The position numbers were made by a program, and so were the translations under genes. A stretch of DNA of 64,000 bases, from positions 372,001-436,000 of the forward strand of contig NIVC01000735.1 in NCBI GenBank assembly GCA_002269645.1. Direction: 5' to 3'. Position 1 is the first letter of the stretch. Each line of letters opens with the position of its first letter. This DNA is from Macrostomum lignano. Lineage: Eukaryota. The notes beneath the pieces are model-generated. The model made no database searches and was not told the DNA's origin. It saw only the letters and a list, made by a program, of their open reading frames with translations. Shown in pieces: positions 1-64,000 of this stretch.

Positions 1-790
1 TTCTAGATCGGAGCTGCGGAAACCACAAGATGCCATCTCCCTTTTTAAATCGAAGCTGCGGAAACCACAAGATGCCACCTCCCTTCTAAATCGGAGCTGT
101 GGAAACCACACTATGCCATCTCTCTTTTAAATTGGAAGTGCGGAAACCACAAGATGCCATCTCCCTTTTTAAATCAGAGCTGTGGAAACCACACGATGCC
201 ACCTCCATTCTAGATCGGAGCTGCGGAAACCACACGATGCCACCTCCATTCTAGATCGGAGCTGCGGAAACCACACGATGCCACCTCCATTCTAGATCGG
301 AGCTGCGGAAACCACAAGATGCCATCTCCATTCTAGATCGGAGCTGCGGAAACCACACGATGCCATCTCCCTTTTTAAATCGAAGCTGCGGAAACCACAA
401 GATGCCATCTCCCTTTTTAAATCGAAGCTGTGGAAACCACAAGATGCCATCTCCCTTTTTAAATTGAAGCTGCGGAAACCACACGATGCCATCTCCATTC
501 TAGATCGGAGCTGCGGAAACCACAAGATGCCATCTCCCTTTTTAAATCGGAGCTGCGGAAACCACACGATGCTATCTCCATTCTAGATCGGAGCTGTGGA
601 AACCACACGATGCCATCTCCCTTTTTAAATCGAAGCTGCGGAAACCACAAGATGCCATCTCCCTTTTTAAATCGAAGCTGTGGAAACCACAAGATGCCAT
701 CTCCCTTTTTAAATCGAAGCTGTGGAAACCACAAGATGCCATCTCCCTTTTTAAATCGAAGCTGCGGAAACCACAAGATGCCACCTCCCT
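1..790. repeat. Minisatellite of about 39-42 bp units with two interspersed variants; runs off the window start
   Basis: Recurrent GCGGAAACCACAAGATGCCATCTCC followed by either CTTTTTAAATCGAAGCT or ATTCTAGATCGGAGCT. The ORFs over it are repeat translations. Confidence 0.95.
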
Positions 791-1361
791 TCACCAAATG
801 AGTATCTAAACATGCCATACCCTGCTTGTCCATGGAGTTTCATTCAACACGTAACTCTGGCTCGACACGTTGCTTAAAACACGTGTCGAACCTGCCGAGA
901 AAAGTTACTGACGAAACGGCTTGATTAAACAGCATCGAACCGTTTAAGACATGGCAGAGAGGCTTCCCATTCTGTTTGAAGCTCAGCTGTTCAGCTTTGG
1001 CTGCCCAGCTGGATCGCCCACTTCTCTGCCGCTGTGCTGCAGCAGCGCTCGCTCGCGAAGCCGCACAGAGTGAGTTTCCTTGCCGGAAAACAATAGAAAC
1101 AGAAGAGACAGCGAGGCCACCCCCCGCTGAGAAACCCAGCAGCTACCGGAATCGCCCCGACCCCGAGAGACACGTATGAGTAATCGATCCGCTGAGCTGG
1201 AACCAGCTCTCCGGCCACTGACACTCGGCCACGTCGGGTTCCCCAGCCACCCCTCGGAGCGAGGATTAAATACGGACTCCGCTGCGGCCCGTCTCATCTT
1301 GCATCTCCACTCTGTGTTCAAACGCTACTTGGGGAAATTCCAGTGCGCAAAATCAACCAGG

Positions 1362-3825
1362 ATGTCCTGCAGTCTACCGCTCCGCCTGCCAGTCCTGCTG
1401 GCCCTACTGCTCGCGCTGACCACCCTGGCCGCCGCGGCGGGCGAAGGCAGCGGCAACAGTGAAGGCCGCGACGGTCGGCGGCGCGACTCTCGCGTTCACG
1501 ACGCGCCGCCGTCGGACGCCGAGCACCACGACGATGACGATGATGGCGACGATGCCGAAGATGGCGAAGGCGATCGGGACGGAGGGCGACGGAAGCGGAG
1601 GCACGACGCGCGCTACGACCACGAGTCCTTCCTGGGTGAGTCCTGTTGATGCCACTGCTGAGTCCTTCCTTGGTGAGTCCCGATACCCTCTACCGCGCTG
1701 AGCAGAGTCCCTCTACTGACGAGTCCCTCTACTGACGAGTCCCTCTACTGACGAATCCCTCTACTGACGAGTCCCCCTACTGACGAGTCCCTCTACTGAC
1801 GAGTCCCCCTACTGACGAGTCCCTCAACTGACGAGTCCCTCTACTGAAGAGTCCCTCAACTGACGAGTCCCTCTACTGACGAGTCCCTCTACTGAAGAGT
1901 CCCTCAACTGACGAGTCCCTCTACTGACGAGTCCCTCTACTGACGAGTCCCCCTACTGACGAGTCCCCCTACTGTCTACTGACGAGTCCCTCCCTGCCCC
2001 TTCCAATACCCGAGCAGGCCGCGACGAGTCCCGCCGATTAGACGAGATGTCCCCAGAAGAGTCGCAGAAGAAGCTGGCCGAGCTGTTTGCCAAGGTGGAC
2101 AAGAACAATGATACCAAGCTGTCACTGGACGAGATGGAGGCCTGGCTGGCCGAAATCGCTCACCAGGAGCGGGAGAAGCAGGCAGAGTCCCGCTTCCACA
2201 GCATCAAGGCCGCCATCTCGGCCAAGGATATGAACTCTTCGCTCAGCCTGTGAGTGCTCAGCCCTGACTGCTGAGATAACATTGAAGGCCCAATCTGATC
2301 TTTATTCTGTGATCTTTGCCCCCTTTCCACCCTTTGTCTACCCTCTCCTCACCCTCTCTACCCTCTCTACCCTCTCTACCCTCTCTACCCTCTCTACCCT
2401 CTCCTCACCCTCTCTACACTCTACCATCTCTACCCTCTATGTACCCGCATCGGCAGGGAGGATTGGAAGAAGGCGATGCATCACGAGGTGATCGGCGACG
2501 AGCCGGCCGACAAAGAGACGGAGGCCACATTCGCCCAGACGATGGCAAAGGATGCGGCGCGCTGGGTGAAGGCGGACGCCAACGCCGACAAGAAGCTGGA
2601 CAAGGCGGAGTTTGCCGACTTCATGTTCGCCGAGCACTCGCCGCGGATGAAGGACGTGGTGGTGCAGGAGGCGCTGAACGCGTCCGACGTGAACCGGGAC
2701 GGCCGGATCGACCTGGCTGAGTACATGCGCGAGCTCTTCCCCGACTACGAGAAGGAGAAGCGGGAAGGCAAGAAGCTGCCCAAGTGGGTGGTCAAGGAGG
2801 AGGAGTTCTTCAAGGTGAGAATCGCTGCGCTCCAGCAACTGCTGCTCCGGGCTGCGGCGCCGCTTACTCCTCTGCCACAGAAATCTATGACGCCTTCACA
2901 CTCTTGCAGATGAACCTGGACCTCAACAAGGACGGCTCCCTGGATGCTGATGAGGTGTACAAGTGGATTGTGCCGGAAGACATCGACCACTCCAAGAGGG
3001 TGAGGGCAGCTGATCATGTTTCTCACCCTCTCTCCCGAGTCTCACCCTCTCTACCAAGTCTCACCCCCTCTCCCGAGTCTCACTCTCTCTCCTGAGTCTC
3101 ACCCTCTTTCCCGAGTCTCACCCTCTCTCCAGAGTCTCACCCTCTCTCCTCTCTACCGAGTCTCACCCTCTCTACTGAGTCTCACCCTATCTACCGAGTC
3201 TCACCCTCTCTACTGAGTCTCACCCTCTCTACCGAGTCTCACCTTCTCTACCGAGTCTCACTCTCTCTCCCGAGTCTCAACCTCTCTCCCGAGTCTCACC
3301 CTCTGTCCCGAGTCTCACCCTCTCTACCGAGTCTCACCCCCTCTCCCGAGTCTCACTCTCTCTCCTGAGTCTCACCCTCTTTCCCGAGTCTCACCCTCTC
3401 TCCAGAGTCTCACCCTCTCTCCTCTCTACCGAGTCTCACCCTCTCTACTGAGTCTCACCCTCTCTCCAGAGTCTCACCCTCTCTCCTCTCTACCGAGTCT
3501 CACCCTCTCTACCGAGTCTCACCCTCTCTCCCGAGTCTCACCCTATGTCCCGAGTCTCACCCTCTCTACCGAGTCTCACCCTCTCTTCCGAGTCTCACCC
3601 TCTCTCATCTCATCTTCTTCATCGGATCTCATCTTCTCTATCGAATCTCACTCTCTCAATTCAATTTGAAATTTCCAGGAATCCAAGCACCTGTTTGAAG
3701 CGGCCGACGAAGACAGGGACAAATTTCTGAGCAAGGACGAGGTGATGAAGAACTGGGAGACTTTCGTCGGCCACCGGGCCACCCACTATGGCGAATTCGC
3801 GCCCAGCAGCCACGACGAGCTGTGA
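1362..3825 (+). CDS. CREC-family (calumenin/reticulocalbin-like) multi-EF-hand ER Ca2+-binding protein, 5 exons
   Basis: Exons 1362-1635, 2018-2249, 2457-2814, 2910-2999, 3679-3825, all GT-AG and phase-consistent. Hydrophobic signal peptide (LPVLLALLLALTTLAAA), CREC motif HESFLG-RDESRRLDEMSPEESQKKLAELFAKVD, EF-hand loops DKNNDTKLSLDE, DANADKKLDKAE, DVNRDGRIDLAE, DLNKDGSLDADE, DEDRDKFLSKDE, and C-terminal HDEL-stop. AATAAA near 3941 and 3985. Confidence 0.93.
1700..1990. repeat. 16-bp intronic minisatellite (GACGAGTCCCTCTACT)n in CREC intron 1
   Basis: Directly visible tandem array. Confidence 0.92.
3020..3660. repeat. About 19-21-bp pyrimidine-rich minisatellite (CCGAGTCTCACCCTCTCT) in CREC intron 4
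   Basis: Directly visible degenerate tandem array. Confidence 0.9.
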
Positions 3826-4709
3826 GCCGCCCGCGGGCCGCCGCTGCATTTCCTTGACTTTAATCTCGTATAGCCCAAATCCGATTAATTACTCTCTCTT
3901 TCTTGCGCCTCTCTTGGACTTTGTTTTATCCGACTCTATCAATAAAATATAATCAACTGCATATTCTAGTTGGACAAATTATGCAATAAATATTCAGAAA
4001 TGCTGCCAGCCATGCGACAGAAAAAATCTGTGTTTTTTCCAAAACTCTTCGTTTTCTACTCGTAGCTGCTACTGACAGTAGAATTTCAGCGCATGTTTTT
4101 TTCTAAATAAAAATTCAACTGCGCAAATCAGCTAGAAACGCTTGGCAACAATCTGCAATGCGCTGCATGACTTCGGGCCAAACCAGGCCCGCCCTCCGCC
4201 TCTCAAATCCCATCTGTCTTACTTTTATTTTCCCTTCAAGCATTCTGCAGCCTCCCCTACAGCGGATCTTCCCGAACAGCCACCGATGCCATTTAGCAAT
4301 ATCCCCCCTCAGATGCTCGCATCCGCCTCCCGCTCTCCTAGAAGCAGACACTCTGGCACTGCCAGGTATCCGAGCCGCCCCAACCCCGGCCAACGAATCC
4401 CACGGCTGTTCATCCAGCGAAGCCTCTTCGCCCATCATTGGCTGGGCCTCCCGCCCCGAGATCCGCGATCGATATTTGCGCTCGGGGGCTGGAGGCAAAA
4501 GCGCAGGCTGAAAGCAACGAAAAACCCATTGTGGGGTGTCCGGGCGCACTGGAGGGAATGGGGGGGGGGGTTGCGGCCTCGGGGATGTTCAAGTCAAAAG
4601 CGGCATGTCGCTGCTGCAGCCTCCGCACTCGCCTGCCGGGCCTCAGCCACCTACTGCTGCAGGAATCGCACAAGGGACTCGCAAAGCAGCCGGAGAACAC
4701 AGCAGCGCC

Positions 4710-7703
<2,994 letters not shown>

Positions 7704-8279
7704 AACGCACCGGCCTACTGATAGTAATAGAAACGACTGATAGAAGCTTTAGGCAACCGAAAAAACCGACTTATTTAATTTTAAAACTGAAAAAATAGTG
7801 TGTTAAGGCAATTTTTACTCACTTAAGCGGTGAAATTCACACGGCCAACCCCACCAGCGGTTCCGCGTCTCAGCTACAGACTGCATCCGCTTCTGCTACT
7901 GATCTGTCTATCCAAACCTGTACATTCACACCCGCACGCACTACTCCCTGCTAGTAGACACTGAGAACTTTTATTGCTCTATTAAATAACAATTAACTAA
8001 CTACGAGTATTTAAAGTAAATCATCCGCCGATGTAATCCGTCACGTCCCGAATGCCCCAGACTTTTCTGCTTTTCTCTTTTTCATTTGTTATGCAGTTGG
8101 CTCTACTTGTAGTAGGATGAATCGCTGGCAAACAGACACACAGGGACTGAACTAAGCAAATAAATACCAAAATAGGTTGGATTCGGTCAGCCAATTTGGT
8201 CACCTGCTTTTTGGGTTGAACTTTTGGCTAAGTAAAAACTGAAATACAGACACAGACTGGCACAGACAAACAAACACTA

Positions 8280-8644
<365 letters not shown>

Positions 8645-9111
8645 CTCCGGGGCCAACTCAGCTCAAGCGTGGCAACTCAATGAATGTCATTGAGGCACGG
8701 CAGAAACTGTTGGGAATTTCTTTAAATGGCGCGGGCTGCCAGCCGTGGGCGGAGATCCAGGCAGCAGCTGCAGAGCGCAAGCGCAACCGGGAGAAGCTCA
8801 AGTTTAAAGGGGAAGTTTTTTCTTGCCCCAAAGAGTCAAGCCTGTGAAAATTGCTCAGAGGGCATCTGGGCCAAGGCAGGCAGAGTTCCGTGACAAGCGA
8901 GTCGCAAGAGATGGGGAGTCGAAAGCAGTAAAAAAGTTTTTTCCCGATAATGTTGCTCTGTTGTCAAGGCAACCCCGAAGGCATTGTCTGCCGCCGACGC
9001 CCACGTGCGGCGCTGGCCTTAAGCCTCTGCATAAAACGGTGCGTCAGAATTCTGTAAGCTGCAATTGGCAGTCTGGAAAAATCAGTCAGAATTCTTTAAG
9101 CCGATTAAGAA

Positions 9112-12100
9112 ATGATTGCACAGCTTCTGCTGCTCTCGCTGGCCGCCTGTGGCTCCGCGCAGCTCCACTTAGGCTCGTGTGAGTTCTCACCCCACCCCCA
9201 TCTCATATGAGTTGTAATGGGCTGTCATTCCTGCCCACTGAGTCCTGCCCACTGAGTCCTGCACACTGATTCCTGCACACTGATTCCTGCCCACTGATTC
9301 CTGCCCACTGAGTCCTGCCCACTGAGTCCTGCCCACTGAGTCCTGCACACTGATTCCTGCACACTGATTCCTGCCCACTGATTCCTGCCCACTGAGTCCT
9401 GCCCACTGAGTCCTGCACACTGATTCCTGCCCACTGATTCCTGCCCACTGATTCCTGCCCACTGAGTCCTGCCCACTGAGTCCTGCCCACTGATTCCTGC
9501 CCACTGAGTCCTGCCCACTGAGTCCTGCACACTGATTCCTGCCCACTGATTCCTGCCCACTGAGTCCTGCCCACTGAGTCCTGCCCACTGATTCCTGCCC
9601 ACTGAGTCCTGCCCACTGAGTCCTGCCCACTGAGTCCTGCCCACTGATTCCTGCCCACTGAGTCCTGCCCACTGAGTCCTGCCCACTGATTCCTGCCCAC
9701 TGATTCCTGCCCACTGATTCCTGCCCACTGATTCCTGCCCACTGATTCCTGCACACTGATTCCTGCCCACTGAGTCCTGCCCACTGATTCCTGCCCACTG
9801 AGTCCTGCCCACTGATTCCTGCCCACTGATTCCTGCCCACTGATTCCTGCACACTGATTCCTGCCCACTGAGTCCTGCCCACTGAGTCCTGCCCACTGAG
9901 TCCTGCCCACTGATTCCTGCCCACTGATTCCTGCACACTGATTCCTGCACACTGATTCCTGCCCACTGAGTCCTGCCCACTGAGTCCTGCCCACTGAGTC
10001 CTGCCCACTGATTCCTGCCCACTGAGTCCTGCCCACTGATTCCTGCCCACTGAGTCCTGCCCACTGAGTCCTGCACACTGATTCCTGCCCACTGATTCCT
10101 GCCCACTGATTCCTGCCCACTGAGTCCTGCACACTGATTCCTGCCCACTGAGTCCTGCCCACTGATTCCTGCACACTGATTCCTACCCACTGATTCCTGC
10201 CCACTGATTCCTGCACACTGATTCCTGCCCACTGAGTCCTGCCCACTGATTCCTGCCCACTGATTCCTGCCCACTGATTCCTGCCCACTGATTCCTGCCC
10301 ACTGATTCCTGCCCACTGAGTCCTGCACACTGATTCCTGCCCACTGAGTCCTGCCCACTGATTCCTGCACACTGATTCCTGCCCACTGATTCCTGCCCAC
10401 TGATTCCTGCCCACTGATTCCTGCCCACTGAGTCCTGCACACTGATTCCTGCCCACTGAGTCCTGCACACTGATTCCTGCACACTGATTCCTGCACACTG
10501 ATTCCTGCACACTGATTCCTGCACACTGATTCCTGCACACTGAGTCCTGCCCACTGATTCCTGCCCACTGAGTCCTGCCCTCTGAGTCCTGCCCACTGAG
10601 TCCTGCACACTGAGTCCTGCCCACTGATTCCTGCCCACTGATTCCTGCCCACTGATTCCTGCCCACTGATTCCTACCCACTGAGTCCTGCACACTGATTC
10701 CTGCCCACTGATTCCTGCCCACTGATTCCTGCCCACTGATTCCTGCCCACTGATTCCTGCCCACTGATTCCTGCCCACTGATTCCTGCCCACTGATTCCT
10801 GCCCACTGATTCCTGCCCACTGAGTCCTGCACACTGATTCCTGCCCACTGAGTCCTGCCCACTGATTCCTGCCCACTGATTCCTGCCCACTGATTCCTGC
10901 CCACTGATTCCTGCCCACTGATTCCTGCCCACTGATTCCTGCCCACTGAGTCCTGCACACTGATTCCTGCCCACTGATTCCTGCCCACTGATTCCTGCCC
11001 ACTGATTCCTGCCCACTGATTCCTGCCCACTGATTCCTGCCCACTGATTCCTGCCCACTGATTCCTGCCCACTGAGTCCTGCACAGTTTTAATTTCCGCA
11101 TGTGTGTAGCTCGTATCAAGGACGGCTGAAGTAATCTCTATTAAGTAGTCCTTGGCTCGTATACGGAGTGGGAATCGCTCATTCAGTCAGTGGGAATCGC
11201 TCATTCAGTCAGTGGGAATCGCTCATTCAGTCAGTGGGAATCGCTCATTCAGTCAGTGGGAATCGCTCATTCAGTCAGTGGGAATCGCTCATTCAGTCAG
11301 TGGGAATCGCTCATTCAGTCAGTGGGAATCGCTTAAGCTGAAAATAGCCAGCAGTTCTGCTAAATGAAGTCACGGGCGTGCGTGTGAGAGTTGGGAGCTG
11401 CACTGAAACCAGACAGGTCTCTCGTGTTGCTGGGAAAGGAAAAGATTAGGTCCAAGCAGAATGCCAATGAAAAAGATGTCGCAGGGGTGCTGCTGATGAG
11501 CTTTGACTCCTCCTGGCACTCAATAGAGTTTCAAGAGAATGGGAATTCAGTCTGCCAAGAGAGCCTGCGGTCACGGAACCGGTCATGCGGCTAGCAATGG
11601 AGGAGGCGGCTGGCTCGCCTTATTTTGCGGGTGAATCTTGGCTCCCGCCTGCCTCAGGCCTGTCTTGTGGAATTCTAAGAATTCAAAGTTCTTTAACTAT
11701 GGAGTTCTTGATTGCCTCATTTTTGGCCCTTCACCGGAACCAGATGAGGCGTTCAGGACATTTTGTTTGCATCCCGGAACCGGATAAACCGGAACCGGAT
11801 AAACCGGAACCGGATAAACCGGAACCGGATAAACCGGAACCGGATAAACCGGAACCGGATAAACCGGAACCGGATAAACCGGAACCGGATAAACCGGAAC
11901 CGGATAAACCGGAACCGGATAAACCGGAACCGGATAAACCGGAACCGGATAAACCGGAACCGGATAAACCGGAACCGGATAAACCGGAACCGGATAAACC
12001 GGAACCGGATAAACCGGAACCGGATAAACCGGAACCGGATAAACCGGAACCGGATAAACCGGAACCGGATAAACCGGAACCGGATAAACCGGAACCGGAT

Positions 12101-14651
12101 AAACCGGAACCGGATAAACCGGAACCGGATAAACCGGAACCGGATAAACCGGAACCGGATAAACCGGAAGGCCAAGAGTCGGCAGCAACCCCAATTTCCG
12201 TCCCGCAGCCACCGGGTTCAGCGTCGGTGAGCTGGAGGAATCCGCGGACGGTTCGAACTTCGCCATCCTGAGCCGCCTGCCGGCCCGCTCGGACATCGAG
12301 TGCGCCACACTGGCCGCCGCGACGCCCGCCGCCACCGCCATCCGCTACCTGCCTCAGGAGGGCGCCTGCCTGCTGCTGAAGGCTGGCGGAAGCTCTGGAA
12401 CGGAGCAGCAGCTGCCCGCCTCCGACCAGCCTGTGCTGCGGAAGGAGTGGAACATTCCGGGTGTGCATTTTTTATCTCAACTGCCGATTTCCTTACGCTA
12501 CGTATTGTTTTCATGAGTAGCGAGACAAGAGTTCAAAGAGAAGGTCTACTACTGAAAGTATAAAGCGGTTTCCATCTCTCTGCAAATCGGCTTCCATCTC
12601 TCTGCACAATCGGCTTCCATCTCTCTGCACAATCGGCTTCCATCTCTCTGCACAATCGGCTTCCATCTCTCTGCACAATCGGCTTCCATCTCTCTGCAAA
12701 TCGGTTTCCATCTCTCTGCACAATCGGCTTCCATCTCTGCACCATCGGCTTCCATCTCTGCACAATCGGCTTCCATCTCTCTGCACAATCGGCTTCCATC
12801 TCTCTGCAAATCGACTTCCATCTCTCTGCAAATCGGCTTCCATCTCTCTGCACAATCGGCTTCCATCTCTCTGCAAATCGGCTTCCATCTCTCTGCAAAT
12901 CGGCTTCCATCTCTCTGCACAATCGGCTTCCATCTCTCTGCACAATCGGCTTCCATCTCTGCACAATCGGCTTCCATCTCTCTGCACAATCGGCTTCCAT
13001 CTCTCTGCAAATCGACTTCCATCTCTCTGCAAATCGGCTTCCATCTCTCTGCACAATCGGCTTCCATCTCTCTGCAAATCGGTTTCCATCTCTCTGCAAA
13101 TCGACTTCCATCTCTCTGCACAATCGGCTTCCATCTCTCTGCAAATCGACTTCCATCTCTCTGCAAATCGGCTTCCATCTCTCTGCACAATCGGCTTCCA
13201 TCTCTCTGCAAATCGGCTTCCATCTCTCTGTAAATCGGCTTCCATCTCTCTGCACAATCGGCTTCCATCTCTCTGCAAATCGGCTTCCATCTCTCTGCAC
13301 AATCGGCTTCCATCTCTCTGCACAATCGGCTTCCATCTCTGCAAATCGGTTTCCATCTCTCTGCACAATCGGCTTCCATCTCTCTGCAAATCGGCTTCCA
13401 TCTCTCTGCACAATCGGCTTCCATCTCTCTGCAAATCGGCTTCCATCTCTCTGCAAATCGGCTTCCATCTCTCTGCAAATCGGCTTCCATCTCTCTGCAC
13501 AATCGGCTTCCATCTCTCTGCACAATCGGCTTCCATCTCTCTGCAAATCGGTTTCCATCTCTCTGCACAATCGGCTTCCATCTCTCTGCACAATCGGCTT
13601 CCATCTCTCTGCAAATCGGCTTCCATCTCTCTGCACAATCGGCTTCCATCTCTCTGCAAATCGGTTTCCATCTCTCTGCACAATCGGCTTCCATCTCTCT
13701 GCAAATCGGTTTCCATCTCTCTGCACAATCGGCTTCCATCTCTCTGCACAATCGGCTTCCATCTCTCTGCAAATCGGCTTCCATCTCTCTGCACAATCGG
13801 CTTCCATCTCTCTGCAAATCGGTTTCCATCTCTCTGCACAATCGGCTTCCATCTCTCTGCAAATCGGCTTCCATCTCTGCACAATTGGCTTCCATCTCTC
13901 TGCACAATCGGCTTCCATCTCTGCACAATCGGCTTCCATCTCTCTGCACAATCGGCTTCCATCTCTCTGCACAATCGGCTTCCATCTCTCTGCAAATCGG
14001 TTTCCATCTCTCTGCACAATCGGCTTCCATCTCTCTGCACAATCGGCTTCCATCTCTCTGCACAATCGGCTTCCATCTCTCTGCACAATCTCCGCAGAGC
14101 CGACGCCGGAGCCCGACAGCAGCGCGGGCTTCACGGTGGTCCAGCAGCGGGGCCGCGGACTGGTGAACTTCGCCCGCAGCTGGTCTGAGTACCAGACTGG
14201 CTTCGGCGACACCGAGGAGTTCTGGCTGGGCCTCGAGACCGTCCACAACCTGACGGCCGCCAAGCCTCGGCTGCTGCGGATCGAGATGAAGCTGGTCACC
14301 GGCAGTCTGTACCGCTTCGACTACAGCAACTTCACCGTGAGCTCGGCGGCCACCATGTACACCATGAACTACGGCGCGCTGGTGGCCGCCGTCCCCTCGA
14401 ACGCCACGGCCGGGTCGCGCCTGGACATCTGCAAGGGGAAAATGTTCTCAACTGGCGACACGGACAACATCGGCGGCCCGAAGTCGTGCTCCACTGCCGG
14501 CAGCAGCTCCGGCTGGTGGTTCGACGACGACTGCCTCTGCTGCAACCCCAACGGCGTCTTCAACTCCACCGGCTCCTCCGACAATGAAGTCCGCATGTTC
14601 TGGGATGGCCTGGGCAGTGGGATCGTGAGCAGCAGGATCATGATCCGCTAG
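9112..14651 (+). CDS. Secreted fibrinogen-related domain (FReD) protein, about 290 aa, 3 exons
   Basis: Exon 1 9112-9178 is a signal peptide (MIAQLLLLSLAACGSAQ, phase-1 GTGAGT donor). Exon 2 12209-12460 has a two-Cys PAN/apple-like segment (DIECATLAA...RYLPQEGACLLL). Exon 3 14098-14651 has FReD motifs TVVQQR, NFARSWSEYQTGFG, EFWLGLE, MFSTGD, GWWF, NPNG. Joined length 873 nt, in frame. Confidence 0.88.
9228..11085. repeat. 14-bp minisatellite (CCTGCCCACTGAKT)n in FReD intron 1
   Basis: Directly visible; two variable positions per unit. Confidence 0.97.
11167..11332. repeat. 22-bp tandem repeat (GTGGGAATCGCTCATTCAGTCA), about 7 copies
   Basis: Directly visible. Confidence 0.93.
11773..12168. 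repeat. Perfect 15-bp tandem repeat (CCGGAACCGGATAAA)n, intronic
   Basis: Directly visible; ends about 40 bp before the FReD exon 2 acceptor. Confidence 0.95.
12566..14090. repeat. 21-23-bp minisatellite (AATCGGCTTCCATCTCTCTGCAC)n filling FReD intron 2
   Basis: The array runs to the acceptor (CTGCACAATCTCCGCAG). Confidence 0.97.
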
Positions 14652-14678
14652 CAGCGATTGTGGCGAGTTATTGGCTGT

Positions 14679-15925
14679 TTCAGGTGGTTCTTAGGGGTTT
14701 CAGGTGGTTCTTAGGGGTTTCAGGTGGTTCTTCAGGGTTTCAGGTGGTTCTTAGGGGTTTCAGGTGGTTATTAGGGGTTTCAGGTGGTTCTTCAGGGTTT
14801 CAGGTGGTTCTTAGGGGTTTCAGGTGGTTCTTAGAGGTTTCAGGTGGTTCTTAGGGGTTTCAGGTGGTTCTTAGGGGGTTCAGGTGGTTCTTAGGGGTTT
14901 CAGGTGGTTATTAGGGGTTTCAGGTGGTTCTTAGGGGTTTCAGGTGGTTGTTAGGGGTTTCAGGTGGTTATTAGGGGTTTCAGGTGGTTCTTCAGGGTTT
15001 CAGGTGGTTCTTAGGGGTTTCAGGTGGTTCTTAGAGGTTTCAGGTGGTTCTTAGGGGTTTCAGGTGGTTCTTAGGGGGTTCAGGTGGTTCTTAGGGGTTT
15101 TAGGTGGTTATTAGAGGTTTCAGGTGGTTCTTAGGGGTTTCAGGTGGTTGTTAGGGGTTTCAGGTGGTTATTAGGGGTTTCAGGTGGTTCTTAGGGGTTT
15201 CAGGTGGTTCTTAGGGGTTTCAGGCGGTTCTTAGGGGTTTCAGGTGGTTATTAGGTTTTACAGGTGGTTCTTAGGGGTTTCAGGTGGTTCTTAGGGGTTT
15301 CAGGTGGTTCTTAGGGGTTTCAGGTGGTTCTTCAGGGTTTCAGGTGGTTCTTCAGGGTTTCAGGTGGTTCTTCAGGGTTTCAGGTGGTTCTTAGGGGTTT
15401 CAGGTGGTTCTTAGGGGTTTCAGGTGGTTCTTAGGGGTTTCAGGTGGTTCTTAGAGGTTTCAGGTGGTTCTTAGGGGTTTCAGGTGGTTATTAGGGGTTA
15501 CAGGTGGTTATTAGGGGTTACAGGTTGGTGGTTCTTAGGGGTTGCAGGTGGTTCTTGGGGGTTACAGGTGGTTACTAGATGTTACAAGTGGTTATTAGAT
15601 GTTACAGGTGGTTATTAGATGTTACAGGTGGTTATTAGGTGTTACAGGTGGTTATTAGATGTTACAGGTTGGTGGTTCTTAGGGGTTGCAGGTGGTTCTT
15701 GGGGGTTACAGGTGGTTATTAGATGTTACAGGTGGTTATTAGATGTTACAGGTGGTTATTAGGTTTTGCAGGTGGTTATTAGATGTTACAGGTGGTTATT
15801 AGATGTTACAGGTGGTTATTAGATGTTACAGGTGGTTATTAGGTTTTACAGGTGGTTATTAGATGTTACAGGTGGTTATTAGGTGTTACAGGTGGTTATT
15901 AGATGCTTAGGTGGTTATTAGGTGT
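14679..15925. repeat. 20-bp minisatellite (CAGGTGGTTCTTAGGGGTTT)n grading into CAGGTGGTTATTAGATGTTA
   Basis: Directly visible; starts about 30 bp after the FReD stop. Confidence 0.95.
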
Positions 15926-16444
15926 TATAGATTGGCTCTTAGGGATGATAGGTTGCTCTTTGCGTTGGCGGGTGGTTCCTGGATGCTCGGAGTATTCTTT
16001 TAGGATATATGAGTGGTTCTTGGAGGGTTGCAGGGTTGGTGCTTAAGGATATCTGCAGGATTCTACTTAGAGGCAGCAGGGTTGGTCATTTTTGATGTTG
16101 AGCACAAGTTGGTGACTGCTACATGCATAGCAGGGTTGCAGAGTCGGTTCCATGGATGTCACAGGATGTCTCAGCTGTTAGGAAATTTTTTTTACAAAGA
16201 ATTCAGAAATCTGAGGATGGGACTTTAACACTTAGATTTGCACTGGGACTGCTGTCAATTAGTTGGGGAGTTTGAAAAAATACTGCACAATTCCCTCTCG
16301 ACACATACGAGTTCCCGCTGCTTCTGAAACATTGAACTGTCCCTTTTTTCTTCTACTGTCCTTCTCTCATCCTTAATATTTAGCCAGCTTATCCCAGCCT
16401 TATGAATCATTTATTGATCAGTTTTTACCCAGAGGAAGAGTTTA

Positions 16445-16818
16445 CACAAGGACCACTGTAGTAACAGGACGTAAAACTCAAAGATCATGTAATTTTTTGG
16501 AGGCCAATTTCCCGGACAAATACACTGCGAAGATAGGAAAAGACTCATTTTCATCACCAAAAATCAGTGATTGCTTTTGATCTGGGGCAGTGAAGATTAT
16601 CATTCCTTTAATTTTGAACACCCAGCAGGTTACTCTGATTGCATTTTATATGGTTATGAATACGACTGTGAGTCGTAAATACTCACAAGTGGCATTGGTA
16701 GAACTTTTTGTTTGATGATTTCTCCTATCTCCGCAGTGATTTTTTCCCAGGAAATTGGCCTCCAAAAAATACACGATATTTGAGTTTTACGTCCTGCTAT
16801 ACTACAGTGGTCCTTGTG
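16445..16818. mobile_element. MITE-like element with about 65-bp imperfect terminal inverted repeats
   Basis: Left CACAAGGACCACTGTAGTA...GGACGTAAAACTCAAA...TTTTTGGAGGCCAATTTCC matches the reverse complement of the right end GGAAATTGGCCTCCAAAAA...TTTGAGTTTTACGTCC...TACTACAGTGGTCCTTGTG. No clear TSD. Confidence 0.7.
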
Positions 16819-17820
16819 TGTACATTTGCATGCCCGACGGTGGGACAGTCAGGGGGCCGCTCTCGCCAACCTCCACAAAGACTGACAGGTGGCCTTGATA
16901 TTTTAGCCGAATCAAATACGGGTCAAGTTGACACTCGAGATTGCATTGTGAGCCACATTAATTCTCTCAGTAGTCCACTGTCAATACTCAGTAGTAAATG
17001 CTCAGTAGTCAATACTCAGTAGTCAATGCTGTCGATACTCAGTAGTCAATACTGTCGATACTCAGTAGTCAATGCTGTCAATACTGTCAATACTCAGCAG
17101 TCAATCTGTCAACAATACTCACTGCTATATTTTCACTGTCAAGCCTACTCAAAGAGCAAAACAGACTTCATATTTATTAAGCTGTACAATCGCAAATACA
17201 CAGTTCGCGTGTGCTCAGAGTTGGGCCGCTAAGCAGCCACGAGCCAAAGGTGTGCTTATTGCCTCAGTTACCAGGGGCTGCGGGCGCAGCTTTCCCAACA
17301 GAAGTGCGGCTTCTCTTTGCTCAAGCAGAAATCTGGCCAACAGGCAATAAAAAGCAGAGGGCGTGGGAAACAGCGCCGCCCACAGTAGAGAGAAGAAAGT
17401 CAAGACACAGAAAACTGCTTATTTCAGGCCAGACATGTTCCAGTTTTAAAAGTGCATTCAAACACGTTAGGCGCCAAGACAACTTTATTTATTAACGAGT
17501 AGGCGATTTGCGAAGGCATTCTTCCAAGTGAAAATCGATAAACAGGATTAATGAATTCATGATAGCATCAAGGTTTACCAATACCAGACAGACTCAGACC
17601 AGTCTGCAGAAAAATGAAATTGATAAAAGCGAGTAAAAAATTTGTCAGCACAGCTGCTTTCAAACACGCCGCATTCTCAGGGAAACAGTAATAAATTTAT
17701 AAACAGTAATTATTCGCTCAGGTGATCTCGGTGCAAAAACAGAACGCGGAAGTGGCTGCGTGAGATGGGCGCTGCAAAATCAACAGCGACAGTTCTCGGC
17801 CCAACCAGGACCCGGCAGCC

Positions 17821-20800
17821 TCAGTAGTCAGGCAGGGGCGTCAGTAGCGTCTTCACCACCTGGCGGTAGTTCACAGAGCCCGACTGGGCCACCCCCGCCT
17901 CGCGGAGCAGGCCTTCGACTGCAGTGGCGGGAGGAGGCGGTGCTGGAACTGATGCTGGCTTGGAAATAGGGCGATTCTCCCACACCCTCCCTCATTAATC
18001 CCACACTGCACTCACACTGATCCCACACCTGCACTCACACTGATCCCACACCTGCACTCACACTGATCCCACACCGCACTCACACTGATCCCACACCGCA
18101 CTCACACTGATCCCACACCTGCACTCACACTGATCCCACACTGCACTCACACTGATCCCACACCGCACTCACACTGATCCCACACCTGAACTCACACTGA
18201 TCCCACACTGCACTCACACTGATCTCACACTGCACTCACACTGATCCCACACTGCACTCACACTGATCCCACACCTGCACTCACACTGATCCCACACCTG
18301 CACTCACACTGATCCCACACCGCACTCACACTGATCCCACACCGCACTCACACTGATCCCACACCTGCACTCACACTGATCCCACACTGCACTCACACTG
18401 ATCCCACACCGCACTCACACTGATCCCACACCTGAACTCACACTGATCCCACACTGCACTCACACTGATCTCACACTGCACTCACACTGATCCCACACCT
18501 GCACTCACACTGATCCCACACCTGCACTCACACTGATCCCACACCTGCACTCACACTGATTCCACACCGCACTCACACTGATCCCACACCTGCAATCACA
18601 CTGATCCCACACCGCACTCACACTGATCCCACACTGCACTCACACTGATCCCACACTGCACTCACACTGATCCCACACTCGCACTCACACTGATCCCACA
18701 CTGCACTCACACTGATCCCACACCGCACTCACACTGATCCCACACCCGCACTCACACTTATCCCACACCTGCAATCACACTGATCCCACACCACACTCAC
18801 ACTGATCCCACACCCGCACTCACACTGATCCCACACCTGCACTCACACTGATCCCACACCGCACTCACACTGATCCCACACCGCACTCACACTGATCCCA
18901 CACTGCACTCACACTGATCCCACACCGCACTCACACTGATCCCACACCGCACTCACACTGATCCCACACCTGCACTCACACTGATCCCACACCGCACTCA
19001 CACTGATCCCACACCGCACTCACACTGATCCCACACCGCACTCACACTGATCCCACACCCGCACTCACACTGATCCCACACCGCACTCACACTGATCCCA
19101 CACCGCACTCACACTTATCCCACACCTGCAATCACACTGATCCCACACCCGCACTCACACTGATCCCACACCGCACTCACACTGATCCCACACCGCACTC
19201 ACACTGATCCCACACCGCACTCACACTGATCCCACACCCGCACTCACACTGATCCCACACCGCACTCACACTGATCCCACACCGCACTCACACTGATCCC
19301 ACACCGCACTCACACTGATCCCACACCGCACTCACACTGATCCCACACCGCACTCACACTGATCCCACACCCGCACTCACACTGATCCCACACCGCACTC
19401 ACACTGATCCCACACCGCACTCACACTGATCCCACACCTGCACTCACACTGATCCCACACCGCACTCACACTGATCCCACACCTGCACTCACACTGATTC
19501 CACACCGCACTCACACTGATCCCACACCTGCAATCACACTGATCCCACACCGCACTCACACTGATCCCACACTGCACTCACACTGATCCCACACCTGCAC
19601 TCACACTGATCCCACACCGCACTCACACTGATCCCACACCGCACTCACACTGATCCCACACCGCACTCACACTGATCCCACACCGCACTCACACTGATCC
19701 CACACCGCACTCACACTGATCCCACACCGCACTCACACTGATCCCACACCTGCACTCACACTGATCCCACACCGCACTCACACTGATCCCACACCGCACT
19801 CACACTGATCCCACACCGCACTCACACTGATCCCACACCGCACTCACACTGATCCCACACCGCACTCACACTGATCCCACACCGCACCACACTGATCCCA
19901 CACCGCACTCACACTGATCCCACACCGCACTCACACTGATCCCACACCGCACTCACACTGATCCCACACCGCACTCACACTGATCCCACACCGCACTCAC
20001 ACTGATCCCACACCCGCACTCACACTGATCCCACACCGCACTCACACTGATCCCACACCGCACTCACACTGATCCCACACCGCACTCACACTGATCCCAC
20101 ACCGCACTCACACTGATCCCACACCGCACTCACACTGATCCCACACCGCACTCACACTGATCCCACACCGCACTCACACTGATCCCACACCGCACTCACA
20201 CTGATCCCACACCCGCACTCACACTGATCCCACACCGCACTCACACTGATCCCACACCGCACTCACACTGATCCCACACCGCACTCACACTGATCCCACA
20301 CCGCACTCACACTGATCCCACACCGCACTCACACTGATCCCACACCGCACTCACACTGATCCCACACCTGAACTCACACTGATCCCACACCGCACTCACA
20401 CTGATCCCACACCGCACTCACACTGATCCCACACCTGAACTCACACTGATCCCACACCGCACTCACACTGATCCCACACCGCACTCACACTGATCCCACA
20501 CCGCACTCACACTGATCCCACACCGCACTCACACTGATCCCACACCGCACTCACACTCTCTGGCGCTGAGCCGCTCTCCCTGGTTGCAGAGGACGCGGCG
20601 CAGCTCGCTGACGGGCACGGTGCCGCGGCCCTGGGGGTCGTACAGCTTCAGCGCCTCCATCATGTCCCGCTCGGCATTCTCGGCCCGCCGGTGCCGGTGG
20701 AGAATCTCCAGGAACTGGGGGAAGTCCAGCTCACCGGTGCTGGCCTTGCCCTCCGCCAGGTATTTCCTGGCCTCGTCTATGTGGGGCGCGAACCCCAGAC

Positions 20801-21009
20801 TGCGCATGACCAGCAGCAGCTGCTCCGCCGTGCCCACCCGGCCCTGCTTGCAGTGCAGGTAGAAGCACTCGCGGTAGGCTGATGTGAAATTGAGGAAAAA
20901 AGATCTTGGTATGTGATGGAAATTTAATTTTTCTTACTAGCATTAGCATACCAACATCTGACAAGCTTTTGCACTTACTGTCTAACTGGTCCTGTGTGAA
21001 GTGGCGCGC
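17821..21009 (-). CDS. CALML4: Calmodulin-like protein 4 (CALML4-like); ATG-containing exon not securely located
   Basis: Exons 21009-20979 (ARHFTQDQLD), 20878-20555 (TYRECFYL...MRSLGFAP...LDFPQFLEILH...ALKLYDPQGRGTV...GERLSARE), 17918-17821 (FEGLLREAGV...VNYRQVVKTLLTPLPDY-stop), phase-consistent. The ECFYL and PDY-end pattern matches CALML4 family proteins from memory. An ATG-then-intron structure is typical of calmodulin-family genes; a candidate ATG|GT lies at 23361-23357. Confidence 0.85.
17997..20554. repeat. 21-23-bp minisatellite (CACACTGATCCCACACCGCACT)n filling the last CALML4 intron
   Basis: About 2.55-kb array; on the sense (minus) strand each unit reads GTGAGTGCGGTGTGGGATCAGT. 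Confidence 0.97.
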
Positions 21010-21947
21010 CTGAAGTCAAAAAAGAAAAAATGGTGGAGCGAATTAATATTGAGTTTTCTTTATTAAACTTCATCATTATATATTTTATTATCGTTTATCT
21101 GCACCATTAGATAATTTATAGGTCAGACACATCTAAGAAAGATCTTTAATGAACATTTGGCGAAGAATAGAGATTATAATTTCAAGCTAAGAAATTTTCT
21201 ATAAGAAGGATATGGATTTTTATAGAGCATACAAGTGTAAAATTACAAAATGAAACTTTAATGCAGTATTTTTGCTACTAACTATCTCTTCTTTTATGAA
21301 GATATTTTTTATAAATTTATTGGGTGGCTTCACATTTTATGTACAAGTAATTATTAAGAAGGCTGTGGCTTCACAATTTTCTTTGCACATTTTTTATTTT
21401 GTCTAAAATAAGTTGACTTTTTTACAAGTAGCTTTGCAATTTCTTCCTTGCTGGATGCTAGATAAAGATTATAAACTCAGTTAATTAGATCATTTAACCT
21501 CATTCATTCATAGACTTAATTTTTATAACAATTTTTGACAATAACTAAACTAACTTACGCTAACTTATGCCATGTTATAATTAGCTAGTTGTTTAAGCCT
21601 AATAAAGTTTGACTCTCAATAGAAAATAATAGCCTTAGATACCTAATTTTTTAATATATCTAAGTATTTTTTGTAATTAAAATATAAATAACAATTAGGA
21701 TTAGGACATTGTAATAATCAAATTTTGTTATAAAAGAATTATTCATAAAAAACGAAATTGGAAAATATACATTTATTGATGAGACATTGAAGTTCTTCAA
21801 AACTTTAGGCACTAGGTCCCCCCCTAAGGCACTAAGACAGGAAAAAGAAAATTGTCGGAGTTATATTATAATAAAATATGATAACCAAAGTTAAACCAAA
21901 GTTAAACCAAAGTTAAAGAGCTGCAAAAATATGGTTGTACTATACAA

Positions 21948-22072
21948 ATTTTTCATCTTTTTGTGCCTTTGATATTGTACAATATCTTATATATACTGTA
22001 TATACAATACAATATACAATGTACAAATTAGAATATACAATATCAAAGGCACATAAAAAGATGAAAAATTTG
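21948..22072. mobile_element. Small hairpin/MITE-like inverted repeat
   Basis: AAATTTTTCATCTTTTTGTGCCTTTGATATTGTA versus TACAATATCAAAGGCACATAAAAAGATGAAAAATTT. Confidence 0.6.
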
Positions 22073-24752
22073 TTGGATTTTTAATGTGCTTTAAAATGTA
22101 CATAATTTATTAATTTGCATTATATATAAAAAATATGATTTTAAAAAGGCCTTAGGTTGTTCAGTTGTTTAAATTACAGATTTATTTGCAAATTCATAAT
22201 ACATGTATAAAAATCAAATATCAAAAGAAAGGGACAAAAAGTAATCCTGCGACTGTAGTTGTTTCTTTAGTTGTGTTTTTAGCTAGGCTAGAAACACTGA
22301 CAAAGCTAAAAGTAAAACTTGCGATTAAGCTTTGTAAGCCATCTGCAAATTTCGACAAAAGAGTTGAGGCTGTTGAGCGAACACAACTAACGAATCTGTG
22401 CCAAATTAGCACATATTAGCACGATCAGGTACCAATACCAAAGTAATTATAAAAACGTTATTGTTTCAAGACAGAGACAGTTAAAAACAGAGACTGAATA
22501 ACTGAAAAGTGATTCAATACTTCATGGCTGGCCGCTGGGTTAAATGAATTTGTGTATAGGCCTAATTCATCAAATATGTTGGCATCACATTGAGAGGGTG
22601 CGGCTTAATTATTGACCCTGACAATTTAATTTTCTGCTTGCAATGCAAAAGTACATTTTTTGTTTACAGTTCAGTTTTATTTTTCTTTATTGCTGCGAAC
22701 TAACTGTAATTTATGGTATTTTTTGGTTGGCTAAATAATTTTGTTTAATGCGTCAACATTTTGCAACGCCGTCAAGTACTGAACATTGAGCCTTTAAGAG
22801 TGCCAATTGATTGAACCCCAAAAGTGCCTGCGTTTATGTTTAATTGTATTAGTGGAACCAATGACAACTTTATGTTCAATAGCTCTCATTGAAAACAAGT
22901 GACAGTTATTTTGGTGCCGCTATATGTTTCCAGGGTAGGTGTATTCTATAGAGAACGTTCTAGAAACTTCCCAATTGCACACCCCGAATGACCGAATCTA
23001 TTAATGTAAATCGAAACACCCCTACTGTTCCATAACCACGAGTTTAAATTGCTACTGCACTGATAACTAATATACTACTACAACAATATACGCTCCTCCT
23101 CGTTGCCGAGCATTTGTCGTTTTGGTTATACCGATAAAGGTTCTGTTCGTTTATTTACCGAAAGATACAACAGTTATATATCTATAAACCTTTTTGCTAA
23201 TACATTCACGTAAGTTTTATAGAAATGATGTGAACTGGCACTTGCTAATAATGTTCCGTCAGTATCTTCCTATTAAGTTTTTTAAATGCTTTTAACATTC
23301 TCAAATCATCATGCTATTTGATTGGACTAGCCGTATTATTGTTCTTAACTTGTTTTACCATTTCTAAAAAGAGATGTGCAGACCTCAAGAGATGACAGTG
23401 ACTTATTTGTAAATCAATCGATAAAATACTTTGGGTGACGAATAATCCACCTTGAAAGTTACTTTTACCGTCTTTTGTGAGAATTTAAAAAGTCGAAATT
23501 TTTTATAAAAAAACTTGTTCCGTGTTGAATGTTAAGTTGTAGTAGCATCATGCTAACAATAAAAAGGTAATTATATATATATATATATGCATAGCAATAT
23601 ACGTTCGTAATATATTTATAGATAGTGTCACTGAACAGCTCAGCTAAAATTGTAGTTGCACAGTGGCGGTCAGAAGAGATCCTTATGAACAATGTAGCAG
23701 CAATAACAGAAATTGAAGCCAGCTTAAAACACTGCGAGACAAAACAGCAGAGCAGCGTGAGTGACGGCGGGGCGGTCAACAAAGGGTCCGTGCGAGCTGT
23801 ATGTGGGACAAGTGAGGGCCTGAAGATCGCGAAGGACCCAAATGGCATGAAGAAGGAACAGGATGATGCACTGGTAACAAGCAAAGAAGCAGGGAAGCGA
23901 GAGACAAAACAAAAAGCAGAGAGTGAGAGGCAAACTGAACAGATAAAACAGACGCATCAGAGGGTCGCGAGGGCGGGCCTGTGAGCACAAGCAGCAGTTG
24001 AGACAGAGCAGAATTGAGGACTAACATGATTTGCTTAATCTCTATAATTAATTTATCATTTGTCGTTGCAGACCTAAAACAAAAAATCGCACACTACCGA
24101 TATATACTACCGTAACAGCGGTGGTAGTAGTGTAGTAAGTAAATAATCGCTACAATAGACATCCGAGTAGCAAATCATAACGCAGTAAATTAATAATTGA
24201 TCGAATAGCAGAATGACTGACTGAATGTCAAAATATATCGAATACCCGCAAGACGATACACATACTCGTACGATAAGAGTTGACAATTGGATTCCGCATT
24301 CACAGATTCGGACTCGCTCCTCGAATCAATCAGACCGGCAGGCCATGCAAGCACGAAATTAACTGTGCATTGAGAATTACAAAATAAAAGACTGCCCGAC
24401 CCTCCCTAGCTAAGCTGTGAAAAGGCAGCCAAGTGAGGTTTGGTTAAGACAGATTCAGTGCAACACATACTAAATTTGGAGATTGCATGGGCTAAGGCTG
24501 TGGCATAGAGAGGCAGGGAGAAGTGCACACAGATGGCCAGTCATGGAAGAGAGGAGGCCGGGTGCACAAACTCGCTTGGCTGCTGAACAGCAAAATTAAT
24601 GCAAACAGTGGCTAAAATTTTAGGGGCCCGGAACTGCGGCGCCGCGCAGTGCGTTGAAGTACATTGGAACCCAGTGGGCGGGGCTGAGACAGGCAGGCTG
24701 GCGGGCCAGCGGACTAGACTAGCGCACTCGGGTCTGTCAATCGCCATCACCA

Positions 24753-27700
24753 TCAGACGAACACTTTAGCGAGGCCGTCGGCTCCGGCGCTGGCCATGAA
24801 ACTCTTGGACGGGTGCAGCGCCAGGGCGTGGATGGCCTCGTCAAATTTCTTTCTATGCGCGGTGATCTCCTGCATGCAGGTGCGGTCGTCCAGGCGCCAC
24901 AGCCGGATGGAGCTGTCGTGGCTGCCGGACAGCATGTACAGGCCGTTGGTGTCGATGGCCAGGCTGGTGACGCTGTCCAGGTGGGCCACCATGCTGTGCG
25001 CCAGGCCGCCCGAGTTCATGTCGTAGAACCGGATCCGCCTGTCCTCGTGCGCCGCGATGCAGACGGCCTGGGCGGGGTGCGCGATGGCCGCGTTGGCCGG
25101 CCCGGCGCCGTCTTCGCTGAGCCGCGCGATCACCTGGCCGGTCTCGGCGTCCATCAGCAGGCACTGGCCGGACTGCAGCGACACGAGCAGCTTGCCGGGG
25201 TCGGCCGGCAGGAGGCCCAGGCTGGTCGGCGAGTGCGGCAGCTGGCGGCAGCTCAACAGGCGCTGCTCGGCCGGCTGGCTGGGCCGCCAGGCGCGAAGCG
25301 TCCGATCGGCGCCGATGGAGAACAGCGTGGTGGGGGCGCCGCTGGCCGGCCTGAGGACGGATTTGACAGTAATAGACAATAACTCAATATGCGACTCCCC
25401 CATGAGCTCCTACAGCCACTGCATCGTACCCGAACCCTCCTTACCTGGAGGCGGCGAGGCCCCACACGGCGTCCTCGTGGCCGGTGAGCACGGGGCCAAC
25501 CAGGCTGGCATCGAACGGGTCGTAGGGGTCCATGGACAGCGGCGGGAGGCCCCAGACTCTGACGGTGCCGTCCAGGCCGCCAGAGAACAGCAGCTGGTCG
25601 GCGATGCAGGCGCAGAGGACGGGGCCGGCGTGGCCGCGGAAGGTGTGAATGGGCTCCAGGTCCACCGACATGCCCTTCTTGGTGGGCTGCTCGCTGGGCG
25701 CCTTGCTGACATTCCACAGCTTCAGGGTGCAGTCCTCCGAGGCCGTCACCAGCGCCGGCTCGGTGGGATGGAAGAAGAGCGACCTCACCGAGTCGAAGTG
25801 CGACCGCAGGCTGAACTTGATCGCCCAGGTGCGGCGGCACTCGGCTGTCGTGCCGGCGTCGCTCTCGTTGGCCACGGTGATGTCCTGCAGGTCGCCCAGG
25901 TTGAGCCCCAGAGCCGAGCGGAAGCCCTCCTCCTCGGAGCCGCCGCCGGACCCCGCAGCGCCGCCACCGCCGCCAGACACGGCCAGGCGGATTTCGGGAT
26001 CGTCAAGAGTGGGGTAGGGCCCTGTGGGCTCCGTCTCGGGCGGCGGTGAGCCCGCCCGGTCCGGCTCGTCCATGAAGCCGCCGGAGCCGCCGCCGCCGCT
26101 TGACCGTTTCGGAGCGCGGACCCGCTCTTTGCGGAAGTCGGCCATCTTGGAGAGGGTCTTCTCGTCCATGGCCCATTCGGACTGCTCCTGCTGGTTCACC
26201 AGGAAGTCGAACTCGGCAATTACCTGGGGATTGAGAAAAATGCAGCGAACTTATTAATAGTAGGAATAGCAAGACCCAAGCCCACTTTTAAAATGATCAT
26301 CTCAGCAGCTCTGGTGATAATAGGTTGGTAGCCACACAGCAACGGCTTCATCACCTGTTCCTCCTCAGTGACGGTAGGTCCGCCTCCGCCGCTGCTCCCA
26401 GACTCCTCGTCGCTGCCTTCATCGTCGACATTGATTCCCATGCTACTCAGTTGCTCCTCGATGGTCCGCCGACCCTTGCCGCCGCCGCCGCTGTCTTTGA
26501 CGTCCCCGGAGGCTGGGCCGGCCGGGTATGCGGCTGTGGAAGAGGCGGCAGCGGACGGGGAGCCAAGCAGCTGCTCAACTCGAGCCTGCTTGACATCCGT
26601 GATGACCTCATTGTAGCCCATCTCCTGCAGGTACTGCTTGATCACCTCCCGGCCATCCTTGCGCTTAGCCGGCTGCTGCTGCTGCAGCGCTTCGGTCAGC
26701 TCAGCAGCGGCCGGCTCGGAGACCGGCGCGCCCTCGTCCTCGGCGCCGAGGTCGGGCTTGGCAAGGTCGGCTGCGGTGAAGCCGGGCGGCTCCGTGCCGA
26801 ACTTCAGCCGGTGGAATTTCGCCCGCTCCTGCTTCAACGCGAATTCCAGCATCTTGATGCGGCGCACCAGGTCGTGCTTCAGGTTCTCCTGGCCCTTGCG
26901 CTCGCCCTGGAGGAAGGCGATACGCGCCTGGGGTGGGAAAATGCGGTTTTGTTAAGGCCTGCAGCTCCCGGAGTTGTCAAACAGCGCCATAGCTTGAGAG
27001 AATCGGCACTGGATGGCAAGGTTTGTAAACTATATCTTCGTGTTGGAAAAAATGCTGTACTACTCATTACTAGTTACCAAAAATGTAATTAGCGCTACTT
27101 CTTATCAGTAACGATCATTCATTTTTTAAAATTCTCCCATTACTTCATTACCAAAATGCTACAAGATATTGAATAATACACGTATCAAGGTACAAATAAT
27201 AAATGCACTTATTAATGACATGCAACTAACAAAGGAATGAATAAATTTGTGGTGTATTTTTATTGTTGGTTAATGGCTGGTCAGAATGGCAAAAATCTTA
27301 GTGTATATATTAAAAAAATTATTTTGTATATTTAATTTGGAAGATTTTTTGTTTAAGGTCAGGAGGGTAAAAAAGTATTTCAATGTACTTAAACTTTGCT
27401 TAAATTTCACTTTTTTGAAAATTGAGTTTAAATTAACTTTAACAAACTAAAAAATATAGAATGAAAGGCTCCTATATGTAAAAAATGTAATCCCATAGTA
27501 ACAGACTGAGCATAGTGCATCATATCAAGGGCAGTTGGCAAACAAATACATATGTAGCACAGTTGCCAAGTCAGGAAAATAATACTTTCCTTTAGGAAAA
27601 GAAACTTCAAAGCATATGAATTCATGACTATTGGCTAATATTGCCAATCTGGCTAGCAATGTTTGGATAACCCAGGTAAAAATTGCCATGTCTCCTATAG

Positions 27701-30700
27701 TGACTAGACATGGTCCAGTAGATATCATTGGTGTATCATGTATGCAAATTCCATTGATGTCGCCATTGCCATCGGAGACATGTGGGGACATTAACCGAGA
27801 CATCATGCTATGTGGAAACATGGCGAGATATCAAGATGAGGCATAATGCAAGACATAAAGAGACATTACCCAAGAACTCATTTCAATGAGACATGGTGAG
27901 ACACTGTGCAAGACATCATTCATATCCACAAGACATGGCGAGACATGACCACATAAATGACAATTTTTCTAATTATACACTGCACTAAAATACAAAAATG
28001 TATACTATGACATACTGCACTTAAGGTACATATTGTAATTAATCCTATTCATGATACTTACATAAAGACCATAGAATGATATAGAATACCAAATAGAATG
28101 AAATCCTAACTTTCAGTCCATAGAAGGGGAGTCATGTACAGGGACAGTCTACTATTGGTCTGTACTCATATTTTTAGCCTTCCCTTACTGACATACTTGC
28201 AAACTTTAATAAATACCAGGAAATTCTTTAGAAAACTGTTTCTCTAAACTGTTATCTAAATATACTAAATCAGTATACTAAATATATACATTGAGACATA
28301 AGTTAGTAATTTGAGAGTCATGAGCTACAAGTGCACATTGTATAAAACCAATGGAACACATCTATTCAAACAATTTAAGCATAATTTCCTATCCCTTCTT
28401 GCTTTCTTAACCGGGCTGGGGATTGGATATGGCAGAGTTAAACAGGGTACAAAAGTGTCACCAAGTCATGTCCCAAGATGTCTTGGAAAAAATATGTCTC
28501 GGAGTGATGTCTTGGGATGTCTTGGAGTGATGTCTCAATGTCTTAGGGCCATGTCTCGAAAAAAAGATATCTCAGGCTAATGTCTTTAAAGAGACATCCT
28601 ATATGATGTCTCCCCAACAAGTCAATAGACATGTCAACATGTCAATTGATATCTTTAGGAGGGGGTGTTGCAATGTCCTTGGGACATCTTTAATTTTTAC
28701 TTGATAAAAAAAGGAAATTAGAAATTTGTTTTCAAGACCTACTAGTAGATAATTATATAAAAATCATAGGTTACATATTTGAGTTGAAATAGTTCAACTT
28801 TGTATGAAACAATTACTTTACCAGAAATTAGTAAGGATAATTCTGCCAAGATTAACATACATAAAAGATTATGGTCCCTCTTTTGTATTTAAAATAATGT
28901 TGCTATATAACTAAACCAATTATAGCTAACTAATTAGAATTAATTAGACAAATATTTAAATCTCTATAAGACTATTTCAACTATCTGCAATCTATCCAGG
29001 TTTTTATTTATATTTTTATGTATATTACATATATTATGTATATTAGAACCAATAAAAGCTTTATCAATGCCGTATAGTTAGAAAAAAAGGCATATATGCC
29101 AGAAATTTCCTAGGTATAGTCTAGAAATTGGTATAAAAAAGTGATTTTTTTTGCTTTTGGTATACATGTTTAATATTTTGGTGATAACATATACAAAAAT
29201 TTAAAAAATATATAATAATAATAGTCATAATAGTTGCACTTGCATATTTAATTATAAAAATTGATAAATATTTAATATAAAACTGATTTCTATGTTTTTG
29301 AAATATAAAGCTTAAAAGTTTAATTAAAAATGCATAAGCCACACTCTGGATCATGTAGTATATGCCCAAAATATAGGCATGCATTGGCCTTGCATGCCAA
29401 AAATAGGTATGCACAGTTGGCATACATTACTCCTAAGAAACTAGTATGCATGCATACCTAGCATGCACTTCATAGAATCACATGGAAAAGTTATTGTGAA
29501 GTAGAAAAAAAAGCTGAAAAAAGGTTCATTTTTAGGCATAAATTTCAAGCTTTCTGGTTTTTTAAGCTTGTAATAAAGCATTTAAACAAAAAATTTACAT
29601 GTATCAATTTTTACTATAAATAATATCATTAAAAAAGCAGAAAAATTATCCAAATTATTTGCAAAAAAGGGTTCATTATGCAATGTAAAAAAGGGTCATT
29701 TATTGTCACAATATAAAAAAGGATCATTTATTGTTGCAACATTGGCATAGTTTTGAGAATGGGTATGCACTCAATATTTTTTGGCATGAATTTGTAATTA
29801 TTTGATTTTTGTTCAGGTGTACACCCATCATGATCTGGACTATGGTGCACAAGTTTAACTTTTTCATATTTTCTCCATTTGAGAAGCTATTTTAGCATGT
29901 TTGGACTATTAAAACAATAAAATTAACAACTTTGTTTTTTAGTACTTTTTCTGTCTCTTGCGTGGGGTAAAAAAGAAATGAAAGGCCTATGCCATGAGTT
30001 AAACTTGTATTTATACTAACATAGTGAACAGGTTAGCTGAAATATCTATGGTAAATTAATGGCTGGGATTGTCTATGGGGAAAAGCATGGTAGACAAAGG
30101 GAGTTGGCTAACTGAAAAGTACAAGGCTGAATTGCAAAACAAAAAGTACAAATTTTTGAAGGATGGAAATTTAACATATGTTGTCTGACATGCCATTGAT
30201 ACTTGTTGGGAGTCTATGGCCCAAAGGGATGAGTTGGTTAAAGGGGAAAGGGAAGTCTAAGCACTTAGACTTATGTTCTTGCTGGTGCTGCTAATTAATT
30301 CTTGCTAAGACTATTAACCAACCATTAAGTCTATCAACACTGCCAAGAGGCCGCCCTCAAATAGTTAGGAATCATTAAGCCATAGTCTGGAAGAGGGGTG
30401 GTACGCCGGATCAATCCGGCATATACTCATGACTTTTGGCATACACTTGGCATACAATTTTTTACTTTTTGAAATCTGGTGTACTTATCTAGCATATAAA
30501 AATGCTTATTCAAAAAGTGGCATATATGTTCCTGCAGTTGTGGAATCAAATCAAATAGTCTAAGAAAATAGTGCGCATGCAGCTAATAGTATCACGCAAG
30601 AGTTTGTGAAAAGTACAAAAAACATAAAACAAGTTCATTTTTAAGCATAAATTTCAAGGCTTCTGGGTTTTGAGAGCTTGTAATAGAAATTTAAACAAAT

Positions 30701-33700
30701 CTTTGTGTGTATTAAGTTTCCCCTATAAATAATATTAGCAAAAAAGCAAAAGTATCAATTATATTATTAGCTCAAAAGGGTTACTTTACGCAATTTAAGA
30801 GAATAATATACATTGTTGCAATGTAAGAAAAGGTCATGTATTGTTGCAACACTGGGGTAGATTTGAGAGTGGGCATACACCATAGTTCGGAATACCCTGA
30901 ATGTATGCCAGACTAAAATCTCTCACAATTTTTCGGTACAACAGTAAACATGCCTGCCCACCAGTAAGCATGCCCATTTTCAAATCTACGCCGGTATTGC
31001 GACAATAAATGACCTTTTTTACATTGTAACAATGAATTATTTTGTTTTTAAATTGTGTAAAGTAACCCTTTTTAGCTAACAATTTGGTTAATACTTTTGC
31101 TTTTTTGTTGATATTATTTATAGCAGAAACTTAATACACACAAAGATTTGTTTAAATTTTTTATTACAAGCTCTAAAAACCCGGAAAGCTTGAAATTGCT
31201 TAAAAATGAACTTGTTTTATGTTTTTTATTCACTTTTCACAAACTTTTCTGCATGATTCTATTAACTGCATGCACACTATTTTCTTAGACTTTTTGATTT
31301 AATTCCGCAACTATGGGAACATGTACACCACTTTTTAAATATGCATTTTTATACACTAGATAGTATGCCAGATTTCAAAAAGTAAAAAATTGTACGCCAA
31401 GTGTATGCCAAAAGTTGTGAATATACGCTAGATTAATCCGGCGTACTACCCCTCTTCTGGACTATGGAGCATACACTCAAACTTTGGCGTACACTGGCGT
31501 ACCAAAAAAATTGAGAGAGATTTTAGGGACTTCTTCAAGTTTATGTTGATAAAATACTTCCGATTTTTCAATTTTTCTGAAACTTGTAGTGGAGACTTAT
31601 GGGGCACCCAAAATTACAAAAATGCAAAAAAAGTGTAGAAAGTTACCTATACGGTTAATGCAATGACGATTTACTTGATTCCCTATTCTCTTAATAAGGT
31701 TCGGTGAGAAAAAGTTTCTACAAATACATTTTTGAAAGTGTATCCACTTGACTTTTAATTTTATGGCACATGTGCTAGAACTTCATTAGGCCAATTAAAG
31801 ATGAATATTAATATCTACAAATTAATATGCAAATGTTTTTTATGTTTGCGGATTATAGTTTTTCAATTTAGTTATAATGCATAGACAGTGCCACGTCACT
31901 GTGTGCTTTTTTCAAAAAACTGCCACGTCACAACCCGCTCAATCTTTGCACTTGCACTTTCACTGCACCCAGCCAAAGCAACGTTCAAAATTCGCACTTG
32001 TATTTTGCACCTCAAAACCAACTACTATATAAGGCTAGATTACTAATTCTATTGTATTAAGGCAGTAACAACACTTAATTTTGGTAAGCAAATTCATTTA
32101 GATAAAGTTATGTTGATTCAAGTTTATGTTGATATAATTAAACAGAGATTCATTGTCAAATAAATTCCAACTTGTTTCAACCCCCCCCCCCTATTAGAAT
32201 TGGAATTTATCAGCACAATCTTGAATAGGTCTCTATGCCTCTATTCAAGTTTATGTTGATAAAATCAATCCCCATGAAGAATCTCCCCACCCTAAAACCC
32301 CCCATTCCCCATGCCCTGGTGATTGGTTTTAAGCTACAACCCCCCCCCCCTATTAGAATTGGAATTTATCAGCACAATCTTGAATAGGTCTCTATGCCTC
32401 TATTCAAGTTTATGTTGATAAAATCAATCCCCATGAAGAATCTCCCCACCCTAAAACCCCCCATTCCCCATGCCCCGGTGGTTGGTTTTAAGCTACATAT
32501 AATTGGGTTAAAGCTACCTAAAAATGAAGCTCAAATTTGAAATCAGCACCATCAAAAACCTCTATAGAGACAAAATTATGATCCTATCCAAATTGAAACT
32601 ATTTTATCAACATAAACTTGAAGTTGAAGAAGTCCGATTTTAGTCCATTGTACATTCAGGGTGTTCCAAACTATGGTCATTAGGAATAGCTTAAGATAGA
32701 AAAAAGTACTTAAAAAACAAAGTTGTTAATTTTAATGTTTTAATAGCTCTGGTCTGGGGATATCTAAACATGCTAAAATCAGCTTTTCAAGTGGAGTAGA
32801 TGCAAAAAACATTGAAAAAATAGTTTGACAAAACAATTTGAAAAGAATGCCAAAATATTATATAAGTATAATTATTATTTTTAGTTTTTTATTTCACCTG
32901 ATTGAAATTAAATATCAAAATCACAACTCTTGTAGTAATACTTAAATCAACAATTTAGAGCTTTGCATAAGGTAATATATTTAGTATACACCAGTATATA
33001 CCAAAAAATGGTCAGAGTGTTTTGAACTATGGTCTATGCCATAAATTTGGCATTTGGCATTTGCAATTTTGATGGCACAAAAGTGATTATTAATGACATG
33101 TCAATATTACTAGACCTCTTAAGTGATAAGTCATTTTGCATTGTTAATAATTTATATTATTTGACATTTATATTATAAGCCAGCCATTATTTGTCCAGTG
33201 ACTAGACAAATAGCCTTTTTGCTATTTGTCTGTTTAAATTGATAACACAAAGTATCTTATTTGTTTTGTGATGAATATTCTAGATTTTTAAGACCTTTTC
33301 TCATATACTGATTACACTCTACATGCACCTAGAGTGTAAGCAAAGCAGTGTATTCAATTTGGCAATTTGGTGTATAAGACACACACTAGTATAACAATAT
33401 AATAATCAAGATATGAGTAAGAAGTCTTTGAAGTCTAGAATTATTTACCCTTGTGGTTTTTATGAACTATATATTTTAGCATTATCATTTTAACCAGACA
33501 AATAACAAAATGTCTATTTGTCTGGTAATAACCAGATGAATAGGAAAGCATGGTCAGGATCCAGTAACCGGACAAATAACCACATCACTATTCGTCTGGT
33601 CACCGGACAAATAACAACTGCCATATTACAAATATGATATTGATAGATTAGATAAATTAAACTTTAAGACTAATGACACTTTTAGACTTAATTACTATAC

Positions 33701-34091
33701 TTGTTTTAATGTAAAATGATTTTACTATTATTATGATCTGCACAGACATATAGCAAATTTATTAGAAAAGGTTAGTTAATGCATAATGATTAATGTCAAT
33801 GTGTTGCTAGACCTGGGCTAGCCAGCTAGGGTTAGGTTCATCTTAAATTCAAATAGGCAGGAGTTAATAGACATATTATAGTATTACCTGTAACTCAGCC
33901 CGCTCAACATCCCATTGAGATCTTTCCATTTCAAATTTTGTCCATTCTGTTTGTAAAAAGTGTAGAATACCAGCCATAGTATAAACTGGTTCTTTCCCAT
34001 TGTTGCTATCATTCATTGGGTTTCCATCATCTCCAGTTTGCTTATTATAGATTTCCATCGGTAGTGCTGTGAAAGCTGCCGCTTCCTCCAT
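24753..34091 (-). CDS. STRN: Striatin family (STRN/STRN3/Cka-like) WD40 scaffold protein, about 717 aa, 4 exons
   Basis: Exons 34091-33888 (YTMAGILHFLQTEWTKFEMERSQWDVERAELQ), 26927-26355 (ARIAFLQGERKGQENLKHDLVRRIKMLEFALKQERAKFHRLKFG), 26223-25445 (TWAIKFSLRSHFDSVR...ASEDCTLKLWN...TFRGH), 25350-24753 (...AHRKKFDEAIH...ASAGADGLAKVFV-stop). All are family hallmarks and phases are consistent. Confidence 0.93.
27674..28702. mobile_element. Foldback/MITE-like element with short TIRs and mirrored subterminal GAGACAT / ATGTCTY motifs
   Basis: CAGGTAAAAATT at the left, AATTTTTACTTG at the right; repeated GAGACAT motifs on the left and ATGTCTC/ATGTCTT on the right. Confidence 0.5.
30380..31467. mobile_element. 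Foldback element with two diverged inverted arms of about 500 bp; a partial third copy lies near 29530-29845
   Basis: CCATAGTCTGGAAGAGGGGTGGTACGCCGGAT... at 30380 aligns by eye with the reverse complement of ...GCGTACTACCCCTCTTCTGGACTATGG at 31467 over about 500 bp. Confidence 0.8.
31529..32635. mobile_element. Non-autonomous TIR element containing an internal tandem duplication of about 159 bp (about 32179-32497)
   Basis: GACTTCTTCAAGTTTATGTTGATAAAATA at the left versus TATTTTATCAACATAAACTTGAAG..AAGAAGTC at the right; the same motif recurs internally. Confidence 0.6.
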
Positions 34092-35190
34092 TAGTAAAGC
34101 TTCTTCTTTTTAATTTTCCATTTGTTACTTTTACGTGCACCGAAAGCCATGCACTACTGAATTTGGTCGAGCTTAATACCAACCAGTGCAGTAATTTGCT
34201 GGCTGTTTCTTAGAATTTATTAGGTTAGTCAGCATGCATATCTTAACAAGTTTTTGTTAAAATAAGACCTATGAAGCCTATAAAGCTTAAGGATAAAGTA
34301 CTTGCAGAGCCATTTTTAACTTTCATAAAATTATTTGTAAATAAAACTGAAATATTTTGTCGTGTTTGCTTCACAGATTGGCTTAATTTAACTTTTGCTT
34401 GTCGTGATAAATACTGATTTCATGGAATCAAGGAGACGAAACGATCAGCTCATAAATTGGTGCTGATCAGTTCAGATCGTGAGATCGTCATATTCTTTTT
34501 CGTCATATATGATGACGAAGTGGCCAGAGTCAATTGGGGTCATAATAGACACCACACTAGCTGATGACGAAATGCAGCAGATTGACGAAATGACTAGGAA
34601 CCTTAAATTTAGAATCTGTGGAGTCTAAACTTGAATGATGAATGCTAGTCCGCTCCAAATTATATGCACTATGCAGTTGCTATAAATCAGCGACTTATAG
34701 TCTACTTATTAACTTTTTATACTCGTACATGTATTCACACAGTAGATAGGATCCTATAGCCATATTGGTACTTTAGTGCTAAATATAATATGTGTCATTA
34801 TATAATATGGTGAATTACTGAATTTTTAAATTTCGTACCTACATGCGATTGACTTGATTGCAATTGTAAATGTGTCTTCCCAAAAGTATCTACATTCGCC
34901 TTTGAAGCGCAGTATCATACGTAAATACATGTACAAGCCACGTACAAAACATATGATAAACAATGTTTACAAGTCAATTTTTTTCTGTACATCAGCGTGT
35001 TATAAGCCGCACGAGTACATTTTGCTGCATATGCAATAGATGCATGCCGCAATCATCAAAACGAAATATATATTAGCTCAGCCGTCCACGATTATTATCT
35101 CATATCAACAAGATTTAAACGGTTGAAACCCAAAGTACATGTAGATGCCATCCAGGATTTTTTGCAGCGCGAAGTTTCCATCTTGCGCAT

Positions 35191-36030
35191 TCATTGAAGC
35201 AGCTGAACCGCTGTTGCATTTTGGCTCTCATCGGCGTCCCACTCGAGCTGGTCCCTAACCTGGTCGCTAGCCAGAAGGAACTCGCGCGCCTGTTGGCAGC
35301 CCAGATCGGTGGCCAGCTCCAATGGGGTCTGTCGCCGGCCACCCAGCTCTCGAGCTCGGACTCTCAGCTCAAGCCACACGCTGGAGTTGGAGCAGAACTG
35401 CTGCATCAGCTGGAGCATGTCTGCCCTGTCCCTCCTGACCAAGTAGTGCACCGGCGTCCACCCGAATCGGTCAGGCATCCTGAAGGCCCGGTGCAGAGGC
35501 CTCAGCCTGAAGCCGCCATTTGTCGCCATTGTCGCTTCGGTCAGACTGTCAAGCAGCACTTGCAGAGCCTCCAGGCCAGCGTCCTCCGCGCAGTGGTGAA
35601 AGGCGTTCTTGCCATAGGCGTCGTATCGGGTGTACACCTGTTCGGGATCGCGCAGCACCAGCTGCCGAATCACTTCCCGGTGCGCTGGTCCGTCGTGGCT
35701 CAGCGCGAGCATCAGCAACGTCTCCTTAGCAACTGACCGGTGATCCAGGACACCCGCGAAGTAGCGGGCGGTCAGATCCACAAGCAGCTGAGCAGTCTCA
35801 GGTTTCCGCATCAGCAAGGCGATGCCGATCAATGAATCGCCATTGCGGTTGACGCAAGCGAGCAGTCCTGGCGAAGAGACGAATTGCTGGAGCAGGCCTG
35901 ACTCAGCCTCGCCGGTGCATGCATAGTGTAGCGCGGCTCGGATCCACCGGCCCGCAACCGCATGGCAACCAGCAGTCTGCTTTCCCAGCTTGGGAGGAGG
36001 CGCGCACTCGCCAACGAGCAGCGATTCCAT
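35191..36030 (-). CDS. Intronless ankyrin-repeat protein (about 279 aa, about 5 ANK repeats)
   Basis: Uninterrupted ORF from ATG 36030. ANK-like units NRNGDSLIGIAL, KETLLMLAL, DAYGKNAFHHCAE..LEALQVLL, DRFGWTPVHYLV, RQTPLELATDLG. Confidence 0.82.
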   Translation of the reverse strand: MESLLVGECAPPPKLGKQTAGCHAVAGRWIRAALHYACTGEAESGLLQQFVSSPGLLACVNRNGDSLIGIALLMRKPETAQLLVDLTARYFAGVLDHRSVAKETLLMLALSHDGPAHREVIRQLVLRDPEQVYTRYDAYGKNAFHHCAEDAGLEALQVLLDSLTEATMATNGGFRLRPLHRAFRMPDRFGWTPVHYLVRRDRADMLQLMQQFCSNSSVWLELRVRARELGGRRQTPLELATDLGCQQAREFLLASDQVRDQLEWDADESQNATAVQLLQ

Positions 36031-36974
36031 TTTCTCAACATTCAAGAAAGGGAACTTTGAGCGGACAGGGCATAATTATCAGATATATAGGCGAGGTCAG
36101 GGCTGAGTACAGCAGATGCTACAAGGTACATTCTAAGCCACACAATTGTACTGCTAGTTTAAGACACTAAGTGGACTTCGCCTTCCAAACAGCACTGCAT
36201 ATTTTTAGCCAAGCTGTACTGTACTATACGTACAAGGTACTGTAGGCTACATGCATTGCAAAACACAAATTCTATTATTAGCTCTTGCACACGCAATGCT
36301 GCAGTTGAACTGCGCTAACAGATTGACATAAAAGCAGATCCGCAAATAATAAACAGTGGATTAAAAGTATAATCACAAAAGAATTTTAAACTCTGTCCTG
36401 TTGAGCAAAAGACTCAGTAAGACTTTATAAATGCCAATTTAAATAAGTGCAATTTTATTTATAAAAGCGTTAAAAAGCTGACAAAAAGGGCGCACTACAT
36501 GTACTATTGAGTGCAATTAACAGACTTGAACAGCGATACAAAAGGTTAAACGCAACCAACATTGGCCGAATGTTTAGGGACAAAAAGTGCACTAAGAACT
36601 TATAAAATTGTTTGAGCCAAAAGAAGAATCTGCCTGCTTGCTTAAAGCGTCATCGATTTGATCCTACAGCACACTCTATTAATATTCCCTAAAATATTGA
36701 CACAATTTTATTACTCTATCATGCGACTGCACTGTTGTCAGATTGGGCCAGGTAACATGCTACAGATGCGCTTATTTACGACCGCATAAAACACCCAACT
36801 CACTCAAAACTGACCTGATCATATCTCCTGATCATTGGAGCTGGGCTGACAAAAGTATTCGTAAAATTTAAACTGTAGATGTACGATGCGACAAGCATCA
36901 AAAGTATATTTACCACGGATTGGCGAGCAAGAAGATGATACACTTAGCGATCGATCGAGAGGGACTTCGATATC

Positions 36975-37553
36975 GACTCGAAAAGTGAAGGATTCGGCCA
37001 TCGACTCAGAAAGTGAAGGATTCGGCCATCGACTCAGAAAGTGAAGGATTCGGCCATCGACTCAGAAAGTGGAGGATTCGACCATTGACTCAGAAAGGGA
37101 CTTGGCCATTGACTTAGAGGGACTTGACCAATGACTGAAAACACTGAAACCCCAGAATCGATTTTTAAAATTCATCTAAAGAATTGTATTTCGCTCTAAT
37201 TTTCATGCCTTTGGGATTAAAAATATTTAATCCCAAAATAGAAAGCAGTAGAGCTCTCTCATTCACTGCATCAAGTCAGTAGGTTCCAGGATCACTGCAT
37301 CAGGGTCAGTAGGGTCCAGGATCACTGTGTCAGGGTGAGTAGGCTCCAGGATCACTGTGTCAGGGTGAGTAGGCTCAAGGATCACTGTGTCAGGGTGAGT
37401 AGGCTCCAGGATCACTGTGTCAGGGTGAGTAGGCTCAAAGATCACTGTGTCAGGGTGAGTAGGCTCCAGGATCACTGTCAGGGTGAGTAGGCTCAAGGAT
37501 CACTGTGTCAGGGTGAGTAGGCTCCAGGATCACTGTGTCAGGGTGAGTAGGTT
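36975..37553. repeat. Two short minisatellites: about 28-bp (CGGCCATCGACTCAGAAAGTGAAGGATT) at 36975-37090 and 30-bp (GGATCACTGTGTCAGGGTGAGTAGGCTCCA) at 37268-37553
   Basis: Directly visible. Confidence 0.88.
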
Positions 37554-37884
37554 CGAGTCGGGATTGCTGGATTACTAGAGTCGGGAAAAACAGATCTAAG
37601 GGTTATCTCAGCGGGGTCAGTGGGTTCGAAAAAGTGAAAAAGATCGCTGGTTTGCCGTCACCCGACTTTATAAAGTAATTGTCAAAAAATTGCTTGAACT
37701 AGTTTTCCCATGAATACAGCTCAAATGCAATCTACATGTAGGACGTTAAACTAAGGTTTTTCAGTAATGCTAGGTTGTCTTAAGGTTACCAAAAAGTCTC
37801 TTAAGGAAGGCAGCGTCAACAAGGTGTCGATAGTCGTAGGGGAGAAACAGTTGTCTAAAAGGGACAGAAAGTCGAAAAAGGGGC

Positions 37885-38720
37885 TGTAACTGGTGTCTGG
37901 AGGGGACGGTAACTGCATGGTGTCTGGAGGGGACGTTAACTGGCGTCTGGAGGGGACGGTAACTGGTGTCTGGAGGGGACGGTAACAGGGGTCGGGAGGG
38001 GACGGTAACTGGTGTCTGGAGGGGACGGTAACAGGGGTCGGGAGGGGACGGTAACTGGTGTCTGGAGGGGACGGTAACAGGGGTCTGGAGGGGACGGTAA
38101 CTGGCGTCTGGAGGGGACGGTAACTGGTGTCTGGAGGGGACGGTAACAGGGGTCTGGAGGGGACGGTAACTGGTGTCTGGAGGGGACGGTAACAGGGGTC
38201 TGGAGGGGATGGTACATAACTGGGGTCTGAAGGGGACGGTAACAGGGGTCTGGAGAGGACGGTAACAGGGGTCTGGAGAAGACGGTAACAGGGGTCTGGA
38301 GGGGACGGTACATGTAACTGGTGTCTAGAAGGGACGGTACATGTAACTAGAGTCTAGAGGGGACGGTAACAGGAGTCTAGAGGGGACGGTAACAGGAGTC
38401 TAGAGGGGACGGTAACATGGGTCTGGAGGGGACGGTAACAGCTGGTGTCTTAAAGGGAAAGTAACAGGCGTCTAAATGGGATAGTAGCAGGTTTCTAGAG
38501 GGGACGGTAACAGGCGTCTAAAGGGGACGGTAACAGGCGTCTAAAGGGGACGGTAACAGGAGTCTAAAGGGGACGGTAACACGAGTCTAGAGGGGACGGT
38601 AACAGGCGTCTAGAGGGGACGGTAACAGGAGTCTAAAGGGGACGGTAAAAGGCGTCTAAAGGGGACGGTAACACGAGTCTAGAGGGGACGGTAACAGGCG
38701 TCTAAATGGGATGCTAACAG
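37885..38720. repeat. About 21-bp minisatellite (TCTGGAGGGGACGGTAACAGG family)
   Basis: Directly visible degenerate array. Confidence 0.92.
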
Positions 38721-40835
38721 CTGTCTAGATTACGGTATCAGATGGGATTTTTAATCCACTCTGGTCGCAGTGATGCAGCTGGTTCCAGGTCTACTCAACT
38801 CGAGGTAAGCAGGTGTCAGATGGATCTAACTTGATCATCAGAAAGTGCCGCATGCAGGCAGAGTTCCATGCTTTCGAGACTGGAAGGATCGCGGAATTTC
38901 ACTAAAGATGGCGTAACATTGGGAATCTCAACATAAACAACACACGGCCCGTTGACCGGACTACCGATCTTCACTGACAGCCTTGCCAAACAGTCAATCA
39001 AAGGTTGGCTTTGCATGCAGACAAAATGAATCCAACTTGTAGGGCGATATTCTTCAGCCGTTATTATGTGGAAGCTGATTTCGACAGGAAGTAAACCTTA
39101 AAGTACGCACTGCATCATGATTCATGAAGCCGAAGCTACACAACCTTCCGGCGCTCCGATGATTCAATCGAATAACGCAGATGAACCCAACAGGTGAATA
39201 GCGAATCGACGTATTGTAGTACAGCTGCACTGAAACCTGCAAGATCCTTTTCAATGGGTGTTTTAGCATGCCATTGGCAACGACTACTGACTAGTATAGT
39301 AATATACGGTGCTTTTTACTCTCGAACATGGTGTTTCACTCTAACTCAAACCGCTACTTCTCATCGGATACATGCCACGATGCCAAGAAATTCAGTCGAG
39401 TGGCTCCAAGAAGAGCTAAGAGAAAAAAGAGCAACCCTGTACTATCAAGATTTCTCACTACTGCAAGTAGCTTAAATAACCAACAGTGCTTCATTCGCAC
39501 CTGAAACCCTGAGGCTGAGTTGCTTTTCAAACGGCTTAAATAAGTAACCAGGAAGACACTCATTAGTTCGCTTAATTCGTTGCGTGTATTTGTTACATAC
39601 TTTAAAGTACATCGCACCTGGCCCATTGCATCGAAATCCTTGAGTATTTTTATGGTCCGGGTACTCGACTAAAAGTTCACTCCTAGCTGCTCTGGTTAAT
39701 ACTGGTACTACAGTAATACTCACTGCAGTCATGTACAGTTAGACTATCAACCATCAGTACGCAGGCAAGTCATGCGCCACTCGGCTCCGAAACAGCGCCA
39801 CCTACACGACGTCGCGTATCTTGAAATTCAATCAATCCGGCTTTTAATCTTCTTCATAAGTTTAAATTCAATGCTGCACTGTCACTTAATGAATCTTAAG
39901 CAGAGTCAAACACATGCACACGGGAGTGTTCGACGGCCTCGACCGATCTTTAAAAAAAGATCTTGATGAATAAAAATCTAGTTAAAACTCTACTCACACT
40001 ACTAACTGCTAATACAAGTAGCAAGCAGGCAGTTTTTTTCTTTACTGGCTCGAACTGCGTAGAAAAAATAAATGAAAAAAGCAGACAAAGAAGTCTCATC
40101 GAAACTGTTTCAAATTGAGAGTTTATTAACAGGAAAAGTTGTTTTAGTTTTCTCATCAGGATAGAACGGGTGCAGGGCGGGCAACTCGGCAGGAAGCTGA
40201 TTGCAACACGAGCGGCTTCATCAATGAGATGGCTTCATCAACAAATTGGATTACGCTGGAGCTATAGATTGCCAGTCGAAAGAGGGGCATTATTAGTTTG
40301 AAAATTTGAAATTAAACAGCAAATTCAACAACGAGAAGCAGGCGATCAATTCAGAATAGAACGCTGGAGGCGGGAAAATATTGAATCTTAGCCTCGGCGA
40401 GCTCGAACAGGGAACAGCCGCATGTTTGATACGGCCGAGCCGAGCGGCAAAACCGGTGAAAAATCAACACATATTGAAGAAATTATTAGGCCTACGAATC
40501 GCACAATGAGCCCACGGTACCATGCTACCTAATAAAATTGCTAATCCTGATGACCAACACGAGCTGACCAGGAATTTACTGGATAGAAAAAGCAGATTTG
40601 CCGGCAATGAGTTTGCAAAATTAGTCCAATTATTACAGCAAAGCCAGCGGGCAGCAAATTGTACAAATTGCGGTGAGCTGTTGCTACAGGAACACAAACT
40701 CGAATAGCATACAGTAGAAGCTAAACGGCTACTTCAACCACCGGCATTTCCCCAGCTATGCAATAATATTCCAAGAAGACTAATGAATTAAAATAGTATG
40801 CATATATATATATTTGTATATTAGTTCCAAGACGC

Positions 40836-43800
40836 TCACGGCCGCCTGGGCGGGAAGGGGAACAGCGGCCGCGGCGGCCCGTTCGGGAAATTCTGGCGCG
40901 CGCCGGCTCCGCCGATGACGCCCGCCCCGATGCCGCTCATGCCGCCGCCGCCGAAGGTCGCTGTGGCGGCGAACCGGCTGAATGGCACCGGGCCGGGCCG
41001 CGATGACACTCGCTGCTGCGGCTGAAGCAGCGGCCCGCTTAGCAGCGATTGCGGCTGGCCAAAATGCGGTGACAGCGCCGGCGACATCGGGCCCGGCAGC
41101 ATGCCCTGTCCGCGCATCAGCTGCGGCGGCGGCGGCGGCATCCGCAGCAGCGGCTGCACCTGCTTGGCCGACGGCTCCCGCTCGGGCGGCGCCGAGGGAT
41201 GCCGCTGTGGCATTGCCAGCCGGGGCTTTGAACCCACCTGTGCCGCCTCCGCCTTCATACCGGACTTTGCTTCTGCATTCGCTGCTGCCTTGAGCTTCGG
41301 GGAGCCCGGCTCCGGCGCGGCTGGCTCGGCCGGCTTTGCCGCTTCCGTCGCGTTTGTCGCGGCCGAGGACGCTTCGGCTGCAGACGGTTCGGCAGACTCG
41401 GCCGCCTCAGGCGACTGCTCAGCCTGGGCGCGGTACTCGCTGGCCAGGGCCGGCGGCCGCTCGAACGACGCCGAGTCCACGGCCTCCTCGGTGCCCTTGC
41501 TGACAACCCAGTAGCGGCCGCAGCGGCCGTCATTCAGCAGCACCTCGCGCAGCTGCATGAGCGGCAGCTTCTTGCAGATGAGCAGCTGGCGGAACTTGTC
41601 CGTGTTGCCGACAATCCGATAGAACAGGCCGAGCTCGCAGGCGCACTCGATAAACATTGGCCACTTGGGCTCGAAGTCGCGCTGATGAAATTTCAGCGGC
41701 TCCAAAAAATCTGGCGTGTTCTTCACGTAGTGCGTGAGCAGCTGCATGAAGTCTTGGCGCATGGTCTTCTCCTGCGGGATGTGGCGAGCCTTGTTAAAGT
41801 ACAAGTATGTATTTGCACCCCTCCTTGCTCCTTGACTTGCTTTCTTGAGCATAGTACTCAAAATTGAGCTGATTCCTGCACTCTTGCACTGAGTCTAGAA
41901 ATGAATGAAAGCTGTAATTCCAACAGTCTACTTTTTGAAGTCCTTGACCCTAAGGCTCTGTTGCAGAATCCAGTAAATTTAACTGTCATCTTCCCAACTT
42001 GTCTAGAAGGCTATAAAAACAGGATTTCGGCAACAAACCCGAAACTCGGTAAGCCGCTGCATCTTCAAATACAGCAGGTAGTGCGTGGCGTCCACCTCCT
42101 GATCCCACAGCACCGACGGGTCCAGCGGCTCCCGGCTGCCGCTGACGTCAACGGCTACCCGCATCTGCCTGTGGAACAGATTGTTCGTGGCGTTCCTGGC
42201 CGCGAAGCCGCGCGCCTTGTCGATGGTGCTGCCGTAGCCGTAGCCGGCGAACTGCCTGTCAACGAACAGCGCGCAGTTGAACAGGCCGTTGCTGAGCACC
42301 TCGAACTCGAAGCTGATCAGCATGTTGGAGAAGCGGCCCGAGTTGTACAAGAAGCGCACCGGGTTCATGATCTGGTGCGGCGTCTCAGGCGCGCCCTCGG
42401 TCAGCAGCCACAGCTCGCGCAGCGGCTTTACGTTGCGGCTCTCGAAGCGCTCCTCGTCCATTGGCACAGCGTCGCGGCTGCTGGAGTCGGCGGGGTCCTT
42501 CCTGCTCAGCGGCTTGTTTTTCATCCACAGCGGCTCGTTCGGATCGCTCAGGTAGGGCGGCAGGTCCGGTATGAGGGTGTTCTTCTCGCTCAGGCACAGC
42601 ACCAGGTATTCGGTGCCCAGCCAGCGCCTGGAGGAGCCGACCACGTGACACGGCCGCATCAGCAGCTTGAAGGCCTGGCGGGCCGCCGCCTCCTGTGAGC
42701 CGTTCTTCCAGTCGGCGCCGCCCTGCGTGATGAACACGTTGGCTGGCGGTGGGGATGGTTGGGTGTCGGTTGATTGCACAGGTTCTAGAGCTTGGATGCA
42801 CATTTAAGCACCAAACTGTAGAAGGTCTAACGTGTACGGATCGTGGACAAATAATGTATAACTTGGCAGCCGCTTTGAACTTGTGTTTTTGTCTACCTAC
42901 GTCAGATAATAATAATTTATTACACCTGCCTTAATTGGGCCAGGTGTGCAATCGACAGCTCAGCCGCAGCCATTGACTGGGGGGGGATGTCACCACATTC
43001 TGGTGCACATTTTACAACTGGGTGAACTGAAGCAACGCAGAGTTAAGTGTCTTACTCAGGGACACAAATTGTTTCAGTGAGATTTGGAATCGAACCGAAC
43101 CCCCGACCTTCTAGTCGTGAGTCCGACGCTCTAACCACTAGGCTACAACCCCCCCCCCCCCCTTGGGGATGGATGACCCTACGTCACCGATGGGGAATGC
43201 ACACTTCGCAGTTCTTCTACTCAAGCTTATGATGTAGTTGCATTCCTAGAGCTTGTTTCAAGTAAAAATTTTGAGCCAACATTGCAAATCTCGCACAAAA
43301 CAGCAAAGATTTTGCAGCAGAAGCAAAAGAAGGCTTCTGTTTTAAGCTTGGCTATTGAAAAAGCAAGCTTCAATGATAGGCATCCAGCTTTACGAGCACA
43401 TAATTTATCATTCAATCCTAATGAAAAGCCCAGCTTCTAATTCTGAAAGCCTGCGAGCAGCAGTGAGTGAAGTGAATTCAACGATGGAGTGCAGGCGCAT
43501 TGGCGCAACAACAATGCAAGCCGCCTTACCGATGAGAATGTCGCACAGGTGCAGCCGATAGTTAATGGGCGGCCGGTCGTAGTAGCCCTGCTCAAGAGGG
43601 CTGAGATCTGCCAGGGTGCCGAACACGTACTGGACATTCAGAGACAGCACCTTGCTGACGGCCTTGTTCAGCAGCTCGGCGTAGGACAGCTTCAAGCGCA
43701 GCAAGATGTCATTTTCAGCCTCCTCAATGGAGGCCTTCTTGCGGCGCAGCTCCTCGGACAGGCGGTTGATGGCGTCCTGCTTGTCGGACAAAATCTCAGG

Positions 43801-45298
43801 CGGCGGCTGCGGCGGCGGTTTCCAGGCCAGCTTGCGCTGCGGGTTGGAGCTGTGCAGCTCGAGCTCCTCGCGGCTGGGCGGCACAATCAGCTGCACGGCC
43901 TTCTTGGACTGGCGCTGCTTCAGCTCCTCCGGGTACGGCTGCCAATCGGAGCCGGACGGCGCAGCGGCAGCGGCGTTGGCCTCGCTGACCGCGGCAGCCA
44001 CCGATGGGTCAATGGTCATCGGCATCATCGTTGGCGGAGGCTGGGACGGTGCCTCGGTCGCGCCGGAGCCAAAGTACGCCTTGAGCTTGTTTAGCGCCTC
44101 ATCAATGGCGGAGCGGCTCTCCGGGTTGAGGCTGCTCAAATTGATCTGCGGCTCAGTTGGCGAGGCTACCGCCGCCGCCGCCTGCTGCTGCTGCACATGC
44201 TGCTCGGTGATGACCTTGTTGAAGTTCTGCGTGTACCAATTGCGGTAGTAGGCGTCGTAGTACTGGCTGTAGTACCGCTGCATCTCCTCCGCACTCGGCA
44301 CGGCACCCGCAGCGGCCGCCGCCGCAGCTGCAGCCGCCGTGGCAGCAGACGCTTGGCCGGCGAGGTCGTTGATGTCGGCAGTCGAGGATGCAGCCGCAGC
44401 CGCTGCGGCGGCAGCTGCGTCAGACATGCTGTCAGCCAGGTTCTGCTGCATCTGGACGGACTCCTGGCTGTAGAGGCTCTCAGATGGCACGAAGGTGCCG
44501 TCCTCAGCGTACTGACTCTGCTGGGCCAGCTGCTCTGCTCGCCAGGTGGCGGCGGCCCCAGCATTGTCCCATTGCGTGTTGTCAATCTTCTCGGGCCCAT
44601 TGCTAGGCGGATACTGAGGCGCCTGCTGCTCCTGCGGCTGCTCCTTGACCATCGGCTGAGCGGGCGCGGAGGGGGCAGTGGCAGCAGCTGACTGCGCAGG
44701 CTGCGGGTTAGGCAGCATGGACACCGGCGGGAATGCAGACACCGGGGTGGCAGTCATGCCGCCGTCCGACCCGAAGACCTGGCTTGGCGGCAGAAGAAGC
44801 GGGCCGCTCTGTACTGTTGCGGTTTGCTGCTGATACAGCTGCTGCTGCTGCTGCCACTGCTCAGGCATAGCAGCGGCTGCACTGGCATAATAGTCATTGG
44901 GCACAGCTGCAGGCACTGGAGCTGCCTGCTGCGGCTGCGGAGGCGGCCAGCCGGTCTCGGGCACAATGTACTTTCCGGCCACCAGAGGACAGCCGGAGAG
45001 GGGATGAGGTTCCCAGCCGATGTCCACATTGAATTCGATTTTGTGTTTGGAGAAGCGCAGCCGAGTCTGGGCTTCGCTGTCGCGCGTGTCGGTTTGCACG
45101 CAGGCGTCCTGCACTGTGCGGGCGCGCTTGCCGCTGCCGTGCCGGTGGTGGCCGGCCTTGTGGCTGCTGCTGCGCTTGCGGTCCTCTGCAGTGACGGGGA
45201 GGCGGGGCGGGAGCTCAGGCTGGCCACGGGGCAATCGGATTGAGCAGGGGGGCGCCCGCCCTACTGCCTGATGCGGCTTGCCGCTTTCCCGTGGGTTT
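40836..45298 (-). CDS. NKRF/CDKN2AIP-like RNA-binding protein (dsRBD-like repeats plus R3H-like C-terminal domain) with long Q/A/P-rich regions; 5' end uncertain
   Basis: Exons about 45298 or 45185 to 43530, 42742-42039, 41771-40836, with phase-consistent junctions. NVFITQGGADWKNGSQEAAARQAFKLL and NPVRFLYNSGRFSNMLISFEFE...GYGYGSTIDKARGFAA resemble NKRF dsRBD-like repeats. LKF...ELGLFYRIVG...RQLLICKK...LLNDGRCGRYWVV resembles the NKRF C-terminal R3H region. Comparisons are from memory. Confidence 0.72.
42950..43147 (-). mobile_element. tRNA-derived SINE in an intron of the NKRF-like gene
   Basis: The minus strand reads GTAGCCTAGTGGTTAGAGCGTCGGACTCACGACT (A box)...GGTTCGATTCC (B box), then a conserved-type SINE body TGTGTCCCTGAGTAAGACACTTAAC...CACCCAGTTGTAAAATG. 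Confidence 0.75.
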
Positions 45299-46783
45299 CT
45301 AACAGTCAGCTTGGGACTCTTATTGATAATAAAAAAGCGCACTTGAGATGTTTAATTTGGATTCGCAGTGTTCACTGCAGCAGCAATAAGGTGGGTACAC
45401 CTGGACAGGTACTCACAGAGAGTGACAGAGCTTCTCAGATATGAAAACATGGAATATACACAAACCAAAGTCTATTGAAAATGTGAACTCCATAATGACA
45501 CCTGGATATTGAGCAGTTTACTACCCACAGGATAAGCAAGCCATCACTGCTTAGTAACCCTTTCGCTTGAGTTGTTTTGTAGCAACTCAAAACCCCCGAG
45601 CACGCACGCGAAGACACGCACTCGCACAGGGTCTACAGTGGCCCTGAATTTCTCATCGGCTGGTGCCGCTGAGGGTTAGACTCTCACGGTCGGGAGTCGA
45701 ACCCCGGGCACTTCTGGCACGACTAATGCAGTTCTTTCCACTGAGGAGAACTCAAATAGAAAGTGATCTCAAAGCAGCTAGTCGCTAAGCTAAGCTGACT
45801 ACTGATAGGCCACAAAATTTAAAGAGAAAAACCAAAAGCCGCAAGTGACAGAGTGGCTCAGCTGATCAAGGACAGCATTTATTTTGCAATTTACTGCCAC
45901 TCAAATATTGAAACTGGCTAGTCATGGCCCAGCTAATCCAGCGCTACTCCTGAAATACTTCACAGACTGTGCCTCGACTTCCATCTGCCTGGCTGCTCGC
46001 CTAAGTCTCTCGAATATTAAAGGCAAATGACGAAACAGAGAAAGAAGAACAAAACTCGAATCCAACTGGTGTTCTCAATTTACTATTTTTATCGAACAAT
46101 TGGCGGGCACAACAGGTAATAAAATGCACAGCGGTGGGTGGCAGCGGCCTCGCTCTGCCTTACCCTTGTGTGAAGACATTAAAGGTCGGCAACCTGGATC
46201 GCTAGAGAGTTCGCGCCGCCTTCCTTTGGCAGAGGCGCGGCAGGTCAAGACGGTGGGATTGGGCGATTCAATGCATGCATAAGTTTTGGCATGGCTTAAT
46301 TACAAATGTGCAATCCGATTCTATCAATAGTATGAGCTTATGAGATCAGCTTAAATCCACGTAGAAGATTATATACCTTAATATATTTTAATTAGCTCTT
46401 AACTTTTGCCGTACACATGCTAAGTAGCTTGCAAAAAATTTACAAGTTATAACTCTACAATAAAAGTACATGGATCATGAATAGTTAAGTCAAATTTTTA
46501 TATGATAGGAATATAATTTAAAAAATTCAATAAAAACATTTTGTTTTTTTGTTGGTAGAATCTAAGAAACAAAAGTCTTTAACCAAAAATGGAGATTGAA
46601 ATATAAAGATTACATTAAACAAAAACATAAGTTATGTACAAATTATAAAAGTATTCATTTTTAACTAATCTTGGCATTTCAACCCTTTGATTATAAGACT
46701 AAGAATCTTAGGATTTTCCTAATCTATATATTAGATATATGAAAAATAAATATATATTTTATTATATAAATATAAATATATAA

Positions 46784-46909
46784 ATTCACCTGGCCATTTC
46801 TATTGGCAACACACACATGTTGCTATTGGCTGAGAGCAGTCACACAACTACTATTCCATCCAATAGCGACTTACATGTGTGTGTTGCCAATAGATATGGC
46901 TAGGTGAAT
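46784..46909. mobile_element. Small MITE/hairpin with about 45-bp inverted arms
   Basis: ATTCACCTGGCCATTTCTATTGGCAACACACACATGT versus ACATGTGTGTGTTGCCAATAGATATGGCTAGGTGAAT. Confidence 0.7.
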
Positions 46910-47341
46910 ACTTAGGTTGCACTTAGGTTCAAATGTTGTTACATTTGAAAATTTATGGCAATCCTAGCAAAAATATTACAAATTTAAGTATTCTTAGTTG
47001 TAACATTTACGATTCTCTAATAAAAGCTATAAGTTTTTTAGTATATGACTATTTTGATAATAGACTATCTTTTGAATAACTAAAAATAACTAAATTTGGT
47101 AACTAAAATTGACAAAAAATTTATTTAAAGAATCAAAATATAAAACATCAACTTTTATAAACCTATTTATTGTTAAAAAACAATTACTAGGCGAACACAA
47201 TTAAACTAAATTGCTTAAAAGAATTTCTTTCATCTTATCTCTATAATCTTTTTACCTTAGAAAACTTTAAAAATTAAAATAATATATTACACTTAAATTT
47301 TAAAGATAGTATATTAAACAAATTTAAATGGTCATCCCATA

Positions 47342-47942
47342 GGTTTCAACCTACTTCAGCAAAAAAATTTTAGGCAAAAGTCAGTAATGGCAAAAGATAC
47401 ATTTGCAATGACCATTTTGGCAAAAAAAATATTCCAAGCTTCGTTGAAAAGTTTTTTGTTTTAGAAGAAAGTTAAAAATAAAAACAACAAACTTTATAAA
47501 GACAAATTTTATTGTGACATGTTTTTGTTTTGTTGCAGTTTAATTTAGTTGTATTAGTTGTATTTGTATTACGGCAGAATTTCAAAATACAATTTTAGGA
47601 GCCTGGATAATCTGAAAAACCACACCATCATCATCCCTAATCTACTGACTGCATATCAATAGACTGCATGTACATAACATAGCTATGAGCTAAGTCATGA
47701 GTTTTTTAATTTTCTAACTGCAAATAATTTGCAGCAATTATTTAATCTGTGATGATCAATGATCAATGATTTAAATTAAAAGCTTCAATCACCAAAGTGG
47801 TATATTTGCAATATATACGTAGCCTATCTTTTCGCCAAACTGGTCACTTTCTTTTGCCGTAATGTACATCTATTGAAACTTAAAATTCACTTTTGCCGAA
47901 GCGTCTTTTGCCGAAAATTCCTTTGCCAAAATGGGTTGCACC
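47342..47942. mobile_element. Mutator-type (MULE) non-autonomous element, copy 1
   Basis: Termini GGTTTCAACC...GGTTGCACC, exact 9-bp TSD CATCCCATA (47333-47341 and 47943-47951), subterminal GGCAAAA/TTTTGCC repeats. Confidence 0.85.
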
Positions 47943-48369
47943 CATCCCATAGATGCTAGAGAGATGGGAAGATAATCAACCCTTGATAGATACAAATTTG
48001 GTCATCTAGGGGCTTATAGCCTACAGTCCAGATCATACCAAGTGCATACCAATGGCCAATACTAAACAAATCTATAGTATAAATGCTAATATACTAAGAC
48101 AAATATTATAATGAAATTTGGACTATGCAAAAGACTAGCAAACATCTGATATAATTTACGAAAATGGAATGGATGATATTGTAAATCTAATAAAAATCAT
48201 AAGTTTTAATATATTATACACTGTGCATGGCAATGCAATTATAAATTAAGTTTTAATTTTAAAATTATTTTAAAATTATTTTATTTTATTTTATTTTAAA
48301 ATAATTTTTTAATTTTTAATACTATATATACTAAGGTTTTAAAATAACACAAGAAAATTCTAGTATCTC

Positions 48370-48495
48370 TTCTATATTATACTATATTATACTTCTATAT
48401 TATACTATATTATACTTCTATATTATACTATATTATACTTCTATATTATACTATATTATACTTCTATATTATACTATATTATACTTCTATATTAT
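48370..48495. repeat. AT-rich tandem repeat (TATATTATACTATATTATACTTC-like)
   Basis: Directly visible. Confidence 0.8.
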
Positions 48496-49636
48496 ATCTT
48501 CTAGAAGATAACAGTCCAATTTAGTAATAGCCACTTTGGTAAGCCACTTTGGTAACAAATGACTTATTTCATAGAGAGGATTTCTATGAGGAATGACTTA
48601 TTTCATTTGTAACAGCCATTTTAATAATAGCCACTTTAGTAACAAATGGACATAATAGTATATATTAAGTGATATACTCCAAAAGAATGTGCAAATGAGG
48701 TTTTGGAAAGAATGACAAAAAAGAATTAGGATATATTCTTGCACACTTCTAGAGATAAAGTGATATAGAAAACTAGGCCTATGTAATGCATATATGCATA
48801 TGTTTAACTTGTTCAAAAGATTTTTAACTGCAATATATTTTAATTTCTGGGAGCATCAGATATATAATTAATGACTTTAAAATAATAAGATTTACTTTAA
48901 GTTTTCATTTTTATAATTTTTTTTGCTTTAGTTTCTTTGCTTTCAAATTTTTAGAAAGCAAATGCAAGTTTAAAATAATTATAGTATAGTTTAACTTAAA
49001 AATGCAATTGTATTTGGCAATAATTTTTATATATTAAACTACTAAGTACTAAAGTTAATAGTAGTATTATTATTTTAGTATAATGGATCTTATTATCAAT
49101 TATAATATTGTGCTACATTGCACTTTTTTATATTTGTCTATAAATTGATTATAACTTCTATAATAGGCCTATAACAAACAATTTAGCTGCTAGGCCCCTA
49201 TAGTTCAAGTGACATATACACTGAGATTTCCCAGTATAGGCCTACAAGGGTATTTGCCATTTTCAATGTATATCAGCATATATCCCAATGTGTATAACAT
49301 AGTAAAAATATTCAGCTTAGATCTATGGTATATTTATATATGTTAGGATCAAATAAAGTGACTAAAGTTATATTATAGAAGGGCTTATGCTATTCTCAGA
49401 AATTTTTCGCAAAATTAAATTCTCGCCAAAATAACAACTATTGTATTATTTGTTTTAATGCACAATTTTGTTTTACCAAATAATCTTTGTTTTAATGATG
49501 CACATAATTTGTTTTAGTTTACTGATTTTTTTAATGCACAATATGTGAGCCAATAGAATAAGACATTGTTGGATAGAATTAAGAGTATTTTGTCAAAGCA
49601 GAAATTTTCAGTCAAGCATTGTGCCCAATAAAAAGG

Positions 49637-49770
49637 TGGAATACCCAGTAAAAGGGTGGAATACCCAGTAAAAGGGTGGAATACCCAGTATAGAGGGTGA
49701 AATACCCAGTATAGAGGGTGGAATACCCAGTATAGAGGGTGGAATACCCAGTGTAAAGGTTGGATTACCC
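49637..49770. repeat. About 21-bp tandem repeat (GGTGGAATACCCAGTATAGAG), about 6 copies
   Basis: Directly visible. Confidence 0.85.
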
Positions 49771-50218
49771 AGGAAAGGAGAATTTTCAGGCTGCTCCAGA
49801 TTAGCGTGATGCAGTTCTAAGTTGTGAGAGACAGTACTTAAGAAGCCAGAAACCCCTTTGTCTGTGGTAAATGTGGTGTCTAGACTGGATAATTGTAGGA
49901 ATTTAGCAGTAGTCAGCAGTGTCTTGCCGCTCGGGCACTGAAGCTACCAAGGGTAATTCGTAGCAACAATAGCCCATAATGTAAAAGTACATGTAAGTAT
50001 AGAAATAGGATTCTTAGAAATAGCAAACTTAGCAGATTTAGTACAGTTCAGTGATTAAACTTTAGAATTAAATAGAGAGAGCTTTTTTGTCTTTTCTCAA
50101 TGCACATTGCAAAAGTGCATAATTTTAGTTTGCTAGGCCTACTTTTCTCTATATGAATAACAAATTCAAGAATGAAAAAAGTGTACAACTTTGGCATACA
50201 AAGTTTAAAACATTTTGT

Positions 50219-50705
50219 GGCAATCTTCTAGTTTTGCACATTTAATTATTTTAAAGCATTTTTTATTATTTTCAGCAAAGCAATCATGGCTGGGTGCCCT
50301 GCAGCACCAACAACTATTGTTCCAGTCCCAGACCTATAACTTGCTGCTGATCTATGCAACCTGAACCCCTTGATGCATGAGTTTAATTAAATTACAGCTA
50401 CAAATGATGCACTGATCCACTGGCTAGCCAGGTACCACCTGCTACTAGCCAATAAACATTGCTGTGCCAATTGTCCTGGGCAGCCATCCATGCAGCTGCA
50501 GATATAGGAAGGCAACTGCTTTATCAACTGCTGCTGCTAGGCTTGCCCACAATGCCGGACACAGGCCTCAATCTAAGGGAACATCCTTTTCTGGGTGGCA
50601 CACTATTATGCCGTCTGATCTGAGGCATAAAACATAAAACAAAACTGTCGTTAACTGTCATTTTAAAAACAGTTAGAATTAAATGTGCAAAACTAGAAGA
50701 TTGCC
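50219..50705 (+). mobile_element. Internally deleted Merlin/IS1595-like DNA transposon
   Basis: Perfect 29-bp TIRs GGCAATCTTCTAGTTTTGCACATTTAATT (50219-50247 and 50677-50705). Near-TSD CATTTTGT versus CATTTTTTGT. Internal stop-interrupted peptide LIHWLARYHLLLANKHCCANCPGQPSMQL resembles a Merlin-type N-terminal Zn-ribbon. Confidence 0.65.
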
Positions 50706-52587
50706 CATTTTTTGTCCTAGCATACAAATGTGGTCTTGCATTTTTCCCTTACTGGACCTGGCGACTGGCATACATTAGTACATTATTTGAACTATGCCTA
50801 GTAGACCCTAGTCTTAGTATATAATAAAATATTCATTTATTCATTTTTTGGGGCTCTAAAATTAGAAATCAATACAATTCAAGCAAAAAAATTTAACAAA
50901 CAATTCTATATGACAGTAGGCTTATGCCTATATAGACTACTTTGTCTATTACTAGAATAGAATGACAGAACTGTTATTACCAACTGTTCAGCTAATACCA
51001 TATTTAAATGCCAATAAAATTGGGCATAGTTCTAGTTTACTTTGTTATATTCCAACCCCCCTACCCTTGAATAGAGGGCGAAATAATTTAATGCAGTAAA
51101 CTAGAACTATGCCAAAAATTGTCATCATTCTCTAGATTCTAGGACCCACTCTTGTTGCTGTTGCAGGCCTACAACACATACATGGGTACTAACTCGCGGC
51201 AAATCGTCTTTATAAACTTCTATTTCGAAAACTTTTCCAAATACATAGCTCTATAATATATTGGCCAAACAGGCTAATTGCCTGAGCCAAATTCTCTTAC
51301 TACTCTCTTACTACTTACAGAAGTGTTATGTAACAACAATATTTTAACGTTAGAGTTGAAACGCAAGCTAGCTAACCGATCGAATAGTTTTGTCAAACTC
51401 TGAAAGCCATTCTCTTTAGGCCCTACTCCAATCAGATTGTAAAAGAAATATCATAGGGTTGAAACGCTTAAAACTTATGAAAGTAAAAGTAAATATGAAA
51501 TAGTCAAATAGTAGTCATAGAAAAGACTACTAGACTAGATTAGAATGCTAGTCATTAATTAGCATTGCCACAACCCCCATTTATTTCTAAATAATTTTGC
51601 GTTTCACAATTATCTTTTAACCAAATATAATAATTAGAGCTCTACTACATGAATAGTAGTTCTGATGTAGTTCTGATAAAGCTCGCAATAAATTTAAAAA
51701 AATGCAAATAAAATTTTGTTTTACTGTTTCGGTGTTTCTAAACAAAGTTTATGACTTAAAAACATGTACATGCCTAGAAAAACAGTTTCCGTTATATTCA
51801 AAATACCAAAACAAAATAAAATTTTATTTACTTATCAGACACTTCTAAAATAATCTATGATGAAACTTCTTGCAAACATAATTTTAAAAAGTGACGTGCA
51901 AGCATGAACACATCACCAGTATGATATAATTTAGTCGTTTTATTCACTTAGTCATAGTGTTTTGTACTCTTTACTTTGCATTTTCTATATACTATAAATA
52001 TCTCAATCGAAAGCAAATGATTACCCAAAACTCTGTGTTCATTGCGCTACTTTCGTTACTTACTTCCCTTTCATTAAATCTCCCATTTTGTGAATTCTTG
52101 TGAATTATTCATAATCATAACCTGTTTTTGATTTCCTATTTAAATTAATGACAGCTGGTAGCTTCTGGTGCTATTAGCCTTGAACTTGGCTATCTTTTGT
52201 ATGCTGACTGTGTACACTTCATGTTGAACCTGAAAATTTTATATGCCAAGTGTTATGCCAAGATTGTTAGTGAAAGCAAAAATACACTGGAAAGTTCTGG
52301 CATAAAAGCCACTTTCCAGTCCATGGCTTCCAGCTCCAGCAAAAATTGTCATATTCGATATTGTCATATGTGGGTAACAAGAAAAACAACTAAATTATCT
52401 AAATTGTCATCGTCTCTGCATTTAGACAATGCTGGATTCACTAAATTGTCATATTATATTTATGTTTCATTGTTTGTGCAAGGATCTTGGCTCTCATAGT
52501 GGCAACATGTTCTTGTTTGATAAATGATTTTCAACTTTAAATTATATTTATACCATCTGCTTAAAAGATGCAAAGCCTTGGACTAAT

Positions 52588-53158
52588 GGTTTCAACCTAC
52601 TTCGGCGAAATAATTTTCGGCAAAAGTCAATAATGGCAAAAAATACTTTCATAATGAGCATTTTGTTTAAAGCTGACCATTTTGGTGAAAAAATTTATTC
52701 TAAGCTTTGCTGAGAAGTTTTTTGTTTTAGAAGTAAGTTAAAAAAATGATAAACTTTAAAGAGACTAATTTCATCTAAACATGTTTTTGTTTTGTCGCAG
52801 TTTAATTTAGTTGTTTTATTAGATGCCCTTCCATTATGGCGGAATTTCAAAGTACAATTTTAGGAGCCTGGGATTTAATCTGAAAAACCACACCATCATC
52901 ATCCCTAATCTATCAATTGCATATTGATAGATTGCATGTACATAACATAACTACAAGCTAAGTCATGAGTTTTTTAATTTTCTAACTGCAAATAATGAAC
53001 AATTTATTAAAAGCTTCAATCACCAAAGTGGTATATTTGCAATATATACGTAGCCCATCTTTTTGCCGAACTGGTCACTTTCTTTTACCTAAATGTACAT
53101 CTATTGAAACTTAAAATTCACTTTTGCTGAAGCGTCTTTTGCCGAAATGGGCTACACC
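52588..53158. mobile_element. Mutator-type (MULE) non-autonomous element, copy 2
   Basis: Homologous along its length to 47342-47942; a different exact 9-bp TSD, TGGACTAAT (52579-52587 and 53159-53167). Confidence 0.85.
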
Positions 53159-54813
53159 TGGACTAATTCCCATATTAAAGTTAATAGTCTAGCTGAACTT
53201 AAGGTTTAACCATAGAATACTGAGCTAATATTAACAGAGTATTCTTTGGGTTTAAATAGGAATTAATAATAGAAAGATTATGTTTTAATAGTTTGATAGC
53301 TTTATAATTAGAAGCAGATTTATTTTTAAGCTTTATTTAAAATATTATTTCTTAGCTGTTGTAAAAATTTGCTTTTAATTTATTCTAGTGTCCTATGTTA
53401 TTTTGTTTAACTTTGTTTTAATTCTAAGAAATTTGATAAATTTGTCATATTTAAATGATAAAGTCTTAGGGATTGGCTAAGTTGTCATCATCATATGACA
53501 ATTTAGAATATAACAATTTTGATCATACCCTTGCTTCCTCTTTGCACTTTGTCTCATAAAAGGGTGCGCAGCATAAAAGGGATACAAGTATAAGACAAGA
53601 AGCAGTTAGACTATGTATAGAAGATAAAGACTAAAGGCCTAGTACCTAACAATATATTAATCAAGATATAAGTAAATAGCTTTTAAAATCCAGAAATACT
53701 ATATTCATATAAATATAAACATGTATAAATAGTAGTATCTATTTAACTACATGAATAACAAATTGGCTTTTTGTCCAGTATAATAAACTAGACAAATAGT
53801 GAAATATCTATTTATCTAAGAACCAGAAAAATAACCATATTGCTTTGTCTGGTAACTAGACAAATAACAATTGCCAAACTTAATATATATTTTATGCAAA
53901 AGATTAGTTAAAATGAAAAAAAGGTTTACTTTTTTAGATTTTTGTTATATTTACTTTGCATTTAAAGATTTTGAAATTAAATTGGAATTAAATTCTTTTG
54001 CTTTTATAACTAATTAAAACTATAAATGAGATCCTTGTCATTGATTTTGTGTTTATCTAACTTTCTTAGCATGCGTGCTTTGTATTATAGCCTTGTATAT
54101 AGCAAATTTTATTTTTTTCAAATAGATTATTCAAAATAAAAATAGCATGCCAGTTTTAAAAATAAATAATACTTTTTAAGGTAAAGAAAAAGTGTTGTAA
54201 AGCTTCATTAAATTATTATTAAAATCATGGAAACCTTAAGCATAAAGTCATTATAAAAATAAAAGCAACACAATAAAAAATTTTTTTAATTCTTCACTAT
54301 GTATTTGCATCATTAGTAATTAGTTATATCTGATATTTTGTTGCCCCTAGTCAAGAAACAAATTTAATATGATTTTTGTCTATTATGAAAAATGTCAATT
54401 TGTTCATTCATGGTTTTATTGTACGCCTTAATTTTTTTATTGTAACATTGTATGTTTGCATGGCATTAATAGATAGCAATTTATTTATTTTCAGTTGCAA
54501 TTTGACTTGTTCAAAATCAATAATGGAAATATGTAAGTCAAATGACACTTTATTTTCAAGATACTAATAATTAAAAAAATGTATTTGATCTCAATATTGA
54601 CTATGGTCTTCACAGATATTTAATGTTTATTATTTTTCCCCACTTGCCAATGCATTTTAGTGCAGCAAGCTGTTACAAATTACTGCAAACTTGACAAAAA
54701 GTTGGACTCCTGTACAACTATGTAAGTACTAACATGGTCAGGCTGTCACCTGTGCTATTGTCTTGTCTATGCAGGCCACTTCCATAGGACTCACCAATTC
54801 TTGCACTTTGCAG

Positions 54814-57800
54814 CTCTGAGCTGTATGATCGAATTGGCGGCACTGAGCTGGGCGCCTCCCTGCTGTGCACCGCCAATCCCGAGCAGCAGCTGCAGGTCAC
54901 TCACTGGGTTCGCTACTCCCTGCTCCACCTGCGCCAGCGGCCTGACCTGCTGGCCTCTGCGCTGGCCCACGCCACCTACCTGGTGGGCGGCAGCCTCAGC
55001 CTGGCCGACCTGGCTGTCTGGGCGCAGCTCAGCTGCTGTCCGCGCTGGCAGGCCGCCAGGAAAGCCGGCGCCGCTCAGGCTGAGATCGAGCGGCACTTCC
55101 GGCTGATTGGCGCCGAGGTTGGCGACGCTGTTGGCGCGCTGAAAGCCCCAGCGACTGCGGCACCGGGCGATAGCGGCGCCGCTGGCATGAAGTTCGAGGA
55201 GGGCGGCAAATTCCGCGACCTCTCTGGTGCCGTGCACGGCGAGGTGGTGGTTCGATTCCCGCCCGAGGCCAGCGGCTACCTGCACGTCGGCCATGCCAAA
55301 GCCGCGCTGTTGAATCAGCATTACAGGAACAGCTGCGGCGGCCGTCTCATCATGCGATTTGATGACACTAATCCGGCCAAGGAGACTGCCGAGTTTGAGC
55401 AGGTTAGAATGCCAGTTTCGCGTGTCCCAGTGTCTCTAACGTACCATTTGGCAGCTGCATGCTGAAGTACTCAGGGTAGGTAGATGCACTTCTAAAGTAC
55501 TTAAGGCAGGTACATTTGGATGCACTTCTTAAGTACTCGGGCCCCGTTTCTGTGCTGTAATTGGTCCATACCCCAATGGTGCTATTTCTAAAATCCACGG
55601 TACCAATGTGTAATTTGGAGTATTGGAGTCTCTAGTTTTTCAGTGCGACGCGACTGCTTCCCTCAGGTAATCCTAGAGGACGTGGCCGCCCTGGGCATCA
55701 CCTACGATCATTTCTCGCACACGTCCGACCACTTCGACCGGATGATGCAGCTGTGCGAGCGAATGCTGCGCGAAGGCAAGGCTTTTGTTGACGACACGGA
55801 CCCAGAGGCCATGAAGGCCGAGCGGGAGAAGCGGGTGGAATCCCGCAATAGAAACAATTGTGAGTGTAAAGCTTTACCTTAGCTATAATACTACTGGCTT
55901 CAGTAGTCAGTTTGGTTTATTTCACTGAACTCCGACTCCATCTCCCCTGGTCAGCCGTGGAGCAGAACATGCGCCTGTGGGAGGAGATGAAGGCCGGCAC
56001 TCCGCTGGGCTGTCGGTGCTGCGTGCGCGCCAAAATTGACATGCAATCGGACAATGGCTGCATGCGCGATCCCACCATCTACAGGTGCAAAAATGAGCCG
56101 CATCTGCGCACCGGTACTAAGTACAAGTGAGTGCTGTTGGAGTAGCAATAAGTAAATCTGCTGAATTTATGACAATCCAGCATCAGTAACTGACTTTTCT
56201 AACCGTCATTGAAGAGTCTACCCGACCTACGACTTTGCCTGCCCGATTGTGGACTCGCTGGAGGGCGTCACGCACGCCCTGCGCACCCTGGAGTACAAGG
56301 ACCGCGATGCCCAGTACAATTGGTTCATTGACGCGCTGGGTGAGCTGACACAGCTGACCTACTTGATCACTACTTGCACCAAATGTGAAACATTAGTCAC
56401 TGAGATTTCTTGTCGGTCTTTCTGTTTTTGAAGGTCTTCGCCGGCCCCTGCTAGAGGAGTTCAGCCGACTGGCCCTGCAGAACACGGTGCTGAGCAAGCG
56501 CAAGCTCACCTGGTTCGTGAACGAAGGCCTGGTGGACGGCTGGGACGATCCCCGATTCCCCACCGTGCGGGGCATCCTCCGGCGTGGCATGACGCTCGAG
56601 GGCCTGCGGCAGTTCATCCTGGCCCAGGGATTCGCCAAATCCAACGCCACCATGGAGTGGGACAAGATCTGGGCGTTCAACAAGAAGGTGATCGACCCGG
56701 TGGCGCCCAGGTACACGGCGCTGTTCAAGAAAGAGGCTGTGCCGGTCCGAGTGACCAACTTTGACCGCGCCGAGCCCTACAGCTCCAAGGCGAGTCCTAG
56801 GTTTATTATTGTTTTAGCATGACGAAGTTTTGTTCTTTAGAATGCTTTTTTAGTTTTTTACGCAGCGTCCGTGCAAATTAATAATCAGCCGCTCCACCTT
56901 GCAGGTTGCGCTGCACCCAAAGAACGCGGACGTCGGCACTAAAACGATGTGGCACTGGCGCGAATTGCTCATTGAAGGCGCCGACGCACAGACTCTGCAC
57001 GAAGGCGAGCTGGTCACCTTCATCAACTGGGGCAACCTCTGCGTTACCCGCCTGGTCCGCGCGCCAGACGGCCGAGTCACAGAGGTTGAGGCTGAGCTTC
57101 GGTTGGACAACACAGACTACAAGAAGACGCTGAAGGTCACGTGGCTGGCAAACCTGCCCGCCAACCTGGTGCCCGCCGTGTGCGTCCACTACGATCACAT
57201 CATCAGCAAGCCGCTGGTGGGCAAGGACGAGGACTTCCGGCAGTTTGTGAACCGGAACTCCAAGAGACAGGAGCTGATGCTGGGTGATGAAGGACTGGCC
57301 AACCTCCGCAAAGGCGACATCATCCAGCTTCAGCGGCGCGGCTTCTTCATCTGCGATGAACCAGCAGGCGAGAGCGCGTACTCGGGCTGCGCCATGCCCT
57401 GCTACCTCATTGCCGTGCCCGACGGCCACCAGAAGGAGATGCCCACTTCCGGGTCCAAGCACAAGGAGGCTCCGGCCGGCCAGGAGGCCAAGGCAAGCAC
57501 CGGCGGCCGCGTCTCCTCGAAGGGCGCGGCAGGCAAGGCGGCCTCAAAGAAGGCCTCGTCACCGCCGGCCGTGACAGCAACGGTTAATGGCGGCGGTCCA
57601 GGACCAGACGCTAGAAGCCTTGACCTGCTGCGGCAGATTGAGGCGCAGGGCAACCTAGTGCGCGAGATGAAGGCCGCGAAAGCTGACAACGTGAGGATAA
57701 TTAGAATGATTCATAAATTCTCCATTGTAAACTAGCCATGCGTTTTGGCCTTGCAGATTCACGCGTGTCGCTATCAGCATCTCTCTAACCTTCTCTTTTT

Positions 57801-60800
57801 GATTAAATACAGAATGCTGTACAAGTCGAGTTGAAAAAACTGCTGCAGCTCAAGGCGGACTTCAAGTCTCACAGCGGCCAGGACTGGAAGCCCGACCTGC
57901 TGCAGAAAGCCTCAGCTGCCGACCCAGCAACCGCAGCGGCGCCGCCTCCTCAGGGCTCGGGGCTGCAGCAGTTCAAGCCGCTGCTGGAGAAAATCGCAGC
58001 ACAAGGCGATCTGGTCAGGGATCTGAAGGCGAAGAAGGCGGACCAGGTGAGCTGCGTGAGCCTGTTTGAGTAGGGAATTGAGCTGACCAGAGTGATGAAC
58101 TCACAGTTGCACTGAGACAGCGCAGTGATGCAAGTCATCTGTGTGCACTCTAATTTTTTTCTGATGCTGGTCGCTCCATCACTTGCAGCAGGCATTCAAT
58201 TTGTCAATTTAGTTGGGTAACTGGGTGTGTTGCTATGGGATACTCTGTAACTGGGTGTGTTGCTGTGGTAGACTCGGTAACTGGGTGTGTTGCTGTGGCA
58301 GACTCGGTAACTGGGTGTGTTGCTGTGGGATACTCGGTAACTGGGTGTGTTGCTGTGGTAGACTCGGTAACTGGGTGTGTTGCTGTGGGGGATACTCGGT
58401 AACTGGGTGTGTTGCTGTGGGATACTCGGTAACTGGGTGTGTTGCTGTGGCATACTCGGTAACTGGGTGTGTTGCTGTGGCAGACTCGGTAACTGGGTGT
58501 GTTGCTGTGGGATACTCGGTAACTGGGTGTGTTGCTGTGGGATACTCGGTAACTGAGTGTGTTGCTGTGGGATACTCGGTAACTGGGTGTGTTGCTGTGG
58601 GATACTCGGTAACTGGGTGTGTTGCTGTGGTAGACTCGGTAACTGGGTGTGTTGCTGTGGGATACTCGGTAACTGGGTGTGTTGCTGTGGTAGACTCGGT
58701 AACTGGGTGTGTTGCTGTGGGGGATACTCGGTAACTCGGTGTGTTGCTGTGGGATACTCGGTAACTGGGTGTCTTGCTGTGGTAGACTCGGTAACTGGGT
58801 GTGTTGCTGTGGGATACTCGGTAACTGGGTGTGTTGCTGTGGTAGACTCGCTAACTGGGTGTGTTGCTGTGGGATACTCGGTAACTGGGTGTGTTGCTGT
58901 GGTAGACTCGGTAACTGGGTGTGTTGCTGTGGGATACTCGGTAACTGGGTGTGTTGCTGTGGTAGACTCGGTAACTGGGTGTGTTGCTGTGGGGGATACT
59001 CGGTAACTGGGTGTGTTGCTGTGGGATACTCGGTAACTGGGTGTGTTGCTGTGGGGGATACTCGGTAACTGGGTGTGTTGCTGTGGTAGACTCGGTAACT
59101 GGGTGTGTTGCTGTGGGATACTCGGTAACTGGGTGTGTTGCTGTGGTAGACTCGGTAACTGGGTGTGTTGCTGTGGGATACTCGGTAACTGGGTGTGTTG
59201 CTGTGGGATACTCGGTAACTGGGTGTGTTACTGTGGGGGATACTCGGTAACTGGGTGTGTTGCTGTGGTAGACTCGGTAACTGGGTGTGTTGCTGTGGTA
59301 GACTCGGTAACTGGGTGTGTTGCTGTGGGATACTCGGTAACTGGGTGTGTTGCTGTGGGGGATACTCGGTAACTGGGTGTGTTGCTGTGGGATACTCGGT
59401 AACTGGGTGTGTTGCTGTGGGATACTCGGTAACTGGGTGTGTTGCTGTGGTAGACTCGGTATCTAGGTGTGGTGCTTCAATGGCTTAAAGTATAACTTGC
59501 TCAATTCCGAATGCAATGATGACTCAAAGTCGCACTGATTACACATCTGTAATGATGTCAATCTACCTTTAATTTTACTGAAGCATTCGGACTCGTCGGT
59601 TCGAATTCAGAAAAGTGAACACTGTCGCATTTTTCTTAGAGACGGTCGGCTGTGCGCACACTGGCTGCATTTCAAGCGACATGCCATATTTTCACAATCG
59701 GCGAGATTCATTACTGCCCATTCTGCCGACTTCTGTGCAGGCACACACTCACATAGGGGTGCACAGCGGCCCTAAATTTGTTTATCGATTGGCATGTTTA
59801 CTTCACTGTGCTTTGGGGGTTGGCCATCAAGTGCGTTAATCGCACGAGCAGACCTAAGCCGAGATTGCAATTTAGAGCTTAGAATCGAGTCTGAGCCGCT
59901 GGCACATCAAAGCGCCGCGCTAGGCCCATCAGTGCAGCCGCTCCCCCAACCTCACTGTGAACCTTCAGGCCGCAATCAAGTCGGCAGTGGACCAGCTGCT
60001 GCAGCTCAAGGCGGACTTCAAGTCTCACAGCGGTCAGGACTGGAAGCCCGAACTGCTGCAGAAGGCCACCCCTGCCGCCCCAGCTGCCGCCCCAGCAACC
60101 GCAGCGGCGCCGCCTCCTCAGGGCTCGGGGCTGCAGCAGTTCAAGCCGCTGCTGGAGAAAATCGCAGCACAAGGCGATTTGGTCAGGGACCTGAAGGCAA
60201 AGAAGGCGGACCAGGTGAGCTGCGTGAGCCTGTTTGAGTAGGGAATTGAGCTGACCAGAGTGATGAACTCACAGTTGCACTGAGACAGCGCAGTGATGCA
60301 AGTCATCTGTGTGCACTCTAATTTTTTTCTGATGCTGGTCGCTCTTCTGTTTCTATCGTGCTTTGCTATACTTCAGTTCTGAAGTCGAGTTCTGTAGGTC
60401 TTTAATTTAGGTTTCTAGCCGATTATCCGGTTCAGCCGAGTGCAGCAGCTACTTCCACGCCGTTTTGCACTGAAGCATTTGAGAATTCAGAGCCACATGC
60501 TCTGACAATGCGCTCGTATAGAGAGCTCAATTAGTTTGAATGGCGCGTGAGCATCAGAGCCACATGCTCTGACAATGCGCTCGTATAGAGAGCTCAATTA
60601 GTTTGAATGGCGCGTGAGCATCAGAGCCACATGCTCTGACAATGCGCTCGTATAGAGAGCTCAATTAGTTTGAATGGCGCGTGAGCATCAGAGCCACATG
60701 CTCTGACAATGCGCTCGTATAGAGAGCTCAATTAGTTTGAATGGCGCGTGAGCATCAGAGCCACATGCTCTGACAATGCGCTCGTATAGAGAGCTCAATT

Positions 60801-62280
60801 AGTTTGAATGGCGCGTGAGCATCAGAGCCACATGCTCTGACAATGCGCTCGTATAGAGAGCTCAATTAGTTTGAATGGCGCGTGAGCATCAGAGCCACAT
60901 GCTCTGACAATGCGCTCGTATAGAGAGCTCAATTAGTTTGAATGGCGCGTGAGCATCAGAGCCACATGCTCTGACAATGCGCTCGTATAGAGAGCTCAAT
61001 TAGTTTGAATGGCGCGTGAGCATCAGAGCCACATGCTCTGACAATGCGCTCGTATAGAGAGCTCAATTAGTTTGAATGGCGCGTGAGCATCAGAGCCACA
61101 TGCTCTGACAATGCGCTCGTATAGAGAGCTCAATTAGTTTGAATGGCGCGTGAGCATCAGAGCCACATGCTCTGACAATGCGCTCGTATAGAGAGCTCAA
61201 TTAGTTTGAATGGCGCGTGAGCATCGTGGACCTCGAAGTCGTTTGGTGCCATCAAATTTATCTGGGGCATGCATTTCTGCTCCTATTGCTGAAGCTGTTC
61301 CACCAGATGCTGATATCCAGAGTTGTAAAGCTGCAAGGGGAACATGAGCTCAGGATTACCAGAGTATCGCTGAATTCCCGGCGATCCGCAGCCGTCGCCA
61401 TAGTTATATCCGTCACAACCTTTGTAATTGCCGCATTAAAAGCTCATTCCCAGTTTGTAGCTCCACGGCTGTTGCATTTCGTCGTCTGACCCAGGTGTTT
61501 GGTGTGGGCAATGCACAATTCGAAGAAAGATCATTCACATTCATTGTCTGCACGCTGATTTACCGTAGTCTATGGTGAAATATATGTTAAGCCATCAATT
61601 TTTTGTGCACTCTAATTTTTTTCTGATGCTGGTCGCTCCATCACTTGCAGCAAGCATTCAATTCGTCAATTTAACTGGGTGTGTTGCTATGGCATACTCG
61701 GTAACTGGGTGTGTTGCTATGGCAGACTCGGTAACTGGGTGTGTTGCTATGGGATACTATGGGATATGGGATATCACTTGCTCAATTCCGAATGCAATGA
61801 TGACTCAAAGTCGCACTGATTACACTTTGTAATGACGTCAATCTACCAATGAACACTCTAATTTTTTGCTGATGCATTCGGATTGGGTTGAAAAGTGATT
61901 GGTTAAAAGTGGGACTTGACAATTCCATTCCAGCTGGTCATTGATCCATCCATCTCCGCTATCCTCAGGCGGCGGTGAAGCCTGCTGTTGATCAGTTGCT
62001 GGCGCTGAAGGCGGAGTTCAAGGCCCAGTCCGGCATGGACCACAAGCCGGACCTCATCAAGCAGCTGGACCAGCAACTGCAGGCAGCAGGCGCTTCCGTC
62101 GGCCTGGACCAGCTGCGGCAGATCAAGGCGGCCGGAGACCGGGTGCGCGCAATGAAGGAGTCCGGCGCTGGCAAGGCGGAACTGCAGCCGGCCCTGGACC
62201 AGCTGATGCAGGCGAAGGCGCAGTTCAAGCAGGCCACGGGCAAAGAGTACAAGCCGGAGATGCTGAAGACTCTGACTTGA
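54814..62280 (+). CDS. EPRS: Cytosolic glutamyl-tRNA synthetase (GST-like N-domain, class I catalytic domain, anticodon-binding domain, 4 WHEP repeats); the GluRS half of EPRS; 5'-most exon(s) not secured
   Basis: Exons 54814-55402, 55667-55859, 55955-56126, 56215-56339, 56434-56789 (GC donor), 56905-57690, 57813-58046, 59969-60214, 61969-62280 (TGA). Motifs [70 protein letters not shown]. An upstream in-frame candidate exon lies at 54661-54721. Confidence 0.93.
58215..59460. repeat. 29-31-bp minisatellite (AACTGGGTGTGTTGCTGTGGGATACTCGGT)n in a GluRS intron; short related copy at about 61672-61750
   Basis: Directly visible. Confidence 0.96.
60488..61224. repeat. 11 apparently identical 67-bp tandem units in a GluRS intron
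   Basis: Unit CAGAGCCACATGCTCTGACAATGCGCTCGTATAGAGAGCTCAATTAGTTTGAATGGCGCGTGAGCAT, with no spacers. Confidence 0.95.
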
Positions 62281-62809
62281 ATCAACGGGTTTATGAAATC
62301 GCCGCATGCTCAGCATCTCATTAATTCTATTCTTTAGTAAATTACGAGTGCTCTGCAAGCCGATGGCAACATTGAAGCTTTGTGATCTATCTTTCGCTGG
62401 TCTGTCTGATGTTGGTGTGACTGCCGTGTATGAGTGAGGTTATGGTATATCCAAAATTTACAATTAGTAAAGCAAGTTCAATAAGCACCAATGCTATGTT
62501 GTCAGTAGTGTCAGTTTTTCATGATTTTGCTTTTTCCCATGCGTTTTTTCTTTTCCCCTATTATTTGCCCTTTGACCTTTCTGTCCTGCTCGCATTCTTC
62601 CGCCCGAGTCGAGGGTTTCATTTGATCCTGCGCATCAACAGCGAAGCAAATCAAATACAGACTGAGAGAGATTCAATGTAACTGCTTTACCTGCCTGACC
62701 TGTTTGACTGGATTCACTTGTATGCGACTTTTTCTTTTGGAGCTTTAAAGTTTATTCTAAACTTTGGGAATTTCCTTCCAATTACTGACTCTGTGCTACT
62801 GTCCGCCTC

Positions 62810-63385
62810 ACCTTCTCTCATCTATCTCTCTTCTCTCCTCTGACTCCCCTTCTCCCATCACTGACTCTCCCCTTCTCTCATCACTGACTCTCCCCTTCTC
62901 TCATCACTGCCTCTCCCTTCTCTCATCACTGACCATCCCCTTCTCTCATCACTGACTCCCCTTCTCTCATCACTGACTCTTCTCTTCTCTCATCACTGAC
63001 TCTCCCCTTTTCTCATCACTGACTCTCCCCTTCTCTCATCACTGCCTCTCCCCTTCTCTCATCACTGACTCCCCTTCTCTCATCACTGACTCTTCTCTTC
63101 TCTCATCACTGACTCTCCCTTTCTCTCATTACTGACTCCCCTTCTCTCATCACTGACCCTCCCCTTCTCTCATCACTGCCTCTCCCCTTCTCTCATCACT
63201 GACTCTCCCCTTCTCTCATCACTGACTCCCCTTCTCTCATCACTGCCTCTCCCCTTCTCTCATCACTGACTCTCCCCTTCTCTCATCACTGACTCTCCCC
63301 TTCTCTCATCACTGACTCTCCCCTTCTCTCATCACTGACCCTCCCCTTCTCTCATCACTGACTCTCCCTTCTCTCATCACCGACT
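62810..63385. repeat. About 20-22-bp pyrimidine-rich minisatellite (CCCCTTCTCTCATCACTGACT) between the GluRS stop and the ProRS start
   Basis: Directly visible. Confidence 0.93.
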
Positions 63386-63536
63386 CTCCTCATTGCCATT
63401 CTTCATTCCATCTCTTAAAAGCCCAGCTAACTTTTCTAAATAGTTTTGATTTTGCTCACTAGAGGCATCCGAGTGCAAGTCTCTGACACTACTAACAGTA
63501 GTACCCGAATCGCCCCATGCCGGTGGCAGACGCGGA

Positions 63537-63842
63537 ATGGCTGACGCGGACGCGATTAAGAGTGAAATCGACCAGCTGGGAGACAAGATTCGCGGCTTGA
63601 AGGCTGGCGGAGCCGACAAGTCTGTGGTGGACATTGAGGTGGCCGCACTAAAGGAGCTGAAGCAGCGCTACAAAGACCTCACTGGGGTTGAACTGGCCGG
63701 CGGCCGGCCAAACAAGAAGACCAAGGAGACTGCAAAGCCCCCGCCAGTCCAGGACGACCAGGACGATGCGGGCCGGAAGCACCAGACTCGGCTGGGCATG
63801 GAGGCTAGCAAGGCGGACAACCTGGCCGACTGGTACTCGCAG
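63537..63842 (+). CDS. EPRS: First coding exon of a WHEP plus prolyl-tRNA synthetase (ProRS half of EPRS); continues beyond the window
   Basis: MADADAIKSEIDQLGDKIRGLKAGGADK...ALKELKQRYKDLTG is a WHEP domain. [21 protein letters not shown] matches the start of EPRS-type ProRS ([21 protein letters not shown]). Phase-0 donor CAG|GTGAGT at 63843. Confidence 0.9.
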
Positions 63843-63874
63843 GTGAGTTCACTGTTGTGACTCACTGACAGCTG

Positions 63875-64000
63875 CCCCTGAGAATCGCCCATCGAATCGC
63901 CCCTGAGAATCGCCCATCAAACCGCCCCTGAGAGTCGCCCACATCAAACCGCCCCTGAGAGTCGCCCCCATCAAACCGCACTAAAGAATGGCCCCATCAA
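63875..64000. repeat. Start of an intronic minisatellite (GCCCCTGAGAATCGCCCATCAAACC family)
   Basis: Directly visible and truncated by the window end. Confidence 0.7.

Follow-up and report, generated by a model that had tools for sequence, protein, structure and literature searches.

The ancestral EPRS gene fusion has probably been broken in place in the flatworm Macrostomum lignano, leaving two neighbouring genes that are read from one strand, one encoding GluRS with four WHEP domains at its C-terminus and the other encoding ProRS with one WHEP domain at its N-terminus. The locus was examined in a 64,000-nucleotide stretch of DNA, referred to here as the window (contig NIVC01000735.1, positions 372,001 to 436,000; positions below are those of the window unless the contig is named), and the features identified are listed in Table 1. 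The TGA that ends the GluRS reading frame (62278-62280) and the ATG at 63537 that is the likely start of the ProRS reading frame are 1257 nt apart. An initial annotation, made from the letters of the window, had proposed a fission into GluRS-(WHEP)4 and WHEP-ProRS genes, and this proposal is supported by the two CDSs present in the RNA-based GenBank annotation at both copies of the locus and by our own spliced GluRS model, which is identical to the 1036 aa product PAA77577.1. The catalytic modules found using Pfam follow one another in the order GluRS (class I) then ProRS (class II), as in fused EPRS, and the GenBank gene order likewise upholds the earlier statement that the ancestral order was kept, with the two genes adjacent on one strand. 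PAA77577.1 and PAA77578.1 are consecutive accessions on NIVC01000735.1 with no gene called in between. The annotation of this species was built from RNA-seq, using StringTie/TACO transcripts that were cut at experimentally mapped spliced leader (SL) and poly(A) sites (PMC5730564). Neither the sequence of the locus nor the GenBank CDSs at both loci contain one ORF that extends from the GluRS core via the linker to the ProRS core. The arrangement is that of the Caenorhabditis-type split, namely separate ORFs with WHEP domains at the C-terminus of GluRS and one WHEP domain at the N-terminus of ProRS, and the main products are predicted to be two separate proteins, beside which a minor fused isoform may exist. 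The split is present in the public annotation, yet it is unremarked there.

Table 1. Features of the GluRS-(WHEP)4 and WHEP-ProRS genes and of the spacer between them
Feature	Position in window	Strand	Remarks
TTTCAG acceptor	54489..54494	+	Abuts deposited GluRS 5' end (54495); fits SL acceptor motif [T/C]TNCAG (PMC8629364)
GluRS-(WHEP)4 CDS span, PAA77577.1, BOX15_Mlig003944g2	54496..62280	+	5'-partial ORF, 1036 aa
GluRS exons 1-6	54496-54532, 54661-54721, 54814-55402, 55667-55859, 55955-56126, 56215-56339	+	Gene model
GluRS exons 7-11	56434-56789, 56905-57690, 57813-58046, 59969-60214, 61969-62280	+	Gene model
Probable GluRS start codon, ATAATGG	54523..54525	+	Gives MEILQQAVTNY; first in-frame ATG of deposited ORF
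GC-AG intron, AAG/GCGAGT ... TTGCAG/G	56790..56904	+	Required for exact match to PAA77577.1
Exon: WHEP1 second half, linker, WHEP2 first half	57813..58046	+	Tandem duplicate of 59969-60214
Exon: WHEP2 second half, linker, WHEP3 first half	59969..60214	+	Duplicate of 57813-58046
Terminal GluRS exon: WHEP3 second half, linker, whole WHEP4, then TGA 62278-62280	61969..62280	+	Acceptor CCTCAG
Candidate phase-1 GC donor CTG/GCAAGG, mid-WHEP4	62171..62176	+	Score 5.5; used by no model
Weak phase-2 donor AGA/GTACAA	62247..62252	+	Score -5.2; non-consensus at +4 and +5; junction of A0A1I8GLS9
AGTAAA, candidate variant poly(A) signal	62336..62341	+	56 nt past stop; conserved in paralogue
Second AGTAAA, candidate variant poly(A) signal	62466-62471	+	Conserved in paralogue
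CT-rich minisatellite, 23-nt unit, ~24 copies	62840..63389	+	~44 % of spacer
Conserved 159 nt upstream of ProRS ATG	63378..63536	+	99.4 % identical between locus copies
First coding exon of WHEP-ProRS, PAA77578.1, BOX15_Mlig003030g3	63522..63842	+	590 aa, 5'-partial ORF starting GGRRG-M

The GluRS product contains the Pfam domains tRNA-synt_1c, two anticodon-binding domains and 4 WHEP-TRS stretches at the C-terminus (PF00458, 224.8 bits over the 4 stretches against a gathering cut-off of 32.5), and its core shares 65-69 % identity with those of vertebrates and molluscs. The 5' exons at 54496-54532 and 54661-54721 are AT-rich mini-exons, and the UniProt model A0A1I8GLS9, which is considered further below, also begins at the ATG at 54523. 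The segment at 45866-46027 was rejected as an N-terminal GluRS exon on the basis of its low GC3 and lack of an ATG. The GluRS mRNA may be SL trans-spliced at the TTTCAG that abuts the deposited 5' end. The two duplicated WHEP exons have identical donors in phase 0 (GACCAG/GTGAGCTGCG), and the 130 nt with which the intron after 60214 begins are repeated without change in the second copy, where they open the intron downstream of the counterpart of exon 57813-58046. The mid-WHEP phase-0 intron position also occurs in rotifer gene models. Rfam and tRNA scans of the 64-kb window gave no matches, and a neighbouring gene in the window encodes a 1134-aa DSRM_CARF protein. The striatin gene of the window matches a M. 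lignano GenBank protein with 100 % identity.

The stop codon of the terminal GluRS exon (NIVC01000735.1:434278-434280) is seven codons past the YKP motif of WHEP4. That this exon runs from 61969 into the TGA without a canonical GT donor, as originally noted, was borne out by reading the sequence and by a donor scan, in which GT[GA]AG, the cis donor consensus reported for M. lignano as GT[G/A]AG (PMC8629364), was not found within the exon before the stop. Eight of the nine donors of the GluRS gene are of the form G[TC][GT]AG and none of that type is found in the last exon; the real donors score from 2.3 to 8.4, and the candidates in the last exon from -10 to 5.5. GC3 is 0.85 for the terminal exon and 0.77 right up to the stop, falling to 0.45 just beyond it, and the WHEP motif G.EYKPE is in frame and 3' of every weak donor in the exon. 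Readthrough of the stop codon was ruled out, as there is a TAG 18 codons on, in sequence that resembles non-coding DNA.

Our own model of ProRS matches the 590-aa product PAA77578.1 at every residue, and the gene extends to about 66954 in the numbering of the window, past the window end. The ATG at 63537 has a G at both -3 and +4 and opens MADADAIKSEIDQLGDKIRGLK..., a WHEP domain that Pfam places at residues 13-61 of the 590-aa product (PF00458, 51.6 bits; cut-off 32.5), the ATG being 7 residues earlier. Hence, the earlier observation of an ATG at the start of a WHEP domain that is followed by ProRS, approximately 1.26 kb past the stop, stands. Within the first exon, the WHEP domain is followed by the ProRS motif ...ADWYSQ ahead of a strong donor (CAG/GTGAGT at 63843), and the complete set of Pfam domains is WHEP, tRNA-synt_2b, HGTP_anticodon and ProRS-C_1. 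After its WHEP domain the ProRS is complete, with a class II core, an anticodon-binding domain and a C-terminal zinc domain. The in-frame stretch upstream of the ATG has a GC3 of 0.45, a non-coding value, and the deposited 5' end of ProRS at 63520-63522, which is 15-17 nt before the ATG, is not preceded by an AG.

The same two genes, encoding 1038 aa and 590 aa, are annotated on a paralogous contig, NIVC01003103.1. This second copy has diverged by 3-4 % and has kept both the TGA and the ATG. The copies differ by two amino-acid changes in the last four GluRS codons, the GluRS tail of the paralogue reading KALA, and by an in-frame 6-nt indel. The spacer is 1.26 kb here and 1.75 kb in the second copy, mostly because the repeats between the shared flanks occupy 545 nt in the one and 1042 nt in the other. 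No further EPRS-like M. lignano proteins turned up in homology searches.

A hexamer search found neither AATAAA nor ATTAAA in the spacer between the stop and the ATG, and the variant hexamers listed in Table 1 are the candidate signals. The conserved 159-nt block includes the sequence TACTAAC (63490-63496), AGs ending at 63462, 63464, 63498, 63501 and 63529, together with an upstream ATG (63517) that is out of frame. The flanking coding exons are 96-97 % identical between the copies, below the 99.4 % of this block. However, the higher conservation of the block is only suggestive of a meaning, as divergence between the copies ranges from 0 to 5 % along the locus. From the GluRS stop to the start of the ProRS model is 1239 nt, or 689 nt when the 550-nt minisatellite is subtracted, a figure that includes the GluRS 3' UTR.

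The AGs upstream of the ProRS ATG fall in phase 1 (ending 63462, 63498 and 63501), phase 0 (ending 63464, 63473 and 63479) and phase 2 (ending 63529), the last being 33 nt downstream of the perfect TACTAAC. The initial annotation gave the donors at 58046 and 60214 as phase 0 and the first three of these AGs as phase 1, and this was confirmed on the sequence. Its conclusion that skipping the terminal exon would cause a frameshift is correct for the three AGs that it named but fails when the AGs ending at 63464, 63473, 63479 and 63529, which it missed together with the in-frame pair GT 62247/AG 63529, are taken into account. Nor is the GC at 62240 the sole phase-1 donor in the last GluRS exon as had been supposed, since the GC at 62171 is a better match and there is another at 62033. 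Splicing from the donor at 62171 to the AG ending at 63462, 63498 or 63501 would keep the frame and leave half a WHEP domain. In-frame donor/acceptor pairs are in fact available in all three phases. Joining GT 62247 to AG 63529 yields ...ATGKE-RGMADAD..., the peptide across the fused junction being ...ATGKERGMADADAIK, and it is through this junction that GluRS and ProRS are fused in the UniProt/UniRef entry A0A1I8GLS9 (1507 aa). This entry bypasses the GC-AG intron at 56790-56904, losing 13 residues, and is without 84 residues of the ProRS class II core; because of the missing 84 residues, the fusion it depicts is probably a prediction error.

Some features of the locus speak against a fission. 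The deposited 5' end of ProRS does not follow an AG and the GluRS and ProRS ORFs are both flagged 'partial', so that the pipeline could have placed the boundary between them inside a longer transcript; A0A1I8GLS9 joins the halves in frame, with a good branch-point context at the AG it uses; the spacer with its internal minisatellite resembles the two preceding introns; and the canonical poly(A) hexamers are absent from it. One reading of the locus is a single gene with a composite terminal exon, in which polyadenylation just past the stop gives GluRS-(WHEP)4 whereas, in a fraction of transcripts, splicing from one of the weak donors (GT 62247, GC 62171 or GC 62240) to an AG at 63462-63529 gives fused EPRS. 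Competition between splicing and polyadenylation of this type operates in immunoglobulin mu, and the truncated N1 form of human EPRS offers a further analogy. The availability of in-frame pairs in all three phases, the GC donor that the GluRS gene already uses, the location of the AG ending at 63529 relative to TACTAAC and the use of 62247/63529 by A0A1I8GLS9 all fit a composite exon. We nevertheless consider it unlikely: no such junction is found in the RNA-based GenBank models of either locus, the GTACAA at 62247 is far from GT[GA]AG, and the weak donors all cut within WHEP4, 5' of the conserved YKP motif. Moreover, the good-context ATG precisely at the start of the WHEP domain would have to be a coincidence and, if the composite exon were the only arrangement, an essential ProRS would hang on a poor splice site.

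It is very unlikely that the gene is an ordinary fused EPRS, the main mRNA of which splices 62247 to 63529, with the two-gene GenBank annotation an artefact of pipeline cutting. The deposited GluRS CDS passes 62247 and continues to the stop at both loci, the C-terminal tail that this adds is coding-like with YKPE conserved in both copies, and the donor is non-consensus. A fused UniProt model does exist, though A0A1I8GLS9 is faulty elsewhere, at the GC intron and in the class II core. The spliced leader also ends in CATG, the four genomic bases that precede the deposited ProRS 5' end, and a false SL signal at this CATG could have caused the cut. That the TGA stems from a mistake in assembly or sequencing, or that the genome is polyploid and this copy a pseudogene in decay, is barely credible even for the M. 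lignano DV1 line, in which chromosomes are duplicated and near-identical copies are numerous (PMC8629364). A copy that was assembled independently and is 3-4 % diverged has the same TGA and ATG, both halves are intact and full length with all of their Pfam domains, the indel that separates the copies preserves the frame, and searches found no other EPRS-like M. lignano protein.

If the locus consists of two genes, as we favour, the GluRS mRNA would be polyadenylated within the first few hundred nt past the stop, with the AGTAAA at 62336 or that at 62466 as candidate signals. The 5' end of the ProRS mRNA could come from a promoter located within the conserved 159-nt block or from SL trans-splicing of a GluRS-ProRS precursor at an AG between 63462 and 63529, and we consider these options about equally likely. 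M. lignano operons have been defined as neighbouring genes of one orientation that lie <1 kb apart once repeats are discounted, the downstream gene being SL trans-spliced (PMC8629364). The two genes here are in the same orientation and, after adjustment for the repeat, ~690 nt apart at most, which is within the 1 kb limit. Two of the candidate ProRS AGs are CAG and match the M. lignano SL acceptor motif [T/C]TNCAG (PMC8629364) at 5/6 positions; the spliced leader itself ends ...CAATTTATTGCATG. Thus, the locus resembles the SL-resolved operons of M. lignano (Ustyantsev & Berezikov 2021, PMC8629364) in adjacency, orientation, distance and the SL-type acceptor at the GluRS 5' end, but differs from them in that the deposited ProRS 5' end is without a preceding AG. 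We put forward only tentatively, as possible rather than probable, that GluRS and ProRS are transcribed from the old EPRS promoter as one precursor and separated by poly(A) cleavage and SL trans-splicing before the ATG at 63537. Were this so, the old linker intron would have become the intercistronic spacer (outron), a fused gene could split without evolving a new promoter, and the occurrence of both known EPRS fissions in phyla that use spliced leaders would be explained.

Linked EPRS has been reported in Schistosoma and several nematodes (Ray & Fox 2014, PMC4072531), and in a model from the trematode Heterobilharzia (P0103) one ORF runs from GluRS into the ProRS core. The trematode EPRS is without WHEP domains. 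Since the trematode has kept the fused ORF, the flatworm split appears to be independent of the nematode fission and not shared with it by descent, as had been suggested, and since the relative that has kept it is a schistosome, the split appears to be specific to the Macrostomum lineage. The earlier use of C. elegans as the known secondary fission with WHEP domains on both halves agrees with the published account, in which the split ERS has six C-terminal WHEP domains and PRS has one N-terminal WHEP domain (Ray & Fox 2014, PMC4072531). In both cases the break is secondary and within the WHEP linker, leaving several WHEP domains on the GluRS C-terminus and exactly one on the ProRS N-terminus, and both host phyla have SL trans-splicing and operons (for M. 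lignano, see PMC8629364). However, the M. lignano halves are adjacent, in the ancestral order and separated by 1.26 kb, or by 1.75 kb in the paralogue, and its GluRS has four WHEP domains, not six. The C. elegans ERS and PRS genes are on different chromosomes.

Like canonical animal EPRS (such as human EPRS1), M. lignano has both catalytic modules in the usual order with WHEP repeats between the cores, but here the linker is broken by a stop and a 1.26-kb non-coding spacer without a bridging consensus donor. Human EPRS N1 is a truncated isoform consisting of GluRS and WHEP that arises from polyadenylation inside the coding region and is minor beside the fused enzyme. It likewise is a GluRS protein from an EPRS locus that ends within or after the WHEP linker, but in M. 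lignano the stop is genomically fixed, and a separate start codon and mRNA model exist for ProRS.

A homology search with the junction peptide gave no M. lignano match, because the representative of the ProRS 90 % cluster is a 484-aa model without the first exon; among the matches listed, the proteins were of ~965 aa or less and there was no full-length animal EPRS. A metagenome scan with the same peptide gave no match, nor did exact-match look-ups with an ankyrin ORF and with the ORF of the first ProRS exon. P0311, a metagenome protein with the appearance of a methionine, WHEP and ProRS start, was rejected as another split as it corresponds to one internal exon of a normal fused gene whose introns are small, and rotifer 'GluRS' models of 686-696 aa were rejected as evidence of fission as they are truncated, their ends reading into the mid-WHEP intron.

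To our knowledge, EPRS is the only fused aminoacyl-tRNA synthetase. Public models of the M. lignano locus contradict one another, GenBank having two genes and UniProt a fused protein of 1507 aa, and a schistosome annotation splits a gene that is truly fused; comparisons of EPRS architecture that draw on models of this kind will be led astray. With trematodes fused and Macrostomum split, there would be a 'before and after' pair within one phylum, and M. lignano is tractable to transgenesis. In the literature searched, the fusion is treated as fixed across animals, with Caenorhabditis the sole reversal (PMC4072531). A second independent reversal would mean that the EPRS fusion has been dispensable more than once.

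The last GluRS exon of the window ends in TGA (62278-62280) and a WHEP-ProRS reading frame opens at ATG 63537, as the initial annotation described, with 1257 nt between them. With G at both -3 and +4, this ATG opens MADADAIKSEIDQLGDKIRGLK..., a WHEP domain that continues into ProRS signature and then a strong donor at 63843. A representative search with the junction peptide recovered a 1038-aa protein whose C-terminus aligns with the last GluRS exon and extends just one residue past the aligned stretch. It is the M. lignano GluRS-(WHEP)4 encoded on a paralogous contig, NIVC01003103.1, where the annotation has GluRS (tRNA-synt_1c, WHEP) and, 1.7 kb downstream in the same orientation, a distinct gene for a 590-aa product (WHEP, tRNA-synt_2b, HGTP_anticodon, ProRS-C_1). 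When two 5' mini-exons were added to the window GluRS model as seen in the 1038-aa protein, the product was 1036 aa long and matched PAA77577.1 (BOX15_Mlig003944g2, partial) exactly. The ProRS product, rebuilt from four exons, matched PAA77578.1 (BOX15_Mlig003030g3, partial) exactly; beyond the window we used a stretch of the same contig (L004), which matches window 44496-64000 base for base where the two overlap. Pfam confirmed the domain content of both products. The deposited models derive from StringTie/TACO transcripts with boundaries from mapped SL reads and poly(A)-end reads and ORFs called by TransDecoder (PMC5730564). The GenBank gene models already contained the split, without remark, and one UniProt model contradicts it.

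Between the two copies of the locus, identity is 99.5-100 % in the 5' two thirds of GluRS and 95-97 % around the junction. When window 54496-62280 was compared with 10001-18105 of the paralogous locus (L003), divergence was 0-0.5 % across the first 3.5 kb of GluRS, in exons and introns alike, and climbed to 3-5 % around the GluRS/ProRS junction, an unevenness suggesting that the 5' part recently underwent gene conversion. The last GluRS exon differs by 10 substitutions and one in-frame 6-nt indel, and its final four codons (KTLT or KALA) by two amino acids, with the TGA position unchanged; ProRS exon 1 differs by 12 substitutions and retains the ATG. An assembly error at the stop is ruled out by this retention of both TGA and ATG in a diverged copy, a pattern expected of functional ORF ends. 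The spacer is 1750 nt in the second copy, mostly because the copy number of a CT-rich minisatellite differs. Only one base differs in the 159 nt 5' of the ProRS ATG, which may point to a functional element there, though with divergence varying so much along the locus this is no more than suggestive. With the exact protein matches, the conserved stop and start support in-place fission of EPRS, and we consider it probable that GluRS and ProRS are made mainly as separate proteins.

The main rival, a composite last exon that is partly spliced through to yield some fused product, appears improbable, though in-frame donor/acceptor pairs were found in every phase. The earlier claims that skipping the terminal exon would cause a frameshift and that GC 62240 is the only phase-1 donor were thus too strong, the GC at 62171 being the better match. 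The AGs previously listed upstream of the ATG are real, but those at 63464, 63473 and 63479 (phase 0) and 63529 (phase 2) had been overlooked. AG 63529 lies 33 nt past a perfect TACTAAC (63490-63496), whereas AGs 63498 and 63501 are just 3 and 6 nt from its branch A. A fused junction of exactly GT 62247 to AG 63529 is found in A0A1I8GLS9, a 1507-aa M. lignano "glutamyl-tRNA synthetase" in UniRef that shares a 90 % cluster with PAA77577.1 and is a fused EPRS. Elsewhere it is identical to both GenBank proteins, except for two further missing blocks: 13 residues at the GC-AG intron, lost because a GT inside the exon was used and not the GC donor, and 84 residues of the ProRS class II core (VQRYVDD...RDLPLK), all inside one exon. 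The model resembles a homology-guided prediction restricted to GT-AG introns and was given little weight, but it demonstrates that splicing could in principle produce the fusion, and a minor fused isoform may therefore exist alongside the split products. Against splicing through, the candidate donors in the last exon are all poor compared with the species consensus GT[G/A]AG (PMC8629364) and with the gene's own donors, eight of nine of which (counting the first ProRS donor) are of the type G[TC][GT]AG, among them the GC donor at 56790. Every candidate donor in the last exon also precedes YKPE, a WHEP motif that continues in frame. GC3 is 0.77 over the final 13 codons and 0.45 immediately past the TGA, and likewise 0.45 in the 29 open codons 5' of ATG 63537 and 0.77 3' of it. 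From the position of YKPE and these shifts, the sequence itself would have translation reach the TGA and restart at or near 63537.

The deposited GluRS model starts at 54495, directly after TTTTCAG, which fits the M. lignano SL acceptor motif [T/C]TNCAG (PMC8629364) and makes SL trans-splicing of GluRS probable. An AUG supplied by the SL itself would not be in frame at this site; translation probably begins at ATG 54523 (A at -3, G at +4). The deposited ProRS ORF is 5'-open from 63522, hence its mRNA model begins at 63520-63522. No AG directly precedes this end; it follows CATG, the same four bases with which the SL ends, and may mark either a genuine transcription start immediately past the out-of-frame ATG 63517 or, equally, an SL-read trimming artefact. 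Candidate SL acceptors for ProRS are ACTAACAG (63498) and GGTGGCAG (63529). Operons in this species have been defined by same orientation, a trans-spliced downstream gene and a repeat-adjusted distance <1 kb (PMC8629364); that distance is ≤689 nt here, and the pair would count as an operon only with trans-splicing of ProRS. The spacer contains no AATAAA or ATTAAA; AGTAAA occurs at 62336 and 62466, conserved in both copies. An SL/operon mechanism is plausible, but we propose it only tentatively.

Homology and splice signals were used to define the GluRS exons. Each of WHEP domains 1-3 is interrupted after KADN or KADQ by an intron in phase 0. Across 57813-61968 a WHEP half-exon and the start of its downstream intron are duplicated in tandem with the same donors; in the second copy, the intron that follows the counterpart of the first WHEP exon opens with an exact repeat of the initial 130 nt of the intron after 60214, and a 30-nt minisatellite is present at both 58216-59476 and 61672-61758. 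This arrangement suggests that WHEP number changes by unequal crossing-over. The intron between the WHEP exons also holds an unusually homogeneous 67-nt tandem repeat (60487-61225, 11 copies, 100 % identity). The N-terminal ~70 residues of the GST-like domain of other animals' EPRS were not found anywhere in the window.

Coordinates of features at and around the split EPRS locus (window positions unless stated)
Feature	Position	Strand	Details
GluRS CDS, NIVC01000735.1	54496-62280	+	
Two tiny AT-rich 5' exons of GluRS	54496-54532, 54661-54721	+	encode MEILQQAVTNYCKLDKKLDSCTTI
GC-AG intron, GluRS	56790-56904	+	donor AAG/GCGAGT; required for exact PAA77577.1 match
Near-identical tandem duplicate WHEP exons	57813-58046, 59969-60214	+	
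Last GluRS exon	61969-62280	+	second half of WHEP3, linker, unsplit WHEP4, then TGA
Candidate donors GT, last GluRS exon	61975, 62143		phase 0
Candidate donor GC, last GluRS exon	62171		CTG/GCAAGG, phase 1
Candidate donor GT, last GluRS exon	62247		AGA/GTACAA, phase 2
CT-rich 23-nt minisatellite, GluRS-ProRS spacer	62840-63389; L003 18655-19696		545 nt; 1042 nt
Next CDS, NIVC01000735.1	starts 63522		590 aa
Striatin, nine-kb gene	24756-26951 and upstream	-	717 aa; 100 % identity over 647 residues to BOX15_Mlig033268g2
Ankyrin-repeat ORF, single exon	35191-36045	-	284 aa; deposited annotation
DSRM_CARF-domain protein	40836 to beyond 45000	-	1134 aa; deposited annotation
tRNA-like sequences	43060-43150; 45630-45715	- (first)	T-arm motifs GGTTCGATTCC / GGTTCGACTCCC
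Tubulin gene, past ProRS, outside window	L004 25016-26620	-	

The striatin match placed the window on contig NIVC01000735.1 of assembly GCA_002269645.1 (Mlig_3_7) with an offset of 372000, giving contig positions 372001-436000, and the initial suggestion of a flatworm was right. The deposited neighbouring genes on the minus strand span 24753-45351. One of two tRNA-like sequences sits in an intron of the DSRM_CARF gene; ARAGORN called no tRNA in either, so they are probably fragments of tRNA-derived SINEs. Minisatellites abound throughout the window, with periods of 12-67 nt (e.g. around 5500-7450, 8200-8660 and 9200-11100). Two blocks of ~29-34 % GC (28000-34000 and 46000-54700, the latter directly upstream of GluRS), which may be transposon remnants or AT-rich intergenic DNA, interrupt a region of otherwise 45-60 % GC.

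Ray & Fox found ERS and PRS to be unlinked in C. elegans alone; they reported that EPRS is linked in Brugia, Ascaris and Loa, and also in Schistosoma mansoni, where it lacks WHEP domains (PMC4072531). Stand-alone GluRS-WHEP models from many rhabditid nematodes (Ancylostoma, Dictyocaulus, Pristionchus, Diploscapter) were among the matches listed in a word-indexed protein search, which listed proteins ≤965 aa, so that a full-length EPRS of any animal would be invisible in it; if real, these models would make the nematode fission wider than the genus Caenorhabditis. Among trematodes, an apparent fission in the schistosome Heterobilharzia americana (a 758-aa "GluRS" and a 398-aa "ProRS") was rejected as an annotation artefact: the "GluRS" reads from GluRS core through a K/E-rich linker into ProRS core in one ORF, and the annotation breaks inside a ProRS exon, 72 nt before the "ProRS" (32250-32520 of L005, our OX104108.1 locus). 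Judged from this reading frame, trematodes keep the EPRS fusion, and the Macrostomum split would then be a separate event from that in nematodes, bearing out the independent origin proposed initially. No publication mentioning an EPRS split in Macrostomum was found in a literature search. The split is a new, independent case of a known type of event, relevant to synthetase evolution and to gene fission in trans-splicing organisms.
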